Origin: Gammaproteobacteria bacterium
GTDB taxonomy: Bacteria > Pseudomonadota > Gammaproteobacteria > SZUA-140
Direction of reading: 5' to 3'
Assembly (NCBI GenBank): GCA_016218365.1
Contig: JACREF010000005.1
Location: forward strand, 130-64,129
DNA length: 64,000 nt
This document shows positions 1 to 64,000 of this stretch, piece after piece. The position numbers and the translations under genes were made by a program. The number at the start of each line of letters is the position of its first letter. Positions within the stretch are counted from its first letter, which is position 1. A model generated the notes under the pieces. That model was not told where the DNA came from. It was given only the letters and a program-made list of their open reading frames with translations, and did no database searches.

Positions 1-831
1 AGTGACCTTGCGGGGTTCGGTATCCAGCGTCTCGACACCGATCACCACGGCCTTCCCGGTCCGGTCAGCGTATTCGAGCTCATCGAGCGCATGCGAGATC
101 ATGCCATCGGACCCCTGGGCGAAGTTACGGTAGTCCATGATCGCGACGTAATCATAGATATCCTGGGCATGGTCACTGAGCCGCTGCCGCTTGCCGCGCC
201 ACGTTATATTGTCGATACCGTCAAACCAGAACGGCATCGCCGGCCCGACTGCCAGAGCGTCCCCGGACTGACGTTTCAGACGCATGAATTCCGCTGCAAG
301 ATCTAGGTACTGAATAGCGCGCAGCGTGCGCTTTGTGCTCCAGTCATCGAGCAGGTAGGGCTCAATATCGACATTGACTCCGTCAAAGCGCTCAAGCTCG
401 ACGCTGCCGGCGTTATAGCGCAGCACATTCTTGAACATCGCTGTTGCAGTCGCACGCCGCCACGGCAGGATATACTCCTGGGTATTGAGGTATATCGAAC
501 CGAGCAGCGCATAGACCTTGAACCCCCGGCCGTGCAGCGCGGCAATCAGTCGCCGGTACTTGCCGGGTTCGTCGCGGATGATGTTGCGCTTCCGGGAACG
601 GTCTGCATACAGATAAACAGTGGTGATATTCTGATGAGCGAGAAATGAAAATGTCTCGTCCCACTGATCCTCCCGGTCCAGTAACTGGAAGGTATCATCC
701 TCCCAGACCCAGAGCGCGCGGGCAGCGGGCGTGGCGGCCACCGCGGCACACAGATCCGCAATGCCAAACTGGGCAATACATAGCAACACCCCCCACCATC
801 GCATACTGGACCGTACGAGACCAAACAGCAT
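1..831 (-). CDS. Partial (3' end beyond window edge) putative glycoside-hydrolase-like GHL10/DUF4015 family periplasmic protein; probable signal peptide at N-terminus
   Basis: Manual translation of minus strand in frame not reported by ORF track (runs off window): MLFGLVRSSMRWWGVLLCIAQFGIADLCAAVAATPAARALWVWEDD...YALLGSIYLNTQEYILPW...FDGIDNITWRGKRQRLSDHAQDIYDYVAIMDYRNFAQGSDGMISHALDELEYADRTGKAVVIGVETLDTEP; coherent protein-like sequence, start ATG ~829-831 (alt. ~802-804) 14 nt downstream of the preceding gene stop. Confidence 0.55.
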   Translation of the reverse strand, partial: MLFGLVRSSMRWWGVLLCIAQFGIADLCAAVAATPAARALWVWEDDTFQLLDREDQWDETFSFLAHQNITTVYLYADRSRKRNIIRDEPGKYRRLIAALHGRGFKVYALLGSIYLNTQEYILPWRRATATAMFKNVLRYNAGSVELERFDGVNVDIEPYLLDDWSTKRTLRAIQYLDLAAEFMRLKRQSGDALAVGPAMPFWFDGIDNITWRGKRQRLSDHAQDIYDYVAIMDYRNFAQGSDGMISHALDELEYADRTGKAVVIGVETLDTEPRKVT

Positions 832-844
832 GGAGCCGCCGGAA

Positions 845-2881
845 TCAGCGCTGCGAAAAATAGGCCGCATGCTCGTCGTCCGGCATCAGGGTTAAGTCAT
901 GCATAAACTTGCCATTACTCGCCTTGTAGCGGTCGAATTCCAGGCGCAGTTCCAGCCGTTTTCCATCGTCCTTGATCGGCTCCAGGTCCATGTTCTCACC
1001 GATCCTGAACAGTGTATCCTCGTTGAGAAAATACATCCCGGAGATATAATCAATCAGATTATTGATGGTGTGCTTCAGCGGATAGTGGTGGATATTGCGC
1101 AATGCAGGGCTCATATCCAGCCCCGAGCCGACCCAGGTGACCCGGTCCGGCGCCTTGATATGATAGTTTTTCTTCAGGAACGCCAGCAGCGATGGCGTGA
1201 TGTCCAGATGCGAGGAGATGGACTTGATCTGCGCCGTGCGCTTCAGCAACGGTGAATAGATGATCAGCGGCACGTGATAGCGATCAACCTTTGTCGCCAG
1301 CGGGATCTCCGGCAACCGGTGATCGCCGGTGATCACAAAGATGGTGTTGTTATAGGATGGCAGCCTCGCCTGCTCCTCGAAATAACGCCGCAGCGCGGCA
1401 TCGGTATAGAGGATGGTCGAATAAATCTTCTGATACTGGCGATATTTCTGTTTTTGATCCTCGGTGAAACCCAGCTGGCTCATGCGCTCCTCGAATAGCT
1501 GCAGATACTGCTGCTGACCGGTCACCGTATAAGGGGTATGCATGCTGATCGTCTGAATATAGTCCAGGTACGGTGTCCGCGCATCATCGCGTTCCGTCAC
1601 CAGCGCCTTGCGCAACACCTCGGCATCCGCGTAACCCCAGTAGGCGTCCGGCAGCCGCGGATAGCCGGGCCCATAATCGTCGGCGCCGATCATCAGATCG
1701 ATGTTCTGGTGTTGCAGAAAGCTGCGCTGGTTATCGAAGTCCAGACCATTACCGCAATAAAAGCGGGTCCGATAGCCGTTGCGCTTCAGGATACTCAGCA
1801 GCGTCAGATGTTTCGGCATCCGCGCCCCCAGGGCATTGAACCCCTCGTCACCAAACGGCAACGACCCCAGGATCGATGGCAACGACGCAAAGGTCCGTCC
1901 CTGGGAGGCCAGGAAGTTCTCCCAGTACAGACTGCTCCCGGCCAGTTCATCGAGAAAGGGCGTGAAGCTGCCGAGGTAGGCATCGGAACCACTGAAGGCC
2001 CGTCCCAGCCCCTCGACTGCGATGAACACGATGCTGGGTGGCGATGCCGGGTTGATTGTGAAATAACTGCCCAATACATCGGGGGTATCGTCGGCGCGCA
2101 GAAACGGGTACTGCGGGTCGAGGGGATCAACCCGAGCAGCCTGTGATGCCGTGTACGACACGGTTCCAGGCACAGCGGAGACGGCAGCGTGTTCACGCTT
2201 GATGAAATAGCGATAGGCGTCTGCAATAAAGAATGCCCCCTTGTTCAGGGCCAGACTGTTTGCAAACTCGTTCTTAAGCGCAGCCCGGGCGGACGGCGCA
2301 GAGATGCCTGAGACTGCCAGGACGATCCCGGAGATCAGGGCAACATACACCACCAGCGGTGTCAGCAGCACGCGCCTGTTGACATCCATCAGTACCATCC
2401 AAAAAACAGTAAATGGCACAACGAAGCTGAGCACAGACAGCATGGAGATCTGGTAACCGGCGCGCGCGGTAACCAGGATATCCGCCAGTGAATAGCCGAA
2501 CAGGTCGGCCCCCAGCGGCACCCGCGTCACGAAGAAGTAATTGACAAGGATCAGATAGCCGGCAAGGACCAGTGAGCCGACGATGCCATAACAGCGGAGA
2601 TCGGCACGCCTGCCACGGAAGACCTGGCGCAGCAGCAGAAACACCGGCAGCAGAAACACGAGCAGCTGCAGCAAGAACAGCAGGTCCGACCAGAACGCCC
2701 GGATGATCAGCGTCGCAAGATCGGCGGGAATCTCGCTCGTCATCGCAACCCCGGCCAGCTCCACACATCGTACCGCCAGGAAGGCAGGCAACAACGCCAA
2801 CGACAGGTTACCGAACTTCAGCAATCCTTCATGCAGCCATGCCAGGCGTGCCGCCGCCCCTGTCGGTATAAAGCTATCCAT
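845..2881 (-). CDS. LTA-synthase / sulfatase-family (alkaline phosphatase superfamily) membrane protein, MdoB/LtaS-like phosphoglycerol- or phosphoethanolamine-type transferase
   Basis: 678 aa; N-terminal multi-TM region followed by sulfatase-type domain with ...NTIFVITGDHRLPEIPLATKVDRYHVPLIIYSPLL... motif typical of the family. Confidence 0.8.
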   Translation of the reverse strand: MDSFIPTGAAARLAWLHEGLLKFGNLSLALLPAFLAVRCVELAGVAMTSEIPADLATLIIRAFWSDLLFLLQLLVFLLPVFLLLRQVFRGRRADLRCYGIVGSLVLAGYLILVNYFFVTRVPLGADLFGYSLADILVTARAGYQISMLSVLSFVVPFTVFWMVLMDVNRRVLLTPLVVYVALISGIVLAVSGISAPSARAALKNEFANSLALNKGAFFIADAYRYFIKREHAAVSAVPGTVSYTASQAARVDPLDPQYPFLRADDTPDVLGSYFTINPASPPSIVFIAVEGLGRAFSGSDAYLGSFTPFLDELAGSSLYWENFLASQGRTFASLPSILGSLPFGDEGFNALGARMPKHLTLLSILKRNGYRTRFYCGNGLDFDNQRSFLQHQNIDLMIGADDYGPGYPRLPDAYWGYADAEVLRKALVTERDDARTPYLDYIQTISMHTPYTVTGQQQYLQLFEERMSQLGFTEDQKQKYRQYQKIYSTILYTDAALRRYFEEQARLPSYNNTIFVITGDHRLPEIPLATKVDRYHVPLIIYSPLLKRTAQIKSISSHLDITPSLLAFLKKNYHIKAPDRVTWVGSGLDMSPALRNIHHYPLKHTINNLIDYISGMYFLNEDTLFRIGENMDLEPIKDDGKRLELRLEFDRYKASNGKFMHDLTLMPDDEHAAYFSQR

Positions 2882-2917
2882 CGCCTACATCAATACCGGG
2901 GCTGTCATCAGGCTGTT

Positions 2918-3700
2918 TCACCAGCGGAACAGCAGGCTGAGCGACAGGCTGCGCTCTGCGAAGGCATTCTTCTCGTCGCTGCTACTGGCCGCAAGCTTGA
3001 CGCCCCACTGCCGGCCATAGTATTTGCGGAACGCGACGCCGATGCTCCGGCTCTTCGTGATATCGAGCACCTGACTTTGATGGCGATATTCCCGGCCGTG
3101 ACTGAAACCACCATTCAGCTCGAGATAATCGTCGCCGTTCCCCGCGTAATAATAACGGGCGATCGCGCGGTGTGACACACCTGGCTCGGCGTCCGATGGA
3201 ATGAAGAGCGTCTTCCAGCGATAATACCAGTCGCCACGGTAGGCGCCGAGCCCGAGTCCGTACATATCAACACGGCTGCTGGTAAAATCCATGTGATCAT
3301 AACTGGCGGCAAGCTCCCACCCCTGCCCGGCCCCCTGGAACAGCTCCACCCGGTAAGCGTCGTCAGGGAAAAACACACTATCAGCTGTATATTGATATCT
3401 GACATTGGCATAGGCCCGGGACCACACATCGAGGTAGCCATCGAGTGCGATGGCTTCGTCGGTCAAGGCGAAACGGCTGGCCTGCAGATACTCGGCAGCG
3501 AGCGAGCCACGTTCCCAATGACGGCGCGCCGACGCACCGTACTCACGCCATTGATCGCGGGCAGGCGAGAAATTGCTGACACCGTAATCGATACTCGCCG
3601 ACCAGCGGGGATCTTCCGGTGTGGCGGCCGCCTCCGCGCTCTGCTCCAGGACGGCCAGCAGCATGCAGACCCCCGCCACCCGCAGCGTTCTTGATTTCAC
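2918..3700 (-). CDS. YaiO-family outer-membrane beta-barrel protein (signal peptide, C-terminal aromatic residue ...LLFRW)
   Basis: 260 aa, N-terminal signal peptide MKSRTLRVAGVCMLLAVLEQSAEAA, alternating hydrophobic/aromatic beta-strand pattern, terminal F-R-W; first gene of a 3-gene minus-strand operon. Confidence 0.5.
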   Translation of the reverse strand: MKSRTLRVAGVCMLLAVLEQSAEAAATPEDPRWSASIDYGVSNFSPARDQWREYGASARRHWERGSLAAEYLQASRFALTDEAIALDGYLDVWSRAYANVRYQYTADSVFFPDDAYRVELFQGAGQGWELAASYDHMDFTSSRVDMYGLGLGAYRGDWYYRWKTLFIPSDAEPGVSHRAIARYYYAGNGDDYLELNGGFSHGREYRHQSQVLDITKSRSIGVAFRKYYGRQWGVKLAASSSDEKNAFAERSLSLSLLFRW

Positions 3701-3829
3701 TATGATTGCATCCCCGAATCAACCGCCCAAGGATAACGGATCACTGACCGCGAATTCAACTGCAGCCGGGGCTGTAACTGAGCTGCCTCAGCAACAGACA
3801 GCGGATGATCCAGGATGTGATCGAGGGCA

Positions 3830-4480
3830 TCATCCTTCGTCAGTCTGTGTCGCGCCGGTCAGCGGCACAAAAATCACCGATAACACTTGCTGCGTATCAT
3901 AATGATCACCTTCGCCACGGGTGATCCGCTGCAGCGACTGGCTGCAATACGGATGACCGACCGGGATCACCAGCCGCCCGCCCGGCTTCAGCTGCTGCAG
4001 CAGCGCCGGCGGCACGGCCTGGGCCGCGGCGGTGACGATGATGCTGTCATACGGTGCATGCTCCGGCAACCCCAACCCGCCATCGCGCTTCTGGACATGG
4101 ACATTGTGATAACCGAGCCTGGACAAGGTCTCGCCGGCCTGCATGGCCAATGAGTCGATGATCTCGATGCTGTAGACGGTCTTGACCAGATGGGACAGCA
4201 CGGCGGCCTGGTAACCGGAACCGGTACCGACCTCCAGCACGGTGTGCCCAGGCTGCGGATCGAGCAGCTGGGTCATCAATGCCACAATGAACGGCTGCGA
4301 TATGGTCTGACCGGCTCCGATGGAGAGTGCGCGATCATCATAGGCATAGTCACGCTGATGCTCCGGCACAAACTCTGCGCGCGGCACGGCGCGCATTGCT
4401 TGCAAAACTCGCGCCGCCAATACTGGACAGCCTGTCAAACTGCCGCACAACGCCGCCTCATGCACGATGGTATCGATCAT
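3830..4480 (-). CDS. pcm: Protein-L-isoaspartate O-methyltransferase
   Basis: Motifs [56 protein letters not shown]; ORF-track start (4594, TTG) is an upstream extension, likely true start MIDTIV ~4480. Confidence 0.85.
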   Translation of the reverse strand: MIDTIVHEAALCGSLTGCPVLAARVLQAMRAVPRAEFVPEHQRDYAYDDRALSIGAGQTISQPFIVALMTQLLDPQPGHTVLEVGTGSGYQAAVLSHLVKTVYSIEIIDSLAMQAGETLSRLGYHNVHVQKRDGGLGLPEHAPYDSIIVTAAAQAVPPALLQQLKPGGRLVIPVGHPYCSQSLQRITRGEGDHYDTQQVLSVIFVPLTGATQTDEG

Positions 4481-4621
4481 CGTGTCCGTCGCTGACAACT
4501 TCTCTTTTCTCACCTGTTCCACTCTGCCATAATGGAAGCCTACAGTCCAATTGGGCACCTGTGCATCACTCACTGTGTTCCGCCGTTGATGCAATGCCGA
4601 TGCCCTGCGCAGGAGGTGCGT

Positions 4622-4918
4622 ATGGCAAGCGTATACCCGGAGATAGGCGTATGGTATCGCGACCTTGAGGGACGCCTGCTGTGCATCACCGCCGTCGATG
4701 ACGATGATCAGAGCATCGAGGTGCAGTATTTCGCCGGCGAGATCGAAGAGTTTGATCTCGAGGTCTGGCGACAGTCACTGATGATCGAGACGGCCCCGCC
4801 CAAGGACCTCAGCGGCTCCTTCGATGATCTGGAGGGAGACGAACGTGGCGATCCCGACAAGGTGTTCTGTCCCGAGGAATGGGGTGGGGCGTTGCGGATG
4901 CTGGAAAAGGCCTCTTGA
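4622..4918 (+). CDS. Small acidic hypothetical protein (~98 aa)
   Basis: ORF 4532..4918; plausible start MASVYPEIGVWYRDLEGRLL... at ~4622; no recognisable family from sequence alone. Confidence 0.35.
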   Translation: MASVYPEIGVWYRDLEGRLLCITAVDDDDQSIEVQYFAGEIEEFDLEVWRQSLMIETAPPKDLSGSFDDLEGDERGDPDKVFCPEEWGGALRMLEKAS

Positions 4919-4924
4919 TAGTGC

Positions 4925-5185
4925 GCCGCGATCCCCTATACGCCCTTCGATACGCGACTGTGTCGCTACTCAGGACAGGCCCTGATGTACCGATCGTGGT
5001 GAGTAGGCGCCCTTCGATACGCGGCTGGGGCCGCTACTCAGGACAGGCTCTAAATGCCGATCGTGGTGAGTAGGCGCCCTTCGATACGCGACTATGTCGC
5101 TACTCAGGACAGGCTCTTCGATATGCAGTCAGGGCTGCTACTCAGGGCAGGCTCAAGCGCCGTATCGAACCATGAACGGTACGGA
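4925..5185. repeat. REP/BIME-like array: ~6 clustered 35-40 nt palindromic units (consensus CCTTCGATACGCGAC-N3-GTCGCTACTCAGGACAGGC plus GCCTACTCACCACGA(A/T)CGG units)
   Basis: Direct reading; same units in both orientations recur at ~22040-22265, ~27890-28255, ~60195-60365. Confidence 0.75.
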
Positions 5186-5186
5186 A

Positions 5187-7616
5187 CTATGCAACCTCAT
5201 CGTCACCGTGGCCGCGTGGTGGCGCGGTATATTCATGCCGCAGGTCGGCCAGATATTGCAGGCGATCGGCCACCGCACGGTTGACCGATCCTTCCGGATA
5301 ATTTCCTGACTCATCGATGCTGCCGGCGCTGATGCCGGTCAGCATCTCCAGCGCCTCATCAACGGAGGAGATGGCATAGATGTGAAAGCGCCCGGCAGCC
5401 ACTGCAGCCACCACGTCGCTGCGCAGCATCAGGTTCAGCATATTGCTGCGCGGGATGATGACACCCTGCTGACCGGTAAGGCCACGGGTAATGCAGACAT
5501 CAAAATAGCCCTCGATCTTTTCATTGACACCACCGATCGGCTGTACCTCGCCGTGCTGGTTCATCGAACCGGTGATCGCCAGCGACTGCCGCACCGGGAT
5601 GCCGCATATCGCCGACAACAGCGCACAGCATTCGGCCAGTGATGCGCTGTCGCCCTCGACGATGCCATACGACTGCTCGAACACGATATTGCCGGTCAGC
5701 GACAACGGCCGCGCATAGGCATAACGTGAACCGATGAACGAGGCCAGGATCAGCACCCCCTTGGAGTGCAAGGCACCACCGAGCTCGACCTCACGCTCGA
5801 TATCGACGATCTCCCCTTCACCGAGCCGCGCCGTCGCCGTCACCCGCGCCGGCAGCGCGAAGCTGAACTCGTCCAGATCGACGACGAACAGGCCATTGAC
5901 GGTACCGGGCTGCATGCCATCGGTGCGGATCAGGATCTGGTCACGCTGGATGGCCTGATGCAGATTGCGGCGCATCCGGTCCTGGCGCTGGACCTGCATG
6001 TCGATGGCCTGCTGCACATCCGGCGCCTCGGCCTGGCTGGCCTTGCGCTCGCGCGCCCAGAAATCGGCCTCGCGCAACAGATCGGCCATACTCAGCCGAT
6101 GGGCCGTCAGCCGGTCGCGATCACCGGCCAGACGCATGCTGTGCTCAATGATCCGGGCCACGGCGCCGGCGCTAAACGGCAACAGCCCTTCACCCCGGAT
6201 CATCGCCGCCATCATCCGGGCATACAGCAGGGCATTGGCGCTGCTGAACTCCAGATGGTCCTCAAAATCGGCCGCCACCTTGAACAGCTCACGGAATTCC
6301 GGGTCATAACTCAATAGCAGGTAATACAACATCCGGTCACCGAGCAGCACCACCTTGATATCAAGCGGGATCGGCTCCGGCTCCAGTGACTGTGTCGCCA
6401 TCAGACCATAGATCTTGCCCAGCGATTCGATGGTCAGCGTCCGGGAACGCAAGGCCCGCTTCAACGCCTCCCAGGCATAGGGCATCGTCAGCACCTTGTG
6501 GGCATCCAGCACCAGGTAGCCGCCGTTGGCCTTATGCAAGGCACCGGCCTTGATCAGCAGGAAATCGGTGACCAGCGCGCCGAGCTGCGACAGGTATTCG
6601 ACGCTGCCCACCAGATTCTGGTGCAACGGGCTGTCTTCATAGCACACCGGCGCCCCATTCTGCTCATGGTGCGACACCAGCACGTTGACGCGGTAGCGGC
6701 GAAACGCCGCCTCGGCCGCGGCATCACCCTGCAACGACGGTGCGCCCTCATCCGGGATCAGGAATTCATTCAAATGGTCTATGACATCATCCTGCAGCGC
6801 GTTGAAATACACCTGCAGCTTGTCCTGGTCACGATAACGGTGGCGCAGCTCATCAATCAGATGCTTGACGGCAAACAGGCCGACATCATCATTGATGGTG
6901 CGGATGCCCTCGCGCATCTCGCGCTGCCATTGCGGGATCTGATGGATGACACTTTGCAGCTGCTCCTGCAGCGCCTTGATCTGCGCGGATATCTCGTCGC
7001 GGCGCTGCTCCGGCAGCGCCTCGAACTCATCGGGCTCGACGACCTTGCTGTCCTGCAACGGCGTGAAGGCGAAGCCCTCGGCCGTTTTCAGTAAAGCAAT
7101 GTCCTTGGTGGCGGCCTCATCGGCCAGGGCATGAAAGGCCTGCTCGCGCCGCTGCTTGTACCTTTCCTCTACCCCATGAATCCGCGCATGATATTCCTCG
7201 GTCTCGAAGGCCAGCGTGATGGCAGTGCGCAGATCCCCCACCAGCCGTTCCATGTCCTGACGGAGCCGGATAGCGGTGCCGGCAGGCAATGACAGCGCCA
7301 TCGGCTGATGCGGGGCGGAAAAGTTATACAGATAACACCAGTCGACGGGCTGCGGGTCCGCCGCTGCCTGCTGCTTGAGATAGCGCTCGACCAGCGTGTG
7401 TTTGCCAATGCCATTGGGGCCGAGCACAAACAGGTTGTAACCCTCGCGCCGGATACCGACGCCGAACCTCAGCGCATCAGTGGCGCGCTGCTGGCCGATG
7501 ATATCGGCGGCCGGCTCCAGTTCAAGGGTAGTGCGAAATGACAGCGTATCAGGATCACAGCGCCGGTACAGCTCCGCCGCAGACAACTCGGTGATTGACA
7601 CACTCGCCCCTCGCAT
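5187..7616 (-). CDS. Lon-protease-family protein (YcbZ/LonH-like): N-terminal AAA+ ATPase, C-terminal Lon S16 proteolytic domain
   Basis: 809 aa; Walker A LGPNGIGKHTL; C-terminal GVLILASFIGSRY...IVFEQSYGIVEGDSASLAECCALLSAICGIPVRQSLAITGSMNQHGEVQPIGGVNEKIEGYF matches Lon Ser-Lys dyad region. Confidence 0.8.
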   Translation of the reverse strand: MRGASVSITELSAAELYRRCDPDTLSFRTTLELEPAADIIGQQRATDALRFGVGIRREGYNLFVLGPNGIGKHTLVERYLKQQAAADPQPVDWCYLYNFSAPHQPMALSLPAGTAIRLRQDMERLVGDLRTAITLAFETEEYHARIHGVEERYKQRREQAFHALADEAATKDIALLKTAEGFAFTPLQDSKVVEPDEFEALPEQRRDEISAQIKALQEQLQSVIHQIPQWQREMREGIRTINDDVGLFAVKHLIDELRHRYRDQDKLQVYFNALQDDVIDHLNEFLIPDEGAPSLQGDAAAEAAFRRYRVNVLVSHHEQNGAPVCYEDSPLHQNLVGSVEYLSQLGALVTDFLLIKAGALHKANGGYLVLDAHKVLTMPYAWEALKRALRSRTLTIESLGKIYGLMATQSLEPEPIPLDIKVVLLGDRMLYYLLLSYDPEFRELFKVAADFEDHLEFSSANALLYARMMAAMIRGEGLLPFSAGAVARIIEHSMRLAGDRDRLTAHRLSMADLLREADFWARERKASQAEAPDVQQAIDMQVQRQDRMRRNLHQAIQRDQILIRTDGMQPGTVNGLFVVDLDEFSFALPARVTATARLGEGEIVDIEREVELGGALHSKGVLILASFIGSRYAYARPLSLTGNIVFEQSYGIVEGDSASLAECCALLSAICGIPVRQSLAITGSMNQHGEVQPIGGVNEKIEGYFDVCITRGLTGQQGVIIPRSNMLNLMLRSDVVAAVAAGRFHIYAISSVDEALEMLTGISAGSIDESGNYPEGSVNRAVADRLQYLADLRHEYTAPPRGHGDDEVA

Positions 7617-7801
7617 GAATGTATTGATACGGACAGCTCACGGCTGACGCCGCCGCCAACACACCGTAGCAAATTTGCACTGCAGCGACAAGCAATGCCA
7701 TGCGACGCCAGGCAGTTATTCCCTGATGGATAGTATGAAAAATAGAGTGGCGCGAACGCACCGCATCAGCTGACCGGGAGGATCCTGTACCGGGACGTGG
7801 C

Positions 7802-8389
7802 CTATCCGGCCAGGCGTTTCTCCAGCATCGCGATCTGCTTGTTGATCTCCTCGGAGATATTGATCAGCTCCTGGCGGGCGAACAGATTCTCGACCTGGAT
7901 CTGGATCAGCCGGGCCACACGCTCCAGCAGCTGCTTGTCCTGCTCATCAAAATGCAGACCGCGTTTCTTGTTCAACACCTCGACAGCCCCGGTGACCCGC
8001 TGGCGGCTGGCGCCAAAGATCGGGACGCAGATGGCCGTATAGGTGATGAAGCCGGTCTTGATTGCCACCGCATCGTGGGCACCAATCTGGTTATCGAGAT
8101 CGTTCTCGATGACCGCCTCCCCGCTGCTGATGACCCGCCCGACCAGTGAGGTGCGTACCGGGACCGTCAGCTCCTGGGCCTGCAGACCGGTGCCGGCATG
8201 CAGCCAGACATCGTTCTTGACCGGATCATGGATGAAGATGCCGCAACGCTCGGCATCCAGCAGCCTGGGAAGGATATCGACAAAAAAATCCAGCAGTTCG
8301 CGATTGACGGTCTTCTGCCAGGTCTTGTTGATCATCTGCTGACGGGCCTTCAGCTCGTCGATCCGTTTCAGTGCCTGTGCCTTATCCAT
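7802..8389 (-). CDS. GAF-domain protein
   Basis: 195 aa, GAF-like core (CGIFIHDPVKNDVWL...VPIFGASRQRVTGAVEVLNKK) flanked by coiled-coil-like N and C termini. Confidence 0.65.
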   Translation of the reverse strand: MDKAQALKRIDELKARQQMINKTWQKTVNRELLDFFVDILPRLLDAERCGIFIHDPVKNDVWLHAGTGLQAQELTVPVRTSLVGRVISSGEAVIENDLDNQIGAHDAVAIKTGFITYTAICVPIFGASRQRVTGAVEVLNKKRGLHFDEQDKQLLERVARLIQIQVENLFARQELINISEEINKQIAMLEKRLAG

Positions 8390-8452
8390 GACGCCGTCCT
8401 CATATGGGCTTACCTCCGCTGTAGCGGCAGCCCACGGCCAGACTTCAGTGGT

Positions 8453-9301
8453 TCAGGCGGCCTGTTGCACCTGCAGGATATCAAGCATTTGATCAAGATA
8501 TAGACAGGACTTGTAGTAGGCATTATGCAGCTGCTGTTCGGACAGGCCGGCAACGAGCATCACCGCTTCGAGCTGTGCGGTAACGGCCGGCGGGTCGACC
8601 TCGCCACCGCCGATCGGGTCGGCGACCAGGTCGGCAATGTTCAGCAGCGCCGCACCCAGCGGAAAATTGACCGCCGCCGCAGGCTGATGGTGGCAGCTGA
8701 CGATCTCCTGCAGAAACGGTGGCAAACGCCAGCTCAGCATCAGCTCGCGGCCGACATCGGCGTGGCTGAACCCCAGCTCCCGGGTCTCGATGTCATGCAG
8801 CGGGGTCTTCATGTTGTCAGCGCGCTGACGCAGTTCAGCGCTGATCTCCGGCAATTTTTCCGCAATCACCAGCTCACCAAGATGCGACATCAATCCGGCG
8901 ACAAACATCGGCTCGGTGTATAACAGGTTGCACTCGACCGCCAGCTCCCGGTTCATCGCCGCACACGCCAGGCTGCGACGCCAGAAGGCCCGGCCATCGA
9001 TGCCGGCGAGTTTCAGCGTGGAGAATTTACTGACAATGGCCGCGGACAGGACCATGTCACGCAGGCCTTTGGTGCCGACCAGCGTCACCGCACGGGAGAT
9101 CGAATCGATGCGGCCACTCATGCCGTATAACGGGCTGTTGGCAAGCTTCAGTACCTTGGCCGACAGCTCCAGGTCCAGCGCCATGGCGTCGGCAATCTGC
9201 TTGGCGGAGGCGGTGCGTTCGACGAGCTCATTGATCTGCAGCACATTCTCCGGCAATGAAAAGCTGCCCCGTGCACCGCGTACCATATCCTGTGGTGTCA
9301 T
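8453..9301 (-). CDS. HDOD-domain signalling protein
   Basis: 282 aa; LKLANSPLYGMSGRIDSISRAVTLVG, FWRRSLACAAMNRELA, HDIETRELGFSHADVGRELMLSWRLP are HDOD hallmarks. Confidence 0.8.
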   Translation of the reverse strand: MTPQDMVRGARGSFSLPENVLQINELVERTASAKQIADAMALDLELSAKVLKLANSPLYGMSGRIDSISRAVTLVGTKGLRDMVLSAAIVSKFSTLKLAGIDGRAFWRRSLACAAMNRELAVECNLLYTEPMFVAGLMSHLGELVIAEKLPEISAELRQRADNMKTPLHDIETRELGFSHADVGRELMLSWRLPPFLQEIVSCHHQPAAAVNFPLGAALLNIADLVADPIGGGEVDPPAVTAQLEAVMLVAGLSEQQLHNAYYKSCLYLDQMLDILQVQQAA

Positions 9302-9384
9302 GATCGCTACTCTTATGAAGGTTGACGGGCAATGCCTTAACGATTTATTAAGGATTTGTTCAAATGAATTATGATGTTACTTTA

Positions 9385-12300
9385 TTATCGTGACGGACTA
9401 CGAGAAACTTGAGAGGCGATGTCATCAAGTCGCCGCTGCAACCTGACCGCCGACACCGCCACCGAGGTCTTAACCCCTTGGGCAAACAGTGAAACTCGCC
9501 ATTCCTCGATCAGCCAGCGACATTCTGCCAACGCCTGGACGTCACCGTGCTGCCGCACCATGTCATCGTAACGTTGCAGGATGGGTATCAGTTCCCTCAT
9601 CCGCCGCCGATCCTGTTCCGGGTTCAGCAGGTAACGCTCCAGCCGGATCCGCGCCGCCGTCAGAAAACGCGGCAGCTGGGCCAGCCATGGCGGCGGGGTC
9701 GCGGTGACAAAACCGGGATAGACCAGCCCGTGCAGCTGGCTGGTCAGATCGGTGACCAACTCACCCCCGGCCACGGACCCCAGCCGACCGGTCACGTCGC
9801 GATAGGCCGCAAGGCACTCGCCCACCAGCGATGCATGCTGCAGCACGGCCAGGCCCCAACCCTGACGGGCGCGCATCACCGCCTGATCAAACGCCATGCG
9901 GTCTAGCGGGATCTCGCCGGCAACAAACAATACGCTGTCCAGCGCCACCGTCATCACCTCATCGAGCAATACCTGGCAATCGCCAACAGTACTGTAGAGC
10001 ATGCACAATCGGGCCGCATCAGGGATGCTGCGGCGCAGGTTCTTGGACAGTGCCGGCTGATCGAGCAAGAACAAACGGCGCACCCCGGCCCGGGTCGAGT
10101 GTTGCGCGGCCAGCGGGTCGGCGAGCAACTTCAGATCCACGCTGTCACCGCGATCGATCAGCGCCGGATAGGCCTTGATCGTGAAGGCGCCCTGCACGAT
10201 CCGGGTCACGGCCGGCAGTTCGGCAAAATCCCAGCGGCGCAGCCCGCTGCGCTCGATGGCCCCGCCCGGCAGCGTCTGCGCCGCTGGCGCACCCTGGGCC
10301 AAGGCCCGCTGCAGCTCCACCAGGTCATGTCCTGACTTGATGACATTGCCGGCGGCATCGATGATGGCAAACTTGCTGCGCAGATATTCCGGCAGATCAT
10401 CCAGCGCAAATTGGCTACGCCGGATGGGCTGTCCGGTGTGGCGGGACAGCCAGGCGGCCAGCACATCATGCAGATTGCCGTCACCATAGCGGACCTCGGC
10501 CATGAAGCGCCGGGCACACTCCGGCAACGGTTGCAGCTGTTTGCGCACCGCCTTGGGCAAGGAACGCAGCAGACACAGCACCGTCTCCGCCAGCAGGCCG
10601 GGCACCGGCCACGACAACACATCACTGGACAACTGCGGCAGTATCGGCAACGGCACGGTGACCGTCACCCCATCCTGTTCACTGCCCGGCTCGAAGCGAT
10701 AGTGCAACGGCAGCTGGTAATCCGGCAACGTCAGCTGCGCCGGGAACTCCGTGACCAGCTGTTCGATGGCCGGGTCGCGCAGCAACTGGCTGCGCTGCAG
10801 ATACAATACTGCCTGTGCATGCTCACCGCCGCGGCGCAGCCAGTCCTCAAGGCTGCGCTGATCGCAGACCTGCGCTGGCAGCTGGGCGGCGAAATGGTCC
10901 TCGATCTGTCGCTCATCGATCATCAGATCGCTGCGCCGCAGCCGCTGCTGCAGCTCATCAATCTCGGCCAGCACGGCCCGATTGTGGCCGACAAACCCGG
11001 CGGTGCTGTCGAGGTCGCAGGCCACCAGTGCATCCTGGATGAAGATCTGGCGTGCCGCCACCGGATCGATGCGTGAATAATTGACCGAACGCTTGGCCAC
11101 CACCGTCAGGCCATACAGGCTGACCTTTTCATAGGCCACGACATGACCGCGCGGCCGGCTCCAGTGCGGGGCCGAATAACTGCGGCGCAGGATATGTGGT
11201 ACCGTCTGTTCCAGCCAGCCAATATCGATCGCCGCCACGGTGCGGGCAAAGATCCGGCTGGTCTCGACGATCTCGGCCGCGACGATCGCCTTCGGCGGTT
11301 TGGCCGCCAGACCGGAGCCCGGAAAGATCGCCAGCTTCGCCCCGCGCGCGCCCTCATATTGACCGCTGTCATCACGCAGTGCCACATGGGATGGCAGGCC
11401 GGCCAGCAGTGACTTGTGGATCTCGTGGTACTGGGCATCGACCTGGTTAACCCGGACACCACGCTCCTTCAGCAAGGCATAGATCTGCTGGTGCAGGTCG
11501 CGCCATTCCTTCATCCGCATATAGTTCAGGTAATGCTGCCGGCAATATTTACGCAGCTTGTGCTGTGACAGCGTGTGATAGAGCTCATCAAAGCTGCCCC
11601 ACAGTTTCAGATAGCTGAGGAAATCAGAACGCTCATCGGCGTACTGGCGATGTTTTTCGTCGGCCTGCCGGGCCTGATCGCCCGGGCGCTCACGCGGGTC
11701 CTGCACCGCCAGCGCGGCGACGATGACCGTCAGTTCCTTCAGGCAGTGCTGCCGCCCCGCCTCGATCAACATCCGGGCCAGCCGGACATCCAGCGGGTAA
11801 CGCGCCAGATCACGGCCCAGCGGCAGCAGCGTGCGTTGCTCATCGACCGCACCAAGCTCATGCAACAATCGATACCCGTCACTGATGTAGCGGTTGTCCG
11901 GCGGATCGAGGAACGGAAAGTTCTCGATCTCGCCCAGCCCCAGCACCCGCATCTGCAGGATGACATTCGACAGGTTGCTGCGCTGGATCTCGGGCAAGGT
12001 AAACGGCGGCCGATTGGCGAAGTCCTCCGCGTCATAGAGGCGGATACACACCCCGGGGGCGATGCGTCCGCAGCGCCCGGCGCGCTGATTGGCCGAGGCC
12101 TGCGAGATCTTCTCGACCGGCAGGCGCTGAATCTTGCTGCGATAGCTGTACTGGCTGATACGTGCCAGGCCCTGATCGACGACATAATGAATGCCAGGCA
12201 CCGTCAACGAGGTCTCGGCGACATTGGTCGCCAGTATGATGCGCCGCCCGGCATGGGCGGCAAACACCTGCTGCTGCTCGGCGACGCTGAGCCGGGCATA

Positions 12301-13281
12301 CAGCGGCAGGATCTGGCAGTGCTCGGGATGATAGTGGCGCAACACCTTGGCGGCCTCGCGGATCTCGCGCTCGCCACTCAAAAATACCAGGATATCGCCG
12401 GGACCGTGACGCGACAGCTCAGCGACGGCATCGACGATCCCCTGCAGCTCATCGCGCCCCTGTTCAGCATCGTCGACCTGCAACGGCCGGTAGCGGATCT
12501 CGACCGGAAAGGCACGACCCGAGACCTCGATCACCGGTGCCTGATCGAAATGACTGGCGAAACGTTCGACATCGATGGTGGCGCTGGTGATGATCAGCTT
12601 CAGGTCCGGGCGACGCGGCAATAGCTGGCGCAGATAGCCGAGCAGAAAATCGATGTTCAGACTGCGCTCATGGGCCTCATCGATGATCAGCGTGTCGTAG
12701 TGGGTCAGCAAGCGGTCAGATTGCAGTTCGGCCAGCAACACGCCATCGGTCATCAGTTTGATGTAGCTGTCCTTGTGGGTCTGGTCACTGAAGCGGACCT
12801 TGTAGCCAACGGCACGCCCGAACGGCAGCTTCAGTTCGTCGGCGATGCGCTGTGCCACGTTGCGGGCGGCGATGCGCCGCGGCTGGGTGTGACCGATCAT
12901 GCCCTCGACACCACGCCCCAGCTCCAGGCAGATCTTGGCCAGCTGCGTGGTCTTGCCTGAACCGGTCTCGCCGCAGATCACGACGACCTGATGGCCGGCG
13001 ATCGCCGCGCTGATCTGCTGGCGCTGCTGTACTACCGGCAGATCGGCAGGGTATTCCGGCCGCGGCAGCCCGGCCAGGCGCTGGGCACGCTGCTGCTGCG
13101 AGGCCTGGATCTCATGTTCGATCCGGGCCAACGCCCGCTCCAGCGGCTGCTGGCGCTGCAGCCGCTGCCGCAACTCGGCGATCCGCGGCAGCAACAGATA
13201 GCGCTCCCTGAGCATGCAGCCCGGCAGGGTGTCCTGCAGCCGGGCAATACGCTCGGCATTCGTCACCGGTTCTCCCATCAC
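9385..13281 (-). CDS. hrpA: ATP-dependent RNA helicase HrpA
   Basis: 1298 aa; DEAH-box helicase motifs GETGSGKTTQ, DEAHERSLNIDFLLG, SATID, QRAGRCGR, plus HA2/OB and HrpA C-terminal region. Confidence 0.9.
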   Translation of the reverse strand: MMGEPVTNAERIARLQDTLPGCMLRERYLLLPRIAELRQRLQRQQPLERALARIEHEIQASQQQRAQRLAGLPRPEYPADLPVVQQRQQISAAIAGHQVVVICGETGSGKTTQLAKICLELGRGVEGMIGHTQPRRIAARNVAQRIADELKLPFGRAVGYKVRFSDQTHKDSYIKLMTDGVLLAELQSDRLLTHYDTLIIDEAHERSLNIDFLLGYLRQLLPRRPDLKLIITSATIDVERFASHFDQAPVIEVSGRAFPVEIRYRPLQVDDAEQGRDELQGIVDAVAELSRHGPGDILVFLSGEREIREAAKVLRHYHPEHCQILPLYARLSVAEQQQVFAAHAGRRIILATNVAETSLTVPGIHYVVDQGLARISQYSYRSKIQRLPVEKISQASANQRAGRCGRIAPGVCIRLYDAEDFANRPPFTLPEIQRSNLSNVILQMRVLGLGEIENFPFLDPPDNRYISDGYRLLHELGAVDEQRTLLPLGRDLARYPLDVRLARMLIEAGRQHCLKELTVIVAALAVQDPRERPGDQARQADEKHRQYADERSDFLSYLKLWGSFDELYHTLSQHKLRKYCRQHYLNYMRMKEWRDLHQQIYALLKERGVRVNQVDAQYHEIHKSLLAGLPSHVALRDDSGQYEGARGAKLAIFPGSGLAAKPPKAIVAAEIVETSRIFARTVAAIDIGWLEQTVPHILRRSYSAPHWSRPRGHVVAYEKVSLYGLTVVAKRSVNYSRIDPVAARQIFIQDALVACDLDSTAGFVGHNRAVLAEIDELQQRLRRSDLMIDERQIEDHFAAQLPAQVCDQRSLEDWLRRGGEHAQAVLYLQRSQLLRDPAIEQLVTEFPAQLTLPDYQLPLHYRFEPGSEQDGVTVTVPLPILPQLSSDVLSWPVPGLLAETVLCLLRSLPKAVRKQLQPLPECARRFMAEVRYGDGNLHDVLAAWLSRHTGQPIRRSQFALDDLPEYLRSKFAIIDAAGNVIKSGHDLVELQRALAQGAPAAQTLPGGAIERSGLRRWDFAELPAVTRIVQGAFTIKAYPALIDRGDSVDLKLLADPLAAQHSTRAGVRRLFLLDQPALSKNLRRSIPDAARLCMLYSTVGDCQVLLDEVMTVALDSVLFVAGEIPLDRMAFDQAVMRARQGWGLAVLQHASLVGECLAAYRDVTGRLGSVAGGELVTDLTSQLHGLVYPGFVTATPPPWLAQLPRFLTAARIRLERYLLNPEQDRRRMRELIPILQRYDDMVRQHGDVQALAECRWLIEEWRVSLFAQGVKTSVAVSAVRLQRRLDDIASQVSRSPSR

Positions 13282-14535
13282 TCAATGCCCGGCTGTGACA
13301 CGCGCCACCATGTCATCAAGGGTTGTCCGAACATCCTGGCCGCGACGGGCCGCGGCAAAGGCCTGCCGCAACGCCAGCGCCAGTTGTGGATACTGTGCCC
13401 CGCGCCGCCAATCGATCACCGTGCTCTGCGCCAGCCGCTGCAACCGCTGCAGATTCGGATCACTGGCCATCAGCTGTGAACTGGACACTGCGCTGCGGGT
13501 GACCGGCAACGTACCGCTGCTGTCGGTGATGCGCAGCATCTCGGCAGGCTGCAGCAGGAATTCGATGAAGCGGATCGCGGCCCGCGGATCCTTGCAGCGC
13601 GTGGACAGCGCCCAACCCCAGTTGTCATGGACGCTGCGTATGCCATGGCCGAAATCCGGCAACGGCAGCACCAATAGATCATCAGCAGCGGCGGCCCGGT
13701 AACGCAGATAATGCGATTGATCAGCTATCGAGACCGCCACCCGCCCGTTGACAAACGCAAGGTCATCCCCGTTGCCATCGACACTGCCCTGCCGCAGCCA
13801 ATGCTGCAGCTGCGTCAACACCCGCACTGCACCCTCGTCATTCAGCGCCCCGCGGCTGTGATCGGCCAGCGCGTCGGCATTGATGTCGACACCGGCCGAT
13901 TGCAGCAGCGGCATCAACAGCGAACTGATCCAGTCATCACTCCGGTTTAACTGCAGATCGAGCACCGCATGATCGGCATCGTGTTCCGCCAGCCGCGCCA
14001 GCACCCGCGAGAATTCAGCCGCGCTCCAGCCCTGCCCCGCCGCCGGTATCATCACCCCGGCCGCCTGCAGCTGACTGCGCCGCACATACATCGCGATCAC
14101 CGCATCATCGCTGGCCACCTGATACAGATGCCCCTGGGACATGCCTTGCTGCATCACCTCCGGCAACAGATCCACCTGGGTCCCCTCGGTCAGCTGCTTG
14201 TCGAGTCTCAACAAGCGCTCGCCGGAGATGGCGCGGGAAAACAATGCGGCATCGACCTCCAGGATATCCGGCAAGCGGCCATCTGCCAGCGCGGCATTGA
14301 CCTGGGCATGATAATTACCGGCCGGCAACACCACAACGTTGATACGCTGGCGGCGCTGGCTGGCATTAAAGCGGGCGACCTGTCCCTGCAGCGTCTGCAG
14401 TCTGGCAGCGCTGCCGCCGTGCATCCACACCTCCAGTTCGGTGACAGCATGTGGCGCCTGCCGGTCCTCGTCACAGGCGACCAACAGACCGAAGGTGATG
14501 ACCAGCAACGGCCACAGGCAATACATTCTGTTCAT
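13282..14535 (-). CDS. Extracellular solute-binding protein (ABC transporter substrate-binding, family 1), lipoprotein
   Basis: Probable true start MNRMYCLWPLLVITFGLLVAC (lipobox) ~14535; ORF-track start 14664 is an extension; no cognate permease/ATPase adjacent. Confidence 0.65.
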   Translation of the reverse strand: MNRMYCLWPLLVITFGLLVACDEDRQAPHAVTELEVWMHGGSAARLQTLQGQVARFNASQRRQRINVVVLPAGNYHAQVNAALADGRLPDILEVDAALFSRAISGERLLRLDKQLTEGTQVDLLPEVMQQGMSQGHLYQVASDDAVIAMYVRRSQLQAAGVMIPAAGQGWSAAEFSRVLARLAEHDADHAVLDLQLNRSDDWISSLLMPLLQSAGVDINADALADHSRGALNDEGAVRVLTQLQHWLRQGSVDGNGDDLAFVNGRVAVSIADQSHYLRYRAAAADDLLVLPLPDFGHGIRSVHDNWGWALSTRCKDPRAAIRFIEFLLQPAEMLRITDSSGTLPVTRSAVSSSQLMASDPNLQRLQRLAQSTVIDWRRGAQYPQLALALRQAFAAARRGQDVRTTLDDMVARVTAGH

Positions 14536-14642
14536 CGACCATCCAGTTGTCAGCAACGGCGCATATCCAGCGCAGTGCTGTTGTTTTATACTCATTGCAT
14601 AGGTTATACATTTTTCCCCGCCACCAGAAGCAGGTCCGTCCG

Positions 14643-15503
14643 ATGAATCAGCTCGATGCCGCACAGATCAAGCAGGGACAGCAGCGCGACTGGAACAGTG
14701 TGGCCGGCGGCTGGGAACGCTGGTGGCCGGCGCTGGAGGCGGGTGCCGCCCATGTCAGTCAGCGGCTGCTCGACGCGGCCGCGGTGCGCAGCGGCGGCCG
14801 GGTCCTCGATGTCGCCACCGGCATCGGAGAACCGGCGCTCTCTGCCGCGCGGCGGGTAGGCGACACCGGACATGTGCTGGCTATCGATCAGGCGGCTGAC
14901 ATGCTGGCCATCGCCCGCCGCCGCGCCGCGACGGCCGGCGTCACCAACGTGGAATTTCTGCACAGTGACGGTGAAGGACTGCCGCCAGGGCTGCCACCCT
15001 TCGATGCCATCGTCTGCCGCTGGGGCCTGATGTTCTTCCCCGATCCGGGACAGGCGCTGCGCTCACTGCACCCGCTGCTGTTGCCGGGCGGCCGGATCGC
15101 CGCCACGGTTTGGTCGACAGCCGATCGCGTGCCATCGATCAGCCTGCCGCTGCAGATCGTCTCGGCGGTACTGGACCTGCCACCGCCACCACCGGGCCGG
15201 CCGAATCCATTCAGCCTGGCGGATCACGGCCTTCTCCACACGCTGTTTGCTGACGCCGGCTTCACTGACATCATTATTGATACCCTGCCGGTGACCTTCA
15301 CCATGCCATCGGCCGCGGACTATACCCGGTTTACACTGGATATCTCGGCACCGCTGGTCGCACTGCTGGCCGGTTATGACGAGACCCGACGCCAGCAGGC
15401 CATCGCTGCGATCACCGCCCGCATCGCCGGGCTCGCCGCGGCCGATGGCGCGATCAGACTGCAGAGTGAAGCCATCCTCATCAGTGCGATGCGCCCTATC
15501 TGA
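14643..15503 (+). CDS. Class I SAM-dependent methyltransferase
   Basis: Motif VLDVATGIGEPALSAA (motif I), LLLPGGRIAATVW; likely start MNQLDAAQIKQ at ~14643. Confidence 0.7.
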   Translation: MNQLDAAQIKQGQQRDWNSVAGGWERWWPALEAGAAHVSQRLLDAAAVRSGGRVLDVATGIGEPALSAARRVGDTGHVLAIDQAADMLAIARRRAATAGVTNVEFLHSDGEGLPPGLPPFDAIVCRWGLMFFPDPGQALRSLHPLLLPGGRIAATVWSTADRVPSISLPLQIVSAVLDLPPPPPGRPNPFSLADHGLLHTLFADAGFTDIIIDTLPVTFTMPSAADYTRFTLDISAPLVALLAGYDETRRQQAIAAITARIAGLAAADGAIRLQSEAILISAMRPI

Positions 15504-15523
15504 GCAGCTACACCCGGCGGCCA

Positions 15524-17416
15524 TTACCGGGCCTGGGCCGCGGTCAACAGATTCACGATCTCCTTGTAACCATTGCGCGTGGCCACGGCGAGCGCACTGT
15601 CGCCATGGGCCGCGCCCAGCCCGACATCGGCACCATGGGCCAGCAGGCGCCGCACCACCTCGGCATGGCCACCACGCGCGGCATGGATCAAGGCCGTCCG
15701 GCCTCCTTCATTGTTCGCCTGTCCATAGGGGCGGCTCTGACCATCGATGGCATTGACATCGGCGCCGCGCTGCAGCAACAGTTCGACGACGGTATCGTGA
15801 CCATTCATTGCCGCCAGCATCAACGGTGTCCGGCCCTCATTGTCCCGGCTGTCCACCACGCTGTCCTGGTCCAGCAATGCCGTCACCGCATCCAGATTAC
15901 CGTTGGCCGCAGACCAGGACAACGCGACCCGGCCCTGCGGATCGCGCAGGCCGGCATGGGCGCCACGCTGCAGTAACACCCGTACCGTACCCGCGTTGTT
16001 ATTCATCGCGGCCTCGATCAGCAAGGTGCGGGACTGCTCCTGGCGCAATATGCTGGCGATAAAGAAATCATTGTATTCAGTGGCGATCGGCAGATCGGGA
16101 TCGAGACCATGATCAAGCAGCAGTGTCATGATCTCGCTGTGGCCCAGCCGCGCCGCCAGCAGGCCCGGTGTCTCGGCCTGGCGATTCGGCAGATTGACGT
16201 CGGCACCATGGGTCAGCAGCAGATCGACCACGGCGCTGTGGCCATTGCGCACCGCCGTCAGCAGCGGTGTATCACCACGTCCGGCCTCACGCTGCAGCAC
16301 CTTGCTGCGCTCCGGCAAGGCCGCGTTCGCCAGCCGCTGTTCCGAGACCCCGCGGCCGGCACGGTTGACGCCGGCCCCTTCCTTGATCAGCATCCCGGCG
16401 ATCGTCAGATAACCCCTGGTGGCCGCCATCAGCAAGGCCGACACCCCCTGTTCCATCGCATCGGGATCGACATGGTTGTTCTGGCGGTTAGCCAGCAACT
16501 CCTGCACCTTCGGCTGGTCATTAAATTCGACGGCGCGCAGCAAGGCCTGGTTATTGTCCAGGCCGGCATAACGCCGGCCATCCCGCGCCCCGGCCTGATC
16601 GAGCACGGCTGCGATATCCAGATAACCGCGATCACGTGCCAGCGACAAGGCCGTGTCGCCGTTGGCCCGCTCCACATTGGGATCGGCACCCGCCGCCAGC
16701 AGCGCACGCACCATCGGCAGCCACTGCGCCCCGTCCTCACCCTGCACACCGTGCTGGGCGGCAAACATCAGCGGGGTAAAGCCGCGATATTCCTGACGGC
16801 CGGTGCGCAACGACAGATTGGGGTTGGCACCACGTTCCAGCAATTTGCTGACGATCGCCAGCTGGCCATATTTGACCGCGTAAAACAACGCATGTTCACC
16901 ATCGGCATTCCTGACATTGACGTCGGCCTTCGCCTCAAGCAGCGCATCGGCAATCGCGGCATCGCCGCGGGTGCTGACCACCATCAGTGCGGTCGTGCCA
17001 TCACGTGACTGGGCATTGACGTTGGCCCGGTGCTGCAACAGATCGCGAACGATGGCACGGTGACCGGCCCCGACCGCGGCCAGCAAGGCCGTATTGCCCA
17101 GCGCATCGCGGCCCTCGGTATCAACCTGCTGTTCAAGCAACTGATGGACCATCTCCTGCTGACCATACCGGGCGGCCATCACGAGCCGGGTGTCGCCCGC
17201 ACCATCCTCTTTCTGGGCGCTGTCTCTGCCCGATATGGCATTAGCCGGTGCGGCCCGCGCCGGTAGCTCCTCCACCTTGCCGGCGCGGAGCGCCTCGCGT
17301 TTGGCCAGGGCCTCGGACTTGATCCGCTCGGCAACACGGTTGTCCACGGTGCTGCAGCCAGCCAGTGCCACGAGCACCAGCAGCACGATACAACGCAGTG
17401 GCAGGCGGCAGGTCAT
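15524..17416 (-). CDS. Ankyrin-repeat lipoprotein (>=14 ANK repeats)
   Basis: 630 aa; signal peptide + lipobox LAGCST; repeated G-TALM/L-AA--GH---V--LL--GADVN units throughout. Confidence 0.8.
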   Translation of the reverse strand: MTCRLPLRCIVLLVLVALAGCSTVDNRVAERIKSEALAKREALRAGKVEELPARAAPANAISGRDSAQKEDGAGDTRLVMAARYGQQEMVHQLLEQQVDTEGRDALGNTALLAAVGAGHRAIVRDLLQHRANVNAQSRDGTTALMVVSTRGDAAIADALLEAKADVNVRNADGEHALFYAVKYGQLAIVSKLLERGANPNLSLRTGRQEYRGFTPLMFAAQHGVQGEDGAQWLPMVRALLAAGADPNVERANGDTALSLARDRGYLDIAAVLDQAGARDGRRYAGLDNNQALLRAVEFNDQPKVQELLANRQNNHVDPDAMEQGVSALLMAATRGYLTIAGMLIKEGAGVNRAGRGVSEQRLANAALPERSKVLQREAGRGDTPLLTAVRNGHSAVVDLLLTHGADVNLPNRQAETPGLLAARLGHSEIMTLLLDHGLDPDLPIATEYNDFFIASILRQEQSRTLLIEAAMNNNAGTVRVLLQRGAHAGLRDPQGRVALSWSAANGNLDAVTALLDQDSVVDSRDNEGRTPLMLAAMNGHDTVVELLLQRGADVNAIDGQSRPYGQANNEGGRTALIHAARGGHAEVVRRLLAHGADVGLGAAHGDSALAVATRNGYKEIVNLLTAAQAR

Positions 17417-17422
17417 CGCGCC

Positions 17423-17743
17423 TCAGTACCTCGGCATGTCAGGATCGACACTGCACGCCCAGGCATCGACACCACCGCTCAGATTGAACACATTGGTGAA
17501 ACCCTGCTGCTCAAGAAACATTGCCACCCGCATGCTGCGCCCGCCATGGTGGCAGATCACCACCAGCTCCTGGTCGGCATCCAGTTCACTGACCCGTGAC
17601 GGCACCTCGCGCATCGGGATATTGACCGCGCCGATGATATGGCAGATCTCGAATTCAAAGGGCTCCCGGACATCGAGCAACAACGGCGGCCGGGCGGCCG
17701 CACTCAATGTCTGCTGCAACGCCGCTGGCGTCATTTCCTTCAT
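17423..17743 (-). CDS. Rhodanese-domain sulfurtransferase (GlpE-like, single domain)
   Basis: 106 aa; LLDVREPFEF, active-site loop VVICHHGGRS. Confidence 0.85.
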   Translation of the reverse strand: MKEMTPAALQQTLSAAARPPLLLDVREPFEFEICHIIGAVNIPMREVPSRVSELDADQELVVICHHGGRSMRVAMFLEQQGFTNVFNLSGGVDAWACSVDPDMPRY

Positions 17744-17834
17744 CTCTACCCTCCACGCTACAGACCCGCTACACTAAAATGGGGTAAGCTGGCCACTAAT
17801 CAACCGCGCACCATCAACCCACGGAAGCCACACC

Positions 17835-18110
17835 ATGATCCTAAATTATCAGGAAGACCTGGTAAAGCAGGCCTTGCAGGAGATGATCAGCAGCCTGGAC
17901 CTGTCGCTCGCCATCGACAGCATCGAAGACATCAGCTGCCTGGCGCTGAACAGGTTGCCGGCACGTTACATCCGCCATCGGGTCGACAATACCTTTTATA
18001 TGACGATCGGTGAACAGCAGCGTTTGCAACAGGCCGCCCGCCGTGCGGTGCTCGAGGCCTGGCAATTCATCAATCAGCCCGGCAGCCGCAAACCTGAATC
18101 GCAGACCTGA
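17835..18110 (+). CDS. Small protein, possibly ComFB-like (late competence development protein family)
   Basis: 91 aa; ...CLALNRLPARYIRH... resembles ComFB ALN-LPP-YV signature; weak. Confidence 0.4.
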   Translation: MILNYQEDLVKQALQEMISSLDLSLAIDSIEDISCLALNRLPARYIRHRVDNTFYMTIGEQQRLQQAARRAVLEAWQFINQPGSRKPESQT

Positions 18111-18114
18111 ACGC

Positions 18115-18777
18115 TCAGCGCTGAGCCGGCGCCAGCAGCCAGGCCGATTCCTGCAAGCGGGTCAAGCCACGTTCGCGAAAACGCGGCTGTTCCGCCAGCA
18201 CGTCGGCACAACACAACGGCATGACTGTTCGCCATGACCCATACAGCGCCGTCACCTCCTCGTCCGGCACCGCAAACGGCGGGCCCTCCATCTCGTGCTG
18301 CGGATAATTGATGGTCACCAGCAGGATCCGTGCCTGCGGCGGCAGGATCCGGCGCAGCTGTTCGACATAACGGGCACGCAGCGGCGGCGGCAGTGCAATC
18401 AGTGCTGCACGATCGAACACCGCCGTGACGCCGGCCAGGTCAGCGGCAGTCAATGAGAAGAAATCCCCGCACAGCAACTGAATGTCATCGTGCTGCCAGC
18501 AGGTGAAATGACCGTGTGACCGGCGCTGCGCCGCCAGCGCATGGTCAGTGAAGAATCCCTCGACCGCCTGCGGGCTGAGCTCAACACCCAGCACCGCATG
18601 TCCCAGCTGATACAGCCACAGCATATCGAGCGACTTGCCGCACAACGGCACAAACACCCGGCTGCCCGGGGCCAGCTGCAGCTGCGGCCAGTAGCGTTGC
18701 AGATAGGGATTGATGTCGGATTGATGAAAGCCGATCTCGCCCTTGCGCCAGCGTTCAAGCCAGAATTCCTGTTCCAT
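18115..18777 (-). CDS. tpm: Thiopurine S-methyltransferase
   Basis: 220 aa; N-terminus FWLERWRKGEIGFHQ, VFVPLCGKSLDM, overall TPMT-family signature. Confidence 0.85.
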   Translation of the reverse strand: MEQEFWLERWRKGEIGFHQSDINPYLQRYWPQLQLAPGSRVFVPLCGKSLDMLWLYQLGHAVLGVELSPQAVEGFFTDHALAAQRRSHGHFTCWQHDDIQLLCGDFFSLTAADLAGVTAVFDRAALIALPPPLRARYVEQLRRILPPQARILLVTINYPQHEMEGPPFAVPDEEVTALYGSWRTVMPLCCADVLAEQPRFRERGLTRLQESAWLLAPAQR

Positions 18778-18792
18778 GTCAGTTCCCCTCTG

Positions 18793-19554
18793 TCAGTTCC
18801 TGAGCTTATAACCGCTGGCCAGCAACCGGATCACCCAGGCCGACAGCAGCAGCCATGACAGCGTCACGACGCCCAGGCTCAACCCCACGCTGACATCGGA
18901 CTGGCCGAAGAAGCCATAACGGAAGCCGTCAATCATATAGAAGAACGGATTGAGGTGCGACAGCCGTTGCCAGAACGGCGGCAGCGAATGCAGCGAATAG
19001 AACACACCACTCAGAAAGGTCAGCGGCACGATGACAAAGTTCTGGAAACCGGCCAGCTGGTCGAACTTCTCGGCCCACATGCCGACCAGCAGGCGGAGCG
19101 TCGCCAGCATTGCGCTGCCGAGGAAGGCGAACAACAGCAGCACCGTCACGCTGTGCAGCGGCACCGTGATGAACAGCATCGCGACCAGGTAGACACCGCA
19201 ACCGACCAGCATACCGCGCACCACCGCCGCCAGCACAAAGGCCAGATAGACCTCAAGGTGCGACAGCGGCGCCAGCAGCATGAACACGATATTGCCGGTG
19301 ACCTTGGACTGGATCAGGCTCGATGAGCTGTTGGCGAAGGCGTTCTGGATCACCGTCATCATCACCAGCCCCGGCACCAGGAACGCGGTATAACTGACGC
19401 CGGGGAAGGCCTGCACGTGCTCGTCGAGCACCTGCGAGAACACCAGCAGATACAATAAGGATGTAATCACCGGGGCCAGCAGCGTCTGCAATGCCACCTT
19501 GTAGAAGCGCAGCATCTCCTTGTAGAACAGCGTCGCAAAGCCGCGCGGGTTCAT
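18793..19554 (-). CDS. ABC-2 type transporter permease
   Basis: True start MNPRGFATLFYKEMLRFYKV ~19554 (ATGA overlap with upstream ATPase gene); 6 TM ABC-2 pattern. Confidence 0.8.
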   Translation of the reverse strand: MNPRGFATLFYKEMLRFYKVALQTLLAPVITSLLYLLVFSQVLDEHVQAFPGVSYTAFLVPGLVMMTVIQNAFANSSSSLIQSKVTGNIVFMLLAPLSHLEVYLAFVLAAVVRGMLVGCGVYLVAMLFITVPLHSVTVLLLFAFLGSAMLATLRLLVGMWAEKFDQLAGFQNFVIVPLTFLSGVFYSLHSLPPFWQRLSHLNPFFYMIDGFRYGFFGQSDVSVGLSLGVVTLSWLLLSAWVIRLLASGYKLRN

Positions 19555-20480
19555 TATACCCCACCGTCCTGTTGCGTCAGCGCCATGAACACATCCTCGA
19601 GATCGGCGTGGCGGGTCTGCAGATCGCTGATGACGACACCGGCGGTGCGCAACGCGTCCAGCGCTGTGATGATCGCGTCCAGCGTGCGCGGCAGCTCCAG
19701 TTCCAGGCAATCACCATCATGACGTCTGATCAGCGCCGCCAGTGACGGCGGCAAGCTGTCCACCGCCGACCGGGTCATCACCAATAACCGTAGCGTGTTG
19801 CCGAGCTCGCGCTGCAACAGCGCCTGCTTGCTGTCGAGCGCGATCAGCCGGCCGTGATTGAGGATCGCGATCCGGTCACACAGCCGCTCGGCCTCTTCGA
19901 GATAATGCGTCGTCAGCACGATGGTGTGGCCACGGCGATGCAGGCCGCTGACGAATTCCCACAGCAAGCGGCGCAATTCGACATCGACACCGGCGGTCGG
20001 CTCATCGAGCACGACGACCTGCGGCTGGTGCACCAGCGCCTGCGCGATCAGCACCCGGCGCTTCATGCCGCCGGACAGCGATCGCATATTGCTGTTGGCC
20101 TTGTCCGACAGCTTCAAGGCCTCCAGCACCTCGTCGATCCACGGATCGATGGCGCGGCCGAGGCCGAAATAGCCGGCCTGGATCTGCAGCACCTCGCGCA
20201 CCGTGAAAAACGGGTCAAACACCAGCTCCTGCGGCACGATGCCGATCAGCCGCCGCGCCGCACGGTAATCACTGACCACATCATGGCCGAGCACCGCGAC
20301 CTGGCCGCGGCTGGCCCGTGTCAGCCCGGCGATGATATTGATCAACGTCGACTTGCCGGCACCGTTGGGGCCGAGCAGGCCAAAGAACTCACCCTGTTCG
20401 ATAGTCAGATCGATGCCGTCCAGCGCCCGGACCCGCGGGTAGTGCTTGTCGACCGCTGTGATGGTAATGGCTGCTGTCAT
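19554..20480 (-). CDS. ABC transporter ATP-binding protein (exporter, ABC-2 partner)
   Basis: Walker A GPNGAGKST, signature LSGGMKRR, Walker B VVVLDEPT; probable start MTAAITITAV ~20480. Confidence 0.85.
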   Translation of the reverse strand: MTAAITITAVDKHYPRVRALDGIDLTIEQGEFFGLLGPNGAGKSTLINIIAGLTRASRGQVAVLGHDVVSDYRAARRLIGIVPQELVFDPFFTVREVLQIQAGYFGLGRAIDPWIDEVLEALKLSDKANSNMRSLSGGMKRRVLIAQALVHQPQVVVLDEPTAGVDVELRRLLWEFVSGLHRRGHTIVLTTHYLEEAERLCDRIAILNHGRLIALDSKQALLQRELGNTLRLLVMTRSAVDSLPPSLAALIRRHDGDCLELELPRTLDAIITALDALRTAGVVISDLQTRHADLEDVFMALTQQDGGV

Positions 20481-20614
20481 CGGATAGCGTGTTGGCTGGG
20501 TAGGCCCATTGTACCTGAACCGCCCGCAACGGGTGCCGCCCTCTTCAGGCACGGCAGCGGATGGACGCTAATGGTATTGACCCGCCACTCTGCACGGAAC
20601 GTGGAGACCTGACC

Positions 20615-22039
20615 ATGACGACACCCCCGATCTGCGCCGGCAAGTTCTGCCATAACGTCGAGGCCATGGTCGACAAGGCCATCGCCGCCCTCGACATCGA
20701 CACCGGCGTCGCCGCGGCGATCAAGACCTGCCACTCGGTGTTACAGGTGAGGTTTCCGGTCAAAATCCGTGGAAAGATTGAAGTTTTCACCGGCTGGCGC
20801 GCGGTGCACAGCACCCATCGGCTGCCGGCCAAGGGCGGCATCCGTTATGCGCCGATCGCCGACCAGGACGAGGTCGAGGCGCTGGCGGCGCTGATGACCT
20901 TCAAATGCGCCGTGGTCGATGTGCCGTTCGGCGGCAGCAAGGGCGCGCTGCATATCGACCCGAAACACTATAACCGCGAGGAGATGGAGGCGATCACCCG
21001 CCGCTTTGCCGTCGAGCTGGCGCGCAAGGACTTCCTGAACCCGGCGACCAATGTACCGGCCCCGGACGTCGGCACCGGCCAGCGCGAGATGGCATGGATC
21101 GCCGACACCTACAAGCATCTGCACCCCGAGGACATCAATCATCTGGCCTGTGTGACCGGCAAACCGGTGCACCACGGTGGCATCCGTGGCCGCGTCGAGG
21201 CCACCGGCCGTGGCGTGCAATATGCGCTGCGCGAGTTCTTCCGCCACCCCGAGGACGTGGCCCGGGCCGGGCTGAGCGGCACGCTCGACGGCAAGCGCAT
21301 CGTCATCCAGGGTCTGGGCAACGTCGGCTATCATGCCGCGAAATTCCTGTCAGAGGAGGATGGCGCAGTCATCATTGCCGTCATCGAGCGCGACGGCGCC
21401 GTGATCAACGATGATGGTCTGAATATCGAAGAGCTGTACCGGCATATCGTCGAACACAAGACGATCCAGGGCTATCACGGCGGCCGCTTTGTCGCCGACG
21501 GCCTGCCGGTGCTGGAACTGCCCTGTGACCTGCTGATCCCGGCCGCACTCGAAGGCCAGATCACCGCCGCCAATGCCGGGCGCATCCAGGCCCGGATGGT
21601 CGTCGAGGCCGCCAACGGCCCGTGCACCTTCGAGGCCGACACCATCCTGAACCAGCGCGGCATCCTGGTACTGCCCGACATCTATATCAACGCCGGTGGC
21701 GTCGTGGTGTCGTATTTCGAATGGATACGCAACATCTCGCACATCCGCTTTGGCCGCATGCAGCGCCGCCTTGAAGAACAACAGGGTGACCGGCTGACGA
21801 CGGTGCTGGAGCAGGTCACCGGCACCCGTCTCGATGACACGATGCGGGCACAGATCAGCCGCGGCGCCGACGAGATCGACCTGGTGCGCTCCGGCCTCGA
21901 CGACACGATGCGGCTCGCCTACCAGGAGATGCGCCAGGTCTGGCATCACAACCCCAAGGTCCACGACCTGCGCACCGCCGCCTTCGTCATCGCCGTCGAA
22001 AAGATCGCCCGCTCCTACCTCGACGTCGGGCTGTTCTGA
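20615..22039 (+). CDS. gdh: Glu/Leu/Phe/Val-family glutamate dehydrogenase
   Basis: FGGSKGALHIDP catalytic-Lys motif, GLGNVGYHAAKFL Rossmann motif; start probably MTTPPICAG ~20615. Confidence 0.85.
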   Translation: MTTPPICAGKFCHNVEAMVDKAIAALDIDTGVAAAIKTCHSVLQVRFPVKIRGKIEVFTGWRAVHSTHRLPAKGGIRYAPIADQDEVEALAALMTFKCAVVDVPFGGSKGALHIDPKHYNREEMEAITRRFAVELARKDFLNPATNVPAPDVGTGQREMAWIADTYKHLHPEDINHLACVTGKPVHHGGIRGRVEATGRGVQYALREFFRHPEDVARAGLSGTLDGKRIVIQGLGNVGYHAAKFLSEEDGAVIIAVIERDGAVINDDGLNIEELYRHIVEHKTIQGYHGGRFVADGLPVLELPCDLLIPAALEGQITAANAGRIQARMVVEAANGPCTFEADTILNQRGILVLPDIYINAGGVVVSYFEWIRNISHIRFGRMQRRLEEQQGDRLTTVLEQVTGTRLDDTMRAQISRGADEIDLVRSGLDDTMRLAYQEMRQVWHHNPKVHDLRTAAFVIAVEKIARSYLDVGLF

Positions 22040-22265
22040 GCCTGTCCTGAGTAGCGACATAGTCGCGTATCGAAGAGCCTGTCCTGAGTAGCGACATAGT
22101 CGCGTATCGAAGGGCCTACTCACCACGAACGGCTCCATCTACCCGTTCATCCTGAGTAGCGCTGCGTAGCAGCGCGTATGGTTCGATACGGCGCTGCGCG
22201 CCTACTCACCATGATCGGTATATGTTAGGGCCTGAGTAGCGACATAGTCGCGTATCGAAGGACCC
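22040..22265. repeat. REP/BIME-like array (same family as 4925-5185, opposite orientation units CCTGTCCTGAGTAGCGACATAGTCGCGTATCGAAG)
   Basis: Direct reading; starts immediately after gdh stop. Confidence 0.75.
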
Positions 22266-22324
22266 ACCTTGACACCGTCCCGCCCCACCGCTATCATTCC
22301 AATACTCTTTGGAATGATAGCACC

Positions 22325-22984
22325 ATGAACACACGCGCCACCAAGGATCTGCTGTATCAACAGGTCGCCCGGATCGGCAAGGTCGTGTCCAGTCCGCGGC
22401 GGCTGGAGCTGATCGAGTTGCTGTGCCAGGGGGAGAAGAGCGTCGAACAGCTCGCCGGTGATGCGAACATGACGGTCAAGCTGGCCAGCGCGCACCTGAA
22501 GGAACTGAAGGCGGCGCGGCTGGTCGAGACGCAGCGCCGCGGCAAGCATATCTATTACCGTCTGGTGGACAGCGGAGTCGCTGACTTGTGGGTGATGTTG
22601 CGCCGCCTCGCCGGGCACCGGCTGCTGGAGCTGCAGGCGGCGCTGACGACGCTGACGAAACGGCCGGACGAGCTGCTGCCGGTCGGCAGTCGCCAGTTGC
22701 TGCAACAGGCACGGCGCGGCGACATCATCGTCATCGATGTGCGGCCGGCTGATGAGTATGCCGCCAACCACCTGCCCCATGCCCGTTCGCTGCCACTGGC
22801 AGAACTGAAACGGCGGCTACATGAATTACCGGCCGATCGTCCGGTAGTTGCCTACTGCCGCGGTCCGTTCTGCCTGATGGCGCACCAGGCGGTGGCGCTG
22901 CTGACAAAACACGGCTACCGCGCGCAACGTCTCGAAGACGGCGTCGCCGAGTGGCGGGCGCGCGGCCTGCCACTGGCAGCATAA
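22325..22984 (+). CDS. ArsR/SmtB-family transcriptional regulator fused to C-terminal rhodanese domain (candidate sulfide/persulfide sensor)
   Basis: N-terminal HTH (RRLELIELLCQGEKSVEQLA...KELKAARLVETQRRGKHIYYRL); C-terminal IIVIDVRPADEY...VVAYCRGPFCLMA rhodanese active-site Cys loop. Confidence 0.8.
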   Translation: MNTRATKDLLYQQVARIGKVVSSPRRLELIELLCQGEKSVEQLAGDANMTVKLASAHLKELKAARLVETQRRGKHIYYRLVDSGVADLWVMLRRLAGHRLLELQAALTTLTKRPDELLPVGSRQLLQQARRGDIIVIDVRPADEYAANHLPHARSLPLAELKRRLHELPADRPVVAYCRGPFCLMAHQAVALLTKHGYRAQRLEDGVAEWRARGLPLAA

Positions 22985-23134
22985 CAACGTGATGAAAAAC
23001 GCATCGGCGGATGCCAGACAAGGCGCAACAGGGCGAGGAAGCGGAGTTTACACACGAGTAAATGAGCATTTCGAGCACTGTTGCAACGCCGGATGGCGCC
23101 GCCCAGGTGTTTTTCAACAAGCTGTTAAGGAGAT

Positions 23135-23488
23135 TTGATGAAGACACTGCTGATACTGAATGAATCGCCGTACGGCAATGAGCGCAGCTACAATGCGCTG
23201 CGGCTGGCGAGCGCGCTGACCAAGGCTGCCGGTAACGAGGTCCGCGTCTTTCTGCTCGGCGACGCCGCAGCCTGCGCCAAGGCCGGCCAGCAGGTGCCGG
23301 CAGGCTTTTACAACATTCAATTGATGCTCGACAAGGTCATCCGCGCCCCGGCCGCCGTTGGCGTCTGCGGCACCTGTATGGACGCGCGTGGCATCAGCGA
23401 CGCCGAACTGCTTGATGGCGCACAGCGCAGCTCGATGGTCGAGCTGGCAACGTGGACGGCATGGGCGGACAAGGTCATGGTGTTCTAA
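23135..23488 (+). CDS. DsrE/DsrF-like family protein (YchN-like)
   Basis: 117 aa; collinear with E. coli YchN (…ESPYGNE…FLLGDAA…GYNIQLML…CGTCMDARGIS…ELATWTAWADKVMVF). Confidence 0.8.
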   Translation: MMKTLLILNESPYGNERSYNALRLASALTKAAGNEVRVFLLGDAAACAKAGQQVPAGFYNIQLMLDKVIRAPAAVGVCGTCMDARGISDAELLDGAQRSSMVELATWTAWADKVMVF

Positions 23489-23607
23489 GGCCTCTATTGA
23501 TGCGTCATTCCGGGCGCAGCCTGGCTGCGACCCGGAATCCAGCGTTTCACCGATCAGGGGCGGGAGTGACGCACAGGAATACATCGGCCCCACAGGGAGA
23601 GACAATC

Positions 23608-24342
23608 ATGTTTTTCAAACAACTGGCGACCAAAGAATCCACGCTGTCCTATTTCTTCGGCTGCGCCAGCCTCGGCAAGGCGGTGGCCGTCGATGTCGTC
23701 GCCGGCGATGAACCGTGGTTCATCGAACAGGCGCGGCAGGCTAATGTCACCATCACCCATGTCATCGACACCCATGTCCATGCCGACCATTATTCGGGCG
23801 GCCGCCGGCTGGCGGCACAAAGCGGCGGCGCCTATTGCCTGCATGAAAGCGACCGTGATCTGGTCCAGTTCGACTTTCAGCCGCTGCGCGATGATGAGAT
23901 CATCGAGGCCGGCAATGTCATCATCAAGGTGCTGCATACGCCGGGACACACGCCGGACAGCATCTGTCTATTGGTCACCGACCGCCGCCGCGGCAGCGAG
24001 CCGTGGTTCGTCATCACCGGCGACACGCTGTTCGTCGGCGCCATCGGCCGTCCCGATCTCGCCGGCCAGGAACAGCAGATGGCCGCAACCTTGTTCGACA
24101 GCCTGCAACACAAGCTACTGTCGCTGCCGGACGACATCGAGATCTATCCCGGCCATCAGGCCGGCAGCGTCTGCGGCGCCGGGCTGTCCGGCAAACCGTC
24201 ATCGACGCTGGGGTTTGAGAAACGCTGGAACCCGGCGCTGGCGATCCGCGACAAACAGGCCTTCGTCGAGCTGCTGACGCGCGACATCCCGCCGCGGCCG
24301 GCCGACATGGCGCAGATCGTCGCCGCCAACATCGCCGCATGA
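23608..24342 (+). CDS. MBL-fold metallo-hydrolase, persulfide-dioxygenase (ETHE1/Blh)-like
   Basis: HVIDTHVHADHYSGG metal-binding motif, HTPGHTPDS, ~245 aa; RBS GGGAGA upstream of ATG ~23608. Confidence 0.65.
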   Translation: MFFKQLATKESTLSYFFGCASLGKAVAVDVVAGDEPWFIEQARQANVTITHVIDTHVHADHYSGGRRLAAQSGGAYCLHESDRDLVQFDFQPLRDDEIIEAGNVIIKVLHTPGHTPDSICLLVTDRRRGSEPWFVITGDTLFVGAIGRPDLAGQEQQMAATLFDSLQHKLLSLPDDIEIYPGHQAGSVCGAGLSGKPSSTLGFEKRWNPALAIRDKQAFVELLTRDIPPRPADMAQIVAANIAA

Positions 24343-24352
24343 TACCGCGCCA

Positions 24353-25675
24353 TTGACGACCGCAACCGGGGACCGCATGACCATGCCACTCAGCGAACCG
24401 GTCCACGGCATCCGCGCCAACCTCGACCAGTTCCTGCATCAGCTGCTGCAGGTGTTCCTGGTCGGGCTGACCATCGGCATGATGCGCACCGTGATCCCGG
24501 CGCTGGCCGACAGCGAGTTCGGCGTGCCGCGCGGCTCGTTCATGCTGCTGATGGCCTTTGTCATCGCCTTCGGCTTCGTCAAGGGCACGCTGAACTTCGT
24601 CGCCGGCCATCTGGCGGAACGGATCGGCCGCAAGACCGTGCTGCTGCTCGGCTGGGCCGCTGCGCTGCCGATCCCGCTGCTGATCCTGCATGCCCCGAAC
24701 TGGAACTGGATCGTCGCGGCGACGGTGCTGCTCGGCATCAACCAGGGCCTGACCTGGTCGATGACGCAGACCGCCAAGCTCGACCTAACCCGGCCCGACC
24801 AGCGCGGCCTGACCATCGGCCTCAATGAATTCTCCGGCTACCTCGGCGTCGCGGTAGCCGGCATCGTCACCGGCTACTTGGCAACCATCCTCGGCCCGCG
24901 TCACGGCCTGCTGATCTTCGGCTCGATCGTCATCGTACTGGCGCTGCTGCTGACGGCGCTGTGGGTCAAGGAGACGCTGCGCTGGGCCCGCGCCGAGGGC
25001 GCGCGCCATGCGGCCGGCCAGAGCACCGGACCGCGGCCGCGTTTTCCGCACAATATCGCTGACCGGCCGACCACCTGGCAGGTGTTCACACTGATGACAT
25101 GGCGCGACCGGCGCATGGCGGCGCTGTGCCAGGCCGGGCTGGTCGAGAAATTCGTCGACGCGCTGGTGTGGGTGTTCTATCCGGTGTTCCTGTATCAGCA
25201 CGGCATCAGCCTGCCTGGCATCGGCTGGATCGTCGGCATCTATGGCCTGGTATGGGGCGGCTCGCAGTTCTTCACCGGCAAGCTGTCCGATCATGTCGGG
25301 CGGCACCGGCCGATCGTCGCCGGGATGTGGCTCTGCGGCGCCGGCGTCGGCATGATGCTGCTCGGCGAGGGTGTCGCGTGGTGGTCGCTGTCGGCGGCGA
25401 TCACCGGTTTCGGCATGGCACTGCTGTACCCGAACCTCAGCGCGGCGGTGGCCGACATCGCCCACCCGAACTGGCGCGGCGCGGCGATCGGCATCTACCG
25501 TTTCTGGCGCGACCTCGGCTATGGCATCGGCGGGCTGGCGCTGGGCATCGTCGCCCATGTCGGCGGCTCGATCAGCGCCGGTTTCTGGCTGGTCGCGATC
25601 GCGATGCTGCTGTCCGGCGCGCTGCTGCAGTGGTGGGGCGAGGAGACGCATCCGCGGCTCAATCCGCAGCGCTGA
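24353..25675 (+). CDS. MFS transporter
   Basis: 440 aa, 12 predicted TM, MFS loop motif ERIGRKTVLLLG. Confidence 0.8.
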   Translation: MTTATGDRMTMPLSEPVHGIRANLDQFLHQLLQVFLVGLTIGMMRTVIPALADSEFGVPRGSFMLLMAFVIAFGFVKGTLNFVAGHLAERIGRKTVLLLGWAAALPIPLLILHAPNWNWIVAATVLLGINQGLTWSMTQTAKLDLTRPDQRGLTIGLNEFSGYLGVAVAGIVTGYLATILGPRHGLLIFGSIVIVLALLLTALWVKETLRWARAEGARHAAGQSTGPRPRFPHNIADRPTTWQVFTLMTWRDRRMAALCQAGLVEKFVDALVWVFYPVFLYQHGISLPGIGWIVGIYGLVWGGSQFFTGKLSDHVGRHRPIVAGMWLCGAGVGMMLLGEGVAWWSLSAAITGFGMALLYPNLSAAVADIAHPNWRGAAIGIYRFWRDLGYGIGGLALGIVAHVGGSISAGFWLVAIAMLLSGALLQWWGEETHPRLNPQR

Positions 25676-25711
25676 GCAACAATCTTTTAACAGCAACACG
25701 GAGGTGTGGTT

Positions 25712-26866
25712 ATGAGTGACGGAAAAACCATATTGATCCTCGGCGGCGGCACCGGCGGCATCGTCGCGGCCAGTCGGCTGCGCAAGGGGCTGGGCCGCGA
25801 ACACCGGATAGTGCTGATCGAACGCGCGGCGGACTATCTGTTCGCACCATCGCTGCTGTGGCTGATGACGGGGCTGCGCAAACGCACCGCGATCTCGCGG
25901 CCGCTGACGCGGCTGGCGCACGGCATTGAGCGGGTCCATGGCAACATCGAGGCCATCGATCCGCTGCACCGCACCGTGCAGGTCAACGGCAGGAAGCTGA
26001 GCGGCGATTACCTGGTGGTGGCGCTGGGCGCGGAACTGGCGCCGCAGACCGTACCGGGGCTGGCCGAGGCCGGTCACAACCTGTACGAACTGGCCGGGGC
26101 CGAGGCCTTGCGCGATGCCCGGTTGAACTGGCGCGCGGGCCGGCTCATCGTGCTGGTCAGTGCCGTGCCGTTCAAGTGTCCGGCGGCGCCGTATGAGGCG
26201 GCGATGCTGCTGGAATACGATTGCCGCAAACGCCGGATCCGCGATCAGGTGACGATTGATTTATATACCCCGGAACCCGGGCCGATGCCGGTGGCCGGCG
26301 CCGAGGTCTCGCAACAGGTGCGCCAGATCGTCGAGGCCAAGGGCATCGGCTATCACCCCGGCCATGCGGTGAGCCGCGTCGATGCCGGCGCGCGCCGCAT
26401 CGAGTTCGCCAACGGCGCGGCCACCGGTTTTGATCTGCTGGTCTACGTGCCGCCGCACCGGGCGCCGCAGGTGGTGCAGGACGCGGGACTGTGCGGCGAA
26501 TCCGGCTGGATTGCGGTCGACCGCCAGACGCTGCAGACCCGCTTTCCGGGCGTCTACGCACTCGGCGATGTCACCGGCATCATGCTGGCGATGGGCCGGC
26601 CGCTGCCCAAGGCCGGGGTGTTCGCCCATGGCGAGGCCGAGGTGGTGGCGCACAATCTGGTCTGCGCGCTCACCGGCCGCGGCCAGCCGCGGCAGTTCGA
26701 TGGCCATGGCGAGTGTTTTGTCGAGACCGGCGACGGCAAGGCCGGCTTCGGCAGCGGCGATTTCTTCGCCGAGCCGCTGCCGCAGGTGCGGCTGCGCCCG
26801 CCCGGCCGCAGCCTGCACCTCGGCAAGATCGCCTTCGAGAAGTTCTGGCTGTTCGAATGGTTTTAG
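25712..26866 (+). CDS. Sulfide:quinone oxidoreductase-like FAD-dependent pyridine nucleotide-disulfide oxidoreductase
   Basis: N-terminal ILILGGGTGG FAD motif; FKCPAAPYEAAMLL cysteine motif typical of SQR-family; likely start MSDGKTIL. Confidence 0.7.
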   Translation: MSDGKTILILGGGTGGIVAASRLRKGLGREHRIVLIERAADYLFAPSLLWLMTGLRKRTAISRPLTRLAHGIERVHGNIEAIDPLHRTVQVNGRKLSGDYLVVALGAELAPQTVPGLAEAGHNLYELAGAEALRDARLNWRAGRLIVLVSAVPFKCPAAPYEAAMLLEYDCRKRRIRDQVTIDLYTPEPGPMPVAGAEVSQQVRQIVEAKGIGYHPGHAVSRVDAGARRIEFANGAATGFDLLVYVPPHRAPQVVQDAGLCGESGWIAVDRQTLQTRFPGVYALGDVTGIMLAMGRPLPKAGVFAHGEAEVVAHNLVCALTGRGQPRQFDGHGECFVETGDGKAGFGSGDFFAEPLPQVRLRPPGRSLHLGKIAFEKFWLFEWF

Positions 26867-26967
26867 GAACCTCTGATTAATCAGAGGTTCTCTGTGGCAC
26901 ACGGACGTGCTCTGAGAATTCCAGGATGGAATTATTCAGAGCTTCCTTTAGCAAGCGGAGCGGAACG

Positions 26968-27216
26968 ATGATCGACGCCATGCAGATGCACGACCCGTGG
27001 GCCGGCAGCATGTGGGCTGGCGGTATGTGGCTGTGGGCGGTGCTGTTCTGGGGGCTGGCGATCGCCGGGGCGGTGCTGGTCGTCAAGTCACTGCTCGGGC
27101 GCGGGCTGGAGCGCGATGCCGACCCGCTGGACATCCTCAAGCGCCGCTATGCGCGCGGCGACATCGACCGCGCGACCTTCGAGCAGATGAAAAAAGACCT
27201 CGAAGACAGCCGGTGA
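26968..27216 (+). CDS. Small membrane protein with C-terminal SHOCT domain
   Basis: TM segment WLWAVLFWGLAIAGAVLVV followed by ILKRRYARGDIDRATFEQMKKDL (SHOCT). Confidence 0.6.
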   Translation: MIDAMQMHDPWAGSMWAGGMWLWAVLFWGLAIAGAVLVVKSLLGRGLERDADPLDILKRRYARGDIDRATFEQMKKDLEDSR

Positions 27217-27223
27217 CACCGTG

Positions 27224-27880
27224 ATGACCGGTGTAGATCCCGCCGCCTATGAAGCCTGGTATCACACGCCACGTGGCCGCTGGATCGCCGAGTGTGAGTT
27301 TGCGCTGCTGCAACGCCTGCTGCGTCCGGCGGCCGGGGCCAGCCTGCTCGATGTCGGCTGCGGCAGCGGCCACTTCAGCCGCCGCTACGCCGCCGCCGGG
27401 CTGCGGGTGACCGGGCTGGACCGCGACACGGCGCTGCTGGCCTATGCCCGTTCCCGCGATGACCAGGTGACCTATCTGCACGGTGATGCGCTGGCACTGC
27501 CCTGCGCCGACGGCGCCTGCGATCACTGCGCCGCGATCACCAGCCTGTGTTTCATCTCTGAACCGGCACGGGCGCTGGCCGAGCTGTTGCGGGTCGCCCG
27601 CCGCAGCGTGGTGCTGGGCCTGCTGCACCGCCACAGCCTGCTGTATCGGCAGAAATGCGGCCAGGGTGGTTATCGCGGCGCACGCTGGGATACGGTGACC
27701 GATGTCCGGCGCTGGCTGGCGGCGACCGGCCATACCAGCACGACGACATTGCGCGCGGGCCATGCGCTGTGGCTGCCGTCCGGCAACACCGTGGCCCGGC
27801 TGACAGAGCGTCTGCTGCCCGCCGCATGTCCCGGCGGCGGTTTTCTCGCCATCGCGCTGCATCACAAAACGGCCGCATAG
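27224..27880 (+). CDS. Class I SAM-dependent methyltransferase (Methyltransf_11-like)
   Basis: LLDVGCGSGHFS motif I; ~218 aa. Confidence 0.75.
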   Translation: MTGVDPAAYEAWYHTPRGRWIAECEFALLQRLLRPAAGASLLDVGCGSGHFSRRYAAAGLRVTGLDRDTALLAYARSRDDQVTYLHGDALALPCADGACDHCAAITSLCFISEPARALAELLRVARRSVVLGLLHRHSLLYRQKCGQGGYRGARWDTVTDVRRWLAATGHTSTTTLRAGHALWLPSGNTVARLTERLLPAACPGGGFLAIALHHKTAA

Positions 27881-27889
27881 CGGCCTCGC

Positions 27890-28255
27890 CGTCGGGCTGT
27901 CCTGAGACGCCCCCGTTCGTCCTAACGGGTGTTCCTGTTCCATGGCAGGTGTGGGCCGTTCGTCCTGAGTAGTGCTGCGCAGCAGCACGTATCGAAGGGT
28001 CGCCCTGAGTAGCGGCAGCATGCCTGGTATCGAAGGGCAGTAGCGCCGTCCATGGTTCGATACGGCACTGCGTGCCTACTCACCACGAACGGTCTCCTCC
28101 TCCCCGCCCGTCCTGAGTAGCGACATAGTCGCGTATCGAAGGGCCTACTCACCACGAACGGGTGTTCCTGTTAGTTCCATGGCAGGTGTGGACCGTTCGC
28201 CCTGAGTAGCGGCCAACGGCCGCGTATCGAAGGACCGCATATCCCCCACCAAAAC
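27890..28255. repeat. REP/BIME-like array (largest copy cluster; mixed orientations)
   Basis: Direct reading: GTCCTGAGTAGCG...CGTATCGAAGG and GCCTACTCACCACGAACGG units repeated ~8 times. Confidence 0.75.
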
Positions 28256-28330
28256 ACCCGGTGCAGCAAGACCTTATTTATAGTATAATGTCGCGCCTTC
28301 GAAACCTTTAAAAACCTTCAGGATATCGCC

Positions 28331-30151
28331 GTGATCGAGAACCTACGCAACATCGCCATCATCGCCCACGTTGACCATGGCAAGACCACGCTGGTCGACA
28401 AGCTGCTGCAGCAGTCCGGTACCCTGGACACCCGCGGCGGCGTCACCGAACGCGTCATGGATTCCAACGACCTGGAAAAGGAACGCGGCATCACCATCCT
28501 GGCCAAGAACACCTCGATCCGCTGGAATGACTACCGGATCAACATCGTTGACACCCCGGGCCACGCCGATTTCGGCGGCGAGGTCGAGCGCGTGTTGTCG
28601 ATGGTCGACTCGGTACTGCTGCTGGTCGATGCCGTCGACGGCCCGATGCCGCAGACCCGCTTTGTGACCCAGAAGGCCTTTGCGCTGGGCCTGAAGCCGA
28701 TCGTCGTCATCAATAAGGTCGACCGCCCCGGCGCCCGCCCCGACTGGGTGCTGGACCAGACCTTTGACCTGTTCGACCGCCTCGGCGCCACCGATGACCA
28801 GCTCGACTTCAAGGTGGTGTATGCCTCGGCGCTGATGGGTTATGCGACGCTGGACCTGAGCCAGCCATCCACCGACATGACGCCGCTGTTCGAGACCATC
28901 ATCAAGGAAGTGAAGCCGCCCCAGGTCGACTTCGACGGCCCGTTCCAGATGCAAGTCAGCTCGCTCGATTACAACAGCTACGTCGGCGTCATCGGCATCG
29001 GCCGCATCGCCCGCGGCCGCATCAAGACCAATTCGCCAGTCGTCATCATCGACCGCGTCGGCCAGCGCCGCACCGGCCGCATCCTGCAGATCCTCGGCTT
29101 CCATGGCCTGCAGCGTGTCGAGGTCCCCGAGGCGCAGGCCGGCGACATCATCGCCTTCACCGGCGTCGAGACGCTGAACATCTCCGACACCTTGTGCTCA
29201 CCGGACAAGCCGGAGGCCCTGCCGCCGCTGACCGTCGATGAACCGACCGTCAGCATGACCTTCCAGGTCAATAACTCGCCGTTCGCCGGCAAGGAAGGCA
29301 AATACGTCACCTCGCGCCAGATCCGCGACCGGCTGCAGAAGGAACTGATCCACAACGTCGCCTTGCGCGTCGACGACACCGAAGACCCGGACCGCCTCAA
29401 GGTCTCAGGTCGTGGTGAACTGCATCTGTCGGTACTGATCGAGAACATGCGCCGCGAAGGGTTCGAGCTCGGCGTGTCACGCCCCGAGGTCATCATCCAC
29501 GAGATCAACGGCATCAAGGAAGAGCCGTATGAACAGGTCACCATCGACGTCGAGGACATCCATCAGGGCACTATCATGGAAAAGCTCGGGCTGCGCGGCG
29601 GCGAGCTGAAAAACATGATGCCCGATGGCCGGGGCCGGGTACGCCTTGATTACATCATGCCATCGCGCGGCCTGATCGGCTTCCGCACCGAATTCCTGAC
29701 CGCAACCCAGGGCACCGGGCTGATCTACAGCGTGTTCGACCACTACGGCCCGATCAAGAAGGGTTCATACGGCCAGCGCATCAACGGCGTGCTGATCTCC
29801 AACGGCACCGGCAAGATCCTCGGCTATTCCTTGTTCAACCTGCAGGAACGCGGCAAGCTGTTCGTCGGTCACGGTGAAGAGGCCTATGAAGGCATGGTCA
29901 TCGGCATCCATGCCCGTGACAACGACCTGGTCGTCAACCCGCTGAAGGGCAAGCAGCTGACCAACGTCCGCGCCTCGGGCTCCGATGAAAACATCATCCT
30001 GGTTCCACCGATCCGCTTCACCCTGGAACAGGCGCTGGAGTTCATCGATGACGACGAACTGGTTGAGGTCACGCCGCAGTCGATCCGCATCCGCAAAAAG
30101 AAGCTGAAGGAAAACGACCGCAAGCGCGCCTCCCGCTCCGACGAGGATTAG
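28331..30151 (+). CDS. typA: Translational GTPase TypA/BipA
   Basis: [38 protein letters not shown]; 606 aa collinear with BipA. Confidence 0.95.
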
Positions 30152-30298
30152 CAGCGTGTTCAAAAACGTAGCGAGGACGATCAGCAGCAAGGCGCACGGC
30201 GCACAGCGACCGAGACATATCACGGTAGATAGGCGAGGGAGCGAGCACCGCGCAACGCCGCTGCTGATCACCGCAGTAGTTTTTCAGCACGCTGCCCC

Positions 30299-32206
30299 AT
30301 GGCGTTGCTGACGCTGCGCAACGTCACGCTGTCGTTCGGCGGCGCGCCCTTGCTCAACGGCGTCAGCTTCAGCATCGAACGCGGCGAACGGGTGTGTCTG
30401 GTCGGCAGCAACGGCAGCGGTAAATCGACGCTGCTGCGGCTGATCAACGGTGAACACTATGCCGAGGACGGCGAGCTGATCATCGAATCCGGCGCCGTCA
30501 TTGCCTCGCTACCACAGGATGTGCCCGGCGACCTCGATGGCCCGGTGTTCGACATCGTCGCCAGCGGCCTCGGTGCCGCCGGCCAGCTGCTCGCCGACTA
30601 TGATCACGCAGTGCAGCGCCTGACTGAAAATCACGACGACCCGAAACGCATCGACGAACTGGCGCGCATCCAGCACCAGCTCGAGGCCTGCAACGGCTGG
30701 CAGCTGCAGCAGCGCGTCGACACCGTGTTGTCGAAACTGAAACTCGACGGTCACCAGCCGTTCTCCGGCCTGTCCGGCGGCATGAAGCGCCGCATCCTGC
30801 TGGCGCGCGCACTGGTCAACGAACCGGACCTGCTGCTGCTCGATGAACCGACCAACCACCTCGACATCGAGAACATCCTGTGGCTCGAGGAGTTCCTCAG
30901 CACCTTCACCCAGGCGCTGCTGTTCATCAGCCATGACCGCTCGTTCATCCGCCGGCTGGCGACCCGCGTGCTCGATCTCGACCGCGGCCGCGTCACCGAC
31001 TGGCGCGAGACCTTTGACCAGTATCTGGAACACAAACAGCAGGCGCTGGACAACGAGGCGGTGCAGCGCCGTGAATTCGACAAGCGGCTGGCGCAGGAAG
31101 AGGTGTGGATCCGTCAGGGCGTCAAGGCGCGCCGTACCCGCAACGAGGGCCGGGTGCGCGCACTGGAGCAGATGCGCGAGCAATACCGCGAACGCCAGGA
31201 ACGCAGCGGCAAGGCGACGATCGTGCTCGATGATGCGCAGCGCTCCGGCAAGCTGGTGGTCGAGGCCACCAATATCTCGCACGCCTTTGGCGGCAAGGTC
31301 ATCTGCCGCGGGTTCAGCACCACGATCCTGCGCGGTGACCGCATCGGCCTGATCGGCCCCAACGGCGTCGGCAAGTCGACCTTGATCAATATCCTGCTCG
31401 GCTATCTGACCCCGGACAGCGGCACGGTCAAACTCGGTACCAACCTCGAGATCGCCTATTTCGACCAGCTGCGCGCCCAGCTCGATGAAAATGCCACCGT
31501 CATCGACAATGTCGGTGGCGGCAGCACCTCGGTCACCATCAACGGCCAGCCCAAACACATCATCGGTTATCTGCAGGACTTTTTGTTCACGCCGGCGCGT
31601 GCCCGCACCCCGGTGCGCGCCCTGTCCGGCGGTGAACGCAACCGGCTGCTGCTGGCCAAGCTGTTCACCAAACCGGCCAACCTGCTGGTGATGGACGAGC
31701 CGACCAATGACCTCGACATCGAGACGCTGGAGTTGCTCGAAGAACTGCTGCTCGATTTCTCCGGCACGCTGCTGCTGGTCAGCCATGACCGCGCCTTCCT
31801 GAACAACGTCGTCACCAGCACACTGGCCTTCGAGGGCGACGGCGTGATCCGCGAATACGTCGGCAATCATGACGACTGGCTGCGCCAGCGCGCCGTCGCC
31901 AGCGTATCAGTGGCCAATAGCGCACCGGTCAGCACCGCCGCGGTGCCCGCAGCCAACAAGACCCCGGCGCCGGCCAAACGCGCCAAGCTCAGCTTCAAGG
32001 AACAACAGGAATTGACCACGCTGCCCAAGCAGCTCGAAGAACTGGAGTCGCAGTTGCAGACGCTGACCACGCGCATCAATGACCCGGCCTTCTACAAACA
32101 GCCGCAATCCGAGATCAGCCAGGCACAGCACCAGCTGAGCGAGCTGCAGCACACGCTGGCGCGCAGCTACCAGCGCTGGGAAGCACTGGAACAAAAGGCC
32201 GGTTAA
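30299..32206 (+). CDS. uup: ABC-F family ATPase (Uup-like), two ABC domains + C-terminal coiled coil
   Basis: Two Walker A (GSNGSGKST, GPNGVGKST), two signatures (LSGGMKRR, LSGGERNR), charged linker, 635 aa. Confidence 0.9.
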   Translation: MALLTLRNVTLSFGGAPLLNGVSFSIERGERVCLVGSNGSGKSTLLRLINGEHYAEDGELIIESGAVIASLPQDVPGDLDGPVFDIVASGLGAAGQLLADYDHAVQRLTENHDDPKRIDELARIQHQLEACNGWQLQQRVDTVLSKLKLDGHQPFSGLSGGMKRRILLARALVNEPDLLLLDEPTNHLDIENILWLEEFLSTFTQALLFISHDRSFIRRLATRVLDLDRGRVTDWRETFDQYLEHKQQALDNEAVQRREFDKRLAQEEVWIRQGVKARRTRNEGRVRALEQMREQYRERQERSGKATIVLDDAQRSGKLVVEATNISHAFGGKVICRGFSTTILRGDRIGLIGPNGVGKSTLINILLGYLTPDSGTVKLGTNLEIAYFDQLRAQLDENATVIDNVGGGSTSVTINGQPKHIIGYLQDFLFTPARARTPVRALSGGERNRLLLAKLFTKPANLLVMDEPTNDLDIETLELLEELLLDFSGTLLLVSHDRAFLNNVVTSTLAFEGDGVIREYVGNHDDWLRQRAVASVSVANSAPVSTAAVPAANKTPAPAKRAKLSFKEQQELTTLPKQLEELESQLQTLTTRINDPAFYKQPQSEISQAQHQLSELQHTLARSYQRWEALEQKAG

Positions 32207-32362
32207 TAACATAGTCCGTAGGTTGGGCCGAGGTACGAGGCCCAACGTTGCCGGATCACAACGAGCACATGATTTGTTGAGGTGTCGATTTCGATTTGAA
32301 AAAAATGTTGGGCTTCGCATAAACCGCTCAACCCAACCTACCAAATCGCCAATACTGTAACC

Positions 32363-33217
32363 ATGATCGACACCAAACACGACTGGACCCCCGACTTCCT
32401 GTCAGCATGCCCGAAGCTGTTCGCACCCATCACATCGGTAGCGGCGTTACTGACCGCCGCTCACCGCACACATTGGCCGACGCTCACCGACTATCAAACA
32501 CTGCTCGATCACTACGGCCAGGCACCCCACACCGCCTCTGGCGCCGCGATCCGCTTCGTCGCACAGGGCGCCAGACCAAGCAGCCTTGCCGATCACTACG
32601 AACCCCGCATCTTTCTGCGCGGCGAGGTGCAGACCCGCACAGACAACTGGCACGACTTGTTCCAGGTCTTGATCTGGACGCTGTTCCCGCAGACCAAGCT
32701 CATACTGAACGCACTGCACTACCACGCCGCGCATCAAAGACATCAGATAGATCTGGCCAACACCCGCCGCACGCCGCTGGAGAATGCATTAACCTTGTTC
32801 GATGAATGCGGCGCGATGATCCTGTCGTCCGACCCTGCGCTGCTGCAACTGATCCGCGACTTTCGCTGGAAAGAATTATTCTGGCACAGACGCCGCGATG
32901 TTCAGACACAGCTGCGCTGCATCGTCTTTGGTCATGCGCTGTATGAAAAGGCGCTGACTCCCTATCCCGGCATGACGGCGCAGGCGCTGCTGTTTGATGT
33001 CGATGAGCAGCGGATCACGGCGCCCATCGATGAGCAGATCGCGCTGAGCGATGCCCTCGCCCGCCAATTCCTGGATGACCGTCAGCACACGCTGACACCG
33101 CGCCGGCTGCAGCCATTCCCGCTGCTCGGCATGCCGGGCTGGACCGTGGACAATCATGAGGCCAGCTATTACGACGACACCCGCCACTTCCGGCCGGGCC
33201 GCACGCTCAAACCATAA
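32363..33217 (+). CDS. DUF3025-domain protein
   Basis: 284 aa; C-terminal FPLLGMPGW motif characteristic of DUF3025. Confidence 0.6.
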   Translation: MIDTKHDWTPDFLSACPKLFAPITSVAALLTAAHRTHWPTLTDYQTLLDHYGQAPHTASGAAIRFVAQGARPSSLADHYEPRIFLRGEVQTRTDNWHDLFQVLIWTLFPQTKLILNALHYHAAHQRHQIDLANTRRTPLENALTLFDECGAMILSSDPALLQLIRDFRWKELFWHRRRDVQTQLRCIVFGHALYEKALTPYPGMTAQALLFDVDEQRITAPIDEQIALSDALARQFLDDRQHTLTPRRLQPFPLLGMPGWTVDNHEASYYDDTRHFRPGRTLKP

Positions 33218-33707
33218 TCCGCCCCCCGCGTTTCATAGCAAATCCATATTAAAACAACATCGTGGCACAGGCTGCGTGGCAACCATGCCCCTGTCAGCCC
33301 AGCAGATGGATCCATCCTATCGAATGGCTGGCGAATGGCTGGCCAGGCCTGGAAACCAGCAGAAAAAATACCCCCAGTTACTTGATCCATATAGACATTA
33401 TGGGTTTTTAGCTGTATATTCCCTGTGGTAATTAAGCAGCACAGTCCTTCCGCAGCATGCAATCGCTACAGGTGGCTGGCCCCTGATTTCCGATACCTGC
33501 GGCAGGCGTTGCGCAAGAGGAGACATGCAAGCTGCGCGTCCAGACATCAGACGCGGCACATGTCGAGCTATATGCATAATTTATAAAACCTCCCTGTTTT
33601 ATAAACCGGTGCCCCTATAGTCCGCTCCACAACACCCGTGCTCACAGCGTGGCACCGGTCAGATTTTGTTTGATGAATTGTTAATAAGTTAAGAGGAGTA
33701 CACAGCA
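33218..33707 (+). promoter_or_regulatory. AT-rich ~490-bp leader upstream of cbbM (expected cbb promoter/operator region); RBS AAGAGGAG 8 nt before ATG
   Basis: Sharp GC drop, multiple A/T tracts (TATAATTTATAAAACC), strong SD; no LysR-type cbbR gene divergently adjacent. Confidence 0.4.
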
Positions 33708-35087
33708 ATGGATCAATCCAATCGTTATGCCAATCTGGACCTGAAAGAGGCCGATCTGATCAAGGGCGGCAAGCATATCCTGGTCGCCTACAAAATGAAG
33801 CCCAAGGCCGGCTATGGCTATCTGGAAGCCGCCGCCCACTTCGCCGCCGAATCCTCCACCGGCACCAATGTGGAAGTGAGCACCACCGATGACTTCACCA
33901 AGGGCGTGGACGCGCTGGTGTATCACATCGATGAAGCCACCGAAGACATGCGCATCGCCTATCCGATTGAGCTGTTCGACCGCAACCTGACCGATGGCCG
34001 CTTCATGCTGGTATCGTTCCTGACGCTGGCGATCGGCAACAACCAGGGCATGGGTGATATCGAGCACGCCAAGATGATCGACTTCTACGTGCCTGAGCGC
34101 GCGATCCAGATGTTCGATGGCCCGGCCACCGACATCTCCAACCTGTGGCGCATCCTGGGTCGTCCGGTCAAGGACGGCGGCTATATCTCCGGCACCATCA
34201 TCAAGCCCAAGCTGGGCCTGCGTCCCGAGCCGTTCGCCAAGGCCGCCTACCAGTTCTGGCTCGGTGGCGATTTCATCAAGAACGACGAACCCCAGGGTAA
34301 CCAGGTGTTCTGCCCGCTGAAGAAAGTGCTGCCGCTGGTTTATGATGCCATGAAGCGCGCCCAGGACGAAACCGGCCAGGCCAAACTGTTCTCGCTGAAC
34401 ATCACCGCGGATGACCACTACGAGATGTGCGCCCGCGCCGACTACGGTCTCGAAGTCTTCGGGCCCGATGCCGACAAGCTGGCGTTCCTGGTAGACGGTT
34501 ATGTAGGCGGCCCCGGCATGGTGACCACCGCCCGCCGTCAATACCCCGGCCAGTACCTGCATTATCATCGCGCCGGCCACGGTGCCGTGACCTCGCCTTC
34601 GGCCAAGCGCGGCTACACCGCATTCGTGCTGTCGAAGATGAGCCGTCTGCAAGGTGCCTCCGGTATCCATGTTGGCACCATGGGCTTCGGCAAGATGGAA
34701 GGTGAAGGCGATGACCGCAACATCGCGTACATGATTGAGCGCGACGAGTGCCAGGGTCCGGTGTATTTCCAGAAGTGGTATGGCATGAAGCCGACCACCC
34801 CGATCATCTCCGGCGGCATGAATGCACTGCGCCTGCCAGGCTTCTTCGAAAACCTGGGCCACGGCAACGTGATCAACACCGCCGGCGGTGGTTCCTATGG
34901 CCATATCGACAGCCCGGCGGCCGGTGCGATCTCGCTGCGCCAGGCCTATGAATGCTGGAAGTCCGGTGCCGATCCGATCAAGTTCGCGAAGGAACACCGG
35001 GAATTTGCCCGTGCGTTCGAATCCTTCCCGAAAGATGCGGATATGCTGTTCCCGGGCTGGCGTGAAAAGCTGGGCGTACACAAGTAA
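33708..35087 (+). CDS. cbbM: Ribulose-1,5-bisphosphate carboxylase/oxygenase form II large subunit
   Basis: 459 aa; near-canonical form II sequence ([14 protein letters not shown]..., [14 protein letters not shown], active-site Lys region). Confidence 0.97.
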
Positions 35088-35107
35088 GCCCAGGCTGTAT
35101 CCAGGCA

Positions 35108-35146
35108 GTAACGACACGCCCCCACCCTGCTGGGGGCGTTTTTTTC
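35108..35146 (+). terminator. Rho-independent terminator after cbbM (ACGCCCCCACCCTGCTGGGGGCGTTTTTTT)
   Basis: 8-bp GC stem + T7 run directly downstream of cbbM stop. Confidence 0.7.
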
Positions 35147-35200
35147 CAGGCATGGCGCGGTCACGCAACCGCAGACAAAAGCCGGACGAAGGAGTCAACA

Positions 35201-36004
35201 ATGGACAATACAGACCAGTACAAGGTTCACAAGGAACCGTTCTATCAGGCGCAGGGTGATGAGGTGGCCTTGTACCAGGCAGCCTACAAGGCGCGTTTGC
35301 CAGTGATGGTCAAGGGCCCGACCGGTTGCGGCAAATCGCGCTTCATAGAATACATGGCCTGGAAACTCGGCAAGCCGCTGATCACCGTGGCCTGCAATGA
35401 AGACATGACCGCCAGCGATCTGGTCGGACGCTATTTACTCGATGCCGGTGGCACCCGCTGGCTGGACGGCCCGCTGACCACCGCGGCGCGCATTGGCGCG
35501 ATCTGTTATCTGGATGAAGTGGTCGAGGCGCGGCAGGATACCACCGTGGTCATCCATCCGCTGACCGATCATCGTCGCACCCTGCCGCTGGACAAGAAGG
35601 GCGAGCTGATCACCGCCCATCCCGATTTTCAGCTGGTGATCTCCTACAACCCGGGTTACCAAAACCTGATGAAGGAGCTGAAGCAATCCACCAAGCAACG
35701 CTTCACCGCGCTGGATTTCGATTATCCCGCGGCCAGTGTCGAGGCCGAGATCCTCAGCAAGGAGGCCGGCATCGAGCCCGGTCTGGCGGCGCAACTGGTC
35801 AAGATCGGTCAGGCCGCCCGCAACCTCAAGGGACACGGCCTCGATGAAGGGATCTCGACCCGGCTGCTGGTCTATGCCGCCACGCTGATTCAACAGGGTG
35901 TTTCCCCCAAGGCGGCCTGCCGCATGGCGCTGGTGCGCCCGATCACCGATGACGCGGACATCCGCGACACCCTCGACCACACCATTGACGTGACCTTTGC
36001 CTAG
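35201..36004 (+). CDS. cbbQ: RuBisCO activase CbbQ (AAA+ MoxR-class ATPase)
   Basis: 267 aa; Walker A GPTGCGKS, typical CbbQ/NirQ/NorQ collinearity; RBS AAGGAG. Confidence 0.95.
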   Translation: MDNTDQYKVHKEPFYQAQGDEVALYQAAYKARLPVMVKGPTGCGKSRFIEYMAWKLGKPLITVACNEDMTASDLVGRYLLDAGGTRWLDGPLTTAARIGAICYLDEVVEARQDTTVVIHPLTDHRRTLPLDKKGELITAHPDFQLVISYNPGYQNLMKELKQSTKQRFTALDFDYPAASVEAEILSKEAGIEPGLAAQLVKIGQAARNLKGHGLDEGISTRLLVYAATLIQQGVSPKAACRMALVRPITDDADIRDTLDHTIDVTFA

Positions 36005-36006
36005 GC

Positions 36007-38271
36007 ATGACCACAGCGACTGTCGCCATGCCGGAAGCGCTGCAATCCCACTGGGAGGCATTGGGCTGCGGCTTTCCGCGAGTGGCCGAGGTGTTCCCGG
36101 ACTGCATGCGCGCCGCACAGACAGCACTCTCCGCCGAGGGCGTGACGGCCTACATCGAGCAGGCACGTTTTCTGGGCAAGATGGGACGCGGCGCCGAACC
36201 GATTCTGATCTTTCTCGAGGAATGGCCGGAGATTGCCCGGCTGGTGGGCGAACAGGTGCTGCCCGACATCATGAACTTCATCCGCCGGATGTCGAAGTCG
36301 CCCAATGGCAAGGCGATCACGCCCTTTCTGCAATCCCTGCCCGCCACCGCACGCCGGCTGCATTCACATGAACAGCTACGGGATTATCTCGCCATCGCCT
36401 TGGATTTGATGGAGCGCACCACCAGCTCGGTGCACGGCATCCATCAGACCTTTGCCAGCCCCGGCCTGCCGGAACTGTTCAAAAAGACGCCGGAATTGCT
36501 GGCGCAGCTGTCATTGGGCGGCCTGAAAAAATGGATGGAGTACGGGGCGCGCTATTACCACGACCATCCGGAGCGTCAGATCGATTATTTCAGCCTGCAA
36601 TCGGCCGACAGCCGCGCAGTACTGCAGCGTGAACGCCACGGCACCCTGCTGGCGGACAATGAACGCAGCTTGAGCCTGTACCTGCGTGGCCTGTGGCAGG
36701 ACGAGGACATGCTGATCCCGTATTCCAGCGCCTTCGATGAACTGCGCAAGCCGGTGCCCTATTACGACAAGCTCGGCATCCGCCTGCCGGATGTCTATGA
36801 TGACGCCCACGGCGTGACTGGACTGGATCGTTACCGCGCCACGCTGGCACACATGGTCGGTCATCGGCGCTGGACCACGGCCATCATTGCCGACAATCTG
36901 AGCCCGTTTCAACGCATGGCGGCGGAGTTCTTCGAGGACAGTCGCGTCGAGCATCTGGCAATGCGGGAGTATCCGGGCCTGCGCCGCCTGTTCATGGCGC
37001 TGCATCCGCTCCCGGCTGAAGATGCCTGCGATCCCGAAAAGGAATCCGGCGTGCGCCACCGCCTCACCATGGCGTCGCGGGCGATACTTGACCCCGGCCA
37101 TCCCTACCGGAACCCGCATATCATCGAGTTTGCACAACGCTTTCACCAGCTCATGGCCCAGGGTGATGCCAGCACCCAGGAGATCTGCGATCTGGCGGTC
37201 TCCTTTGTCGCACGCACCCGCCGCCAAAGCGATCAACTGGCCAGCATCCATTTCAAGGACACGGTCATCGACTACCGGGATGACAACCGCCAGATGTGGA
37301 AATTCATCGAACAGGGTGACGAGGAAGAGGCCTTCGATGAACCGCGCAAGATCGAACCTGGCGAGGAACTCAAAGGGCTGCCGCCACGGCATTATCATGA
37401 ATGGGATTACCATGCCCGGAGCTACCGCCCGGACTGGGTCAGCGTGTATGAAGGGCTGCACCCCTCGGGTGACCCGGCATATATCGACCGATTGTTGGCC
37501 AAACACGCCGCGCTGGCGAAGCACCTGAAAAAGATGCTGGACCTGCTCAAGCCGCAGGACAAGGTGCGTATCCGCTACCAGGAGGACGGCAGCGATCTCG
37601 ATCTGGATGTGGCGCTGCGTTCGCTGATCGACTACAAGAGCGGCGCCCAGCCCGACCCGCGCATCAACATGAGCCACTGCAATAACGGCCGCAATATCGC
37701 GGTGATGCTGCTGCTGGACCTGTCAGAATCGCTGAACGAACAGGCGGCCGGCTGTGACCAGACCATCCTGGAGCTGAGCCAGGAGGCGGTATCGCTGCTG
37801 GCCTGGGCGATAGAAAAGCTGGGTGATCCCTTTGCCATCGCCGGCTTTCATTCCAACACCCGCCATGATGTGCGCTACCTGCATATCAAGGGCTACAGTG
37901 AACACTGGGGCGACGAGACCAAGGGGCGGCTGGCAGCCATGCAGGCCAGTTACTCCACGCGCATGGGCGCGGCGATGCGCCACGCTGCGCATTATCTGGC
38001 GAGACAGCAGACCGATAAAAAACTGATGCTGATCCTCACCGATGGCGAACCGGCGGACATCGACAGCAAGGACGGCCGCATCCTGATCGAGGATGCACGC
38101 CAGGCGGTCACGGAACTGGATCAACAGGGCATATACTCATTCTGCATCAACCTCGACCCCAAGGCCGATGAGTATGTCGCGGACATCTTCGGCAATCACT
38201 ATGCCGTCATCGATCACGTGGCATCACTGCCGGAAAAGTTACCGCAACTCTTCATATCACTGACGAAATAA
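36007..38271 (+). CDS. cbbO: RuBisCO activation protein CbbO (C-terminal von Willebrand factor A domain)
   Basis: 754 aa; C-terminal VWA with MIDAS (LLLDLSESL... TDGEP), immediately downstream of cbbQ. Confidence 0.9.
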   Translation: MTTATVAMPEALQSHWEALGCGFPRVAEVFPDCMRAAQTALSAEGVTAYIEQARFLGKMGRGAEPILIFLEEWPEIARLVGEQVLPDIMNFIRRMSKSPNGKAITPFLQSLPATARRLHSHEQLRDYLAIALDLMERTTSSVHGIHQTFASPGLPELFKKTPELLAQLSLGGLKKWMEYGARYYHDHPERQIDYFSLQSADSRAVLQRERHGTLLADNERSLSLYLRGLWQDEDMLIPYSSAFDELRKPVPYYDKLGIRLPDVYDDAHGVTGLDRYRATLAHMVGHRRWTTAIIADNLSPFQRMAAEFFEDSRVEHLAMREYPGLRRLFMALHPLPAEDACDPEKESGVRHRLTMASRAILDPGHPYRNPHIIEFAQRFHQLMAQGDASTQEICDLAVSFVARTRRQSDQLASIHFKDTVIDYRDDNRQMWKFIEQGDEEEAFDEPRKIEPGEELKGLPPRHYHEWDYHARSYRPDWVSVYEGLHPSGDPAYIDRLLAKHAALAKHLKKMLDLLKPQDKVRIRYQEDGSDLDLDVALRSLIDYKSGAQPDPRINMSHCNNGRNIAVMLLLDLSESLNEQAAGCDQTILELSQEAVSLLAWAIEKLGDPFAIAGFHSNTRHDVRYLHIKGYSEHWGDETKGRLAAMQASYSTRMGAAMRHAAHYLARQQTDKKLMLILTDGEPADIDSKDGRILIEDARQAVTELDQQGIYSFCINLDPKADEYVADIFGNHYAVIDHVASLPEKLPQLFISLTK

Positions 38272-38274
38272 TTC

Positions 38275-38525
38275 TAATTGGGGTCAGAGTAAAAACTCTC
38301 TGGCTACTAATTTTGGTCAGAGTAGCGGGTAGCCTGGGTTGAGCGACAGCGAAACCCGGGTTTCACTCCGTTCAACCCAGGCTACCTCCTATCAAAAACA
38401 CTTAAGTAAGTACCATTCGGGTCAGAGTAAAAACTCTCTATACTATTCCGTTAGCGGAGGCGATGTTAGAAAAGTTTTTACTCCAATTTAACCCCAATTT
38501 ACCATTTACAATTTACCAATTTACG
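38275..38525. mobile_element. MITE-like element, family 1 (copy 1): terminal inverted repeats GGGGTCAGAGTAAAAACTCT.../...AGAGTTTTTACTC, internal long hairpin GGTAGCCTGGGTTGAGCGACAGCGAAACCCGGGTTTCACTCCGTTCAACCCAGGCTACC
   Basis: Direct reading; near-identical copies at ~42555-42745 and ~54140-54400; related short form ~52545-52650. Confidence 0.7.
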
Positions 38526-39165
38526 CCCTGGCGATGACGACATGCATGGCCAGCTGTGACGGGACATGTTCGACGCATGTATAACCCAGCTTGTTCAAAT
38601 CAATCCCGGTCAGCAGATGTTCACCTTTGCCTAGGATGACTGGGGAGATCGCCAGGTGCATTTCATCGACCAGCCCAAGCGTCAGGTATTGCCGGATCGT
38701 CGCGACGCCGCCGCCCACGCGGACATCCTTGCCCTGTGCAGCTGCCCTGGCCTGTGTCAGTGCCGATTCAATGCCAGCGGTGACGAAATGAAAGGTCGTA
38801 CCCCCCTTCATCTCGATAGAGGGACGAGCGTGATGCGTTAACACATACACTGGACAATGATACGGCGGGTTATCGCCCCACCAGCCCTTCCAGCTGTCAT
38901 CCGGCCACGGACCGCGCACCGGCCCGAACATATTGCGGCCCAGGATCCAGGCGCCGATATTGTCAAAACCGCGGGCGGCAAAGTCTTCATCGACACCGTC
39001 CGCTCCGCCGCCATTGCCAAACATCTGCTGGATGGTCCTGGTGCTAAAGGCCCATTGATGCAGCGCCATGCCGCCGACACCCAAGGGATTATTGATATCC
39101 TGATCAGGCCCTGCCCCGTAGCCATCTATCGAGATGCTAAAGCTTGAGACGCGCAATCTGCCCAT
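38521..39165 (-). CDS. Dihydrofolate-reductase-family protein (RibD C-terminal domain-like)
   Basis: True start MGRLRVSSFSISIDGYGAG ~39165 with RBS AGGAGA; ORF-track 5' extension (to 39627) is non-coding-like and overlaps next gene. Confidence 0.7.
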   Translation of the reverse strand: MGRLRVSSFSISIDGYGAGPDQDINNPLGVGGMALHQWAFSTRTIQQMFGNGGGADGVDEDFAARGFDNIGAWILGRNMFGPVRGPWPDDSWKGWWGDNPPYHCPVYVLTHHARPSIEMKGGTTFHFVTAGIESALTQARAAAQGKDVRVGGGVATIRQYLTLGLVDEMHLAISPVILGKGEHLLTGIDLNKLGYTCVEHVPSQLAMHVVIARA

Positions 39166-39208
39166 AGTGATTCTCCTGTGTATCAACGGGAGACAAGACG
39201 CCCGCTGG

Positions 39209-39655
39209 TCACTCCGGGATCTCTGCCTCGACGAGCTGCGCCAGCAATAGCAGCGATTCCTGCCAGCCGAGGTAACAGGCCTCAGCCGGGATGACCGCAG
39301 GGATGCCTTCCTGCACGATGTCGAGCTCGGTTCCGCACGACACCTGCCTGATCGAGATCGTGGTCCGCATCTCCCCGGGCAGATTCGGGTCATCGAAGCT
39401 GTCGGTGTGGCGGATGCGCTCATTTGGCACCAGCTCAAGATATTCGCCGCCAAACGAGTGTCTGTGACCGGTGGAGAAGTTCGTGAACGACATCTTGTAG
39501 CTGCCGCCGACCCTGGCATCGATATGGTGAACCTTGCCGGTGAAGCCATGCGGCGGCAGCCATTTGGCCATGGCATCGGCATCGAGAAATGCCCGATAGA
39601 CCCGTGCGGGCGTCGCACGCAGAACACGGTGTAGCCTGACAGTGTTTGTGGACAT
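39209..39655 (-). CDS. SRPBCC-superfamily protein (AHSA1/Activator-of-Hsp90-ATPase-like)
   Basis: ~148 aa, ...VYRAFLDADAMAKWLPP...GGSYKMSF... pattern typical of AHSA1-like SRPBCC. Confidence 0.75.
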   Translation of the reverse strand: MSTNTVRLHRVLRATPARVYRAFLDADAMAKWLPPHGFTGKVHHIDARVGGSYKMSFTNFSTGHRHSFGGEYLELVPNERIRHTDSFDDPNLPGEMRTTISIRQVSCGTELDIVQEGIPAVIPAEACYLGWQESLLLLAQLVEAEIPE

Positions 39656-39699
39656 GATCATCCCCTTTGCGCTGTGTGAGGTGGAGAAATTTGAATCTC

Positions 39700-39870
39700 T
39701 AGGGAAGCTCCGATCAATTCAAAAATTACCACAGCCGTCATTCCCGCGAAAGCGGGAATCCAGGTGTTCCAAGTATTTATGGATGCCCGCTGGAGCCTGC
39801 CCTCGACCTCGATCGGGGGCGGGCATGACGACAATTCGAATTAATTCAGAGCTTCCCTGCATTAACACGA
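39700..39870. mobile_element. MITE-like element, family 2 (copy a): TIRs ...CTCTGATTAATTCAAAAATTACCACAG / ...ATTCGAATTAATTCAGAG; internal hairpins GTCATTCCCGCGAAAGCGGGAATCC and GCCCGC-N-GCGGGC
   Basis: Direct reading; copies at ~51775-51900 (truncated), ~63660-63811 (perfect TIRs), fragment ~48478-48548, TIR-only palindromes ~26866-26893 and ~40548-40600. Confidence 0.7.
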
Positions 39871-40001
39871 TCATTTTATTGAATGCAGTGACGCCCAATA
39901 CCGCCGATCAGCTGCGCCGTTATCTTGGCAGCGGCCGACTGGATGTGTTCGACGTTGATGCCAAGGCGTACATATTACGCTGTGCGCGACAGATGGCGTG
40001 C

Positions 40002-40427
40002 CTACTTCTGCGCCGCAGACGTGTTGCGCAGGCGCTCTTCCTGCGCACGAAGCTCCGGCGTCAGCGCGGCGCCAAAATCATCCGCTTCAAACACCTGGCG
40101 AAGTTCAATCTCCGAATCACCGCGCATTGGATTGGGGCAGCGCTTGAGCCATTCGATGGCTTCTTCCCTGGACTTCACCTGCCAGAGCCAGAAGCCGGCC
40201 ACCAGCTCCGTGGTCTCGCTGAAGGGTCCATCAATCACTGTACGCGTGCTCCCGGAGAAACGGACGCGCACGCCCCTGGAACTGGGATGGAGCCCTTCAC
40301 CGGCGAGCAGGATGCCGGCCTTGACGAGCTCCTCATTGTACTTGCCCATCTCGGTGAGGAGTTTGGTGTCCGGCATGATGCCCGCCTCAGAATCCTTGCT
40401 TGCCTTCACGATCACCATGAATCTCAT
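40002..40427 (-). CDS. YciI-family protein
   Basis: ~141 aa MRFMVIVKASKDSEAG... typical YCII-related fold signature. Confidence 0.75.
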   Translation of the reverse strand: MRFMVIVKASKDSEAGIMPDTKLLTEMGKYNEELVKAGILLAGEGLHPSSRGVRVRFSGSTRTVIDGPFSETTELVAGFWLWQVKSREEAIEWLKRCPNPMRGDSEIELRQVFEADDFGAALTPELRAQEERLRNTSAAQK

Positions 40428-40661
40428 GTGCATCTCCTTGTGATAGCGCTGCGCTGAAGCGTAGCGAATTCCATATACAGGCGCAAGCCGGCCGGCCGCT
40501 CCAGAGATCCTGGTCAGAGATCAAATATTACTAAGAAGGCACTGATTAATTCGTATTGTCGTGGTAATTTTTGAATTAATCAGCGTTTCCCTGATATTTA
40601 GAATCAATTCCACTCTGACCCGGTTTTACTTCATGGATTGCCACACTGAGCGTAATGCTGC

Positions 40662-41162
40662 ATGAACCAGACCGCTGACGTTGCCCGCCCGCGCTTTCTG
40701 TGCGATGTGATGCTCGCCGACCTGTGCCGTTATCTGCGCGCCGCAGGTTACGACACATTGCTCGCTGAAGCCGGTCGTCCCGATCGCGAGCTGCTGGCCC
40801 AGTGTCACGCGCAGCGTCGTTATTTGCTGACGCTCGACCGGCTGATCAACGACCACAAGGCCGCGAACAATGTTGCGGTGCTGCTGCCGCGTGGCGATCT
40901 CGACAACTATGCAGCGCTGCTGAGCGAACGCTTTGCCATCGACTGGCTTAAAGATGCCTTCAGCCGCTGCCTGCTCGACAACACGCCATTGATCGCGGCC
41001 GATGGCTCGGCGCTGGCACGCATGCCCGCGGATGCACGGCGAGCCGATGAGCCGGTCTATCAGTGCCCCCACTGTGGCCGGGTCTATTGGCAGGGCTCGC
41101 ACACCAAGCGGATGCGGACACGGCTGGCGCGCTGGCAGGCACATCCCCCCGATAATAATTAA
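40662..41162 (+). CDS. Mut7-C RNase domain protein (PIN-like N-terminus + C-terminal zinc ribbon)
   Basis: 166 aa; FLCDVMLADLCRYLRAAGYDT (PIN-like), C-terminal YQCPHCGRVYWQGSH zinc ribbon. Confidence 0.6.
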   Translation: MNQTADVARPRFLCDVMLADLCRYLRAAGYDTLLAEAGRPDRELLAQCHAQRRYLLTLDRLINDHKAANNVAVLLPRGDLDNYAALLSERFAIDWLKDAFSRCLLDNTPLIAADGSALARMPADARRADEPVYQCPHCGRVYWQGSHTKRMRTRLARWQAHPPDNN

Positions 41163-41253
41163 TCCCTATATGGTTAGCAGCAATCGTTCGTTGCCGGGCA
41201 AGATAAAATCATTACCATCGGAGGATTAATCCTTAACCTATGAGTGGAGTATC

Positions 41254-42462
41254 ATGAAGTCCAGGTTAGTGTTGTCCCTGCTGGCCACCGCCGGCGTCAT
41301 CGTCTCCGGCCCGGCCGCGGCCACCAACGGTTACTTCTCCCACGGCTATGGCATCAAGGCCAAGGGCATGGCCGGGGTCGGCATCGCACTGCCGCAGGAT
41401 GCGCTGGCGGCCGCGACCAATCCGGCCGGCATGGTGCTGGTCGGTGACCGCATCGATGTCGGTGCCGACTGGTTTGCACCGAACCGTGGCGCCACCGCAC
41501 CCCCGCTCGGCGCCATCGAAGGCAATGGTGTCAGCGGTTTCCTGATTCCTGAATTCGGTTACAACCGGGCGCTGAATGCGGACTCATCACTCGGCGTGTC
41601 GGTGTACGGCAATGGCGGCATGAACACCGAATATGCCATCACACCGTTTGGTCCTCCAGGCAGCGGCAAGGGTGGCATGAACATGTCACAGCTGTTCATC
41701 GCCCCGACCTATGCGCTGCAGCTCAATGACCAGCATGCGGTCGGTGTGGCGCTGAACCTCGCCTATCAACAGTTCAAGGCCTATGGCCTGCAGGGCTTCA
41801 TGGGCATGTCAGCTACACCGAGCGCGGTCACCAACAATAGCTATGACACCTCGACCGGCTGGGGGCTGCGGGTCGGCTGGACCGGCCAGCTGACGCCGGA
41901 TCTCACCGTCGGCGCGACCTATCAATCCATCACCCAGATGAGCACGTTCGACAAATATGCCGGGCTGTTTGCCGAACAGGGCGGCTTCGACATCCCGAGC
42001 AACTACGGGCTCGGCGTGAGCTACAAGATCAATGCCGCGACGACAGTGGCTGCCGATGTCCAGGCCATCCAGTACAGCGACGTGGCGTCGGTCAACAACC
42101 CGATGATCAGTCCGGGACAACTCGGCGATGCCAACGGCCCGGGCTTTGGCTGGCAGGACATGACAGTGATCAAGCTGGCACTGACCCATCAATATGACAA
42201 TGGCCTACTGCTGCGCGCCGGTTACAGCACCAACGAGCAGCCGATCCCCAGCGATGAAACGATGTTCAACGTCATCGCCCCGGGCGTGGTGCAGGATCAC
42301 CTGACCTTGGGCGCGACCTGGACGCTGGCCAACCAGGCCGAGCTGTCGGTCAGCTATATGCATGCCTTCGAACATAAGGTGACCGGCAGCGGCGCGGCCG
42401 CCGGTTATGATCTGCATATGTACGAAGACTCGATCGGCGTCGCCTACGGCTGGAAATTGTAA
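41254..42462 (+). CDS. FadL/OmpP1/TodX-family outer-membrane hydrophobic-compound transport protein
   Basis: 402 aa, signal peptide, N-terminal NGYFSHGYGIKAKGMAGVG hatch motif, beta-barrel periodicity. Confidence 0.85.
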   Translation: MKSRLVLSLLATAGVIVSGPAAATNGYFSHGYGIKAKGMAGVGIALPQDALAAATNPAGMVLVGDRIDVGADWFAPNRGATAPPLGAIEGNGVSGFLIPEFGYNRALNADSSLGVSVYGNGGMNTEYAITPFGPPGSGKGGMNMSQLFIAPTYALQLNDQHAVGVALNLAYQQFKAYGLQGFMGMSATPSAVTNNSYDTSTGWGLRVGWTGQLTPDLTVGATYQSITQMSTFDKYAGLFAEQGGFDIPSNYGLGVSYKINAATTVAADVQAIQYSDVASVNNPMISPGQLGDANGPGFGWQDMTVIKLALTHQYDNGLLLRAGYSTNEQPIPSDETMFNVIAPGVVQDHLTLGATWTLANQAELSVSYMHAFEHKVTGSGAAAGYDLHMYEDSIGVAYGWKL

Positions 42463-42554
42463 GCAAACTGCAGGATCAGCCTGTGATCAGCGATGCCTGT
42501 AACCGATCAGACCAAGCAGCGGCTGCTCACATCAATCACCATCGTACCGATCAT

Positions 42555-42745
42555 CAGCAGTAAAAACTCTTCTCTATACTGGTGAGATAGAGTTTTTACT
42601 CTGACCAGAATGGCACTTACTTAAGGAGGTAGCCGGCGGGTAGCCTGGGTTGAGCGACAGTGAAACCCGGGTTTCACTCCGTTCAACCCAGGCTACCTCC
42701 TATCAAAAACGCTTAAGTAAGTACCATTCTACTCTGATCACAAAC
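42555..42745. mobile_element. MITE-like element family 1 (copy 2), with full ~120-nt palindrome GAATGGCACTTACTTAAGGAGGTAGCC...GGCTACCTCC...CTTAAGTAAGTACCATTC
   Basis: Direct reading. Confidence 0.7.
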
Positions 42746-42747
42746 AA

Positions 42748-43074
42748 CTACGCCCCGGGCGGCTGGTAGGCGATCGCCTGCGCGCGGCCAAGCGCGCTTA
42801 AGGTCTCCTCGACTGTCAGCAGCGGCGTCGTCTCGAATTTCGACAATGCGCCACCGCCTCCGATCGAGATTGCGACTGCGGCCATCGAGACATTGTCAGG
42901 CGCTTCCCAGAGGGTGTAGCCATCGTAGGTGCCGAATGCGTACCAGAAGCCGTGCAGCTTTCCGCCGACCGACTCGATGTACGTGCGTGCCGCCGCGCGG
43001 CGGTCTTCGGGTTTCTTCGTCAAACGGCTCCAGGTCTCAGGGGTATAGCTGAAGCGAGTTAAATAGAAAGCCAT
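42748..43074 (-). CDS. GYD-domain protein
   Basis: 108 aa; MAFYLTRFSYTPETWSRL...GGKLHGFWYAFGTYDGYTLWEAPD is the GYD family signature. Confidence 0.85.
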   Translation of the reverse strand: MAFYLTRFSYTPETWSRLTKKPEDRRAAARTYIESVGGKLHGFWYAFGTYDGYTLWEAPDNVSMAAVAISIGGGGALSKFETTPLLTVEETLSALGRAQAIAYQPPGA

Positions 43075-43189
43075 GGCAGCAATCCTCCTTCCGGTGTGCG
43101 CGATGTTTGCGCTATGGTGTTATCCATTACTCTGCCAGCGCAGACATGATGCAGAGCGGCTTGAGTTTCAAATTCATGCGGCGGCGACA

Positions 43190-43978
43190 TCAATCCTTCG
43201 TCGCAACCAGTGAGATGCTCTTCACGCCATATTTTCGCGCCGCACCCTGGGCGTTCTCTGAAATGAACAGGTACTGCGGGTTGTCCCTCAATTTCGTCAC
43301 GCGCAACCCCGCCGCCTCGATCGCCGAGGTGTAATCACCGATCTGCATCGCGCCCCCGATGCACGCGGCCCACAGCGTCGCGTCGCAGGTGATGCCTTCA
43401 GGCAGCGGCGCTTCAGTGACGATGTCGGCGAGGGCAAGCCGCCCGCCCGGCTTGAGCAGGCGCGCGGCCTCGCGGAAGACCGTCCTTTTGTCCGGTACGA
43501 GATTAATCACGCCGTTGCTGATGACCGCATCGCACGACGCGTCAGCAAGCCCGGTCGCGTCGATGTAGCCCTTGCGGTAGGTGATGTTGCCGAGTCCCGC
43601 GGCGGCACGCAGGCGTTCCGATTTGGCGAGCTGTTCATCGGTCATGTCGACGCCGATTACGGTGCCCGTCTTGCCGACCTTGCCGGCGGCGATGAAGCTG
43701 TCCGTCCCCGACCCGCTGCCCAGATCGACCACCGTCTCGCCCGGCTTCAGATGAGCGAGGTCAAAGTAATAGCCCACACCCGCAAACGAGGCGATGGCTG
43801 CACTCGGGATGGCATCGAGGTCGGCGGGCACATAGCCAAGCCGCTCCGCGAGCGCACGGCCCATTTCGAAGTGGAACTCGCCAAGCGGATCGAGGGCCAC
43901 ATCGCGATACATCGCCTTGACCTTCTGCTCGAGCGCGGCTGTGTCGACGCGCTTTGCGTGTACTGTTGCAGTATCCAT
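43190..43978 (-). CDS. ArsM-like class I SAM-dependent methyltransferase (Methyltransf_31)
   Basis: [13 protein letters not shown] motif I, conserved Cys residues (ASCD, TCD) as in arsenite methyltransferases; probable start MDTATV. Confidence 0.7.
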
Positions 43979-44239
43979 TTTGATTCCTCCCATCGGTGGT
44001 GGAGCCCGTAAGAGATTATAGTGCGAGCATCGGCTCCGATACGCTCACCGAACATTGCGCTTGAGGCAGGCGTGTTGCAACGCACCACACGTCACTCTCG
44101 AAGCGCTTGATAGGCGCCTGCATAGGCTTACAGATGTGAAAGTGCATTTTGCACAACCTGAGCCACAGATTCTTCACGTAAAACCTTCCGCTTGCAATAC
44201 CTTGACTGAAGCCACTCTTTTGGTTACTTAGAATCAAAA

Positions 44240-44318
44240 GATATCAAAAGGGGCGGATTCTATTGAAATGATAGATACTCACCAGCCCTGGGTATACGAT
44301 TTCAATCGAATCTGACCC
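44240..44318. repeat. 78-bp direct repeat copy A (AAGATATCAAAAGGGGCGGATTCTATTGAAATGATAGATACTCACCAGCCCTGGGTATACGATTTCAATCGAATCTGACCC), left boundary of low-GC island
   Basis: ~95% identical copy at ~49340-49416; internal 14-bp inverted arms GATTCTATTGAAAT / ATTTCAATCGAATC. Confidence 0.8.
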
Positions 44319-44319
44319 T

Positions 44320-44405
44320 TTTGCTCTTTTCGTCCTGACCCTTTTGCTCTTTTCGTCCCGATTATTCGTCTCCCGATTACGCGTCCCGATTACGCCCGCC
44401 GCGAT
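44320..44405. repeat. Short tandem repeats: 2x CCCTTTTGCTCTTTTCGTCC then ~4x CCCGATTACGC(G) units
   Basis: Direct reading immediately inside island boundary. Confidence 0.7.
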
Positions 44406-44418
44406 TACGCCGCGTTCC

Positions 44419-44862
44419 TTAATAAATACTCTTGGCAGCCTTCTTCTTTGGCGACTCAATATTCGCACGCGAAGGATCATGGAAAAAGTGCTGGCAGTGC
44501 ATGCATCGCCAACCGGTAATTTCATTCTTGAGCGGAGTAACGATCTTTGTTGCTCGGCACTTTGCACAGTATCTGAGCGCAGTGAAGTGACTTACCCATG
44601 TTCCTGTCGGTTCATCCCATTGGAGCCAAGGGCGCTGAAGGAACAAGAATGCAAATAGAACCAAGCACAGCGACAGCAATAGTGCCAATAGTTTTAGGAC
44701 TGTCGTTGGCTGTTGTGCTTCCAGGGATGCCAATCGTGGCGCCAGGCTATCTTGGAGAAGCAGCACAATTCCTGGCGGTGTCGTGGCTAATAGAATCAGC
44801 GCTAGTGGCAACCACCACTTTTTTAGAAATTCACCAAGGGGCATCATTTGGGACCCTAACAC
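44419..44862 (-). CDS. Hypothetical membrane protein with C-terminal CxxC...CxxC zinc-ribbon (island cargo)
   Basis: 147 aa; two hydrophobic helices then ...YCAKCRATKIV...WRCMHCQHFFHD; low-GC codon usage distinct from flanks. Confidence 0.4.
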   Translation of the reverse strand: MLGSQMMPLGEFLKKWWLPLALILLATTPPGIVLLLQDSLAPRLASLEAQQPTTVLKLLALLLSLCLVLFAFLFLQRPWLQWDEPTGTWVSHFTALRYCAKCRATKIVTPLKNEITGWRCMHCQHFFHDPSRANIESPKKKAAKSIY

Positions 44863-44925
44863 GTTTGAGTTCAGCGGCGCGCCGCTTTTTGGCGCGTCCG
44901 CTGGAACGATTTGTTAGCGGCATTT

Positions 44926-45663
44926 TCACCGAAGTCTCGCGGCCTCTGCGGCAACGTGGCCAGCCAGAGCCGTGACAAATGTTCTGAGTCCTGTCATCGC
45001 CGACATCTCTGAAAACTCACCACTCTCAGCAGAACTGCGGGGCGACGTGATGAGGGCGGCAGTGGTGTAAAGCTGTTCCTTTACCAATTTCTGACAGAGT
45101 AAGTCATACCGGATGAGGTACGACGCCCCCTTAAACTCCTTGAAAACAGGAAAGTGCGGTGACGAATCCCTAACCGCACATCTGGATTTTGGGGCATCCT
45201 CAACCATCATCAACCAGCCAACGAAAGGGCGTGGTTGTTTGCCAAATGCCTCTTCACGGTAGGCTGTCCAGAGATCGTGCGCGGTGCCAATGGCTTCCTC
45301 GGTTCGATTGTTGAAGTTGTTCCCGAACGAGCCAACTTGGCTTTTCAGCTCGATGGCCGCGATCAACTCGCCTTTGTAGATGACAAGAAGATCCCAGAGC
45401 TTTGTCGGCCTGAAGTAGCCGGGCAGTGTCAGCATCGCCCTGTTCCGATGAATCTCGGCATGGGCAAGTCCATTGGCCCGCACGATGTCGAGTACCAAAG
45501 CCAGGAATCCGTCCATGTTCTTGCCAGCGGTAACACCAGCGCGCTCACCTTGGTCAGCCTTCCCGGACTCAATCTGCTTTTGTCTCGCTGCTTCCCGGTT
45601 TCCCCAGAAGGCTTTTACAGCCTCATGTGCCTTCTGTTCGTAATCGACAAGATCAAGCGCCAT
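44926..45663 (-). CDS. Type II restriction endonuclease, XhoI/PaeR7I-like
   Basis: 245 aa (R.PaeR7I is 246 aa), start overlaps stop of upstream N6A-MTase gene as in the PaeR7I R-M operon (M then R); family assignment by recollection of fold/size, not by alignment. Confidence 0.5.
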
Positions 45664-47403
45664 TTATTCTCCGTTGCCTCCAAGGGAGGATCGTTCTTCG
45701 TTGCTAAGTCCAAATAGTTTAAATACTGCGCGATTGCAGGCTTGCAAATCTCTCTTTTTTGCAGCGTCCGCTAGCTCCGTCCGCAACTTTGTCGAGACAT
45801 CCGCCCATTGCGGAATGCGGATGCGACGTAGGTATTGCGCCTGAAACCGGAGGAATCCGCCGCGCATTTTGGTTGAGTAGGTCGTCATGAATAGACGTGT
45901 AACGGCTGAAAGCATCACAGCTTGTAATGCCCTCAAGTCCCACTCGTCGGACGTGACATAGTAAAGGTTGTGGTGCGGGTACAGCTCCCCACCCTCAAAA
46001 ACTATATGGGCCTCGCCCTTGATGTCGGGAATCAGGAGCTTCGGCCTCGATGCCAGCTCTGGAGTAATACGGTCGATCGTGCGATACCAGTTGGCCGGGG
46101 TCTTCTGGGCGCAGTGACGACCCACGATAACCTCTCGTCGCACCTCCAAATAGCGGAGCAGGCGCGGATAGTTCCGTAACTCGACAAGACCGCCACCCTC
46201 GGCAAATGGATTGATTACGCCTTGGCCGTGCCATTGCACCTCGCCGGACATAATGTCTTTCGTTGTAACCAGCGGCAGTTTGCGATCAGACTCCACGTCG
46301 AGTGCGTCAAAGTCGCCGATATATGCCTTATCCGCGCCAGTTGCTACGCCGATACCCACCTTGCAGCCCACCTCTTCCAATCTAGGGAATTGTTTTTCAA
46401 GGCGGCGAATCAGCGCCATCTGATCCGACGATTCAAGCAACCACGGCTCCGACCCATTGGTGACTCGTGCCAGTTCGCGCACCGGCCCGGGTTCTTTCGG
46501 CAGGCTCCGCGCACGTAGCGTGTCGGCCAAGATCGCCAGCGTGGCCTGGTCGATGGTAGGGCGATGAGCAATGCGCGTCGCACCGGGTGTATCCCTGCTG
46601 ATGACGGTGATGGCCGGATAGGCGATCACCTCGGAGTGGAACGCTGGGGTGTCCATCATATCGACGTAGATTTTCAGGTGGAACTGCTCAGCCACGAGAC
46701 TGCGAAGCGGACCACCGTAACGGTTTTTCATCCAGCGATCTGCGCAAATAAAGCCCAAGCTGCCGCCTTGTTTGAGCACCATTAACGACCGCTCGATGAA
46801 CGGAATGTAGATGTCGGCCCGGTCATACATCGTCTGGTAGCGGCTACGGTACTCGGCCAGCAACGGTGTTGGAATCAGCTCTTGGCGAACATAGGGAGGG
46901 TTCCCTACAACAAAGTCGAATTGCCCTTCAAGTGGTGCAAGAAGGAAATCCCCCTGCACAAGCCAACGATCAGCAAGAGCTACTGCGGATTGATCCCCTA
47001 TCTCATCTTGCTTGAGCCGCTCGATCACGGCTGCGCGGGTGGTAGAAAAGGTCTTGCGATGCAGTTCAACAGCGCGAATTGCGTCGCCTAACTCTTCAAC
47101 TACAGTTCCTGCGTGTTGCGATGACCTCCATGCTGCCAGCAGTCGCCCGATTGCTGGTAATAGAAAGTCACCCCCACCGAATGAAGGTTCTAAAAGTCGT
47201 TTTTCATGGAGCGGTTGATCCTCCGTGTAGCCAGCCAAATCGAGGATGAAATCCACCACCTCGGTGCGTGTAAAGATTGCCCCGCGAGATTCGGCTCCTG
47301 CTGCTGTAGACAATTTTTCAATCGCAGCAGCGACCATAGGCGAATGTGTGCAAACCGAATCACCAAATAAATCAAAATTAAGCTGCCTTGATGCCAAGTT
47401 CAT
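45664..47403 (-). CDS. Type II N6-adenine DNA methyltransferase (gamma class, Eco57I/PaeR7I-M-like)
   Basis: 579 aa; catalytic motif [13 protein letters not shown], motif I region [12 protein letters not shown]; upstream partner of the endonuclease. Confidence 0.8.
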
Positions 47404-47458
47404 ATTCCTATTTGATCTGTGCTTATTGCTCGACTAGCCGCTAACGTAAATTAGCTGG

Positions 47459-47857
47459 CTACGCACCATCTACGGCTTTCTTTATTGCGTCAAAGGTGAA
47501 GGACATGGCCCATTTCGCGCCGACATTTAGCAAACCTGAAGGTGTGGTATTTTGAGAATCCGTTTTTACAGCAACGATCTTCCTCTTGAGTTCGACAGCC
47601 TTGCTAATCTCCCAGGCAACCCATTTACTTATATTGGTTTTTTTCCCAACGATACACAGAAAATACGTCGCATTATTTATCTTCGCGGAGATGGCCCGCT
47701 TTATTGCAGCAGCATCCGTGCTGTCAATCGAAACGTCTGCTGAATGATCGGTGAAACCAAAGTCAAACTCTTTGTTGGCATCCCATGCCAGCAGCATGTT
47801 TTTGTAGTTCCGGTCGTTATCGTAATCGTAGCTAATGAATATCGTTTTCTTAGCCAT
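47459..47857 (-). CDS. TIR-like domain protein (DUF1863/MTH538-type)
   Basis: 132 aa; MAKKTIFISYDYDND...AIKRAISAKINNATYFLCIVGKKTNISKWVAWEI pattern of DUF1863 TIR-like domains; overlaps preceding SLATT gene by ~8 nt. Confidence 0.6.
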   Translation of the reverse strand: MAKKTIFISYDYDNDRNYKNMLLAWDANKEFDFGFTDHSADVSIDSTDAAAIKRAISAKINNATYFLCIVGKKTNISKWVAWEISKAVELKRKIVAVKTDSQNTTPSGLLNVGAKWAMSFTFDAIKKAVDGA

Positions 47858-48341
47858 GTTGTTTCTCTTTTTCGTTAGTGATATGTGCCCAAGTTGTGTT
47901 TTCTTTCGAAATTACGCCTTCCACGCGCTCGACGAGCGCGTGGAAGGCGTCATCTTCGTTATATGGCGATGTCTTTGTCATATAGAGGAATTTCTCGTGC
48001 TTGAGCGTTTCCGCCACCGTTCGGTACTCAATCCAGTTCTCTTGGAATTTATATAAGGTCACCAGACCGGAGATCACAGCAACGCAAACCGCTATTACGC
48101 CAACAATACCCTTGAGGTAATGCGTGTCGTTAGTGATTTCACTTACAAAAAACGGGATGCTCATTGCAAACACAATCTCAAGTACGCGGAGCCCTCTAAA
48201 CCATTTCTGGTTCCATTGACTCTTCTGTCCGTACCAGGCAATTTGATCATCGAGCCGATCTCGAATGTACTCTTCTGGTGACATGCGTACTCCTGTTGTT
48301 TTGCCGCTAACAGTATTTAGACGGCCGCCGCCTAGCATCAA
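47850..48341 (-). CDS. SLATT-domain protein (DUF4231, predicted 2-TM membrane effector)
   Basis: 163 aa; MSPEEYIRDRLDDQIAWYGQKSQWNQKWF, two TM helices (VLEIVFAMSIPFFV / IVGVIAVCVAVISGLV), ...YRTVAETLKHEKFLYMT; start may be internal M (MSPEEY). Confidence 0.6.
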   Translation of the reverse strand: MMLGGGRLNTVSGKTTGVRMSPEEYIRDRLDDQIAWYGQKSQWNQKWFRGLRVLEIVFAMSIPFFVSEITNDTHYLKGIVGVIAVCVAVISGLVTLYKFQENWIEYRTVAETLKHEKFLYMTKTSPYNEDDAFHALVERVEGVISKENTTWAHITNEKEKQHG

Positions 48342-48577
48342 CCGATTTGTTGTTGATCACTTATATGTCCAGCGTATAGAAGAGCGCAGTATGGCGCAAG
48401 ATCCCGGAGGAACATGGCATCTTCGCAGCGGGACATTGAGCGGCGTCACGACATGATAGGCCGCCAGCATGGCATAAACCTGCCAACTGGACTCCCGCTG
48501 CAGCCTGCCCTCGACCTCGATCGGGGGCGGGAATGACTCCTGGAGAGCGAGGCAATAACGGCAACGGGCTAATCCCT

Positions 48578-49340
48578 TTATCGGTCACGGCGCAGCCGGC
48601 CCAGCCCTTCCAGCAGCCGGTCGATACGGCCCCACAGCTGTTCACGCAACCGCGCAGCCAGCCCGCGCTGATGCCAGTCTGGATAGCGGATCTCGATGCA
48701 GTCACGCAGATCACCGTCGATGACCGCACAAACTTGGTCGGCGAACGGCTGATCATCGATCTCCTGATTGGCCTCCAGATTCCAGTGCAAGTTCCAGCGG
48801 TCGAAGTTGCTGGAGCCGATCGACACCCAGTCATCGCAGATCACCGCCTTGGCATGCATGAAGCGCGGCTGATATTCAAACACCCGCACGCCGGCACGCA
48901 GCAGCGGGCTGTAGAAGCGCCGCCCGGCATGGGCGATTGCTGGGTGGTCGCTGACCGGGCCGGGCAGCAGCAACCGGACATCGACACCGCGCTGCGCCGC
49001 CTGCCGCAATGCGCGCAGCGTGCGCCGGGATGGCACGAAATAGGCGGTCATCAGCCAGATGCGGCGCTCCGCGCCTTGCAGCCGGTAGTACAATGAACGG
49101 CGGATGTCCTGCACCCGCAACGCGACCGTTGACGCCATCGGTGACGGTTGCATCTGTGATATTGATACTTGAGTCAATCGGCGTGATCGGGCTGCGGTGC
49201 TGCTCGCGCCACACCTGCATGAACAGCGCCTGCCAGTCGACCAGCACTGCGCCTTCGATGCTGAGCATGTGCTCGCGCCAGCTGCGTTGCGGCCGGCGCG
49301 GGTGGTCAAAGTCATCGCTGAGGCCGGCGCCGCCGACAAG
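48578..49340 (-). pseudogene. 3' fragment of cardiolipin-synthase-like phospholipase D gene (second HKD domain intact, upstream part frameshifted, N-terminus missing)
   Basis: C-terminal FMHAKAVICDDWVSIGSSNFDRWNLHWNLEAN HKD motif in ORF 48578..49369; preceding cls-like segment IEGAVLVDWQALFMQVWREQ lies in a different frame (ORF 48876..49268); no first HKD; abuts repeat B. Confidence 0.6.
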
Positions 49341-49416
49341 ATATCAAAAGGGGCGGATTCTATTGACATGAGAGATACTCACCAGCCCTGGGTACGATTT
49401 CAATCGAATCTGACCC
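49340..49416. repeat. 78-bp direct repeat copy B, right boundary of low-GC island
   Basis: AAGATATCAAAAGGGGCGGATTCTATTGACATGAGAGATACTCACCAGCCCTGGGTACGATTTCAATCGAATCTGACCC. Confidence 0.8.
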
Positions 49417-49569
49417 ACTGCTGCCTCGGCATCGACGATAGGCGATTCCTTGCGACCAAGCATCGCGACCTTTTCAGGTATGATATCAAGGGCGACTACT
49501 TCATTGTGCTACGCAAGCAGCATGGCATTGGATAAACCGACATAGCCGGTGCCAGCGATGGCAATTTTC
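49417..49569 (-). pseudogene. ugd: 5' stump of UDP-glucose 6-dehydrogenase gene (ugd), ~50 codons, with in-frame TAG at codon ~21, truncated at repeat B
   Basis: Manual minus-strand translation [48 protein letters not shown] then reads into repeat B; matches Ugd N-terminus (E. coli [39 protein letters not shown]...SPIVD). Confidence 0.7.
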
Positions 49570-49629
49570 ATATCCTGCCTTTTTTGTGACTGAGCATCTG
49601 CCCTACCTGTGTATCACAATCGTGCCGGG

Positions 49630-50643
49630 TTACCTTGCTTGGGTTTTTGCCCGGTACTCTGTGTAAACTTTATTTAAACCGGCCTTCAAGGCTACACGAG
49701 CCTGCCAGCCCAGCCCCGATAAACGGGTGACATCCAGCAGTTTGCGTGGCGTGCCGTCCGGCTTGCTGGTATCAAACACCAGCTTGCCTGAGAAACCAAC
49801 GACCTCCTTGATCTGCTCGGCCAGCTCGCGGATCGTCAGGTCCTCGCCGCAGCCGACATTGACCAGTGGCAGCGTTGCAGGATTAACTTGTGAACTGAAC
49901 TGATCATCCGGCAGGTTCATCAGATAGACGCAGGCATCGGCCATGTCGTCGCTGTACAGGAACTCGCGGCGCGGTGTGCCGCTGCCCCACACCACAACCT
50001 CGTTGTCACCGCGCTGTTTGGCCTCATGCATCTTGCGGATCAGTGCCGGCAATACATGGGAGGTATTCAAATCAAAATTGTCGCCGGGCCCGTACAGGTT
50101 GGTCGGCATCACCGCCAGGTATTGGGTGCCATACTGGCGGTTATACGACCAGCACATCTCGATGCCGGCGATCTTGGCGATCGCATACGGCCGGTTGGTA
50201 GTCTCCAGCGGTCCGGTCAGCAGATACTCTTCCCTGATCGGTTGCGGGCAGTCACGCGGGTAGATGCACGAGGAGCCGAGAAACAGCAGCCGCTTGACGC
50301 CAACCCGCCATGCCTCATGGATGACATTGGTCTGGATTACCAAGTTCTGGTGGATGAACTCGGCCGGATAGGTGTTATTGGCGAGGATGCCGCCGACCTT
50401 GGCGGCGGCCAGGAACACGTAGTCCGGCCGCTGCGTTTCAAAAAATGCCCGCACCGCCTGCTGGTCGGTCAAGTCGAGTTCGGCGTGGCTGCGGGTGATG
50501 ATGTGGGTGTAGGGTGCCGTCCCCTCTCCCCGGCCCTCCCCCCGCAGGGGGGAGGGGGACGTAGCGGATGCCAGACGACGCAGCAAGGCCGAACCGACCA
50601 GGCCGCGGTGACCGGCGACATAGATGCGTGCATCCGGATTCAT
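49630..50643 (-). CDS. fcl: GDP-L-fucose synthase
   Basis: 337 aa collinear with E. coli Fcl ([41 protein letters not shown]); contains a ~17-aa in-frame low-complexity insertion near N-terminus. Confidence 0.9.
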
Positions 50644-50659
50644 CAGATGAGCCTACCCT

Positions 50660-51745
50660 TCACTCATGGTAATCAAACGCCTTGTAGCCGTGCTGTTTTA
50701 TCAAATCATCGCGCTCGGCGGCCTTCAGGTCGGCGCGCACCATCTCGGCGACCAGCTCCTTGAAGGTGATCTTCGGTGTCCAGCCCAGCTTGTCACGCGC
50801 CTTGCTCGGATCACCGAGCAGCGTCTCGACCTCGGTGGGGCGGAAATAGCGCGGATCGACCTCGACGATGCAGGCGCCGGTCTCGGCATCATAACCCTTC
50901 TCATCGACGCCGCTGCCCTGCCAGCGCATCTGGATGCCCAGTTCATGGGCGGCGGCATTGACAAAATCACGCACCGAATACTGCACGCCGGTGGCGATGA
51001 CAAAATCCTCGGGCTGGTCCTGCTGCAGCATCAGCCACTGCATCTCGACATAGTCACGGGCATGGCCCCAGTCGCGCAAGGAATCGAGGTTGCCGAGAAA
51101 CAACTTGTCCTGCAGTCCGAGCTTGATGCGCGCCATCGCCCGGGTGATCTTGCGGGTGACGAAGGTCTCGCCGCGCACCGGGCTCTCGTGGTTGAACAGG
51201 ATGCCGTTGCAAGCATAGATGCCGTAGGCCTCGCGGTAATTGACGGTGATCCAGTAGGCATACAGCTTGGCGACCGCATACGGCGAGCGCGGATAGAATG
51301 GCGTGGTCTCCTTCTGCGGGATCTCCTGCACCAGACCATACAGCTCCGAGGTCGAGGCCTGATAGAAGCGGGTCTTGTCCTCCAGGCCGAGGATGCGGAT
51401 CGCCTCGAGGATACGCAGCGCGCCGATGCCGTCGGCATTGGCGGTGTATTCCGGCTCCTCGAACGACACCGCAACATGGCTCTGCGCCGCCAGGTTGTAG
51501 ATCTCGTCGGGCTGCACCTGCTGGATGATGCGGATCAGATTGGTCGAATCGGTCAGGTCACCGTGATGCAGGATGAAGCGCCGGCCCTTGACGTGCGGAT
51601 CCTGGTATAGATGATCGATACGGTCGGTGTTGAACAGCGAGGCCCGGCGCTTGATGCCGTGGACCTCATACCCTTTTTCCAGCAGGAATTCGGCCAGATA
51701 GGCGCCGTCCTGGCCGGTGACACCGGTGATCAATGCCCGCTTCAT
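50660..51745 (-). CDS. gmd: GDP-mannose 4,6-dehydratase
   Basis: [30 protein letters not shown]..., canonical Gmd throughout. Confidence 0.95.
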
Positions 51746-51774
51746 GATGCCTGCTTCCAATTTGTTGTTACGGA

Positions 51775-51900
51775 TAATGTATGGGAAACTCTGATTAATT
51801 CAAAATTACCACAGCTGTCATTCCCGCGAAAGCGGGAATCCAGGTATTACAGGACGTTGTGGATGCCCGCTTCATGATGCCTGCTTCCAATTTGTGATTA
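51775..51900. mobile_element. MITE-like family 2, truncated copy b, flanked by ~35-bp direct duplication of the gmd start/leader (GCCCGCTTCATGATGCCTGCTTCCAATTTGT)
   Basis: Direct reading: left TIR and CATTCCCGCGAAAGCGGGAATCC hairpin present, right end replaced by repeat of 51740-51775. Confidence 0.65.
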
Positions 51901-51931
51901 CGAAGAATATATGCATTATAGCGCCAGTCTG

Positions 51932-52534
51932 TTACAGAATACCGCGTTGACGCAAACACTCCATGACCTGTTCAACGCACTGCTCTAACGTTGTCGAGGT
52001 ATCAACAACCAGCTCCGGATTCAACGGCTCTTCATACGGTGACGAGATGCCGGTGAACACCGGGATCTGTCCGGCACGGGCTTTTTTGTACAGCCCCTTG
52101 ACGTCGCGCTGCTCACAAAGCTCAAGGGTACATTTGCAATACACCTCGATGAAATCGCCGTGCAGCACCAGGCTGCGGACCCGCTCGCGGTCGGCACGAA
52201 ACGGCGAGATAAAGGCCGTCAGCGAGATGATCCCGGCCTCGAGAAACAGCTTGGCGACCTCGCCGATGCGGCGGATATTCTCCTGCCGGTCGGCATCGGA
52301 AAATCCGAGATCACCACACAACCCATGACGGACATTGTCGCCATCAAGCACGAAGGTCCGGCAATTGGTCGCGTGCAGCCGTTCCTCGACGGCATGGGCC
52401 AATGTCGATTTACCGGCACCGGACAGGCCGGTGAACCACAGGATGACACTCTTGTGGCCGTTCTGCTGCTCGCGCAAACGGCGGTCGATGACGGCCTGAT
52501 GCCAGACGACGTTGCTGCTCTTTTTATCCGTCAT
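51932..52534 (-). CDS. cysC: Adenylyl-sulfate (APS) kinase
   Basis: 200 aa; Walker [24 protein letters not shown]; stand-alone (no cysD/N nearby). Confidence 0.9.
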
Positions 52535-52544
52535 AGTCCCTCGG

Positions 52545-52650
52545 GAAAATTGGGGTCAGAGACCAATTTTTGCTAATCCACGACACCCGATCATTATATC
52601 GATAAAAAATTGGTCTCTGACCCCAATTTTGCCAATTTTAAATTAATCTG
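52545..52650. mobile_element. Short MITE-like element with ~25-bp perfect TIRs (AAATTGGGGTCAGAGACCAATTTTT ... AAAAATTGGTCTCTGACCCCAATTTT), related to family 1 ends
   Basis: Direct reading. Confidence 0.6.
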
Positions 52651-52657
52651 AGTTTTC

Positions 52658-54121
52658 CTAATCTTTCCTGCCGTACATGTCATCGAAACGGACGATGTCA
52701 TCCTCGCCGAGGTAGCTGCCCGATTGCACCTCGATGATCTCCAGCGCCACGGTGCCGGGGTTCTCTAATCGGTGGGTCTCGCCGACCGGGATGTAGGTCG
52801 ACTGGTTCTCGGTCAGCAGGAACACCTCGCTACCGCGCGTGACGCGGGCCGTGCCGCGCACCACCACCCAGTGTTCGGCGCGGTGATGATGCATCTGCAA
52901 TGACAACCGGCTGCCGGGATGGACGGTGATGCGCTTGACCTGGAAGCCCGGACCGCTGTCGACGCCTTCGTAATAACCCCAGGGCCGAAACACCCGGCGG
53001 TGGGTCTGGTGCTCGGTACGGGCATCGTTCTTGATGCGCTCGACGATCTTCTTGACGTCCTGGGCGTGATCCTTGTGCACCACCAGCACCGCATCGGCGG
53101 TCTCGATGACGATGGTATCCTGTATCCCGATCGCCGCCAGCAACCGGCTGTCAGCCAGCAACAGACTGTTGCGGCTGTCGTGGGCATAGACATCGCCGCG
53201 CGTGACATTGCCCTGGGCATCGGCCGCGCCGACCTCCCACAAGGCCGGAAAGGAGCCGATGTCCGACCAGCCGGCCGCGAGCGGAATCACACAGCTGCGT
53301 AACCCGGCACCGGAACCCGCGCTGATCTTCTCCATCACGGCATAATCGATCGAGTCACTGTGGCAGGCGCGGAACTGTTCATTATCCAGCCGATAGAAAT
53401 CCCGATCCGGACTGCCATGTTGATAGCTGTGCAGACAGGCCTGATACATCGCTGGTTGCAGCTGCTGCATCGCCTGCAGCCACAGCGAGGCCTGCATCAT
53501 GAACATGCCACTGTTCCACAGATAGTCGCCGGACTGCAGATACTGCGTCGCGGTCGCGGCATCGGGCTTTTCGACAAAACGCTCGAGGGCAAAACCTGTC
53601 GAACCCGGCAGCGCCTGCCCTTTTCTGATATAACCATAACCGGTCTCGGCCCGCCGCGGCACGATGCCAAAGGTCACCAGATAGCCCTGCCCGGCCAGCG
53701 TCAGCGCCTGACACACGGCATCATGAAAGGCCGGCTGCTGCGTGATGACATGATCGGCCGGCATCACCATCATCACACTGTCGTGACCGGCCGCGGTGAT
53801 GTGCAGGGCGGCCAGCGTCAAGGCTGGGGCGGTGTTGCGGCCGACCGGTTCGAGGATGATTGCGGAGACTGCACTGCCCACCTGGCGAGCCTGCTCGGCC
53901 ACCAGGAAACGGTGTTCTTCATTGCACACGATCAGCGCCGGCAACACTGCCAGGCCCTGCGCGCAGCAGCTGTCGATGCCATTGAGCCGGGTCAGCGTGT
54001 CCTGCAGCAGACTGTTGTCGCCGGACAAGGTCAGCAACTGTTTCGGATAATACTCCCGCGACAGCGGCCACAGCCGGGTGCCGGCACCGCCGGACAGGAT
54101 GACAGGTTGGATCGGTTTCAT
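52658..54121 (-). CDS. manC: Mannose-1-phosphate guanylyltransferase / mannose-6-phosphate isomerase (bifunctional, cupin C-terminus)
   Basis: 487 aa; N-terminal ILSGGAGTRLWPLSR nucleotidyltransferase motif, C-terminal cupin (HHHRAEHWVVVRGTARV). Confidence 0.9.
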   Translation of the reverse strand: MKPIQPVILSGGAGTRLWPLSREYYPKQLLTLSGDNSLLQDTLTRLNGIDSCCAQGLAVLPALIVCNEEHRFLVAEQARQVGSAVSAIILEPVGRNTAPALTLAALHITAAGHDSVMMVMPADHVITQQPAFHDAVCQALTLAGQGYLVTFGIVPRRAETGYGYIRKGQALPGSTGFALERFVEKPDAATATQYLQSGDYLWNSGMFMMQASLWLQAMQQLQPAMYQACLHSYQHGSPDRDFYRLDNEQFRACHSDSIDYAVMEKISAGSGAGLRSCVIPLAAGWSDIGSFPALWEVGAADAQGNVTRGDVYAHDSRNSLLLADSRLLAAIGIQDTIVIETADAVLVVHKDHAQDVKKIVERIKNDARTEHQTHRRVFRPWGYYEGVDSGPGFQVKRITVHPGSRLSLQMHHHRAEHWVVVRGTARVTRGSEVFLLTENQSTYIPVGETHRLENPGTVALEIIEVQSGSYLGEDDIVRFDDMYGRKD

Positions 54122-54139
54122 AGTTCAGCTTCAGGCGTC

Positions 54140-54400
54140 AGTAAAAAATAAATTGGGGTCAGTAAATTGGGGTCAGAGTAGAATGGCACTTACTTAAGGA
54201 GGTAGCCGGCGGGTAGCCTGGGTTGAGCGACAGCGAAACCCGGGTTTCACTCCGTTCAACCCAGGCTACCTCCTATCAAAAACGCTTAAGTAAGTGCCAT
54301 TCGGGTCAGAGTAAAAACTCTCATCTCAAATATTCCTGACACAAATATGCCGCTAGAGTTTTTACTCTGACCCCAATTTTCCCCAATTTTCCAATTTTTT
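54140..54400. mobile_element. MITE-like family 1 (copy 4, full length with both TIRs and ~120-nt palindrome)
   Basis: Direct reading. Confidence 0.7.
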
Positions 54401-54479
54401 CATTTCTCCAACCTTACAAACAACAGGCCCCTGGCCGCGATCGGCCAGGGGCCTGTGGCTACATCTCTCTATCAGCGTG

Positions 54480-54809
54480 TCACTGACGTGGCGAGACCGG
54501 CACCTTGTCGTCGCTTGCCGCTGCCGTGTCAGCACGGTCCTTCTTCACCGTCAGCCGGGTCCGGTTCTGCTCCAGCATCACCTCACCAATGCCCTTGACG
54601 TTTTTCAGCTCGGCCACATCCTTGAACGGCCCGTTGGCCTTGCGGTAGGCGATGATCGCCTCGGCGCGTTTCTCACCCACACCGGCCAGTGTCGCCAAGG
54701 TGGCGGCATCGGCGGTATTGATGTCGATGACACGCTGATCAGCGGCGGCCCATAACGGGGTCACCGTCATGCACCACACCAGACTGCATACATACACTAA
54801 TTTATTCAT
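54480..54809 (-). CDS. comEA: ComEA-family helix-hairpin-helix DNA-binding protein (signal peptide)
   Basis: 109 aa; IDINTADAATLATLAGVGEKRAEAIIAYRKANGPFKDVAELKNVKGIGEVMLEQN. Confidence 0.8.
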   Translation of the reverse strand: MNKLVYVCSLVWCMTVTPLWAAADQRVIDINTADAATLATLAGVGEKRAEAIIAYRKANGPFKDVAELKNVKGIGEVMLEQNRTRLTVKKDRADTAAASDDKVPVSPRQ

Positions 54810-54875
54810 CGGCAGCTCCTTCTGCTAGGTTTATCCATGTTTCCCACCGGCCTGTACCAGACCGGCCAGGGCATT

Positions 54876-55610
54876 CTAGCCTATCACAGCACCGCTTGCC
54901 GCCCCAAGTGCCTGCATGACCTCGCGCTGGATACCCTCCAGTGCCGTCAGCGGCGCGGCCGCGCCGGTGATCGGCCGGCCGATGACCAGATAATCCGCAC
55001 CCGCGATGATCGCCTGCTGCGGCGTCACGATCCGCCGCTGGTCATCAGCCGCAGCGCCGGCCGGCCGGATACCCGGCGTCACCAGCAGAAAATCGCGGCG
55101 GCGTTCCGCACGCAGCTGCACCGCCTCCTGGGCCGAACAGACCACCCCGTCCAGGGCGCAGTCCTCGGTCAGTGCCGCCAGATGGCGCGCGGTATCAACC
55201 ACGGATCCCGCATAACCGGCCTCGGCCAGCTCGCCGTCGGTGTAACTGGTCAACACTGTCACCGCGATCAGCCACGGCCGCTGCCGGGCCGCTTCAACGG
55301 CCTCGCGGGCTGCCACCATCATCCGCCGCCCGCCGCTGGCGTGGACATTGACCATCCACACGCCGAGATCGGCCGCTGCCCGGCAGGCCCGCGCCACGGT
55401 GTTCGGGATATCATGAAACTTCAGATCAAGAAAGATCTCAAAGCCATTGTTCTGCAAGCGCTCCACCAGCGCCGGACCACTGCGGGTAAACAGCTCCTTG
55501 CCGATCTTCAGCCGGCAGAGCGCGGGGTCAAGCTGGCTGGCCAGCTCGATGGCGGACCCGGCTTCAGCAAAATCCAGCGCCACAATGATGCGCTTGTGCT
55601 CAGTGGTCAT
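54876..55610 (-). CDS. pyrF: Orotidine-5'-phosphate decarboxylase
   Basis: [28 protein letters not shown]; start MTTEHKRI ~55610 (ORF-track start is an upstream extension). Confidence 0.9.
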
Positions 55611-56782
55611 GACCTCATCTCCTGGCGACGGCTTTCCGGATTCAGACGGACAGTGTTCCAGCGTCGGCACCCCGGACACTGCCAGCGCATCATATTACTG
55701 CTCAAACCGCATTCTGAACAAACATATAGAAATGTTTTTTCGACCACTGCCGAAAGTTGCAGACGGACGAACTGCTGCTCATCACTGAGCATCGACTGTC
55801 CGGCCGACCACTGCAGATAACGTAACATGCCGTAGGGTGACGGATGCTGCAACAGGTACTGCCGCAGCTCGGTGAGCCCATGTGTCAGACCGTCGACACC
55901 AATACGGTATTCGATATAGTCGAGCACCGGTTTCACCGCCGGCTGGGCCATCAGCAGCCTGATCATCGGGTCATCGGCCTCGACCCGCCGCCCGCGCTGT
56001 TGATGAAAGGCCAGCCACGGGGCGATGATCTCGGACAGCTGCTGCGGCGACTGCAGTGCGGCACGGCGATAGCCACGCACTGCCGCCCGCTCCCGCCCTG
56101 ACAGCTCGGCCAGCTGCACACCGAGCAAGCGGGCGCGCAGACAATGCCGATCATGACGCAGCGCGCGCCGCAACAACCGCCGGGCCCATATCAGGTCCCC
56201 GGCCGGCAGCTGCAGCACAGCCTGCTCACAATAATAATGCGCGATGACCTGTCCCTGGCCCTCACCATTGACCCCTTCGATCTTCTTCAAGACCGCAATC
56301 GCGGCCTCCCATTCCTTTTCCTGCTCATAGATCGAGTGCAAAAAACGCAAGGCCTGGACATTGCGCGGGTCCCGCTCCAGCAATTCGTTGAACAGACCTT
56401 CGGCGCGATCCAGCAGACCGGATTGCATATAGTCCTGGGCCAGTTCCTGCAGCGCCAGGTTACGCTGTTCACCCGTCAGTGATGGCCGCGCCAACAGGTT
56501 CTGATGGATGCGGATCGACCGGTCGACCTCACCGCGGCGGCGAAACAGGCTGCCCAGTGCAAAATGAGGCTCAATAACCGTGGTGTCAGCGTCTAGGGCG
56601 CGGACAAAGACATCGATGGCCTTGTCAGGTTGTTCATTGAGGAAATAGTTGATACCACGGATATAGTCGCGGGCCAGATCATAGCGTTGCAGGGCGCTGT
56701 CGCGCGGGATGACGCGCCGCGCCAGCCACCAGCTGCTCGCCGCGGCGAGCGGCAATAACAGCAGCCACCAGACGCTGATCAT
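55607..56782 (-). CDS. lapB: Lipopolysaccharide assembly protein LapB (TPR repeats + C-terminal rubredoxin-like metal site)
   Basis: 391 aa; N-terminal TM, TPR repeats, C-terminal [24 protein letters not shown]. Confidence 0.85.
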
Positions 56783-57078
56783 TGGCGTTCCGTCCCGGGC
56801 CGGTCAGCTGCTGTGTTGTTAGCACCTGCATCCGGCACGTCGCGCAACTGCCGCCGCAGGCCGCGCAGTTGCAACTGCAGCCGGATCACCCGCAGCAGGC
56901 CCAACAGTACGCCGATCATCATGCCCGCCACCAGCGTCAGCAACAACAGCCATGACAAGGGCAGCTGCCACTGTCCCCAGTAATAATCGAGCGTCACCGT
57001 GCCGGCATTCAGCAGCCCGAACAGCAGCGCCACCATGACGATGAACAGCACCAACAGCACCGCAATCATTCGCATCAT
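56779..57078 (-). CDS. lapA: Lipopolysaccharide assembly protein LapA (DUF1049)
   Basis: Start likely MMRMIAVLLVLFIVMVALLFG; two TM helices; precedes lapB with overlap. Confidence 0.7.
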   Translation of the reverse strand: MMRMIAVLLVLFIVMVALLFGLLNAGTVTLDYYWGQWQLPLSWLLLLTLVAGMMIGVLLGLLRVIRLQLQLRGLRRQLRDVPDAGANNTAADRPGTERQ

Positions 57079-57117
57079 GGATGAATCCGCGCAAGGTAGT
57101 GGTGGTATGGACTGATA

Positions 57118-57152
57118 ACAAAACAGCCCTTTTCGTAGCAACGAAAAGGGCT
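57118..57152 (-). terminator. Rho-independent terminator downstream of ihfB (CAGCCCTTTTCG-loop-CGAAAAGGGCTG + U-run on minus strand)
   Basis: 12-bp perfect stem followed by TTTTGTT on transcript strand. Confidence 0.7.
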
Positions 57153-57188
57153 GTAATTGTTACACACAACCAGACAGGGTGCGCAGGA

Positions 57189-57518
57189 TCAGTCGGTCAG
57201 ATCTGAATCCCGATCATCGATCTGCTGGATCGGGGCGGTACTGCTGTTGACCCGCTCCCGCAGCTCCTTGCCCGGCTTGAAATGGGGTACATACTTTCCG
57301 GTCAGCGGCACCGACTCGCCGGTCTTCGGGTTGCGTCCGACCCGCGGCGGCCGGTAGTGCAGCGAAAAGCTGCCGAAACCGCGGATCTCGATCCGCTCGC
57401 CGCTGGCCAGCGATTGCGCCATCTGCTCAATCATCGTCTTGATAGCAAACTCCACATCCTTGTACGACAGATGCTGCTGCTTCTGGGAAATGATCTCTAT
57501 CAATTCAGACTTGGTCAT
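57189..57518 (-). CDS. ihfB: Integration host factor subunit beta
   Basis: [68 protein letters not shown]. Confidence 0.95.
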
Positions 57519-57583
57519 CCATCTAGCCTCAAATGAACGAATGATCGCACCGCCTGCCCCCACCCTGCCGGAACAGAAACCCC

Positions 57584-59269
57584 TTATTTATCGTTCGCAC
57601 CCATCTGTTGCTTTAACAGATCGCCGAGTCGGGTCGTTGACACCCCGCCATCGGATGCCCGACCGTAATCCTTGACGGCCTGCGCCTCTTCATATTCATC
57701 CTTGGCCTTGATCGACAATACAATGGAATGGCCCTTGCGATCCACCCCCATGACCCGCGCCTCGATGCTGCTGCCGACGGTCAATGCAGTGCGGGCGTCC
57801 TCGATGCGTTCGCGGTTGATATCGCCGACCTTGACGTAGCCTTCGACATTTTCAGCCAGCGTGACCACCGCGCCCTTGGCGTCGACGTCCTTGACGGTAC
57901 CGGTGACGATGCTGCCCTTCGGATGCTCACCGACATAGCTTGAGAATGGATCCTGCTCGATCTGCTTGATACCCAGCGAGATGCGCTCGCGCTCGGCATC
58001 GATGCTGAGGATCACGGCGTCGATCTCGTCACCCTTCTTGTATTTCTGTACCAGCTCCTCGCCGCCGCCTTCGTTCCATGACAGGTCCGACAGGTGCAAC
58101 AGGCCGTCAATACCACCGTTCAGACCGACGAAGATACCGAAATCGGTGATCGACTTGATGACGCCCGACACCTTGTCACCCTTGGTATGGGTGGCGGCAA
58201 ATTCCTGCCACGGGTTGCTCTGGCACTGCTTGATGCCCAGCGAGATGCGACGCCGCTCCTCATCGATATCCAGGATCATCACCTCCACCTCGTCACCGAG
58301 GCTGACCACCTTGGAGGGGTGGATGTTCTTGTTGGTCCAGTCCATCTCGGAGACGTGCACCAGCCCTTCGACACCATCCTCAATCTCGACAAAGCAACCG
58401 TAGTCCGCGATGTTGGTGATCTTGCCGAACACCCGGGTGTTGACCGGATAACGACGCTTGATGTTGGCCCATGGATCCTCGCCCAGCTGCTTCAGGCCCA
58501 GCGACACACGGTTGCGCTCCTTGTCGAACTTCAGCACCTTGACATCGATCTCGTCGCCGATATTGACGATATCCGATGGCTGCTTGACGCGCTTCCATGC
58601 CATATCGGTGATATGCAGCAGACCATCGACACCGCCGAGGTCAATGAAGGCGCCGTAGTCGGTGAGGTTCTTGACCACACCCTTGATGACCTGGCCTTCC
58701 TGCAGATTCGTCAACAGCGCTTCGCGTTCGGCGCTGGATTCCTTCTCGACCACGGCACGGCGCGACACCACCACGTTGTTGCGCTGGCGGTCCAGTTTGA
58801 CAATCTTGAAATCGAGGGTCTTGCCTTCGAGGAAGCTGACATCGCGGACCGGACGGACATCGACCAGCGAACCGGGCAGGAAGGCACGGATATCGCCGAG
58901 TTCGACGGTGAAACCACCCTTGACCTTGCCGGTCAGGATGCCCTGGATGGTGACGTTCTTTTCCATCGCCTTTTCCAGTTCCACCCATTTCTGGGCACGT
59001 TTTGCCTTTTCACGCGACAACCGGGTGCCGCCGAAACCGTCTTCCAGCGCCTCCAGTGCCACTTCGATATCATCACCGACGCTGACCGTCAGCTCACCAG
59101 CCTCGTTCTTGAATTCTGCGACCGGAATCACGCTCTCGGATTTCAGTCCGGCATGGACGATGACAAAGTCATCACGGATCGCAACCACGGTGCCGGTGAT
59201 GATGGCACCATGCTTCATCTGCTGTTTGCTGAAGCTCTCTTCCAGTAATTGTGCAAAACTTTCGCTCAT
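57584..59269 (-). CDS. rpsA: 30S ribosomal protein S1
   Basis: 561 aa, six S1 domains, canonical sequence. Confidence 0.97.
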
Positions 59270-59289
59270 GTTAGTCCCCAGATCCGTCG

Positions 59290-59480
59290 CGGATCCGCTG
59301 TGCTGAATACTCAGCGGTTGATTGATATCTGCCTGAACATGTTATTCAGGCACCTCATGAAGCTCTGATCAATACGTCATTCCGGGCGCCGCCAGACGGC
59401 GACCCGGAATCCAGCACTTGCCGATCAGCAGGTTACTGGATGCCCGCATACGCGGGAATGACTACACAAATCAGCTCATC
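59290..59480. repeat. Cluster of GC-rich hairpins including variant family-2 modules (GTCATTCCGGGCGCCGCCAGACGGCGACCCGGAATCC; GATGCCCGCATACGCGGGAATGAC)
   Basis: Direct reading; similar variant at ~23495-23580. Confidence 0.55.
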
Positions 59481-59481
59481 C

Positions 59482-60183
59482 CTAACTACTGTGATGTCCT
59501 GCTAGACCACTGCGTTGCCATAGTTCGAGGATGCGGTCCACCACCTGTTCGACAGGGATTACCGTGCTGTCGAGCAGGATTGCATCATCGGCCATGCGTA
59601 ACGGAGCGGCCTGACGTGCGCCATCACGTGCGTCACGTCGTTCGATCTCGTCTAAAAGGGTGACTAGGTTAACATCGATCCCCTTTTCTTTCAACTGTTT
59701 ATACCGGCGCAGGGCACGTTCCTGCTGGCTGGCGGTAAGAAAAATCTTCAATTGTGCGCCGGGGAAGACCACCGTCCCCATGTCACGGCCATCGGCCACC
59801 AGACCCGGCGCCCGGCAAAACCCCCGCTGCCGGCCGAGCAGGGCGTCACGCACCGCCGGCAAGGCCGCGACCCGGGATGCCGCTGCCGCGACCTGTTCGC
59901 TGCGGATCTCGGCGCTGACCTCGACGCCCTCGAGCATGATCCGCCCCTCGTCGACGCCCCCGTCACTCTCGAAACGGACATCGAGCTGCCCGGCCAGCTG
60001 GCCGAGCGGCTGCTCATCTTCGAGGCTGATGCCATGCTGCAGCGCCGCCAGTCCGACCAGCCGGTACAAGGCGCCGCTGTCGAGAAAATGCCAGCCCAGC
60101 CGCCAGGCCACGAGGCGGCTGACGGTCCCTTTACCGGAACCGCTGGGTCCATCAACGGTGATCACTGGTGCCTGTGTGCCCAT
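59482..60183 (-). CDS. cmk: Cytidylate kinase
   Basis: True start [26 protein letters not shown] ~60183; ORF-track 5' extension runs through REP array and is spurious. Confidence 0.95.
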
Positions 60184-60194
60184 AGAGTCCCTAC

Positions 60195-60365
60195 CCCTGT
60201 CATTAACCGCCGTCCATGGTTCGATACGGCGCTCGAGCCTGCCCTGAGTAGCGGCACAGCCGCGTATGGTTCGATACGGCGCTGCGCGCCTACTCACCAC
60301 GATCGGCCTCATCCTCCCCGTTCGCCCTGAGTAGCGATGCGTAGCATCGCGTATCGAAGGGCGAC
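60195..60365. repeat. REP/BIME-like array (4th locus)
   Basis: CCTGAGTAGCG...CGTATGGTTCGATACGGCGCTGCGCGCCTACTCACCACGATCGG units. Confidence 0.75.
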
Positions 60366-60371
60366 ACCCGA

Positions 60372-61688
60372 TCACCCGGCCAGCGCGATGCGCAGGCCCG
60401 CCCGCTGCGCCAGCTCGACAAACCCCGGGAACGAGGTCGCGACATTGGCACAATCTTGGATCTCGATCATCCCACTCGCGCGCAAGGCCGCCATCGCAAA
60501 CGCCATCGCGATGCGGTGATCACCGTGGCTGTCGACGACGCCACGGCCGATGCTTCCACCCTCAATAACAATGCCATCCGGCGTCGGCATCGCGGTAACA
60601 CCGACGACCTGCAGGCCATCGGCCATGACCTGGATCCGGTCGCTCTCCTTAACGCGCAGCTCCTCGGCCCCGGTCAACCGGGTCGTACCACGGGCGCAGG
60701 CCGCGGCGATGAACAAGGCCGGGAATTCGTCGATCGCCAGCGGCACCTGGTCCTCGGGGATGTCGATACCGTGCAGCGCCGCGGCGCGCACCCGGATGTC
60801 GGCCACCGGCTCGCCACCGACTGTGCGTTCATTGAGCAATGTGATGTCGCCGCCCATCAGCCGCAGAATATTGATGACGCCGATCCGCGTCGGGTTGATG
60901 CCGACATGGCTCAGCGTGACATCGGAGCCGGCGGCGATGCTGGCGCCGACCATGAAAAAGGCCGCTGACGAGATGTCGGCCGGCACATCGATCGCCGTCG
61001 CGGTCAGCCGCCCGCCGCCCGTGACGCAGGCGGTGCTGCCCTGACGTTCAACGCTATAGCCAAAACCCTGCAGCATCCGTTCGGTGTGGTCGCGGGTCGG
61101 CGCCGGTTCGCTGACACAGGTCCGGCCTTGGGCATACAACCCGGCCAGCAGCAGCGAGGATTTGACCTGCGCGCTGGCCATCGGCATCTGATACGAGATT
61201 CCATGCAGCAGCTGGCCGCCGTGGACCTGCAACGGCGGCGTGCCGGTTGCGGTCGCAGTGATGCGCGCACCCATCGTGGACAGCGGTTCGGTGACGCGGC
61301 GCATCGGCCGGCGCGACAGCGAGGCATCACCGGTCATCTGGACATCAAAGGACTGGCCGGCCAGCAGACCGGCCAGCAGCCGCATCGAGGTGCCGGAGTT
61401 GCCCAGATCCAGCGGTTTGTCCGGGGCACGCAGGCCATGCAGGCCGACGCCGTGAATGACCACCTGACCATGATCCGGGCCGTCGATCCGCACCCCCATG
61501 TCGCGAAAGGCCTGCAGCGTCGCCAGGCTGTCCTCGCCCTCGAGAAAGCCGCTGACCCGGGTCACGCCGTCGGCCAGCGCACCGAGCATGATCGAACGGT
61601 GCGAGATCGACTTGTCACCCGGCACCCGGACCGTCCCGGACAACTGGCCGCCGGCCTCTATGCTAAACTCCAGACTCGAGCCGCTCAT
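60372..61688 (-). CDS. aroA: 3-phosphoshikimate 1-carboxyvinyltransferase (EPSP synthase)
   Basis: [29 protein letters not shown]; start MSGSSLEF ~61688. Confidence 0.95.
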
Positions 61689-61695
61689 CGCCGCA

Positions 61696-62589
61696 TTATT
61701 CCTCACCCTTCAGACCGACGATATGGCGGTCACGCAACTGTTTGGCGCCGGCAAACAGCTGCTGCAGGCCGGCGCCATCTTCATGTTCAATCAAGGCCTG
61801 CAACGCGGACAGCCGCCCGCTGTAGGCGGCCAGCACCGCCTGGATCGCCGCGCGGTTGGCCAGGCAGATGTCACGCCACATCACCGGGTCACTGGAGGCG
61901 ACCCGCGACACGTCACGAAAACCGCCGGCCGCATAACGAAAGATCTCCGCCGTCGGATCGATTCTGCCCAAGGTATCCACCAGCGTATAGGCCAGCAGGT
62001 GTGGCAGGTGACTGGTTGCGGCCAGTGCTGCATCGTGCTGTTCAACGGTGGTCTGTACCAGCTGGGCGCCCGTGCTGCGCCACATCTGTTGCACGGTCTG
62101 CAAGGCCGCGGCGGCGGTCTCCGGCAGCGGCGTCAGCATCACGCTGTGATTGGCAAACAATTCGGCGAACGAGGCCTCAACCCCGCTGTGTTCGGTGCCG
62201 GCGATCGGGTGACCGGGGACAAATGAGGCGATCCGCTCACCGAGGGCCTGCCGGGCGGCGCTGACGACACTGCCCTTGGCGCTGCCGACATCGGTGATAA
62301 CGGCCTGTGGCGGCACGGCCACGGCGAGCTGGCGGAACAGCTCCGGCAGCGCGCCCAATGGCACGGCCAGCACCACCAGGTCGGCGCCGGCCACGGCGCT
62401 GGCGACATCGGTCGCATAGCGGTCGATGACACCGAGCTGCTGCGCCCGCACCAGGCCCGCGCTGTCCGGCTGACAGCCGACGATCTGATCGACGACAGCG
62501 GCGCGGCGCAGCGCCCGGGCCAATGACCCGCCGATCAGACCGACGCCGATGACGGTCAGTTGGCGGATGTGCCAGGCCGTAGCCACCAA
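61696..62589 (-). CDS. tyrA: Prephenate/arogenate dehydrogenase
   Basis: 297 aa; N-terminal VIGVGLIGGSLARAL Rossmann, HPIAGTEHSG. Confidence 0.85.
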   Translation of the reverse strand: MVATAWHIRQLTVIGVGLIGGSLARALRRAAVVDQIVGCQPDSAGLVRAQQLGVIDRYATDVASAVAGADLVVLAVPLGALPELFRQLAVAVPPQAVITDVGSAKGSVVSAARQALGERIASFVPGHPIAGTEHSGVEASFAELFANHSVMLTPLPETAAAALQTVQQMWRSTGAQLVQTTVEQHDAALAATSHLPHLLAYTLVDTLGRIDPTAEIFRYAAGGFRDVSRVASSDPVMWRDICLANRAAIQAVLAAYSGRLSALQALIEHEDGAGLQQLFAGAKQLRDRHIVGLKGEE

Positions 62590-62606
62590 CTATCCCGCCA
62601 CCACGA

Positions 62607-63623
62607 TCACAGCTCGCGGCCCAGCACGGCGGCGATGCCGCGCAGTTCGCCCATCAGGGTGACCAGCTCCTGCGGGTTCAAGGCCTGATCGGCATCACAC
62701 CAGGCCTCGGACGGACAGGGGTGGGCCTCGACCAGCAGGCCGTCGGCACCGGCGGCGATTGCCGCCCGCGCCAGCGCCGGCACCATCCACGCCTTGCCGC
62801 CGGCATGGCTGGGGTCGATGATCACTGGCAGATGGGTCTCGCGTTTCAGCACCGGCACCGCGGTGACATCCAGCATGTTGCGGTAGGCGGTCTCGAAGCT
62901 GCGCACGCCGCGCTCGCAGAAGATGATATTGTGGTTGCCGCCGGCGGCGATGTATTCGGCCGACATCAGCCATTCGGAGATCGTCGCCGCCATGCCACGC
63001 TTTAATATCACCGGGGTATGGGTCCGTCCGACCTCTTTCAACAAATCGAAATTCTGCATATTGCGGGTACCGATCTGGATCACATCGACCCCGTATTTGA
63101 GAAAGGTGTCGAGCATCCGTACATCCATCAGCTCGGTGACGATCGGCAGGCCGTGCCGGTCGGCGGCCTTGCGAAACATCTCCAGCCCTTCAACACCGGC
63201 GCCCTGGAAGGCATACGGGCTGGTGCGCGGCTTGAAGGCACCGCCACGCATCAAGCGGCAACCGGCGGCCTTGACCGCGGCGGCCGAGCTGTCCATCTGC
63301 GGCTGGGTCTCGACCGAACACGGACCAGCGATGACCTGCACGGTGTTGCCACCGATCGGGATGCCGCGCACATTGACCACGGTACGCGATGGATGGGTCT
63401 CGCGGGCGACGATCTTGTACGGCTTCATGACCCGGACGACGCGGTCGACACCGGGCAGCGCCTCAAAGGCCTCCTGATCGAGCTTGACCTCGTCGCCGAT
63501 CGCGCCGATCACCGTGCGTTCGATGCCGCGTGACACATTGCAGCGCATGCCCAGCGACTGGAGTCTGTGCTCGACCTGGCTGATCTCGGTGTCACCGGCG
63601 CTGGCATTCATGATGATGATCAT
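62607..63623 (-). CDS. 3-deoxy-7-phosphoheptulonate (DAHP) synthase, class I-beta with N-terminal regulatory domain
   Basis: 338 aa; KdsA/AroG-Ibeta-like core (GPCSVE, KPRTSPY, IDPSHAGG), N-terminal ~70-aa extension. Confidence 0.85.
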   Translation of the reverse strand: MIIIMNASAGDTEISQVEHRLQSLGMRCNVSRGIERTVIGAIGDEVKLDQEAFEALPGVDRVVRVMKPYKIVARETHPSRTVVNVRGIPIGGNTVQVIAGPCSVETQPQMDSSAAAVKAAGCRLMRGGAFKPRTSPYAFQGAGVEGLEMFRKAADRHGLPIVTELMDVRMLDTFLKYGVDVIQIGTRNMQNFDLLKEVGRTHTPVILKRGMAATISEWLMSAEYIAAGGNHNIIFCERGVRSFETAYRNMLDVTAVPVLKRETHLPVIIDPSHAGGKAWMVPALARAAIAAGADGLLVEAHPCPSEAWCDADQALNPQELVTLMGELRGIAAVLGREL

Positions 63624-63659
63624 TGCGTATTCCTGCTATAACTAAATGACTGCAATTTA

Positions 63660-63811
63660 AGAACCTCTGATTAATTCAAAAATTACCACAGCCGTCATTC
63701 CCGCGAAAGCGGGAATCCAGGTATTACAGGCCTTTATGGATGCCCGCTGGAGGCCTGCCCTCGACCCGATCGGGGCGGGCATGACGACAATTCGATTAAT
63801 CAGAACCTCTC
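63660..63811. mobile_element. MITE-like family 2 (copy c) with perfect TIRs GAACCTCTGATTAAT / ATTAATCAGAACCTCTC, inserted between pheA stop and DAHP-synthase start
   Basis: Direct reading. Confidence 0.7.
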
Positions 63812-64000
63812 TAAACGACTGCCCGGGGATAAGAACCGAGCACCTTGACCATCGAGGCCTGCTGTTCCAGCTCGCGCAGCGCACCGGCCACGGCCGGCTC
63901 CTGGACATGCCCTTCGACATCGACGAAAAACACATACTCCCACACCGCACGCCGCGACGGCCGCGATTCGATCCGCGTCAGCGTGATGCCCTGACGCGAG
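63811..64000 (-). CDS. pheA: Partial (5' end beyond window) chorismate mutase/prephenate dehydratase, C-terminal ACT domain
   Basis: Manual minus-strand translation ...SRQGITLTRIESRPSRRAVWEYVFFVDVEGHVQEPAVAGALRELEQQASMVKVLGSYPRAVV* (ESRP / ACT signature). Confidence 0.8.
   Translation of the reverse strand, partial: SRQGITLTRIESRPSRRAVWEYVFFVDVEGHVQEPAVAGALRELEQQASMVKVLGSYPRAVV

Follow-up and report, generated by a model that had tools for sequence, protein, structure and literature searches.

An inserted gammaproteobacterial gene cluster headed by an ArsR-rhodanese fusion repressor and probably involved in sulfide oxidation

Seven neighbouring, co-directional open reading frames (22325-27880, + strand) form a cluster within a 64,000-nucleotide stretch of a gammaproteobacterial contig, the whole of which is referred to here as the window. 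This cluster is interpreted as an accessory, horizontally acquired unit that oxidizes sulfide and sulfane sulfur, a reading to which we assign a probability of roughly 0.6, and its function is most likely sulfide detoxification. The first gene encodes a repressor in which an ArsR-type DNA-binding domain is fused to a rhodanese domain, the latter being the probable sulfur sensor. An earlier note on this DNA, made from the letters alone, had described seven co-directional genes and assigned a domain identity to each; all seven frames are present, and domain and HMM searches bear out every identity. Where they are free of inserted repeats, the intergenic gaps measure 4-30 nt.

Insertion of the cluster has separated gdh from typA. 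These two genes follow each other directly, with gaps of 159-200 bp, in three of the four relatives examined, and the regulator was present in 1 of 18 same-family genomes searched. A 23-nt direct repeat brackets the cluster, its left copy (22018-22040, + strand) covering the last codons and stop of gdh and its right copy (27884-27906, + strand, family D20) lying 5866 nt away; the copies are identical at 21 of 23 positions and represent a possible insertion scar. REP-type repeat arrays occur on both sides, the left one at 22040-22261, with the core TGAGTAGCG...CGCGTATCGAAGG, and the right one at 27950-28230, ahead of typA (28331). This core has six copies in the window against zero expected, and its regular expression matches the genome 52 times. 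The second, single-domain rhodanese to which the earlier note drew attention (17423-17743) is real, at 80.9 bits, but no result supports its connection with the cluster: about 4.6 kb separate the two, with at least two long open reading frames and the gdh gene in between, and this rhodanese is encoded on the opposite strand.

The regulator (22325-22984, + strand) is a single protein of 219 aa that combines an HTH (22391-22528), scoring 39.5 bits with Pfam HTH_5 (cutoff 22) and 70.1 bits with NCBIfam HTH_metalloreg (cutoff 55), and a rhodanese domain (22694-22960) scoring 56 bits with Pfam Rhodanese (cutoff 22.2). The winged helix is of the ArsR type, on which the secondary structure of an AF2 model and Foldseek matches to SmtB, CzrA and NolR concur. 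As had been claimed, the cysteine loop of the rhodanese domain is intact (VAYCRGPFC, residues 175-183); the six-residue active-site loop C178-R-G-P-F-C183 (22856-22873) opens with the predicted catalytic cysteine, as in rhodanese sulfurtransferases, and is followed in the model by a helix at residues 184-195. The model reaches a mean pLDDT of 89.1, with a pTM of 0.52 and a linker of low confidence.

The cysteine pattern points to the rhodanese loop as the site of sensing. The protein contains three cysteines, C34, C178 and C183, with none in residues 35-177. In an alignment of 19 sequences, C178 and C183 are the sole invariant cysteines, R179 is also invariant, C34 is kept in 13 sequences, and the N-terminal half holds no invariant cysteine. 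Among the 133 full-size proteins found in the best 150 regulator representatives, 114 keep the C-x4-C arrangement, and in 66 of these the part ahead of the rhodanese domain is free of cysteines; nine retain the first cysteine and lack the second, so a C178-C183 bridge cannot be universal. Metal sensors of the ArsR/SmtB family use alpha3N cysteines or His, Asp and Glu residues of alpha5 as ligands. Here, the SmtB cysteine (ELCVGDL) aligns with S38, and helix 83-111 shows no invariant Cys, His, Asp or Glu cluster across the 19 aligned sequences.

Upstream of the regulator lies a sigma-70-type promoter (TTGACA, 17-nt spacer, TATCAT; 22269-22297, + strand) that agrees with 11 of 12 consensus positions and is the only strong promoter-like site within 21900-28400, all others reaching at most 9/12. 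Its -10 box is overlapped by a perfect 13-6-13 palindrome, GCTATCATTCCAA-TACTCT-TTGGAATGATAGC (22290-22321), whose 3' end falls 3 nt ahead of the regulator ATG. This candidate operator, which encloses the core CATTCCAA-N6-TTGGAATG (22295-22316), lies where a palindrome had been predicted (22265-22325) and is conserved in other genomes. The core CATTC-N12-GAATG recurs with at most two mismatches upstream of 77 of 87 orthologous regulators (19 perfect), compared with a chance level of about 4.2/87 obtained from shuffles, counts that overstate the support because related sequences are not independent. Half-site spacings of 8-11 and 13-16 yielded zero perfect sites in the same 87 upstream regions. 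For a paralogue of 42% identity, none of five upstream regions came within fewer than three mismatches of the core, and the 2.26-Mb genome holds a single perfect site, the next best having three mismatches. A further operator expected upstream of 23135 was not found; that gap holds a palindromic repeat element of 133 bp.

The second gene (23135-23488, + strand, 117 aa) encodes a DsrE-family protein with a C78-G-T-C81 motif. The proposed likeness to YchN is confirmed by 88.2 bits with Pfam DsrE and by E. coli YchN (1jx7) as the best solved relative (E 7e-25, full length), whose CKTC aligns with CGTC here; both cysteines, C78 and C81, are retained in all 39 sequences compared. The third gene (23608-24342, + strand, 244 aa, Lactamase_B) lies in a frame that opens at 23452, homologues beginning at MFFKQL (23608), and its product is a stand-alone metallo-beta-lactamase (MBL) of the CstB/Blh type, a probable persulfide dioxygenase. 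Its strongest matches are CstB-type MBL-rhodanese proteins, namely 3r2u (E 1.5e-44, full length), which we take to be the S. aureus CstB-type protein, and 3tp9 (E 1.4e-41), followed by the persulfide dioxygenases 4ysb (E 5e-27) and ETHE1 4chl (E 1e-16). The earlier description of this protein as ETHE1-like is thus right in placing it with persulfide dioxygenases, but its closer affinity is with CstB/Blh; grouping with glyoxalase II, which would have told against the assignment, was not seen, the human enzyme (1qh3) matching at E 7e-15 against the far stronger 3r2u. All 60 sequences compared retain residues H56, H58, D60, H61, H114, D139, H183, C19 and C189, which include those of the HxHxDH motif. 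The metal-ligand set is complete and is the same as that of glyoxalase II; it is similarity to CstB that makes dioxygenase activity probable. The 244 residues comprise the MBL domain only, with no C-terminal rhodanese fusion, and score 57.2 bits with the Blh equivalog (cutoff 625). Next comes an MFS transporter (24353-25675, + strand, MFS_1 164.6 bits, ORF of 440 aa), whose true start may be about 10-20 codons downstream of the ORF start, orthologous alignments beginning at residues 11-41.

The fifth gene (25706-26866, + strand, 386 aa, Pyr_redox_2) encodes a flavoprotein resembling type III sulfide:quinone reductases (SQR), with a hydrophobic, aromatic-rich C-terminal tail. It scores 238.9 bits with NCBIfam type III SQR NF049943, under a cutoff of 525 bits in a model that is of the 'exception' kind and built for a selenoprotein subtype. 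Matches to FCSD 1fcd (E 3.8e-30), human SQR (1e-28) and Aquifex SQR (7.7e-28), spanning E 4e-30 to 1e-27, are far stronger than those to chains titled NADH oxidase, NADH dehydrogenase-like protein or FAD-dependent oxidoreductase (E 4e-12 to 1e-7), which speaks against the generic NDH-2 that had been named as the counter-identity. Two redox cysteines, C158 (PFKCPAAPYE; codon 26177-26179) and C337 (GHGECFVETG; codon 26714-26716), align with the PVKC and TSCP cysteines of human SQR, presumably residues 201 and 379, and are invariant in 8/8 and 7/7 orthologues, respectively. A small SHOCT-domain protein with a hydrophobic stretch follows (26926-27216, + strand, 36.8 bits, ORF of 96 aa); its start is uncertain, and orthologous alignments begin at residues 30-35. 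The last gene (27221-27880, + strand, 219 aa) encodes a class I SAM-dependent methyltransferase. The MddH clade of H2S/methanethiol S-methyltransferases is delimited by more than 45% identity to MddH (PMC11445057); the features that the protein studied here shares with MddH as described there are limited to a similar size, 219 aa as compared with about 24 kDa, and membership of the class I/UbiE-like superfamily.

Comparison with other genomes covered 88 loci, each encoding a regulator relative and several cut by contig ends. Neighbours of these relatives included an MFS gene in 63/88, an MBL gene in 61/88 and a DsrE gene in 40/88, followed by a methyltransferase (23/88), an SQR-like protein (11/88, seven of them at 52-72% identity) and a SHOCT protein (5/88). 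The grouping is more than chance; its conserved core consists of regulator, MBL and MFS, to which the SQR, SHOCT and methyltransferase genes are optional additions. At two loci a DsrE-SQR-MBL-MFS set is divergent from the regulator, and two others show the order regulator-DsrE-SQR. Further sulfur-related neighbours include TauE, Cys/Met PLP enzymes, rhodanese and a DedA-rhodanese fusion.

These counts bear on a somewhat unlikely alternative, according to which only regulator, MBL and MFS, with or without DsrE, are controlled as a unit; expression of the SQR-like, SHOCT and methyltransferase genes, and perhaps of all that follows the 133-bp hairpin, would be independent in this genome. The rarity of the three optional genes beside the regulator is in its favour, as are the Thiobacillus loci, where the methyltransferase stands behind a second regulator paralogue of its own, and the hairpin repeats found in three of the gaps. 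The 133-bp element (22993-23125), inserted between regulator and dsrE, has two further genome copies at 84-86% identity and folds as RNA into a hairpin with a U-run (-61.1 kcal/mol, z -5.86); at orthologous loci this gap is mostly short, for example 17-52 nt at five of them. After dsrE, the gap to the MBL gene carries a hairpin repeat of about 40 nt, ATTCCGGG...CCCGGAAT (23503-23542), which blastn matches at nearly full length in 22 other places of the genome. The SQR-SHOCT gap (26867-26925) contains a perfect 24-nt palindrome (26867-26890) and a dispersed 20-mer (26906-26925) with 17 exact copies elsewhere, several of them close to contig ends. Because the hairpin separates the regulator from the six downstream genes, and neither a second operator nor a strong promoter occurs downstream of it, read-through is assumed here. 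Against the smaller unit stand the co-directional arrangement of all seven genes with narrow repeat-free gaps, the lack of any other promoter-like site above 9/12, and the SQR-like gene lying directly within the regulator operon or divergon at six loci.

For the seven-gene, putatively sulfide-oxidizing cluster, we infer a scheme that extends to the signal, the derepression step, all substrates and the roles of the MFS, SHOCT and methyltransferase proteins. A dimer of ArsR domains would occupy the palindrome over the -10 box and block transcription, that of its own gene included. With a persulfide, polysulfide or thiosulfate as donor, C178 would be loaded with sulfane sulfur, and a di-, tri- or tetrasulfide bridge would then link it to C183, which stands five residues further along; the DNA-binding domain might receive this change through the long helix at residues 83-111, whereupon the repressor would come off the DNA. 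Once expressed, the SQR-like flavoprotein would convert H2S into sulfane sulfur, which the YchN-like protein could carry on its two-cysteine motif. Persulfide oxidation by the CstB-type MBL would consume O2 and yield sulfite or thiosulfate, a product that the MFS protein might export, and the methyltransferase possibly methylates a thiol or sulfide. In its general form, this proposal holds that rhodanese-fused ArsR proteins are a distinct, enzyme-coupled class of sulfane-sulfur sensors, in which the catalytic C-R-G-P-x-C loop takes sulfur from specific donors, an intra-loop polysulfide bridge forms, and the repressor leaves CATTCYAA-N6-TTRGAATG, across hundreds of bacterial lineages. We advance it tentatively, at somewhat less than even odds; if true, the sensor class would reach from sulfur oxidisers to heterotrophs.

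The rhodanese domain might instead be a working enzyme or a thiosulfate- or sulfite-binding module, responding to a bound anion or supplying the sulfurtransferase that is normally fused to CstB-type enzymes, rather than a covalent persulfide switch. The closest solved relatives of the MBL indeed carry rhodanese domains that it does not have, the regulator's rhodanese finds its best single-domain match in the C-terminal rhodanese of CstB-like 3tp9 (45 bits), and a separate rhodanese gene accompanies the Thiobacillus thioparus locus. This explanation is nevertheless unlikely, since a thiol switch accords with the second cysteine, conserved where rhodanese loops usually have another residue, and with the lack of conserved sensor residues elsewhere. 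Rhodanese enzyme activity and sensing are not mutually exclusive.

A thiol switch could also answer general oxidants such as peroxide, hypochlorite or disulfide stress through a C178-C183 disulfide, the sulfur enzymes then belonging to a broader redox-stress response. The C-x4-C pair, kept in most representatives, is able to form a disulfide without sulfane sulfur, and a rubrerythrin and a rubredoxin reductase-type gene lie near one locus. However, the loop that holds the first cysteine is a canonical rhodanese loop with an invariant Arg at +1, this cysteine stands alone in some representatives, and the conserved neighbours of the subfamily are sulfur-specific (CstB-type MBL, DsrE, SQR, TauE and rhodanese), which makes this reading quite improbable. 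Handling of arsenic, selenium or tellurium, with the rhodanese as an Acr2-type reductase alongside methylation and MFS efflux, has in its favour an ArsR-family regulator, a methyltransferase, an MFS protein, the presence of TsoR (53.7 bits) among the best NCBIfam equivalog-type matches, and the score of the flavoprotein with the SQR model for a selenoprotein subtype, but is very hard to credit given a regulator loop of C-x4-C then Leu instead of the C-x5-R of Acr2/Cdc25-type reductases, ArsM-type models at only 18.7 bits, no ars genes in the seven annotated neighbourhoods, and an ArsR domain without a conserved cysteine at the SmtB position.

The sulfane-sulfur sensor proposed here has its nearest known counterparts in SqrR of Rhodobacter capsulatus and BigR of Xylella and Acinetobacter. 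These are likewise ArsR winged-helix repressors encoded beside persulfide dioxygenase, SQR and sulfur transporter genes, and they recognize palindromic operators with ATTC/GAAT half-sites. The half-sites are spaced by 8 nt in the SqrR operator and by 12 nt in the one described here. BigR (3pqj) aligns to residues 8-88 of the regulator (E 4.6e-7), which scores 43.8 bits with the NCBIfam BigR equivalog (cutoff 155). According to a review (PMC9774590), the sensing element of SqrR is a tetrasulfide between Cys41 and Cys107, and BigR uses Cys42 and Cys108. That pair is absent from the present regulator, where the BigR cysteine aligns with E31; the conserved cysteines lie in the ArsR domain of SqrR and BigR, whereas here they lie in the fused rhodanese domain.

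In terms of activities, the cluster resembles the Staphylococcus aureus cst operon (CstR, CstA, CstB, SQR and TauE), with which it shares a rhodanese, a DsrE/TusD-like carrier, a CstB-type MBL, an SQR and an exporter. The domains are distributed over separate small proteins in this cluster, unlike the cst fusions, among which CstA unites three domains. CstB carries two rhodanese domains, whereas here the rhodanese sits on the regulator; the cst regulator belongs to the CsoR family rather than to ArsR; and the exporter is TauE there and MFS here, next to an SQR of type III-like character. CstB converts persulfide to thiosulfate, as stated in the same review (PMC9774590). In E. coli ygaV-ygaP, an ArsR-type repressor and a rhodanese are encoded in one operon, which makes the pair a split counterpart of the fused regulator. 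Residues 130-218 of the regulator are matched at about 27 bits by the rhodanese domain of YgaP (2moi, 5hbl), but ygaV and ygaP specify two separate proteins, of which YgaP is membrane-anchored. A split ArsR and rhodanese pair also precedes secB in the genome studied here.

The best solved relative of the N-terminal domain is mycobacterial Mb0332 (PDB 2kko and 3gw2; E 6e-18), with 42% identity over 88 aligned columns. Its entries are titled 'fragment 1-100', and the protein is therefore longer; we presume that it carries a rhodanese domain and is the orthologue of M. tuberculosis Rv0324. If so, the rhodanese-fused sensor class would extend to mycobacteria. The Rv0324 literature consulted describes an ArsR-family factor linked to bedaquiline tolerance, with no mention there of a sensor domain (PMC9480834). 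The literature searched yielded no functional study of, or paper on, an ArsR-rhodanese fusion. Rhodanese-fused ArsR repressors are nonetheless very common in bacteria, and the cluster's regulator is an ordinary member of this large family, which we regard as a variant of the known persulfide-sensing ArsR repressors.

The seven co-directional ORFs claimed at positions 22325-27880, on the forward strand between gdh and typA, are present in an ORF scan of the window, and the domain assignments proposed for them in an earlier note are each upheld by Pfam and NCBIfam. The first gene (22325-22984) encodes a 219-aa regulator that unites an ArsR HTH (residues 23-68) and a rhodanese domain (residues 124-212) in one protein. 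Genes two to four encode a DsrE-family protein, a metallo-beta-lactamase-fold protein (MBL) and an MFS transporter. The fifth product is a pyridine-nucleotide-disulfide oxidoreductase; among NCBIfam models it scores best with type III SQR (238.9 bits; this is a selenoprotein-subtype model whose cut-off of 525 is not reached). A SHOCT protein and a class I SAM methyltransferase complete the set. The MBL ORF is open from 23452, and its homologues start at MFFKQL, corresponding to 23608. A second, single-domain rhodanese gene at 17423-17743 is real, but it was dropped as a member of the system since nothing ties it to the cluster: it lies on the opposite strand, and other genes occupy the roughly 4.6 kb in between. 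Directly downstream of it on the same (minus) strand, 15524-17416 encodes a 630-aa protein that consists of ankyrin repeats over nearly its whole length (Ank_2, 276 bits) and whose N-terminus looks lipoprotein-like by eye.

The region 21900-28400 contains a sole strong promoter-like site, TTGACA-17-TATCAT at 22269-22297 (11/12 matches), with a predicted leader of about 20 nt. An ArsR-type palindrome had been anticipated between 22265 and 22325, and a perfect 13-6-13 palindrome was found there at 22290-22321, overlapping the -10 box and ending 3 nt ahead of the ATG. Its core, CATTC-N12-GAATG, is conserved across the family: when 87 regulators (86 loci plus the window) were each searched for the best match in the 136 nt surrounding the start, 19 carried no mismatch, against a mean of 0.02 in 50 shuffles, and the corresponding values were 29 against 0.14 for one mismatch, 29 against 4.04 for two, 8 against 25.3 for three and 2 against 48.8 for four. 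These counts overstate independence because the relatives share ancestry; the surveyed regulators share only about 60% identity with the query. In the same 87 regions no perfect match appeared when the half-sites were set 8-11 or 13-16 nt apart, and within a natural control, a paralogue clade at 42% identity, none of five upstream regions had fewer than three mismatches. The candidate sites share the consensus CATTCYAA-N6-TTRGAATG. They lie mostly 20-56 nt 5' of the regulator start in co-directional operons and, in most loci with divergent structural genes, about 105 nt 5' of it. In its own genome the palindrome is the single perfect site, the next best seven carrying three mismatches, and a scan of the window for ATTC-N12-GAAT returned one operator-type site, the other three matches belonging to an unrelated hairpin repeat, ATTCCCGCGAAAGCGGGAAT. 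In the betaproteobacterial loci L001-L005, a -10-like TAGAAT stands 6 nt before the regulator ATG, which suggests leaderless transcripts.

No operator was found upstream of 23135, where a second had been proposed; the gap between the regulator and dsrE is filled by a 133-bp palindromic repeat element (22993-23125), whose ends are the inverted repeats GATGAAAAACGC and GGTGTTTTTCAAC. Two further copies occur in the same genome (contigs C24:207207-207339 and C28:27806-27936; 84-86% identity). Its RNA fold has a z of -5.86. With its U-run the element could terminate transcription within the operon, and no second operator lies downstream of this hairpin in the cluster. A hairpin repeat of about 40 nt at 23503-23542 (ATTCCGGG...CCCGGAAT), matched at near full length at 22 other places in the genome, occupies the greater part of the dsrE-MBL gap, which would otherwise be short. 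Within 26867-26925, a perfect 24-nt palindrome (GAACCTCTGATT/AATCAGAGGTTC) immediately follows the SQR stop. Next to it comes a 20-nt repeat that recurs identically at 17 other sites in the genome; several of these copies lie no more than about 100 nt from a contig end, and the repeat may be the end of an assembly-breaking one.

The regulator has three cysteines, C34, C178 and C183. Across 19 aligned relatives (43-72% identity) C178 and C183 are the sole invariant ones, inside V-A-Y-C-R-G-P-F-C, and C34 is kept in 13. When 1.84 billion cluster representatives (50%-identity clusters) were searched with a profile, 832 proteins scored E <= 1e-30, and cysteines were surveyed in the 133 proteins of 195-300 residues among the best 150 of these. 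C-x4-C is kept in 114, of which 66 lack any cysteine on the N-terminal side of the rhodanese domain, and 10 of the 133 escape the loop regex, some of them apparently frameshifted. The second cysteine is missing, leaving the first alone, in 9/133, which limits the idea of a bridge between the two. The available part of PMC9774590 gives the defining thiol pairs as Cys41/Cys107 in SqrR and Cys42/Cys108 in BigR. In an alignment with BigR (3pqj), the regulator has E31 in place of the BigR cysteine, and S38 in place of that of SmtB; since, in addition, residues 35-177 contain no cysteine, the SqrR/BigR thiol pair is absent from the regulator. Judged by its sequence, the rhodanese loop holds the regulator's only conserved candidate sensor residues. 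The AlphaFold2 model has two confident domains (mean pLDDT 89.1) and a long helix spanning residues 83-111; its linker is modelled with low confidence, and the domain arrangement is uncertain (pTM 0.52). Each Foldseek match in the PDB is limited to one domain, the best being 'fragment 1-100' of M. bovis Mb0332 (42% identity), solved as 2kko and 3gw2.

In searches against solved structures, the MBL matched the MBL-rhodanese proteins 3r2u (E 1.5e-44) and 3tp9 (1.4e-41) ahead of a persulfide dioxygenase (4ysb, 5e-27), ETHE1 (4chl, 1e-16) and human glyoxalase II (1qh3, 7e-15). The alignment with 3r2u spans all motif regions, including the GS-x-CG cysteine C189, which is invariant in 60/60 sequences (59 orthologues plus the window). 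The enzyme is therefore CstB/Blh-like: its earlier placement on the persulfide-dioxygenase side, rather than with glyoxalase II, stands, but the ETHE1-like label does not. Unlike CstB/Blh enzymes, it has no fused rhodanese domain. The flavoprotein matched FCSD and SQRs at E 4e-30 to 1e-27, against 4e-12 to 1e-7 for chains titled NADH oxidase, NADH dehydrogenase-like protein or FAD-dependent oxidoreductase. Its C158 and C337 align with both cysteine motifs of human SQR and are invariant (8/8 and 7/7; the orthologues come from seven other loci, one truncated by a contig end). It groups with SQR/FCSD and not with generic NDH-2, and it keeps both redox cysteines. The DsrE protein matches E. coli YchN over its full length (7e-25), and its C78-x-x-C81 motif is invariant in 39/39 sequences. 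By analogy with MddH, a UbiE-like methyltransferase of similar size that methylates sulfide or thiols (PMC11445057, available part), the cluster methyltransferase might do the same.

Related genes occur elsewhere in the same genome: a 358-aa MBL-rhodanese fusion (contig C23, L092:5485-6558) and a second SQR-like flavoprotein of 401 aa at 25% identity (contig C22, L091:5854-7056). A match on contig C24 (L090:6811-7560) was rejected as a second ArsR-rhodanese fusion, being two separate genes, an ArsR (103 aa) and a rhodanese (141 aa), before secB and gpsA.

A pattern scan of species-representative genomes placed relatives of the regulator in at least 546 of 600 candidate stretches. Neighbours were surveyed by tblastn with the window's proteins at 88 regulator loci, the 80 closest among the matches listed plus eight from a separate search. 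In this sample MFS accompanies the regulator at 63 loci, MBL at 61, DsrE at 40, the methyltransferase at 23, the SQR-like protein at 11 (7 at 52-72% identity) and SHOCT at 5. The commonest order is regulator-MBL-MFS (17 loci), followed by the same order with the methyltransferase (10) and regulator-DsrE-MBL-MFS (9); at L036 and L074, DsrE-SQR-MBL-MFS, the window's gene set, is divergent from the regulator. In the cluster, the genes for SQR, SHOCT and the methyltransferase are optional. Annotation of seven loci added, among other neighbours, a rhodanese, a DedA-rhodanese fusion, a TauE sulfite exporter, a class V aminotransferase and Cys/Met PLP enzymes. Carriers among the matches listed include Thiobacillus, Sulfuriferula and Gallionella, as well as Cupriavidus necator, Ralstonia pickettii and Variovorax; culturable ones are Cupriavidus necator (L043), Thiobacillus thioparus DSM 505 (L049), Ralstonia pickettii (L050) and Variovorax (L051). 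A second ArsR-rhodanese paralogue (about 42% identity) sits beside or downstream of the first operon at L025, L026, L033, L079, L087 and L040 (for example L026:9876-10544, loop CRGPYC), the L025, L026 and L033 copies being upstream of a methyltransferase. Five co-directional copies share the upstream motif ACGGGGATAAT or (G/A)CGGGATAAT, without CATTC-N12-GAATG.

Comparison with relatives marks the cluster as an insertion between gdh and typA. In three same-family relatives (G003, G005, G007) typA follows gdh directly, with gaps of 159-200 bp, against a gdh-typA distance of 6.3 kb in the window; in a fourth (G010) no typA lies within 6 kb of gdh. The regulator was found in one of 18 same-family genomes searched (G017), in another arrangement without SQR and with gdh/typA not within 17 kb. 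A 23-nt direct repeat (21/23 identical), at the gdh end and stop (22018-22040) and just after the methyltransferase stop (27884-27906), brackets the cluster and may be the scar of an insertion; no integrase is present with it. The GC content of 0.661 exceeds that of all 2098 sampled 5.5-kb windows (mean 0.594), and GC3 is similar to that of the flanking genes; composition is a weak sign of import, and the synteny break is the better evidence. REP arrays from a family with 52 regex matches genome-wide lie on both flanks (22040-22261 and 27950-28230), and three other repeat families of the same genome occupy the internal gaps. The cluster is therefore resident in this genome and not an assembly artefact. 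Positions 22200-27900 are present wholly or partly in four DNA runs of one groundwater-metagenome study; the listing of runs that hold them includes no RNA run.

Taken together, the conserved palindrome overlapping the promoter, the sulfur-specific gene neighbourhood and the pattern of cysteines point to a repressor released by sulfane-sulfur modification of its rhodanese cysteines. Once so modified, the regulator would leave the DNA, and derepression would switch on SQR to oxidise sulfide, DsrE to carry sulfur, MBL to oxidise persulfide and MFS for export. A sensor made from a sulfurtransferase active site would bring donor specificity and catalysis to sensing, and would offer a handle on how bacteria separate sulfane sulfur from other oxidants. 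Because the family operator is well defined, one signal assignment could extend to hundreds of operons.

The family is large and apparently unstudied, and the window's regulator is an ordinary member of it. A search of literature outside subscription journals and supplements found no paper describing an ArsR-rhodanese fusion, and none linking Rv0324, reportedly the M. tuberculosis orthologue of Mb0332, with rhodanese; the available part of PMC9480834 treats Rv0324 only as an ArsR-family factor. Among known persulfide sensors, CstR, SqrR/BigR, PigS and FisR sense through the regulator's own cysteines, and in SqrR and BigR the sensing pair lies inside the DNA-binding ArsR fold (PMC9774590, available part). 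The proposed circuit resembles the BigR/SqrR and cst systems in its working, but its regulator lacks the cysteine pair that marks BigR/SqrR and, unlike CstR, does not belong to the CsoR family.

Follow-up and report, generated by a model that had tools for sequence, protein, structure and literature searches.

Intergenic palindromic repeats of a gammaproteobacterial contig as probable nests of a REP dimer, an IS4-type MITE and a Y1-transposase hairpin

The 64-kb stretch of gammaproteobacterial DNA analysed here (hereafter referred to as the window) carries palindromic repeats at five sites, all of them intergenic and three of them between convergent genes. The first long copy starts immediately after cbbO, at the cbbO/ribD-like locus, and the second is at the fadL/GYD locus. 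The third (54140–54400) lies downstream of a comEA-like gene and upstream of manC, which is on the minus strand, and a shorter hairpin stands between manC, the upstream gene, and cysC. An initial annotation had described four copies of a single MITE-like element, and the repeats are certainly real: the same 57-nucleotide (nt) core, GTAGCCTGGGTTGAGCGACAG(C/T)GAAACCCGGGTTTCACTCCGTTCAACCCAGGCTAC, occurs three times, against 0.00 expected from shuffles, and the head GGGTCAGAG occurs eight times, against 0.4 expected. We refer to the core as L0, to the 122-nt palindrome that contains it as L1 and to the outer hairpin as L2. None of the transposase classes associated with these layers is encoded within the window, as the initial annotation had noted. 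The features are as follows.

38276–38299, plus strand: solo L2 arm AATTGGGGTCAGAGTAAAAACTCT, 4 nt past the cbbO stop codon.
38314–38324, plus strand: left target duplication of L1 copy 1, TGGTCAGAGTA, matching 38419–38429 at 10 of 11 positions.
38325–38418, plus strand: L1 copy 1, with the left 28 nt, including the left terminal inverted repeat (TIR), deleted; right TIR CTTAAGTAAGTACCATTC.
38329–38385, plus strand: L0 copy 1, a match to the core.
38419–38499, unstranded: L2 hairpin of copy 1, consisting of the right duplication copy plus arm GGGTCAGAGTAAAAACTCT, a loop and the degenerate right arm AAAGTTTTTACTCCAATTTAACCCCAATT.
40511–40621, unstranded: weaker relative (z about −4), in which heads GGTCAGAG...CTCTGACC enclose CTGATTAATTC...GAATTAATCAG, the terminal-repeat pair of another repeat family.
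42559–42607, unstranded: L2 hairpin of copy 2, with a degenerate left head; AGTAAAAACTCT and AGAGTTTTTACTCTGACCA are separated by a loop of 18 nt.
42597–42607, plus strand: left target duplication of L1 copy 2, TACTCTGACCA (the reverse complement of TGGTCAGAGTA), matching 42730–42740 at 10 of 11 positions.
42608–42729, plus strand: L1 copy 2, within the right L2 arm and oriented oppositely with respect to the target.
42640–42696, plus strand: L0 copy 2, a core match with the ACAGTG variant.
42730–42740, plus strand: right target duplication of L1 copy 2, TACTCTGATCA, paired with 42597–42607.
52546–52630, unstranded: L2-type hairpin of a different subfamily, without L1 or L0; arms AAAATTGGGGTCAGAGACCAATTTTT and its inverted copy (RNA fold z about −9).
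54150–54163, plus strand: partly duplicated L2 left terminus, AAATTGGGGTCAGT; heads are similarly duplicated in loci L126, L166 and L169.
54170–54180, plus strand: left target duplication of L1 copy 3, GGGTCAGAGTA, an 11 of 11 match that is also the head of the L2 left arm.
54181–54302, plus strand: L1 copy 3, with ends GAATGGCACTTACTTAAG and CTTAAGTAAGTGCCATTC and L0 as cargo.
54213–54269, plus strand: L0 copy 3, a fused head-to-head GTAG REP dimer.
54303–54313, plus strand: right target duplication of L1 copy 3, GGGTCAGAGTA, matching 54170–54180 at 11 of 11 positions.
54303–54380, unstranded: L2 hairpin of copy 3, whose head was displaced by L1; it is made up of arm GGGTCAGAGTAAAAACTCT, a loop of 33 nt, arm AGAGTTTTTACTCTGACCCC and flank CAATTT.

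The near-perfect palindrome of about 120 nt that had been proposed for these copies is complete in copies 2 and 3, where it measures 122 nt between the ends GAATGGCACTTACTTAAG and CTTAAGTAAGTGCCATTC, and copy 1 lacks its first 28 nt. The proposed short relative near 52545–52650 is likewise real as a hairpin, which has the head GGGGTCAGAG in common with the long copies, but it contains neither inner layer. The initial annotation further placed the palindrome between outer terminal inverted repeats (GGGGTCAGAGTAAAAACTCT), as a single MITE family of two tiers in which one transposase moves the whole, and all of the required motifs are present in each of the three long copies. Their geometry nevertheless contradicts this model. 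The whole L2 hairpin, arms and loop alike, lies on one side of the palindrome, which is not bracketed by outer arms; rather, it divides one arm, with one copy of an 11-bp direct repeat on each side. In copy 2, where the direct repeat reads TACTCTGA(C/T)CA on both sides, the palindrome sits in the other arm and in the opposite relative orientation. In copy 3, the left flank AAATTG (54164–54169) complements the CAATTT flank on the right, and the 71 nt from GGG to CCC correspond to the modal geometry among 60 such hairpins. Furthermore, each layer was seen separately from the other two in the sampled genomes and metagenome contigs (28 bare L0 cores, L1 with other cargo and 60 uninterrupted L2 hairpins), and each layer has a different enzyme as its partner: L1 a DDE transposase, L2 a Y1 transposase and L0 presumably a RAYT. 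Thus, the three layers are independent and do not constitute a single element with two nested sets of inverted repeats; the geometry and the separate occurrence of the layers refute the two-tier model, to which we assign almost no probability. The compensatory changes reported between copies were also overstated for the window, where ACAGCG versus ACAGTG amounts to one C-to-T change that converts a C·A mismatch into a T–A pair.

L1 qualifies as a true MITE: its ends are inverted repeats, 11 bp of the target are duplicated at its flanks, and an autonomous IS4-family partner exists. It is non-coding, measures 109–184 nt in most copies, and is inserted at over 16 distinct sites, which differ in their duplications; its cargo varies among three REP families and non-REP sequences of 75–415 nt. 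On average, 7.7 of 11 positions agree between the left and right flanking 11-mers, compared with 2.7 (maximum 7) for an offset control, over 17 TIR pairings that represent 16 complete copies, because the right end at locus L002 was paired with two left-end candidates; the two best duplications match at 11 of 11 positions and several more at 10 of 11. Since the 11-mers match within a copy and differ between copies, we rejected a site-specific or Y1 mechanism as the source of these flanking repeats. The target profile built from 65 distinct flanks is GGGTCWGASMC, giving a preferred site of roughly GGGTCWGACCC, and the site GGGTCAGAGTA of copy 3 was also used in two unrelated metagenome contigs (L125 and L099). 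The L1 end GAATGGCACTTACTTAAG fits the IS4-subgroup consensus -AATR--------WTW and shares 14 of 20 positions, in register, with each end of IS4 from E. coli K-12. IS231 elements target GGG-N5-CCC; IS231 was dropped as a relative because the L1 end signature fits the IS4 subgroup and not the CAT ends of IS231, and ERIC/IRU elements, which share CACTTACTTA, were dropped because of the same fit. Among viral contigs, the L1 end gave five matches, four by chance and one (L055) representing a truncated L1 end beside GGGGACAGACCA.

The autonomous partner is a 1519-bp insertion sequence (IS) on contigs L186–L191, which has the same ends as L1 (GAATGGCGCTTACTTAAC and GCTTAAGTAAGTGCCATTC) and a 463-residue open reading frame (ORF). 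L1 retains about 18 nt of its left end and about 28 nt of its right end. PF01609 (DDE_Tnp_1) is listed for the ORF itself, and its relatives P0246 (89% identical) and P0280 match PF01609 and score 207–216 bits against NF033592 (cut-off 115). The match of the transposase to E. coli InsG by BLASTP is marginal (E = 0.01, 28% identity over 82 residues). The full-length IS copies lie on short metagenome contigs and their left and right flanks mismatch; target duplications are documented for the MITE copies only. A 108-residue fragment beside an L1 end in locus L136 had no Pfam match, and its identity was settled by NCBIfam and full-length homologues.

L2 is a TIRtron-type hairpin, whose arms correspond to the terminal repeats that bound an IS200-like (Y1) transposase unit. 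Its 19-mer GGGTCAGAGTAAAAACTCT is present in over 120 metagenome stretches of 36–67% G+C and stands in inverted orientation on both sides of 10 of 13 Y1_Tnp ORFs (229–248 residues) on metagenome contigs; both of the ORFs submitted to Pfam (L097 and L117) matched PF01797. The GGGTCAGAGTAAAAACTCT-flanked unit spans 793–961 nt (793–875 nt in nine of the ten), as exemplified by contig L097, in which repeats at 364–382 (plus strand) and 1138–1156 (minus strand) surround a 236-residue ORF (PF01797, E = 3.9e-13). The initial annotation had proposed a search for a transposase whose terminal repeats match GGGGTCAGAGTAAAAACTC; a Y1 transposase was indeed found, but it serves the outer hairpin only. Uninterrupted inverted pairs (n = 60, metagenome) have a modal GGG-to-CCC length of 70–72 nt, and their ends are conserved in hosts of 36–67% G+C, with unconstrained loops and flanks. 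In the window, the GGGGWSAS motif (GGGGTCAG) occurs at 38280, 54167 and 52552 and, as the reverse complement, at 54374 and 52625. The 19-mer had no match in viral contigs.

L0 is a pair of REP units within the IS4-type MITE. One half consists of GTAG-CCTGGGTT-GAGCGACAGCGA-AACCCGGG and overlaps its inverted partner at CCCGGG, and the dimer has a predicted RNA fold of −37.5 kcal/mol (z = −7.8). The initial annotation would have given up the mobile element had it been confined to its four loci, with no target-site features, but many copies exist in related genomes: by the strict pattern, we counted 59 L0 copies across 11 gammaproteobacterial genomes (ten metagenome-assembled genomes (MAGs) plus the window), including 23 in CAVZVG01, 20 in JAHKKL01 and three in the window, and the core occurs at 51 loci in the ten MAGs. 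The GTAG-CCTGGGTT-loop-AACCCGGG design is present in all but three of the 59 (loci L027, L042 and L050, which have a degenerate GTAG head), and every pattern match is a fused dimer.

These copies bear on whether L0 is merely the internal palindrome of the IS4-type MITE, the bare cores being decayed MITEs that have lost their ends. Such an origin would accord with the 31 of 59 cores that adjoin at least one L1 end (19 with one end and 12 with both) and with the outcome of the RAYT search: no cognate RAYT, flanked by GTAGCCTGGGTTGAGCG, lies beside L0 in the roughly 350 kb of loci examined, and ORF clustering over the 51 L0 genome loci revealed no recurrent transposase adjoining it. However, the remaining 28 copies are bare, with boundaries that are sharp at GTAG and CTAC and flanks that are unrelated, and seven MAGs contain L0 exclusively in this form. 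The same REP also dimerises across unrelated spacers of 31 nt (L003:5906–5997) and 25 nt (L012:925–1010), and L1 shells elsewhere hold other REP families or non-REP cargo. Moreover, the L0 design resembles that of REPs that flank RAYT genes. A relaxed RAYT motif search recovered, at locus L036, a RAYT flanked not by L0 but by the sister REP GTAGGGCGCAATAGCGTAGCGTATTGCGCC, which has the same design (GTAG, an 8-nt stem and an AGCGnAGCG loop) and is inverted on both sides of RAYT genes in loci L036 and L178–L183. This RAYT scores 190 bits against NF047646, and three homologue look-ups again returned the sister REP, in a conserved dcd–RAYT–DUF3108 neighbourhood; the only RAYTs recovered are thus flanked by a REP other than L0. 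Direct repeats flanking the bare copies were not above shuffled controls, the exceptions being three local tandem duplications. On this evidence, an origin of L0 as a simple MITE interior is very unlikely, and we favour an independent REP dimer.

The repeats could instead be structured transcript elements, such as bidirectional terminators or mRNA-stabilising hairpins, selected at gene ends, with mobility being incidental. They fold very stably on both strands (z −7 to −12), three of the five sites separate convergent genes, and effects of REPs and MITEs on mRNA stability in other bacteria are reported (PMC3733652). By contrast, no Rfam match at the gathering threshold was obtained for the whole window, and a terminator consensus scan flagged only the small sub-hairpin at 38282–38305 (plus strand); the large hairpins are followed by CCCCAATTTT and not directly by a run of T. 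A separate terminator-like hairpin of canonical form belongs to the comEA-like gene and lies at 54456–54423, ahead of copy 3. Copy 3 had been described as transcribed at the 3′ end of manC but lies upstream of this gene, just as the 52546 hairpin lies upstream of cysC. Conservation is concentrated in the transposase-binding ends across hosts of 36–67% G+C, with loops and flanks unconstrained, and the locations of the copies are explained by target duplications and target preference. A terminator or structured-RNA role, which the initial annotation had also suggested, is therefore neither needed nor specifically supported, and we consider selection for such a role highly improbable.

Collectively, these observations suggest that each long copy is, very probably, a Russian doll of three nested non-autonomous mobile elements, with L0 a REP pair inside the IS4-type MITE L1, and L1 inside an L2 hairpin of the tyrosine-transposase family. 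The idea of a mobile, MITE-like, non-autonomous element with its transposase elsewhere thus survives in spirit, in that L1 is a true MITE, but the anatomy differs, comprising three element types. In the likely course of events, L2 hairpins would presumably be generated and maintained in trans by a Y1 (HUH, IS200-like) transposase. An IS4-family DDE transposase, encoded elsewhere on the 1519-bp IS (ends GAATGGCRCTTACTTAA), would favour the near-palindromic 11-bp site GGGTCWGACCC, and the similarity of the L2 head GGGTCAGAGTA to this site would lead to IS4-type insertion there. The 122-nt deletion derivative of the IS, L1, would have landed in L2 heads three times in the window, in both orientations and with 11 bp duplicated each time. 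Its cargo, a fused head-to-head GTAG REP dimer (REPIN-like) that is also free-standing at many loci, is presumably a RAYT substrate and may have spread by two routes, alone and carried within the IS4-type MITE. We infer that insertion proceeded in this order, that the elements would be mobilised in trans within the source genome and that L0 depends on a RAYT; effects of the hairpins in transcripts on adjacent genes would be a by-product.

Two observations point to closer ties between the layers. All three AGTAAAAACTCT-type L2 hairpins of the window hold L1, compared with about 2% in the metagenome sample. Because the L2 loops are unrelated whereas the L1 copies are about 98% identical, this full occupancy is ascribed to independent insertion, although co-mobilisation of L2 and L1 as one unit keeps a small residual probability. 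In addition, every L1 shell seen in high-GC genomes holds some GTAG REP dimer, which may reflect a coupling tighter than plain passenger capture. A more speculative extension, which we regard as rather doubtful, is a three-tier parasitic hierarchy with functional coupling, in which the IS4-family transposase evolved to recognise the GGG(T/A)CAG head bound by a domesticated Y1 transposase and uses the hairpins as safe landing pads, with the REP dimer riding the MITE independently of a RAYT. If this were true, the REP dimer inside the MITE would gain RAYT-independent and possibly horizontal spread, which would cut against REPINs spreading solely via their own RAYT with vertical inheritance only, and the REP cargo (three REP families) of high-GC L1 shells would be selected rather than captured by chance.

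An exotic-looking, 250-nt double-palindrome MITE is thereby resolved into three recognisable parts, which keeps it from being annotated wrongly as a regulatory RNA or a new type of transposon. The window offers a concrete case, with target duplications, of a DDE-type MITE that transports a REP dimer as its passenger; through its sharp 11-bp near-palindromic target, an IS4-family element makes Y1-type hairpin repeats insertion hot spots, and one 19-nt terminal repeat of a Y1 unit is conserved in very different hosts. These results do not overturn current understanding but can help in annotating the repeats of sulfur-oxidising Gammaproteobacteria and in studying REPIN/RAYT evolution.

All three kinds of element were known beforehand, and the window repeats are a tidy example of their nesting; a literature search with the repeat sequence strings returned only chance matches in primer tables. 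GTAG REP head-to-head dimers, or REPINs, have been described (Bertels & Rainey 2011, PMC3116915; Di Nocera et al. 2013, PMC3733652), as have REP dimers embedded within longer palindromes (section 7 of PMC3733652). As in these, each L0 unit runs from a GTAG head through an 8-bp stem to a loop, and a pair of units in inverted orientation forms one long hairpin; L0 also shares with them an asymmetric heterodimer organisation (loops GAGCGnnAGCGA and GAACGnAGTGA) and tens of extragenic copies per genome without target duplication. It differs in that the spacer is negative in most copies, the two units having 6 nt in common, and that about half of the copies lie inside the IS4-type MITE, moved with 11-bp duplications.

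A similar comparison places L2 among the TIRtrons, for which the GGGGWSAS motif and the TIRtron/TIRYT concept are given in section 16 of Di Nocera et al. 2013 (PMC3733652): GGGGTCAG fits the motif, the repeats are inverted around a Y1_Tnp gene at conserved distances, and non-coding copies form hairpins (dimers) and clusters. Unlike TIRtrons as presented in the text of PMC3733652, GGGTCAGAGTAAAAACTCT is conserved among transposases that are 41–79% identical and hosts of 36–67% G+C.

The IS4 subgroup has the end consensus -AATR--------WTW and direct repeats of 10–13 bp (De Palmenaer et al. 2008, PMC2266710), which accommodates the L1 ends (14 of 20 positions shared with E. coli IS4) and its 11-bp duplication. 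The parent IS encodes a single-ORF DDE transposase (NF033592), as in the IS4 family, but this enzyme is distant from InsG of E. coli IS4 (28% over 82 residues). L1 shares strong target specificity with some members of the subgroup, and conserved ends with variable cargo are features of mobile insertion cassettes; what sets it apart within the IS4 family is a GGGTCWGACCC-like palindromic target that makes Y1-type hairpin heads hot spots, together with its REP dimer cargo. Finally, ISRm22 (IS4 family), IS1397 and ISPpu9/10 target REPs (Tobes & Pareja 2006, PMC1525189), and L1 likewise is a transposable element that prefers another palindromic repeat family as its target. In contrast to these elements, however, insertion here is mainly by a MITE, which enters TIRYT-type hairpin heads instead of GTAG REPs and itself bears a REP.

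The repeats that the initial annotation had read as one MITE family, with outer terminal inverted repeats around an inner palindrome, lie where it placed them: the 57-nt core, the 122-nt palindrome and the short relative were all located in the window, at frequencies beyond chance (three 57-nt palindromes versus 0.00 expected from shuffles; eight GGGTCAGAG heads versus 0.4 expected). Each composite can be taken apart into three elements, all of kinds already known: L0, a fused head-to-head GTAG REP dimer; L1, an IS4-family MITE shell around L0; and L2, an outer hairpin built from terminal repeats of a Y1 (IS200-like) transposase unit. All folds have z = −7 to −12 on both strands. Three-digit L handles below denote fetched genome or metagenome loci or contigs.

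38329–38385, 42640–42696, 54213–54269: L0, 57-nt palindrome bounded by GTAG...CTAC; a single C/T difference among the three
42608–42729, 54181–54302: L1, complete near-perfect 122-nt palindrome with ends GAATGGCACTTACTTAAG / CTTAAGTAAGTGCCATTC
38325–38418: L1 of copy 1, first 28 nt missing
52546–52630: short relative, a clean hairpin with a GGGTCAGAG head and neither inner layer
54164–54169 / 54375–54380, 52546–52552 / 52624–52630: complementary L2 flanks, also found in L057–L176 (60 hairpins)

Copy 3 reads AAATTG-GGGTCAGAGTA, the 122-nt palindrome, GGGTCAGAGTA-AAAACTCT, a 33-nt loop and AGAGTTTTTACTCTGACCCC-CAATTT; L1 splits the left arm of the outer hairpin, which otherwise lies wholly to its right, and an 11-bp direct repeat stands on both sides of L1. 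The left arm is likewise split in copy 1 (TGGTCAGAGTA / GGGTCAGAGTA). In copy 2 the right arm is split (TACTCTGACCA / TACTCTGATCA), and L1 therefore lies in the opposite orientation to its target relative to copy 3. The annotated single element with two tiers does not survive this geometry, in which the palindrome interrupts one arm of a hairpin between 11-bp direct repeats. The three hairpin loops are unrelated and the inserted palindromes are ~98% identical; three separate insertions into one same 11-mer best account for the window geometry. Inside L1, at 54199–54219 and 42626–42646, part of the REP's beginning occurs twice (GGAGGTAGCC-GGCG-GGTAGCC); this duplication, which contains an endpoint of the 28-nt deletion of copy 1, is missing in otherwise homologous L1 copies of the MAG JAHKKL01 (for example, L047).

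For 17 pairings of terminal repeats from 16 complete L1 copies (the right end of L002 was paired with two left-end candidates), the 11 nt beyond the ends agree at a mean of 7.7 positions, compared with 2.7 (maximum 7) for offset controls; two copies match at 11/11 positions and five at 10/11. Since the duplicated 11-mers vary from copy to copy, they are true target duplications. The target profile, derived from 65 different sequences next to MITE and IS ends, is GGGTCWGASMC; its closeness to the palindrome GGGTCWGACCC accounts for insertions in either orientation. The exact site GGGTCAGAGTA was also hit in the unrelated contigs L125 and L099.

The ends of L1 agree with the -AATR--------WTW signature of the IS4 subgroup, whose direct repeats measure 10–13 bp (PMC2266710 Table 1). 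They are identical in register to both ends of Escherichia coli K-12 IS4 at 14/20 positions, and the IS4 copy compared has a 12-bp duplication. In L136, L184 and L185, an ORF starts ~110 nt after an L1 left end, and its full-length homologues (462–463 aa) are IS4-family transposases (NF033592, 207–216 bits, cut-off 115; PF01609 match). The autonomous IS, found in contigs L186–L191, is 1519 bp long, with a 463-aa gene between the ends GAATGGCGCTTACTTAAC and GCTTAAGTAAGTGCCATTC; the MITE retains ~18 nt of its left end and ~28 nt of its right end. The cargo is varied, comprising the fused L0 dimer in some copies, other GTAG REP dimers (L015, L027, L031, L043 and L103) and 75–415 nt of non-REP sequence in the low-GC contigs L175 and L125. 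A REP dimer has demonstrably moved as cargo of a DDE-type MITE.

A core-pattern scan of one genome per species returned 51 L0 loci in 10 gammaproteobacterial MAGs (56–68% G+C; one labelled Thiohalobacterales), with 23 copies in CAVZVG01 and 20 in JAHKKL01, frequently at contig ends. With the window included there are 59 copies: 28 bare, 19 next to a single L1 end and 12 with L1 ends on both sides. Immediately beyond GTAG and CTAC, bare copies are unrelated to one another, and their flanking duplication does not exceed that of shuffled controls, save for a few local tandem duplications. The half-unit, GTAG-CCTGGGTT-GAGCGnAGCGA-AACCCGGG, is found in classical spaced dimers as well (L003:5906–5997 and L012:925–1010). 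Locus L036 encodes a 177-aa RAYT (190 bits to NF047646) that, like its homologues, has GTAGGGCGCAATAGCG(T/C)AGCGTATTGCGCC on both sides, inverted. This sister REP shares the design of L0 (GTAG, 8-nt stem, AGCGnAGCG loop) with different stems, and the clade therefore has working REP–RAYT units. Among the fetched loci, no RAYT of L0's own was found, those recovered being flanked by the sister REP. From anatomy, copy number and the sister family, we assign L0 to the GTAG REP dimers, with a putative RAYT link. The dcd–RAYT–DUF3108 neighbourhood is conserved in several metagenome contigs (L036:5030–6250, L178 and L179), which would fit vertical descent of a domesticated transposase. Tandem arrays of 3–4 units (L017:4280–4960, L025:4200–4700 and L030:1290–2010; periods of 177, 213 and 297 nt) contain in each unit L0 together with a single L1 end and a stretch of neighbouring DNA, as in REP clusters already described.

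The L2 19-mer GGGTCAGAGTAAAAACTCT occurs in >120 metagenome stretches among the matches listed, on contigs of 36–67% G+C. At ten loci it stands inverted on both sides of a 229–248-aa ORF, in units of 793–961 nt (9/10 within 793–875). Both ORFs given to Pfam (L097 and L117) match PF01797 (Y1_Tnp); that of L097 scores 70 bits to the REP-associated tyrosine transposase model, under its 80-bit cut-off. The proteins share only 41–79% identity; conservation of the DNA end is thus far stronger than that of the enzyme. Non-coding L2 copies are hairpins of fixed geometry: the arms measure 19 nt, the loop keeps a length of ~32 nt without constraint on its sequence, and the modal length among 60 pairs is 70–72 nt; the copy 3 hairpin measures 71 nt after removal of L1 and one duplicate. 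The 7 nt beyond each arm are copy-specific yet mutually complementary (70–92%, versus 32–71% for shuffled partners), and complementarity falls sharply at position 8. These flanks and the fixed loop length could stem from shared descent within subfamilies, or from structural limits on the hairpin.

The outer L2 termini are stuttered (54150–54169 and 54375–54400; 38484–38520; 52621–52645), with AAATTGGGGTCAG duplicated on the left and two to four copies of the CCCCAATTTT / CCAATTT motifs on the right; head duplications of this kind also stand before L2 in the metagenome loci L126, L166 and L169. The stutter may be a footprint of the Y1 enzyme making or moving hairpins. Hairpins of other subfamilies have GGGGTCAGAG heads (L171:892–960 and L003:3902–3975; for example, GGGGTCAGAGCCCTTTGAT...ATCAAAGGGCTCTGACCCC), and in L171 an L2 mini-hairpin lies exactly central within another such hairpin. 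Nesting appears common among these repeats.

The annotation as non-autonomous mobile DNA is borne out. L1 and L2 each have an identified autonomous partner class, and the window holds no match to any of the three transposases (tblastn, best E-value 0.03). The gene settings are as follows.

Copy 1: cbbQ, cbbO (+) / copy 1 / RibD_C gene (−)
Copy 2: FadL (+) / copy 2 / GYD (−)
Copy 3: cysC (−) / 52546 hairpin / manC (−) / copy 3 / comEA-like gene (−)

Of the five repeat sites, three separate convergent genes and the other two tandem ones. Copy 3, annotated at the 3′ end of manC, sits upstream of that gene, after the comEA-like gene's own terminator-like hairpin (54456–54423). These positions, intergenic and mostly downstream of genes, are as REP and MITE biology predicts, and are further explained by the L1 target preference. 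We saw no specific evidence for the suggested terminator or RNA role, and an Rfam scan of the window gave no match; incidental effects on transcripts are possible.

The window contains further repeats. Another GTAG-type REP family clusters at 4940–5120, 22030–22290, 27950–28170 and 60200–60370; its units (such as CCTGAGTAGCGACATAGTCGCGTATCGAAGG) have covarying stems (GTAG-CGAC..GTCG, GTAG-TGCTGC..GCAGCA and GTAG-CGCTGC..GCAGCG) and alternate with CCTACTCACCACGAACGG motifs in a BIME-like manner. A lone GTAG REP at 32298–32341 has yet another stem type (minus strand, GTAGGTTGGGTTGAGCGGTTTATGCGAAGCCCAAC). A third family (39700–39830, 51784–51898 and 63661–63790; partial copy at 48488–48537) has the ends CTGATTAATTCAAAAATTACCAC and GAATTAATTCAGA and the palindromes GTCATTCCCGCGAAAGCGGGAATCC and TGGATGCCCGC...GCGGGCATGAC; its bare end pair lies within GGTCAGAG...CTCTGACC heads at 40511–40621, another nested arrangement. 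A 57-nt repeat, 96% identical between 44238–44330 and 49338–49416, terminates in AATCGAATCTGACCC, followed in the former by short tandem motifs, two of CTGACCCTTTTGCTCTTTTCGTC and then CCCGATTA repeats.

Each layer has known counterparts. In anatomy, L0 is like the GTAG-type REPs and the head-to-head dimers they form (PMC3733652), and L2 matches the TIRtron/TIRYT class, repeats with GGGGWSAS (Di Nocera et al., PMC3733652), a motif that GGGGTCAG fits. IS elements aiming at palindromic repeats are also known, an IS4-family member included (PMC1525189; PMC2266710 section 7). Less ordinary are the carriage of a REP dimer by a DDE-type MITE, the sharp preference of an IS4-type element for a motif that Y1-type repeat heads also have, and the conservation of one Y1 terminal repeat over very different hosts.

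Follow-up and report, generated by a model that had tools for sequence, protein, structure and literature searches.

The window examined here, a stretch of 64,000 nucleotides from an uncultured gammaproteobacterium, carries a family of ~150-bp repeats (family 2) whose left internal hairpin is, in both full copies, an exact copy of the Neisseria Transformation Sequence (NTS). This hairpin faces a second, NTS-like hairpin, and no other part of the element is as well conserved or as informative as this NTS pair. A full-text query with GTCATTCCCGCG led to a 2025 Nat Commun paper that deals with the family of Ssn nucleases (PMC11893778). The NTS is a 28-nt hairpin, CGTCATTCCCGCGMAVGCGGGAATCYRG. SsnA is a small GIY-YIG enzyme that binds and cuts the NTS solely as single-stranded DNA and in one orientation. 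A degenerate Ssn-related motif (SRM) occurs across many phyla, and ssn was present in 81% of the genomes carrying >200 SRM (PMC11893778). The description of the Ssn/NTS system dates from 2025 and drew mainly on Neisseria (PMC11893778). In our reading, family 2 is probably a non-autonomous, non-coding MITE of ~150 bp that is built in nested layers, with IS5-like ends outside and the NTS pair as the core. An NTS pair inside an ordinary transposase-type miniature element would be a simple route for spreading nuclease targets.

The family was not a product of chance, because the 15-mer GAACCTCTGATTAAT gave seven matches at <=2 mismatches in the window against 0.05 expected, and the 28-nt motif recurred exactly within the window. 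The repeat finder placed 39704, 51784 and 63661 in a single family and linked 39780, 48488 and 63737 as a sub-module. The two full copies, A and B, were 89% identical overall. Single strands folded more stably than shuffled ones (z-scores: copy A, -2.5; copy B, -3.9; 59356-59478, -5.2). Every family-2 copy was intergenic. The features of the family, with its terminal inverted repeats (TIRs), were as follows.

39703-39856, plus strand: copy A, full element of 154 bp, between an AHSA1-family gene start (39661, minus) and a YCII gene stop (40002, minus)
39703-39718, plus strand: left TIR of copy A, GGAAGCTCCGATCAAT
39719-39735, plus strand: AT-rich inner left arm of copy A, TCAAAAATTACCACAGC
39736-39763, plus strand: left hairpin of copy A, exact NTS CGTCATTCCCGCGMAVGCGGGAATCYRG
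39764-39779: AT-rich 16-nt spacer separating the hairpins of copy A
39780-39830, minus strand: right hairpin of copy A, NTS-like with a 28-nt loop insertion, CGTCATGCCCGC-[CCCCGATCGAGGTCGAGGGCAGGCTCCA]-GCGGGCATCCA
39841-39856, minus strand: right TIR of copy A (reverse complement GGAAGCTCTGAATTAA)
63660-63810, plus strand: copy B, full element of 151 bp, occupying the whole pheA-DAHP synthase spacer and adjoining the pheA stop codon (63811-63813)
63693-63720, plus strand: exact NTS of copy B
63737-63786, minus strand: NTS-like long-loop hairpin of copy B
51784-51870, plus strand: copy C, between cysC and gmd, running from the left TIR through inner arm, NTS and spacer to nt 11 of the right hairpin
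51816-51843: NTS of copy C, one mismatch
51735-51783: X, first copy of the gmd start region
51864-51912: X', duplicate of the gmd start region, seen by direct reading of the sequence
59358-59481, plus strand: diverged relative in the spacer that separates the cmk stop from the rpsA start, with short arms TGAAGCTCTGATCAAT ... ACAAATCAGCTCATCC that abut the convergent pair directly
59375-59414, plus strand: hairpin CGTCATTCCGGG..CCCGGAATCCAG of this relative
59436-59463, minus strand: hairpin AGTCATTCCCGCGTATGCGGGCATCCAG of this relative
23490-23590, plus strand: decayed relative
23503-23542, plus strand: NTS-like hairpin of the decayed relative
ending at 23571, minus strand: truncated long-loop hairpin of the decayed relative
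48488-48538, minus strand: lone long-loop NTS-like hairpin without arms, in the defence island between the SLATT and PLD genes
40535-40590, minus strand: arms-only form of 56 bp, in which the TIRs and inner arms of both sides are kept and the hairpin pair is missing; on the minus strand ...TTCAAAAATTACCAC is joined directly to GACAATACGAA...
26866-26946, plus strand: 81-bp sister element with TIRs as in family 2 and another interior

The first-pass annotation had placed full copies at ~39700-39870 and ~63660-63811, an internal fragment at ~48478-48548 and degenerate relatives at ~23495-23580 and ~59385-59470. All of these were present, and their limits were refined to 39703-39856 and 63660-63810, to 48488-48538, and to 23490-23590 and 59358-59481, respectively. 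A truncated copy reported at ~51775-51900 exists as copy C, but it is not simply truncated. It breaks at the 8-nt ATGCCCGC, which is common to the gmd gene start and the element, and the duplicate of the gmd start follows. The first 26 nt of X and X' were identical, and joining X' at ATGCCCGC gives rise to an upstream minus-strand ORF of 26 codons. Two loci had been described as consisting of the TIRs only. One of them is the arms-only form, 40535-40590. The other, 26866-26893, is no stand-alone footprint but the left end of the 81-bp sister element. The TIRs of the sister element were GGAACCTCTGATTAAT and GGAAGCTCTGAATAAT, and its first 26 bp were the palindrome GGAACCTCTGATTAATCAGAGGTTCT. 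The TIRs of the full copies had been called perfect, which did not hold: those of copy A matched only at ~17/19 with one indel, and in copy B only TCTGATTAAT was inverted, the outer 9-mer AGAACCTCT being direct at both ends.

The two internal hairpins had been noticed from the sequence, but their identity as convergent Ssn-related motifs, the left one an exact NTS, had been missed. The 28-mers at 39736 and 63693 were exact CGTCATTCCCGCGMAVGCGGGAATCYRG, and the copy at 51816 had one mismatch. A fourth match to the SRM pattern was located at 59436-59463 on the minus strand. These four matches in the window compared with 0.48 ± 0.67 in Markov simulations. The left hairpin of copy A included the dRS3-type ATTCCC-N8-GGGAAT. 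The right hairpins, read on the minus strand, showed the frame of CGTCAT, stem, loop, stem and ATCCA with a 28-nt loop insertion. These long-loop partners kept the NTS frame, yet they failed the published SRM pattern. All four complete pairs (A, B, 59358-59481 and 23490-23590) were convergent, with the CGTCAT ends outward, and the truncated copy C had the same orientation. From the oligo design in PMC11893778, the SsnA cut site can be deduced to lie 3 nt upstream of the NTS, and an Ssn cut in copy A would accordingly be expected between 39732 and 39733. The ssn gene (GIY-YIG, cd10448) was absent from the 64-kb window by motif regex, by Pfam on 52 small ORFs and by tblastn with four Ssn proteins.

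Convergent NTS pairs were also observed in other bacteria. When copy B was compared by BLAST with plasmid and chromid records, only the NTS core was common, and the matches came from Azospirillum, Neisseria, Photobacterium, Halioglobus and Sphingopyxis. The best of these matches had the same convergent pair with lineage-specific inverted arms. Ssn homologues were recovered with a GIY-YIG query and confirmed as GIY-YIG by Pfam. In a 50-kb region of N. gonorrhoeae, 3/3 pairs were convergent, and ssnA was bordered on either side by arrays of convergent pairs. The ssn gene of Azospirillum lipoferum, flanked by a single pair on each side, was located between sufB and sufC. Photobacterium had a tandem pair array downstream of ssn. 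Aeromonas caviae had a single compact unit of NTS(+), ssn and NTS(-), in which the convergent pair encloses the GIY-YIG gene. Judged by its sequence, the window element has the Aeromonas caviae layout, except that a 16-nt spacer stands in place of the gene. The unit that recurred in alpha-, beta- and gammaproteobacteria was the convergent NTS pair. A likeness of the inner arm GATTAATTCAAAAATTACCAC to a gonococcal NTS arm GATTGAAATCAAAAATGTACAC was set aside, since the arms of other gonococcal NTS copies are unrelated and the likeness may be no more than the best among many chance matches.

Conservation was uneven along the element. Between A and B, the identity was 75% in the left TIR, 69% in the spacer and 71% in the right TIR, whereas the inner arm and NTS together were identical at 45/45 positions and the right hairpin at 94%. 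The inner left arm TCAAAAATTACCACAGC showed no differences. At a background of ~71% (TIRs, spacer), the probability of 45 consecutive identities was ~2e-7. Because 45/45 identity stood against ~70% in the termini and spacer, this indicates that the NTS and the 17 nt upstream of it were kept constant, by selection or constraint or by gene conversion among NTS copies. The invariant NTS and 17 nt mark the constrained part, and the rest decays. The cut predicted at 39732/39733 falls within the invariant stretch.

The outer layer was defined by a 16-bp terminal inverted repeat, GGAAsCTCTGATTAAT. These termini also bounded small elements with unrelated interiors, which were a ~130-bp family and homologues of the 81-bp element. 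In a metagenome scan, the fused-arm palindrome GAASCTCTGATTAATCAGAGSTTC was found in 31 unrelated contigs with a GC content of 30-62%, and 13 of the contigs came from one metagenome. The consensus of the fused-TIR palindrome was GGAAsCTCTGATTAATCAGAGsTTCC (26 bp). Its flanks were strongly enriched in YTAR/YTNR tetranucleotides; YTAR was found on the left in 15/31 and on the right in 15/31, against ~0.5 expected. A perfect direct repeat was formed by seven flank pairs, among them the asymmetric CTAA, TTAG and TAAG. Another three pairs were perfect only as inverted repeats, so palindrome extension may account for part of the flank signal. The flanks of the window elements were as follows.

Copy A: left CTAG, right CTGC
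Copy B: left TTTA, right CTAA
Arms-only form: left CTAA, right CTGA
59358-59481: left CTCA, right CTAA
26866-26946: left TTTA, right TTTA (perfect 4-bp duplication)

All 10/10 flanks of these five elements start with YT. A look for target-site duplications had been proposed, and its outcome was divided: the sister element has a perfect TTTA, but the family-2 copies agree only at 2/4, 2/4, 3/4 and 3/4 positions. The right terminus of copy B was aberrant. IS5 generates 4-bp YTAR target duplications (PMC5009759). The IS5 ends GGAAGGTGCGAATAAG, checked in an annotated record, matched GGAACCTCTGATTAAG at 11/16 positions. This suggests that the family-2 ends resemble those of the IS5 group, an assignment drawn only from 11/16 TIR identity and the duplication motif.

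No IS or transposase with matching ends was present in the window, the 31 metagenome loci or the plasmid collection. Pfam on the island genes gave no transposase in the window, and tblastn with the IS5 transposase gave no match in the window and the metagenome loci. The ORFs beside extra TIRs in two metagenome loci (L031, L027) encoded threonine synthase and other housekeeping genes and no transposase. BLAST of the palindrome and of the related 130-bp MITE against plasmids gave no match and no transposase with these ends. A literature search on the terminal sequence gave no paper containing it and no published description of the palindrome. The earlier MITE reading gained support for the outer structure from the conserved termini, the flanks and the empty sites of relatives, but no cognate transposase was found for it.

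The nearest available relatives were compared at orthologous sites. The closest DAHP synthase relatives in the protein collection were at <=82% identity. Relatives shared the synteny gyrA-serC-serA-pheA-aroF-tyrA-aroA-cmk-rpsA at ~80% protein identity, and their syntenic loci of 21 kb each contained no SRM. The element was absent from their pheA-aroF spacers (L004-L008), in a comparison with relatives of only ~80% protein identity, and these spacers held palindromic elements unrelated in sequence to family 2. The inner arm GATYAATTCAAAAATTACCAC had only three matches in 185,579 species genomes (Phaeodactylibacter, Treponema and Marinagarivorans), and these were rejected as chance, being without the adjacent CTCTGA or the NTS. 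The arm/NTS junction had 0 matches in JGI metagenomes. Because the inner arm was absent from the species genomes and the junction from the metagenomes, the composite appears to be specific to a poorly sampled lineage, with both building blocks widespread.

Based on these observations, we propose how the nested element might have formed and spread. In the outer layer, an IS5-type DDE transposase acting in trans would have inserted the element, and the 4-bp target duplication would since have decayed. In the core, each single strand would show one hairpin oriented for binding by an Ssn-type GIY-YIG nuclease, and the cut would lie 3 nt upstream of the motif by analogy to SsnA of Neisseria. The pair would be the gene-less form of the 'NTS→ ssn ←NTS' unit known from Aeromonas. 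Since the arm-hairpin junctions are identical in A, B and C, the composite would have formed once and thereafter multiplied as a unit. After insertion, the termini and the spacer would have drifted, and the NTS and 17 nt upstream would have stayed unchanged. The TIR variants, G...C type in A and C type in B, count against amplification of a single composite. They could mean that the interior was inserted independently into palindromes that differed and were already present.

The short forms had been regarded as excision footprints; internal deletion explained them equally well or better. The deletions would most likely have occurred at ATTAAT at the inner edges of the TIRs or at the base of the large hairpin. 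Because ATTAAT is self-complementary, it is direct in both TIRs around every interior, and any member would shrink to the 26-bp palindrome on deletion between the two copies. In the arms-only form, ...ATTACCAC is joined to GACAAT...; the full copies have ...ATTACCAC-AGC-CGTCAT...ATGAC-GACAAT.... The left boundary of the arms-only form thus coincides with the predicted cut position, but the right boundary is not mirrored. Because the right boundary does not mirror the left, slippage at the hairpin base at an AC microhomology would explain this form equally well.

One serious rival reading was considered possible but rather unlikely. Here, the mobile unit would be the NTS pair with its inner arms, moved by an Ssn-type nuclease or by recombination, and the TIRs would be its target. 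The unit would have landed repeatedly at the TTAA apex of pre-existing GGAAsCTCTGA-TTAA-TCAGAGsTTCC hairpin palindromes. The core is conserved far above the termini, as this alternative would predict, and the palindrome variants differ between A (GGAAGCTC) and B (AGAACCTC). In addition, the pairs of 59358-59481 and 23490-23590 are centred in similar arms without inner arms, and the ssn gene with its NTS pairs within the suf operon of Azospirillum suggests that such units are mobile. The left boundary ACCAC^AGC-CGTCAT corresponds to the predicted Ssn cut 3 nt upstream of the NTS (PMC11893778). However, the right boundary is asymmetric and lies inside CGTCAT, not at the 3-nt upstream position. 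For the 'empty' site, which is a paralogue and not an orthologue, slippage at the 2-nt AC microhomology is an equally good explanation. TTAA is found on either side of the interior in B and in the arms-only form, but it belongs to the self-complementary ATTAAT of the TIRs and need not be a duplication. Furthermore, Ssn has no known strand-transfer or ligation activity, and its mobility is only hypothesised in PMC11893778. The NTS pair was found in 0/31 palindrome contigs, with a single SRM-pattern match in each of two loci (L027 and L036). The most specific form of this alternative, in which the NTS pair with inner arms is an ssDNA unit that is cut and pasted by an Ssn-type nuclease and homes to palindrome apices, seemed doubtful and less likely still. 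If it were true, 39703-39856 would be a natural 'filled' site and 40535-40590 an 'empty' site, with the left junction at the SsnA cut position. The Ssn/NTS system would then be a new class of transposable system, beyond the restriction-like modulation of transformation.

A role as a cis-regulatory or RNA structure for the flanking genes, such as a terminator, an attenuator or an mRNA-stabilising hairpin (e.g. of aromatic amino-acid genes), was judged very improbable. Copies lie in the short same-strand spacers pheA-aroF, cmk-rpsA and cysC-gmd, the strands fold stably, and some palindrome is also kept in the pheA-aroF spacer of relatives. However, the palindromes in these orthologous spacers are unrelated in sequence, the genes adjoining the copies are functionally unrelated, and the core motif is common to Neisseria and Azospirillum in unrelated contexts. 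Terminator and promoter scans gave no such site, and the Rfam search matched no family. An intrinsic terminator or known RNA family was accordingly rejected, there being no GC-rich stem with a T-run and no Rfam match. Least credible of all was that a dimeric DNA-binding protein uses the outer palindrome as its operator, in which case the family would consist of binding sites and not of mobile DNA: a perfect 24-26-bp palindrome is kept across contigs of very different GC and its S positions covary in 28/31 copies, but the halves lie 4 to ~120 bp apart among members so that no single operator geometry fits, the flanks carry direct YTAR repeats, unrelated genes lie beside the sites, and 13 contigs come from one metagenome, as expected for a dispersed repeat.

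The nested-MITE reading was compared with known systems. One close likeness was to the NTS/SRM and SsnA of PMC11893778. The left hairpin was the same at 28/28 positions, and the others kept the CGTCAT-stem-loop-stem-ATCCAG frame. As in that system, the motifs were intergenic, hairpin-forming, multi-copy and over-represented. They formed convergent pairs, as around ssnA/ssn in Neisseria, Azospirillum, Photobacterium and Aeromonas. However, the right partner in the window differs by its 28-nt loop insertion, which places it outside the published SRM pattern. The hairpins of the window pair are separated by only 16 nt and lie within a MITE whose ends are IS5-like, in an uncultured gammaproteobacterial host. 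A parallel was seen with REP/BIME-RAYT (TnpA-REP) and IS200/IS605. These share inverted hairpin pairs, a small nuclease recognising single-stranded DNA and an enzyme gene flanked by its own repeats, an analogy drawn in PMC11893778. However, Ssn is a GIY-YIG and not an HUH enzyme, the motif is another one, and Ssn is not known to have transposition activity.

Two repeat types of Neisseria were similar in architecture. NIME consists of dRS3-RS-dRS3, that is, two ATTCCC-N8-GGGAAT inverted repeats around an RS element of 19-214 bp, and a 2007 report described NIMEs as restricted to Neisseria (PMC1797815). With its GC-rich hairpins and AT-rich spacer, the window element resembles the isolated dRS3-RS-dRS3 units described earlier. 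Family 2 shares with NIME the GC-rich hairpins that bracket an AT-rich spacer, the mosaic and modular build, the variants and the intergenic position. However, the family-2 units are isolated and not in long arrays, and the spacer is 16 nt compared with 19-214 bp. Only the left family-2 hairpin is a strict dRS3, the right one being ATGCCC...GGGCAT with a long loop, and family 2 has additional terminal inverted repeats. The Correia elements (CREE) of Neisseria are likewise intergenic, ~100-155 bp long and bounded by TIRs; they occur in full and internally deleted forms in an NTS-rich host. They differ by 26-51-bp TIRs of unrelated sequence, by a TA duplication and by lacking NTS hairpins, and the sole sequence resemblance was a loose one in the AT-rich arm. 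Membership in CREE was rejected, as the family-2 termini and flanks differ from the Correia TIR and TA duplication.

With the IS5-group IS and MITEs, family 2 shares 16-bp ends that start with GGAA and end with TGA-TAA(G/T), at 11/16 identity to the IS5 IRL, as well as YTAR-type 4-bp flanks. Like them, it is small, non-coding and multi-copy, with length variants. It differs in that the duplications of family 2 have decayed and the searched collections yielded no transposase with such ends. The minimal 26-bp fused-TIR form is far below the usual MITE size. As a by-product, the analysis brought out this 26-bp palindrome with YTAR flanks as a widespread sequence in metagenomes of very different GC.

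The association of convergent NTS pairs with ssn, the GIY-YIG single-strand nuclease gene, was observed in Azospirillum and Photobacterium, where NTS denotes the 28-nt Neisseria Transformation Sequence hairpin. The two loci were as follows:

L014 1876-2384, Azospirillum lipoferum 4B plasmid AZO_p3: ssn-type GIY-YIG gene between sufB and sufC
L013 2449-4198, Photobacterium sp. GJ3: at least five convergent NTS pairs, repeated in tandem every ~320 bp

In the case of A. lipoferum, the gene was flanked on either side by one convergent NTS pair, and the gene together with its pairs appears to have been inserted into the suf operon. The Photobacterium array was located immediately downstream of the ssn homologue. 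It resembled the neisserial NIME arrays, but its host lies outside Neisseria.

The orientation of the pairs was the same throughout the window. All five pair-bearing elements, including the truncated copy C, carried the short NTS on the plus strand, with its long-loop partner on the minus strand. The plus-strand GC skew was negative in almost all 2-kb bins of the whole window. Therefore, the pair orientation may be linked to replication direction, with the five-of-five agreement not being significant by itself.

Copy B of family 2, in the spacer between pheA and the DAHP synthase gene, carried the 9-mer AGAACCTCT at 63660-63668 and 63802-63810 in direct orientation, where an inverted repeat would be expected. 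Its right terminus had GAACCTC in place of GAGGTTC, the former being the reverse complement of the latter. The same spacer in relatives (L004 9835-10001, L005, L006, L007 9864-10001 and L008) contained different, unrelated palindromic elements, whose arms were of the GCCACAGAGGGCACGGAAGACACAG type in L004-L006 and AG-rich in L007 and L008. The spacer thus appears to be a hairpin-element hot spot. In the case of copy C, between cysC and gmd, the ribosome-binding site of gmd, together with the first four codons of the gene, was present twice within 51735-51912, the second set lying beyond the truncated element. The duplicates were identical over 26 nt and diverged after that. The junction was at ATGCCCGC, which is common to the gmd start and the family-2 element. 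On the minus strand, the duplication yielded a 26-codon upstream ORF running through the NTS of copy C.

The 26-bp palindrome of fused family-2 termini, GGAAsCTCTGATTAATCAGAGsTTCC, was near-invariant across 31 metagenome contigs (L016-L046) with GC contents from 30% to 62%. Both S positions covaried in 28 of the 31 copies, and 13 of the contigs came from a single metagenome, Ga0123353. A literature search found no published description of this palindrome.

An island of ~5.1 kb with low GC (~52%) was also present in the window:

44238-49394: island encoding an XhoI-type restriction enzyme, an Eco57I-type methylase, a ThsB-like TIR protein, a SLATT/DUF4231 protein and a PLD-family protein
44238-44294 and 49338-49394: bounding 57-bp direct repeats, 96% identical to each other

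It looks like an integrated defence island.

Besides family 2, a separate family of ~146 bp occurred at 38289-38434, 42600-42745 and 54173-54318, with a relative at 52545-52658. Its architecture consisted of GGGTCAGAGTAAAAACTCT-type ends and a long hairpin, GGTAGCCTGGGTTGAGCG...CGTTCAACCCAGGCTACC, and the copy at 52642-52658 terminated in GGAAAACTCAGATTAAT, which is similar to the family-2 termini. Short REP-like palindromic repeats, with the sequences CCTGAGTAGCGACATAGTCGCGTATCGAAGGGC and GGTTCGATACGGCGCTGCGCGCCTACTCACC, were clustered at 4941, 5075, 22038-22280, 27956-28161 and 60208-60361, part of them in tandem.

Follow-up and report, generated by a model that had tools for sequence, protein, structure and literature searches.

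Between positions 44238 and 49416 of a 64-kb stretch of DNA (referred to as the window) genes with predicted roles in anti-phage defence are located between two nearly identical short repeats. This raises the question whether the repeats delimit and mobilise the segment, as an earlier note had proposed, or whether its genes arrived by another route. Based on the analysis described below, the segment is likely to be the worn remainder of several integron gene cassettes that lack an integrase (CALIN-like) and not a single island.

Content and setting of the segment

The segment is located in a polysaccharide gene cluster (lapB, manC, cysC, gmd, fcl, ugd'), at its far end, which is rich in repeats, and its cargo modules are all encoded on the minus strand. 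The following features were found:

44238-44318, plus strand: left hairpin repeat, complete, 78-86 bp, REP/MITE-like, hairpin extending to 44323 (covariance model R1, 83 bits)
44312-44395: two minisatellites, 23 nt x 2 (beginning within the 3' arm of the left hairpin) and 13 nt x 3.1
44419-44847, minus strand: zinc-ribbon protein with two hydrophobic helices (2-TM) and C-terminal CxxC...CxxC; 121 representative homologues
44854-44919, minus strand: canonical attC of the R-M cassette, full R''-L''-VTS-L'-R' layout with single-strand fold
44926-45663, minus strand: type II restriction endonuclease of the PaeR7I/XhoI family (Pfam PF04555, E 8e-104; PADLOC REase_II, 1e-126)
45664-47403, minus strand: Eco57I-type N6-adenine DNA methyltransferase with NPPY motif, partner of the endonuclease (Pfam, PADLOC)
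47437-47458, minus strand: vestigial, internally deleted attC joining the Thoeris and R-M cassettes (read by eye)
47459-47857, minus strand: thsB, ThsB-type TIR protein (Pfam PF08937, 1.2e-20; PADLOC ThsB; alignment to PDB 6LHY/9B7D)
47850-48284, minus strand: thsH-like SLATT effector, DUF4231/SLATT_1 (PF14015, 2.5e-24; PF18181, 7e-15)
48303-48324, minus strand: vestigial site at the 5' border of the fused cassette (read by eye)
48488-48537: MITE fragment of another repeat family (D9), 92% identical to 39780-39829
48578-49337, minus strand: 3' remnant of cls (PLD-type), frameshifted and 5'-truncated at the right hairpin
49338-49416, plus strand: right hairpin repeat without the terminal TTTTG, between the cls 3' and ugd 5' remnants (model R1, 65 bits)
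49417-49570, minus strand: 5' remnant of ugd (MKIAIAGTGYVGLSNAMLLA*...), interrupted by an in-frame stop, adjoining the right repeat on its outer side and 3'-truncated there

All cargo genes and fragments listed in the earlier note were found again by Pfam, PADLOC and searches for repeats and remnants, and we agree that the cargo is horizontally acquired defence DNA. The GC content is 60.8% in the window and 54.1% in the interior between the repeats. This interior is heterogeneous, with 48.9% GC in the zinc-ribbon module, 54.6% in the R-M pair, 45.2% in the TIR and SLATT genes and 64.9% in the cls remnant. Similarly, GC3 is 0.50-0.61 in the cargo versus 0.70-0.90 in native genes, and that of the cls remnant (0.74) is native-like. 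The low-GC tract spans approximately 44.0-48.4 kb, its trough ending near 48,400, some 0.9 kb short of the right repeat. Thus, the description as an AT-rich segment bounded by the repeats applies to the cargo, but not to the remaining 0.9 kb on the right-hand side, which correspond to the cls remnant with its native GC content.

The claimed lack of an integrase, a recombinase and a tRNA holds across the entire 64 kb. The window has no tRNA or tmRNA gene, its approximately 50 ORFs of at least 120 aa yielded no recombinase or transposase domain (including Phage_integrase), and a motif scan was also negative. There is no IntI within the 64 kb, and the locus does not have the intI and attI next to the array that characterise a complete integron. 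Since the cargo has no recombinase of its own, any mobilisation must occur in trans. A tRNA- or integrase-associated genomic island is not supported: neither a tRNA/tmRNA nor an integrase was found in the window, and the repeats have no match in Rfam. In the collection searched, the native flanking proteins have no relatives with at least 90% identity.

The hairpin repeats and the cargo

The existence of two direct repeats of 78 bp with approximately 95% identity was confirmed. The alignment of 81 columns shows two substitutions and one 2-nt indel, and its three longest stretches of identity measure 29, 24 and 20 nt; for sub-patterns of the repeat, shuffled sequence is expected to yield 0.14 (17-mer) and 0.00 matches (22-mer). 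The inverted arms, which were originally described as 14 bp long, are longer. In the left copy they comprise 25 nt each (44245-44269 and 44299-44323), and CAAAAGGGGCGGATTCTATTGAAAT pairs with ATTTCAATCGAATCTGACCCTTTTG (44245-44323; dG -18.9, z -5.6). The possibility that the repeat is a dispersed element was borne out in Nitrosospira, where the family is multi-copy and clustered (four copies in 4 kb in Nitrosospira sp. Nl5, three in 3 kb in a Nitrosospira MAG), but less so in the window, which contains just the two copies and one distant relative at 52546-52630 detected with model R1. Among six family members, 90.6% of the arm positions are paired and six pairs are changed on both sides; conserved arms (ATCAAnGGGGTCAGATTCGATTGA) enclose a variable loop. 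In several genomes, short tandem duplications straddle the ends of the element. An element-specific 22-mer was absent from the metagenome collection. The element resembles REP/BIME- and MITE-type hairpin repeats in being an 80-bp imperfect palindrome that is intergenic and, in Nitrosospira, forms clusters of several copies. It differs from them in that no match to an Rfam family, to a parent IS or to a transposase of the RAYT type was identified.

It is conceivable that the hairpins delimit a mobile defence islet. This could be a MITE-bounded composite moved by a transposase in trans, comparable to MITE-flanked integrons or integron mobilisation units, or a segment that entered when a hairpin carried by a circular intermediate underwent homologous recombination with a resident copy, leaving the hairpin duplicated. 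In line with this, the two copies bracket all foreign genes in direct orientation, the terminal inverted repeats show compensatory changes across the family, and the position of the right copy at the junction of two unrelated truncated genes suggests that the repeats take part in rearrangements. There is also a precedent in Acinetobacter, where two identical 439-bp MITEs, one at each end, truncated and moved integrons, with 5-bp target duplications and recurrence at different loci (PMC3934969). As in that case, transposase-less integron DNA is located here between two direct small elements with terminal inverted repeats. In contrast to that case, the present locus shows neither a target duplication nor recurrence elsewhere, and its repeats enclose 0.9 kb of native DNA.

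Several observations make the islet scenario, and with it the earlier claim that the repeats define and mobilise a unit, unlikely. The cargo has its own attC or G|TT cores at every module border. The modules and the fused block are present in at least nine other contigs with 87-94% nucleotide identity and without the hairpin, the core of which, like any match to model R1, was absent from 12 of 12 cargo loci (L013-L024). No target-site duplication was detected around either copy or the pair: the outer flanks (..TTAGAATCAA and ACTGCTGCC..) and the inner flanks (TTTTGCTC.. and ..GCCGCCGAC) have no 3-10-mer in common, the right copy being 5 nt short. Further, the edge of the low-GC tract misses the right repeat, which sits between the decayed cls' and ugd'. 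In Nitrosospira the family is clustered at a similar spacing around unrelated genes, and with four copies in 4 kb there, two copies 5 kb apart are not unusual for this family. Finally, searches of the window, of plasmids and of viral contigs yielded no parent transposase or IS whose ends match those of the hairpin.

Based on their absence from the cargo loci, the clustering in Nitrosospira, the missing target-site duplication and the offset of the GC border, we read the hairpins as copies of a REP/MITE-like family that were probably bystanders to the arrival of the cargo. The left hairpin stands exactly where the attC of the zinc-ribbon cassette would be expected, and the pair brackets the whole cassette cluster, so en bloc movement of the block by the hairpins may occur. 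Given their identical runs of 20-29 nt, homologous recombination between the repeats could also delete the whole 5.1-kb segment. The right hairpin is a scar joining cls' to ugd', which suggests that the hairpins helped to erode the locus.

Proposed cassette borders and attC sites

The cassettes are bordered by G|TT cores and recur in other arrays and contexts. The site following the R-M pair (44919-44854) consists of CGCTAAC (R''), AAATC, GTTCCAGCGG (L''), a variable stem-loop, CCGCTGAAC (L'), TCAAAC and G(TG)TTAGGG, a layout that parallels the attC sequences printed in PMC12614218. Its bottom strand is predicted to form a structure of -21.5 kcal/mol (z -5.3) that contains an internal loop and, in the L stem, one bulged base. 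R'' (CGCTAAC) is the exact reverse complement of the start of its own cassette (GTTAGCG). In the L021 lineage both are changed in a compensatory manner (GTTAGCT with AGCTAAC), i.e. R'' and the cassette start covary. The next cassette after this attC is the zinc-ribbon gene, the own attC of which is absent. Its product has no match in Pfam, PADLOC or PDB, and it belongs to a real and conserved family (best homologue with 57% identity over the full length).

The other two sites have the structure R''-5 nt-R', namely CCAGCTAA, TTTAC, G|TTAGCGGC at 47437-47458 and CCGTCTAA, ATACT, G|TTAGCGGC at 48303-48324. In the Thoeris module, R'' and the cassette start are complementary at six of seven positions. 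The sequence after R'' differs in every context, which is not predicted by ordinary attC behaviour. The cluster thus contains one intact and two vestigial sites, while the default CALIN threshold of IntegronFinder is at least two attC sites close together; it is termed CALIN-like because no integrase is present in the 64-kb window. CALIN and SALIN were defined previously (bioRxiv 10.1101/2024.07.02.601686). The integron mobility signature of the cargo had been missed in the earlier note.

In the other contigs, which harbour the R-M pair, the Thoeris pair or the fused block, the homology begins or ends at the G|TTAGC / GCTAAC cores. For the R-M block it spans 47445/47447 to 44913/44861 in L013-L015 and L021-L024 (87-91.5% nucleotide identity), the 5' border being given by L015 and L021-L024 and the 3' border by L013. 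For the Thoeris block it spans 48311/48319 to 47451 in L016 and L017, and at the 5' border (48303-48324) the homology with L017, L018 and L020 begins. In L021 and L022, the R-M pair is located among HicAB and antitoxin cassettes with homogeneous attCs; in L017, SLATT-TIR pairs are next to GCCTAAC...GTTAGGT attCs, and upstream in L013 there is an attC of the form GCCTAAC...GTTAGGC. L018, L019 and L020 contain exactly the same Thoeris::R-M fusion junction (CCAGCTAATTTACGTTAGCGG), with 92.6-94.5% identity and a different upstream context, suggesting that the fused block persists or travels as a unit.

We also considered that the attC-like features are coincidental and that ordinary defence-island genes were gathered at this locus without any integron, through illegitimate or homology-facilitated recombination. 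Only one site is well formed, there is no integrase in the window, and in L013 and L014 the R-M homology begins at the ATG and not at GTTAGC. In addition, our custom attC scanner is crude: its loose version yields as many matches in shuffled sequence, and its strict version misses the attCs of L021. However, the breakpoints in at least six independent contigs fall on G|TTAGC / GCTAAC, and R'' covaries with the cassette start. Moreover, the same genes are found in arrays that combine several canonical attCs with the kind of cargo typical of cassettes, and the architecture and fold of the site match attC in detail. Coincidence is therefore even less probable than an islet moved by its hairpins.

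An assembly artefact, in which the repeats caused a chimeric join and the bracketed arrangement exists in no one cell, is very improbable: the source is a MAG and an independent Logan contig of the left flank ends at 44106, approximately 130 nt before the left repeat, but the two copies differ at four positions and were thus assembled separately, reads exceed the 80-bp repeat in length, the fused junction recurs in three independent assemblies, and the exact restriction endonuclease and porin proteins are also present in Logan assemblies.

Two predicted defence systems in one probable cassette

Returning to the interpretation as integron cassettes, the cluster holds two known anti-phage systems, an R-M pair fused to a type VII Thoeris pair. 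The R-M pair resembles PaeR7I/XhoI systems in that a full-length XhoI-family endonuclease adjoins an Eco57I-type N6A methylase in the order M then R, and it has 76% nucleotide identity to plasmid-borne PaeR7I-type pairs of Aeromonas, Pseudomonas and Klebsiella. It differs in that CTCGAG is not depleted in the window, the recognition site being a prediction only. Judging from family membership, the pair would cut unmethylated incoming DNA, probably at CTCGAG.

The ThsH-like protein has two hydrophobic, presumably transmembrane helices (residues 32-50 and 57-79). The TIR domain retains the conserved glutamate (WVAWEI, aligned to WVRYEI in the B. cereus ThsB, 6LHY/9B7D), and we take it to be the catalytic E85 of ThsB. 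With a ThsB-type TIR protein and a two-helix SLATT protein in a two-gene operon, the pair is assigned, from its sequence, to type VII Thoeris. This type was defined as a ThsB TIR protein with a ThsH SLATT effector and the canonical cADPR signal (bioRxiv 10.64898/2025.12.03.692087). The present pair differs in that the effector gene precedes the TIR gene with an overlap of 8 nt, and in its integron cassette context, which is not mentioned in that work. By analogy with the family, ThsB would make cyclic ADP-ribose upon infection and ThsH would then breach the membrane, resulting in abortive infection.

With integron cassettes and CALINs the cluster shares co-oriented promoterless modules, G|TT borders, an attC after the R-M pair, no adjacent intI, compact defence cargo and the occurrence of the same cassettes in true arrays elsewhere. 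In contrast to them, it retains a single intact attC beside two internally deleted sites, and it lies among decayed native genes and not in a long array. Due to the two deletions, the two defence systems are welded into one cassette of 3.45 kb (approximately 48310 to 44859, minus strand), which would comprise thsH, thsB, the deleted attC, the methylase, the endonuclease and the intact attC. The 2-TM zinc-ribbon gene would be a second cassette downstream, its attC lost. Presumably an integron integrase (IntI), which may be encoded elsewhere in the genome or may have been lost, moved the cassettes by acting on their folded attC sites. With the inner attC deleted, the two systems would now be locked together and mobilised as one unit.

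That integron cassettes and CALINs can carry defence systems has been described (bioRxiv 10.1101/2024.07.02.601686, 10.1101/2024.07.02.601719). Read in this way, the cluster is an ordinary, tidy case, of a kind already known, of integron cassettes spreading bacterial immunity.

Integron cores at the borders of the defence cargo

The minus-strand cargo within the 5.1-kb segment between the two direct repeats is a gene cluster of foreign composition, whose borders lie at integron cores and which retains one canonical attC, the recombination site of integron cassettes. The genes listed in an earlier note on this DNA were borne out by Pfam and PADLOC.

Features of the cluster (window coordinates)
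44238-44318, plus strand: left hairpin repeat
44419-44847, minus strand: zinc-ribbon ORF
44919-44854, minus strand: attC
44926-45663, minus strand: XhoI/PaeR7I endonuclease (Pfam/PADLOC, E 8e-104)
45664-47403, minus strand: Eco57I-type N6-adenine methylase with NPPY motif (Pfam/PADLOC)
47459-47857, minus strand: ThsB-type TIR protein (Pfam/PADLOC)
47850-48284, minus strand: DUF4231/SLATT_1 protein with two hydrophobic helices, 8-nt overlap with the TIR gene (Pfam/PADLOC)
49338-49416, plus strand: right hairpin repeat

The zinc-ribbon ORF, with two hydrophobic helices and a CxxC...CxxC pattern, had no match in any library searched, and its family has no Pfam model. Its 121 representative homologues, all of about the same length and the best of them 57% identical, place it in a conserved family of roughly 125-155 aa and show it to be a real gene; it is seemingly unannotated at NCBI, because the accessions jump from MBI5449879 to MBI5449880 across it. 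Operons of the TIR+SLATT kind were named type VII Thoeris in a December 2025 preprint (bioRxiv 10.64898/2025.12.03.692087), according to which ThsB makes canonical cADPR when a phage infects the cell, and ThsH, the SLATT effector, probably breaches the membrane. The TIR protein of the window aligns with B. cereus ThsB (6LHY/9B7D), the glutamate of WVxxEI included. Judging from what is known of these families, the Thoeris pair would abort infection via cADPR-activated ThsH, and the restriction-modification (R-M) pair would restrict unmethylated DNA, probably at CTCGAG. Avoidance of CTCGAG as a sign of long residence was not seen in the window (16 sites vs 18.6 expected).

Read in gene orientation, every module border is G|TTAGC or GCTAAC. 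The stretch 44919-44854, which follows the endonuclease stop, reads CGCTAAC-AAATC-GTTCCAGCGG-[ ACGCGCCAAAAAGCGGCGCG ]-CCGCTGAAC-TCAAAC-G(TG)TTAGGG. This is the attC layout R''-L''-variable loop-L'-R', with one extra base in L'', and it parallels the attCs shown in PMC12614218. When folded, the bottom strand reaches -21.5 kcal/mol (z -5.3); one base is bulged, and the R and L stems are separated by an internal loop. Reverse-complemented, the R'' box CGCTAAC gives exactly the start of its own cassette, GTTAGCG (47445), and such complementarity is what cassette circularisation requires; the L021 lineage, one of those with cargo homologues, shows a compensatory change in both (GTTAGCT with AGCTAAC). 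The zinc-ribbon gene begins right behind the R-M attC. No second attC closes its cassette; tandem repeats and then the left hairpin occupy that place.

All that is left between the stop codon of the TIR gene and the start of the methylase gene is CCAGCTAA-TTTAC-G|TTAGCGGC. By comparison with contig L016, where the TIR gene occurs alone in a Tn7-like element, this junction appears to be an attC minus its interior. The loss of this inner attC thus fused Thoeris and R-M into one 3.45-kb cassette, whose 5' border is marked by a vestige at 48303-48324, CCGTCTAA-ATACT-G|TTAGCGGC. A possible further vestigial site lies upstream of the fused cassette at 48331-48360 (GATCAAC-AACAAATCG-G|TTGATGCTA). Its first 10 nt match the start of a 559-aa cassette which follows SLATT-TIR in contig L017 (about 905-920), and it hints at a cassette that may have been almost wholly deleted.

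In agreement with the earlier note, neither an integrase nor a tRNA was detected: no recombinase came up in Pfam searches of about 50 window ORFs or in a motif scan, and ARAGORN found no tRNA. Because the window lacks an integrase, the cluster is CALIN-like, that is, similar to an attC cluster without integrase; the term here stands strictly for one intact attC plus vestiges. Home-made attC scanners proved too unspecific or insensitive and were given no weight as evidence. From what is known of integrons, we propose that an IntI integrase would have moved the cassettes via their folded attC sites, and that it was encoded elsewhere in the genome or was lost along with its platform.

Recurrence of the modules in other contigs

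The single modules and the fused block recur elsewhere without the hairpins, which were present at none of the 12 other cargo loci (exact core and covariance model). The R-M pair alone was found in seven other contigs with 87-91.5% nucleotide identity and unrelated neighbours, and the homology runs from 47445/47447 (or 47404) to 44913, 44897 or 44861. L017 contains the SLATT-TIR pair (91% identity), and the homology of this module in L016 and L017 spans 48311 to 47451. In three other assemblies (L018, L019 and L020) SLATT-TIR is fused to the methylase in just the way seen in the window, with 92.6-94.5% identity across the junction. The context upstream of the fused block differs from that in the window; in L018 it consists of an alpha/beta hydrolase gene and 780 nt of non-coding DNA. 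The upstream region of L018 was considered as an intI/attI platform, which was rejected as it contains no integrase remnant.

Cassette arrays are also found among these loci. In L021/L022 the R-M pair has small cassettes for HicA/HicB and an antitoxin as array neighbours, and the attC sites of the array are homogeneous. In L017, attCs of the types GCCTAAC...GTTAGGT and ACCTAAC...GTTCGGC adjoin a second SLATT-TIR pair, and L013 has an upstream attC, GCCTAAC...GTTAGGC. A suspected IS110-like fragment behind the attC in L013 was not confirmed by Pfam and was dropped.

The TIR gene of L016 (at least 90% protein and 90.3% nucleotide identity to that of the window) has lost its SLATT partner, of which 33 nt remain. 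The surrounding Tn7-like element (3312-9277 and 9534-18048) encodes TnsB and TniQ/TnsD, and the neighbours are other TIR, TPR-S and queuosine-type genes.

The cassette genes are constant and the attC differs by host; the change sets in precisely behind the R'' box, GCTAA(C). One attC type is common to the window (44913), L013 and L015, and L021-L024 have the type found uniformly in their own array (L021 4205-4270). The SLATT-TIR module also diverges directly after GCTAA(C), in the window, in L016 (about 9277-9340) and in L017 (about 875-915). This is not predicted by normal IntI exchange at R', and may be informative about the way in which attC sites are gained or made uniform. Cassette insertion outside integrons is documented for genomic attG sites (Loot et al. 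2024, as reported in PMC12614218), and an insertion of this type would fit the R-M cassette of L015, which lies between pabC- and mltG-like genes.

The hairpin repeats and the island boundary

The two direct repeats with about 95% identity described in the earlier note were recovered with a shift of 2 nt. Their alignment of 81 columns contains two substitutions and a single 2-nt indel, the longest identical runs being 29, 24 and 20 nt. A third close copy was not found in the 64-kb window, and matches to sub-patterns of the repeat in shuffled sequence numbered 0.14 and 0.00, so that the similarity is beyond chance. Each copy does fold as a hairpin as was claimed, but the arms measure 25 nt in the left copy and not 14 bp: 44245-44269 pairs with 44299-44323 (dG -18.9 kcal/mol, z -5.6). 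The right copy is without the final five bases of the hairpin. Neither strand has AAC...GTT cores, and the hairpin was rejected as an attC. A tRNA-derived att site or a structured RNA was also rejected, since ARAGORN found nothing and an Rfam search of the repeats gave zero matches.

The family was searched in genome and metagenome collections with a pattern that needed both arm cores. It retrieved arms of the sequence ATCAAnGGGGTCAGATTCGATTGA with unrelated loops from two genomes of Nitrosospira and from a few metagenome contigs; the genome collection gave matches from Nitrosospira only. The element-specific central 22-mer had no match in the metagenome collection, and plasmid and viral contig searches revealed no IS, plasmid or viral sequence matching the hairpin. 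Across six family members 90.6% of the arm positions pair, and six arm pairs are changed on both sides, mostly away from bases fixed by the search pattern. A covariance model built from these members (R1) scored the window copies at 83 and 65 bits. In Nitrosospira sp. Nl5 (L003) there are four copies within 4 kb (910-987, 2509-2588, 4189-4269 and 4794-4873), and in a Nitrosospira MAG (L002) three within 3 kb (493-551, 875-909 and 3327-3423). The Nl5 copies separate small accessory genes of mixed orientation (DUF4385, NUDIX, SRPBCC, glyoxalase), and canonical attC sites are absent near them, a further ground for not taking the hairpin as an attC. In its behaviour the family is thus a REP/MITE-like intergenic repeat that occurs in clusters, and two copies 5 kb apart are within its normal habit.

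Some details of the family deserve mention. The 59-nt and 35-nt short forms in Nitrosospira keep the outer arms only (ATCAATAGGGTCAGA...TCTGACCCTATTGAT). A distant relative lies in the window at 52546-52630 between cysC and manC (GGGAAAATTGGGGTCAGAGACCAATTTTT ... AAAAATTGGTCTCTGACCCCAATTTTGCC; 40 bits with R1). In independent genomes, short tandem duplications straddle the hairpin ends: 23 nt x2 at the 3' end of the left hairpin (window 44312-44358), ATCAAAAG x2 at its 5' end (44228-44247), ATTGATTGTACAC x2 at a 3' end in L003 (about 970-1000) and TGATCAATAG x2 at a 5' end in L002 (about 3312-3337). These could be an insertion footprint or the result of replication slippage at the hairpin.

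The interior had been described as AT-rich. It is indeed at 54.1% GC vs 60.8% in the window, but unevenly so: the zinc-ribbon ORF has 48.9%, the R-M genes 54.6%, TIR+SLATT 45.2% and the remnant of cls next to the right repeat 64.9%. GC3 is 0.50-0.61 in the five cargo genes, 0.70-0.90 in native genes and 0.74 in the cls remnant. In 200-nt windows, native GC is regained near 48,400, some 0.9 kb short of the right repeat; the foreign DNA does not have its edge at that repeat. The cls fragment is frameshifted and its 5' end is cut at the right repeat, directly outside of which the start of ugd is found (first ~50 codons, in-frame stop). At the right copy, the 3' portion of cls thus meets the 5' portion of ugd, both decayed and of native-like composition. 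Since these are different genes, which a simple insertion cannot join, the hairpin must mark, on either side, the endpoint of a deletion or rearrangement. Hence the hairpins take part in local rearrangement.

That the hairpins mobilised the islet, as proposed in the earlier note, is therefore unlikely: the pair does flank the cargo, but target-site duplications are absent at every hairpin copy, the hairpin-bounded unit does not recur and the composition boundary lies off the repeats. Given their identical runs, RecA-dependent recombination between the two copies could remove the 5.1-kb segment; 20-29 nt is about the minimal length for RecA recombination in E. coli. Still harder to credit is the idea that the hairpins, instead of being passive REP/MITE elements, are recombination sites of an undescribed non-integron system which brackets and shuffles small accessory modules, an unknown enzyme mobilising the 5.1-kb unit en bloc, even if it fits the four Nitrosospira copies between cassette-like genes, the window pair around the whole integron-derived defence cluster, the left copy in place of the last cassette's attC and the end-straddling duplications of several genomes, perhaps left behind by the chemistry of hairpin insertion.

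The arsenite-methyltransferase-like gene arsM (43178-43980), left of the island, is a mobile single gene with 89-90% nucleotide identity in unrelated contexts and without a flanking attC-like site. Its copies in L006 (8625-9421) and L007 (9927-10729) show homology limited almost exactly to the ORF. The adjacent GYD-domain protein (42748-43074) has relatives with at least 90% identity in Chloroflexota MAGs. Based on the relatives of both, the variable region may extend left to a repeat at 42589-42745. Fcl and the porin had no relative with at least 90% identity in the collections, and an exact-protein search of the flanks returned one 1.2-kb contig only. The region 38-55 kb is rich in other repeat families, of which the window contains at least four, concentrated around polysaccharide genes.

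Further repeat families (window coordinates)
38289-38434, 42600-42745, 54173-54318: 146-nt MITE-like family
39704-39818, 51784-51898, 63661-63775: 115-nt repeat family
4939-5179, 22035-22280, 27956-28161, 60208-60361: REP-like elements with GTAGCG heads

The octamer GGGTCAGA is found at the ends of several of these families and occurs 11 times vs 1.7 expected (6.5-fold over). In comparison with E. coli Fcl, which we take as the reference, the GDP-fucose synthase gene fcl (49630-50643) has an extra in-frame stretch of ~16 residues (about 50506-50568), which resembles a REP-type repeat that was inserted into the gene and is translated.

Integron cassettes as probable vehicles of phage defence

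MITE-flanked integrons were described before (PMC3934969), as were defence systems in integron cassettes and CALINs, type VII Thoeris and PaeR7I-type R-M. With its fused Thoeris::R-M cassette and the setting of that cassette, the locus adds an instance to known kinds and is no kind of its own. The attC switch at R'' and the duplications at the hairpin ends may be of interest to specialists on integrons and repeats, and leave the main verdict unchanged. The locus also illustrates an annotation trap, namely that without an integrase the flanking repeats must be the mobility device; the borders are better explained by the short G|TT and attC signatures than by the conspicuous repeats. Last, in an autotroph-like MAG with CbbQ/CbbO and sulfur-oxidation genes, the cluster is a clean environmental case of integron cassettes as phage-defence vehicles, in which, the attC between Thoeris and R-M being lost, two immune systems move, or stay, as one cassette.
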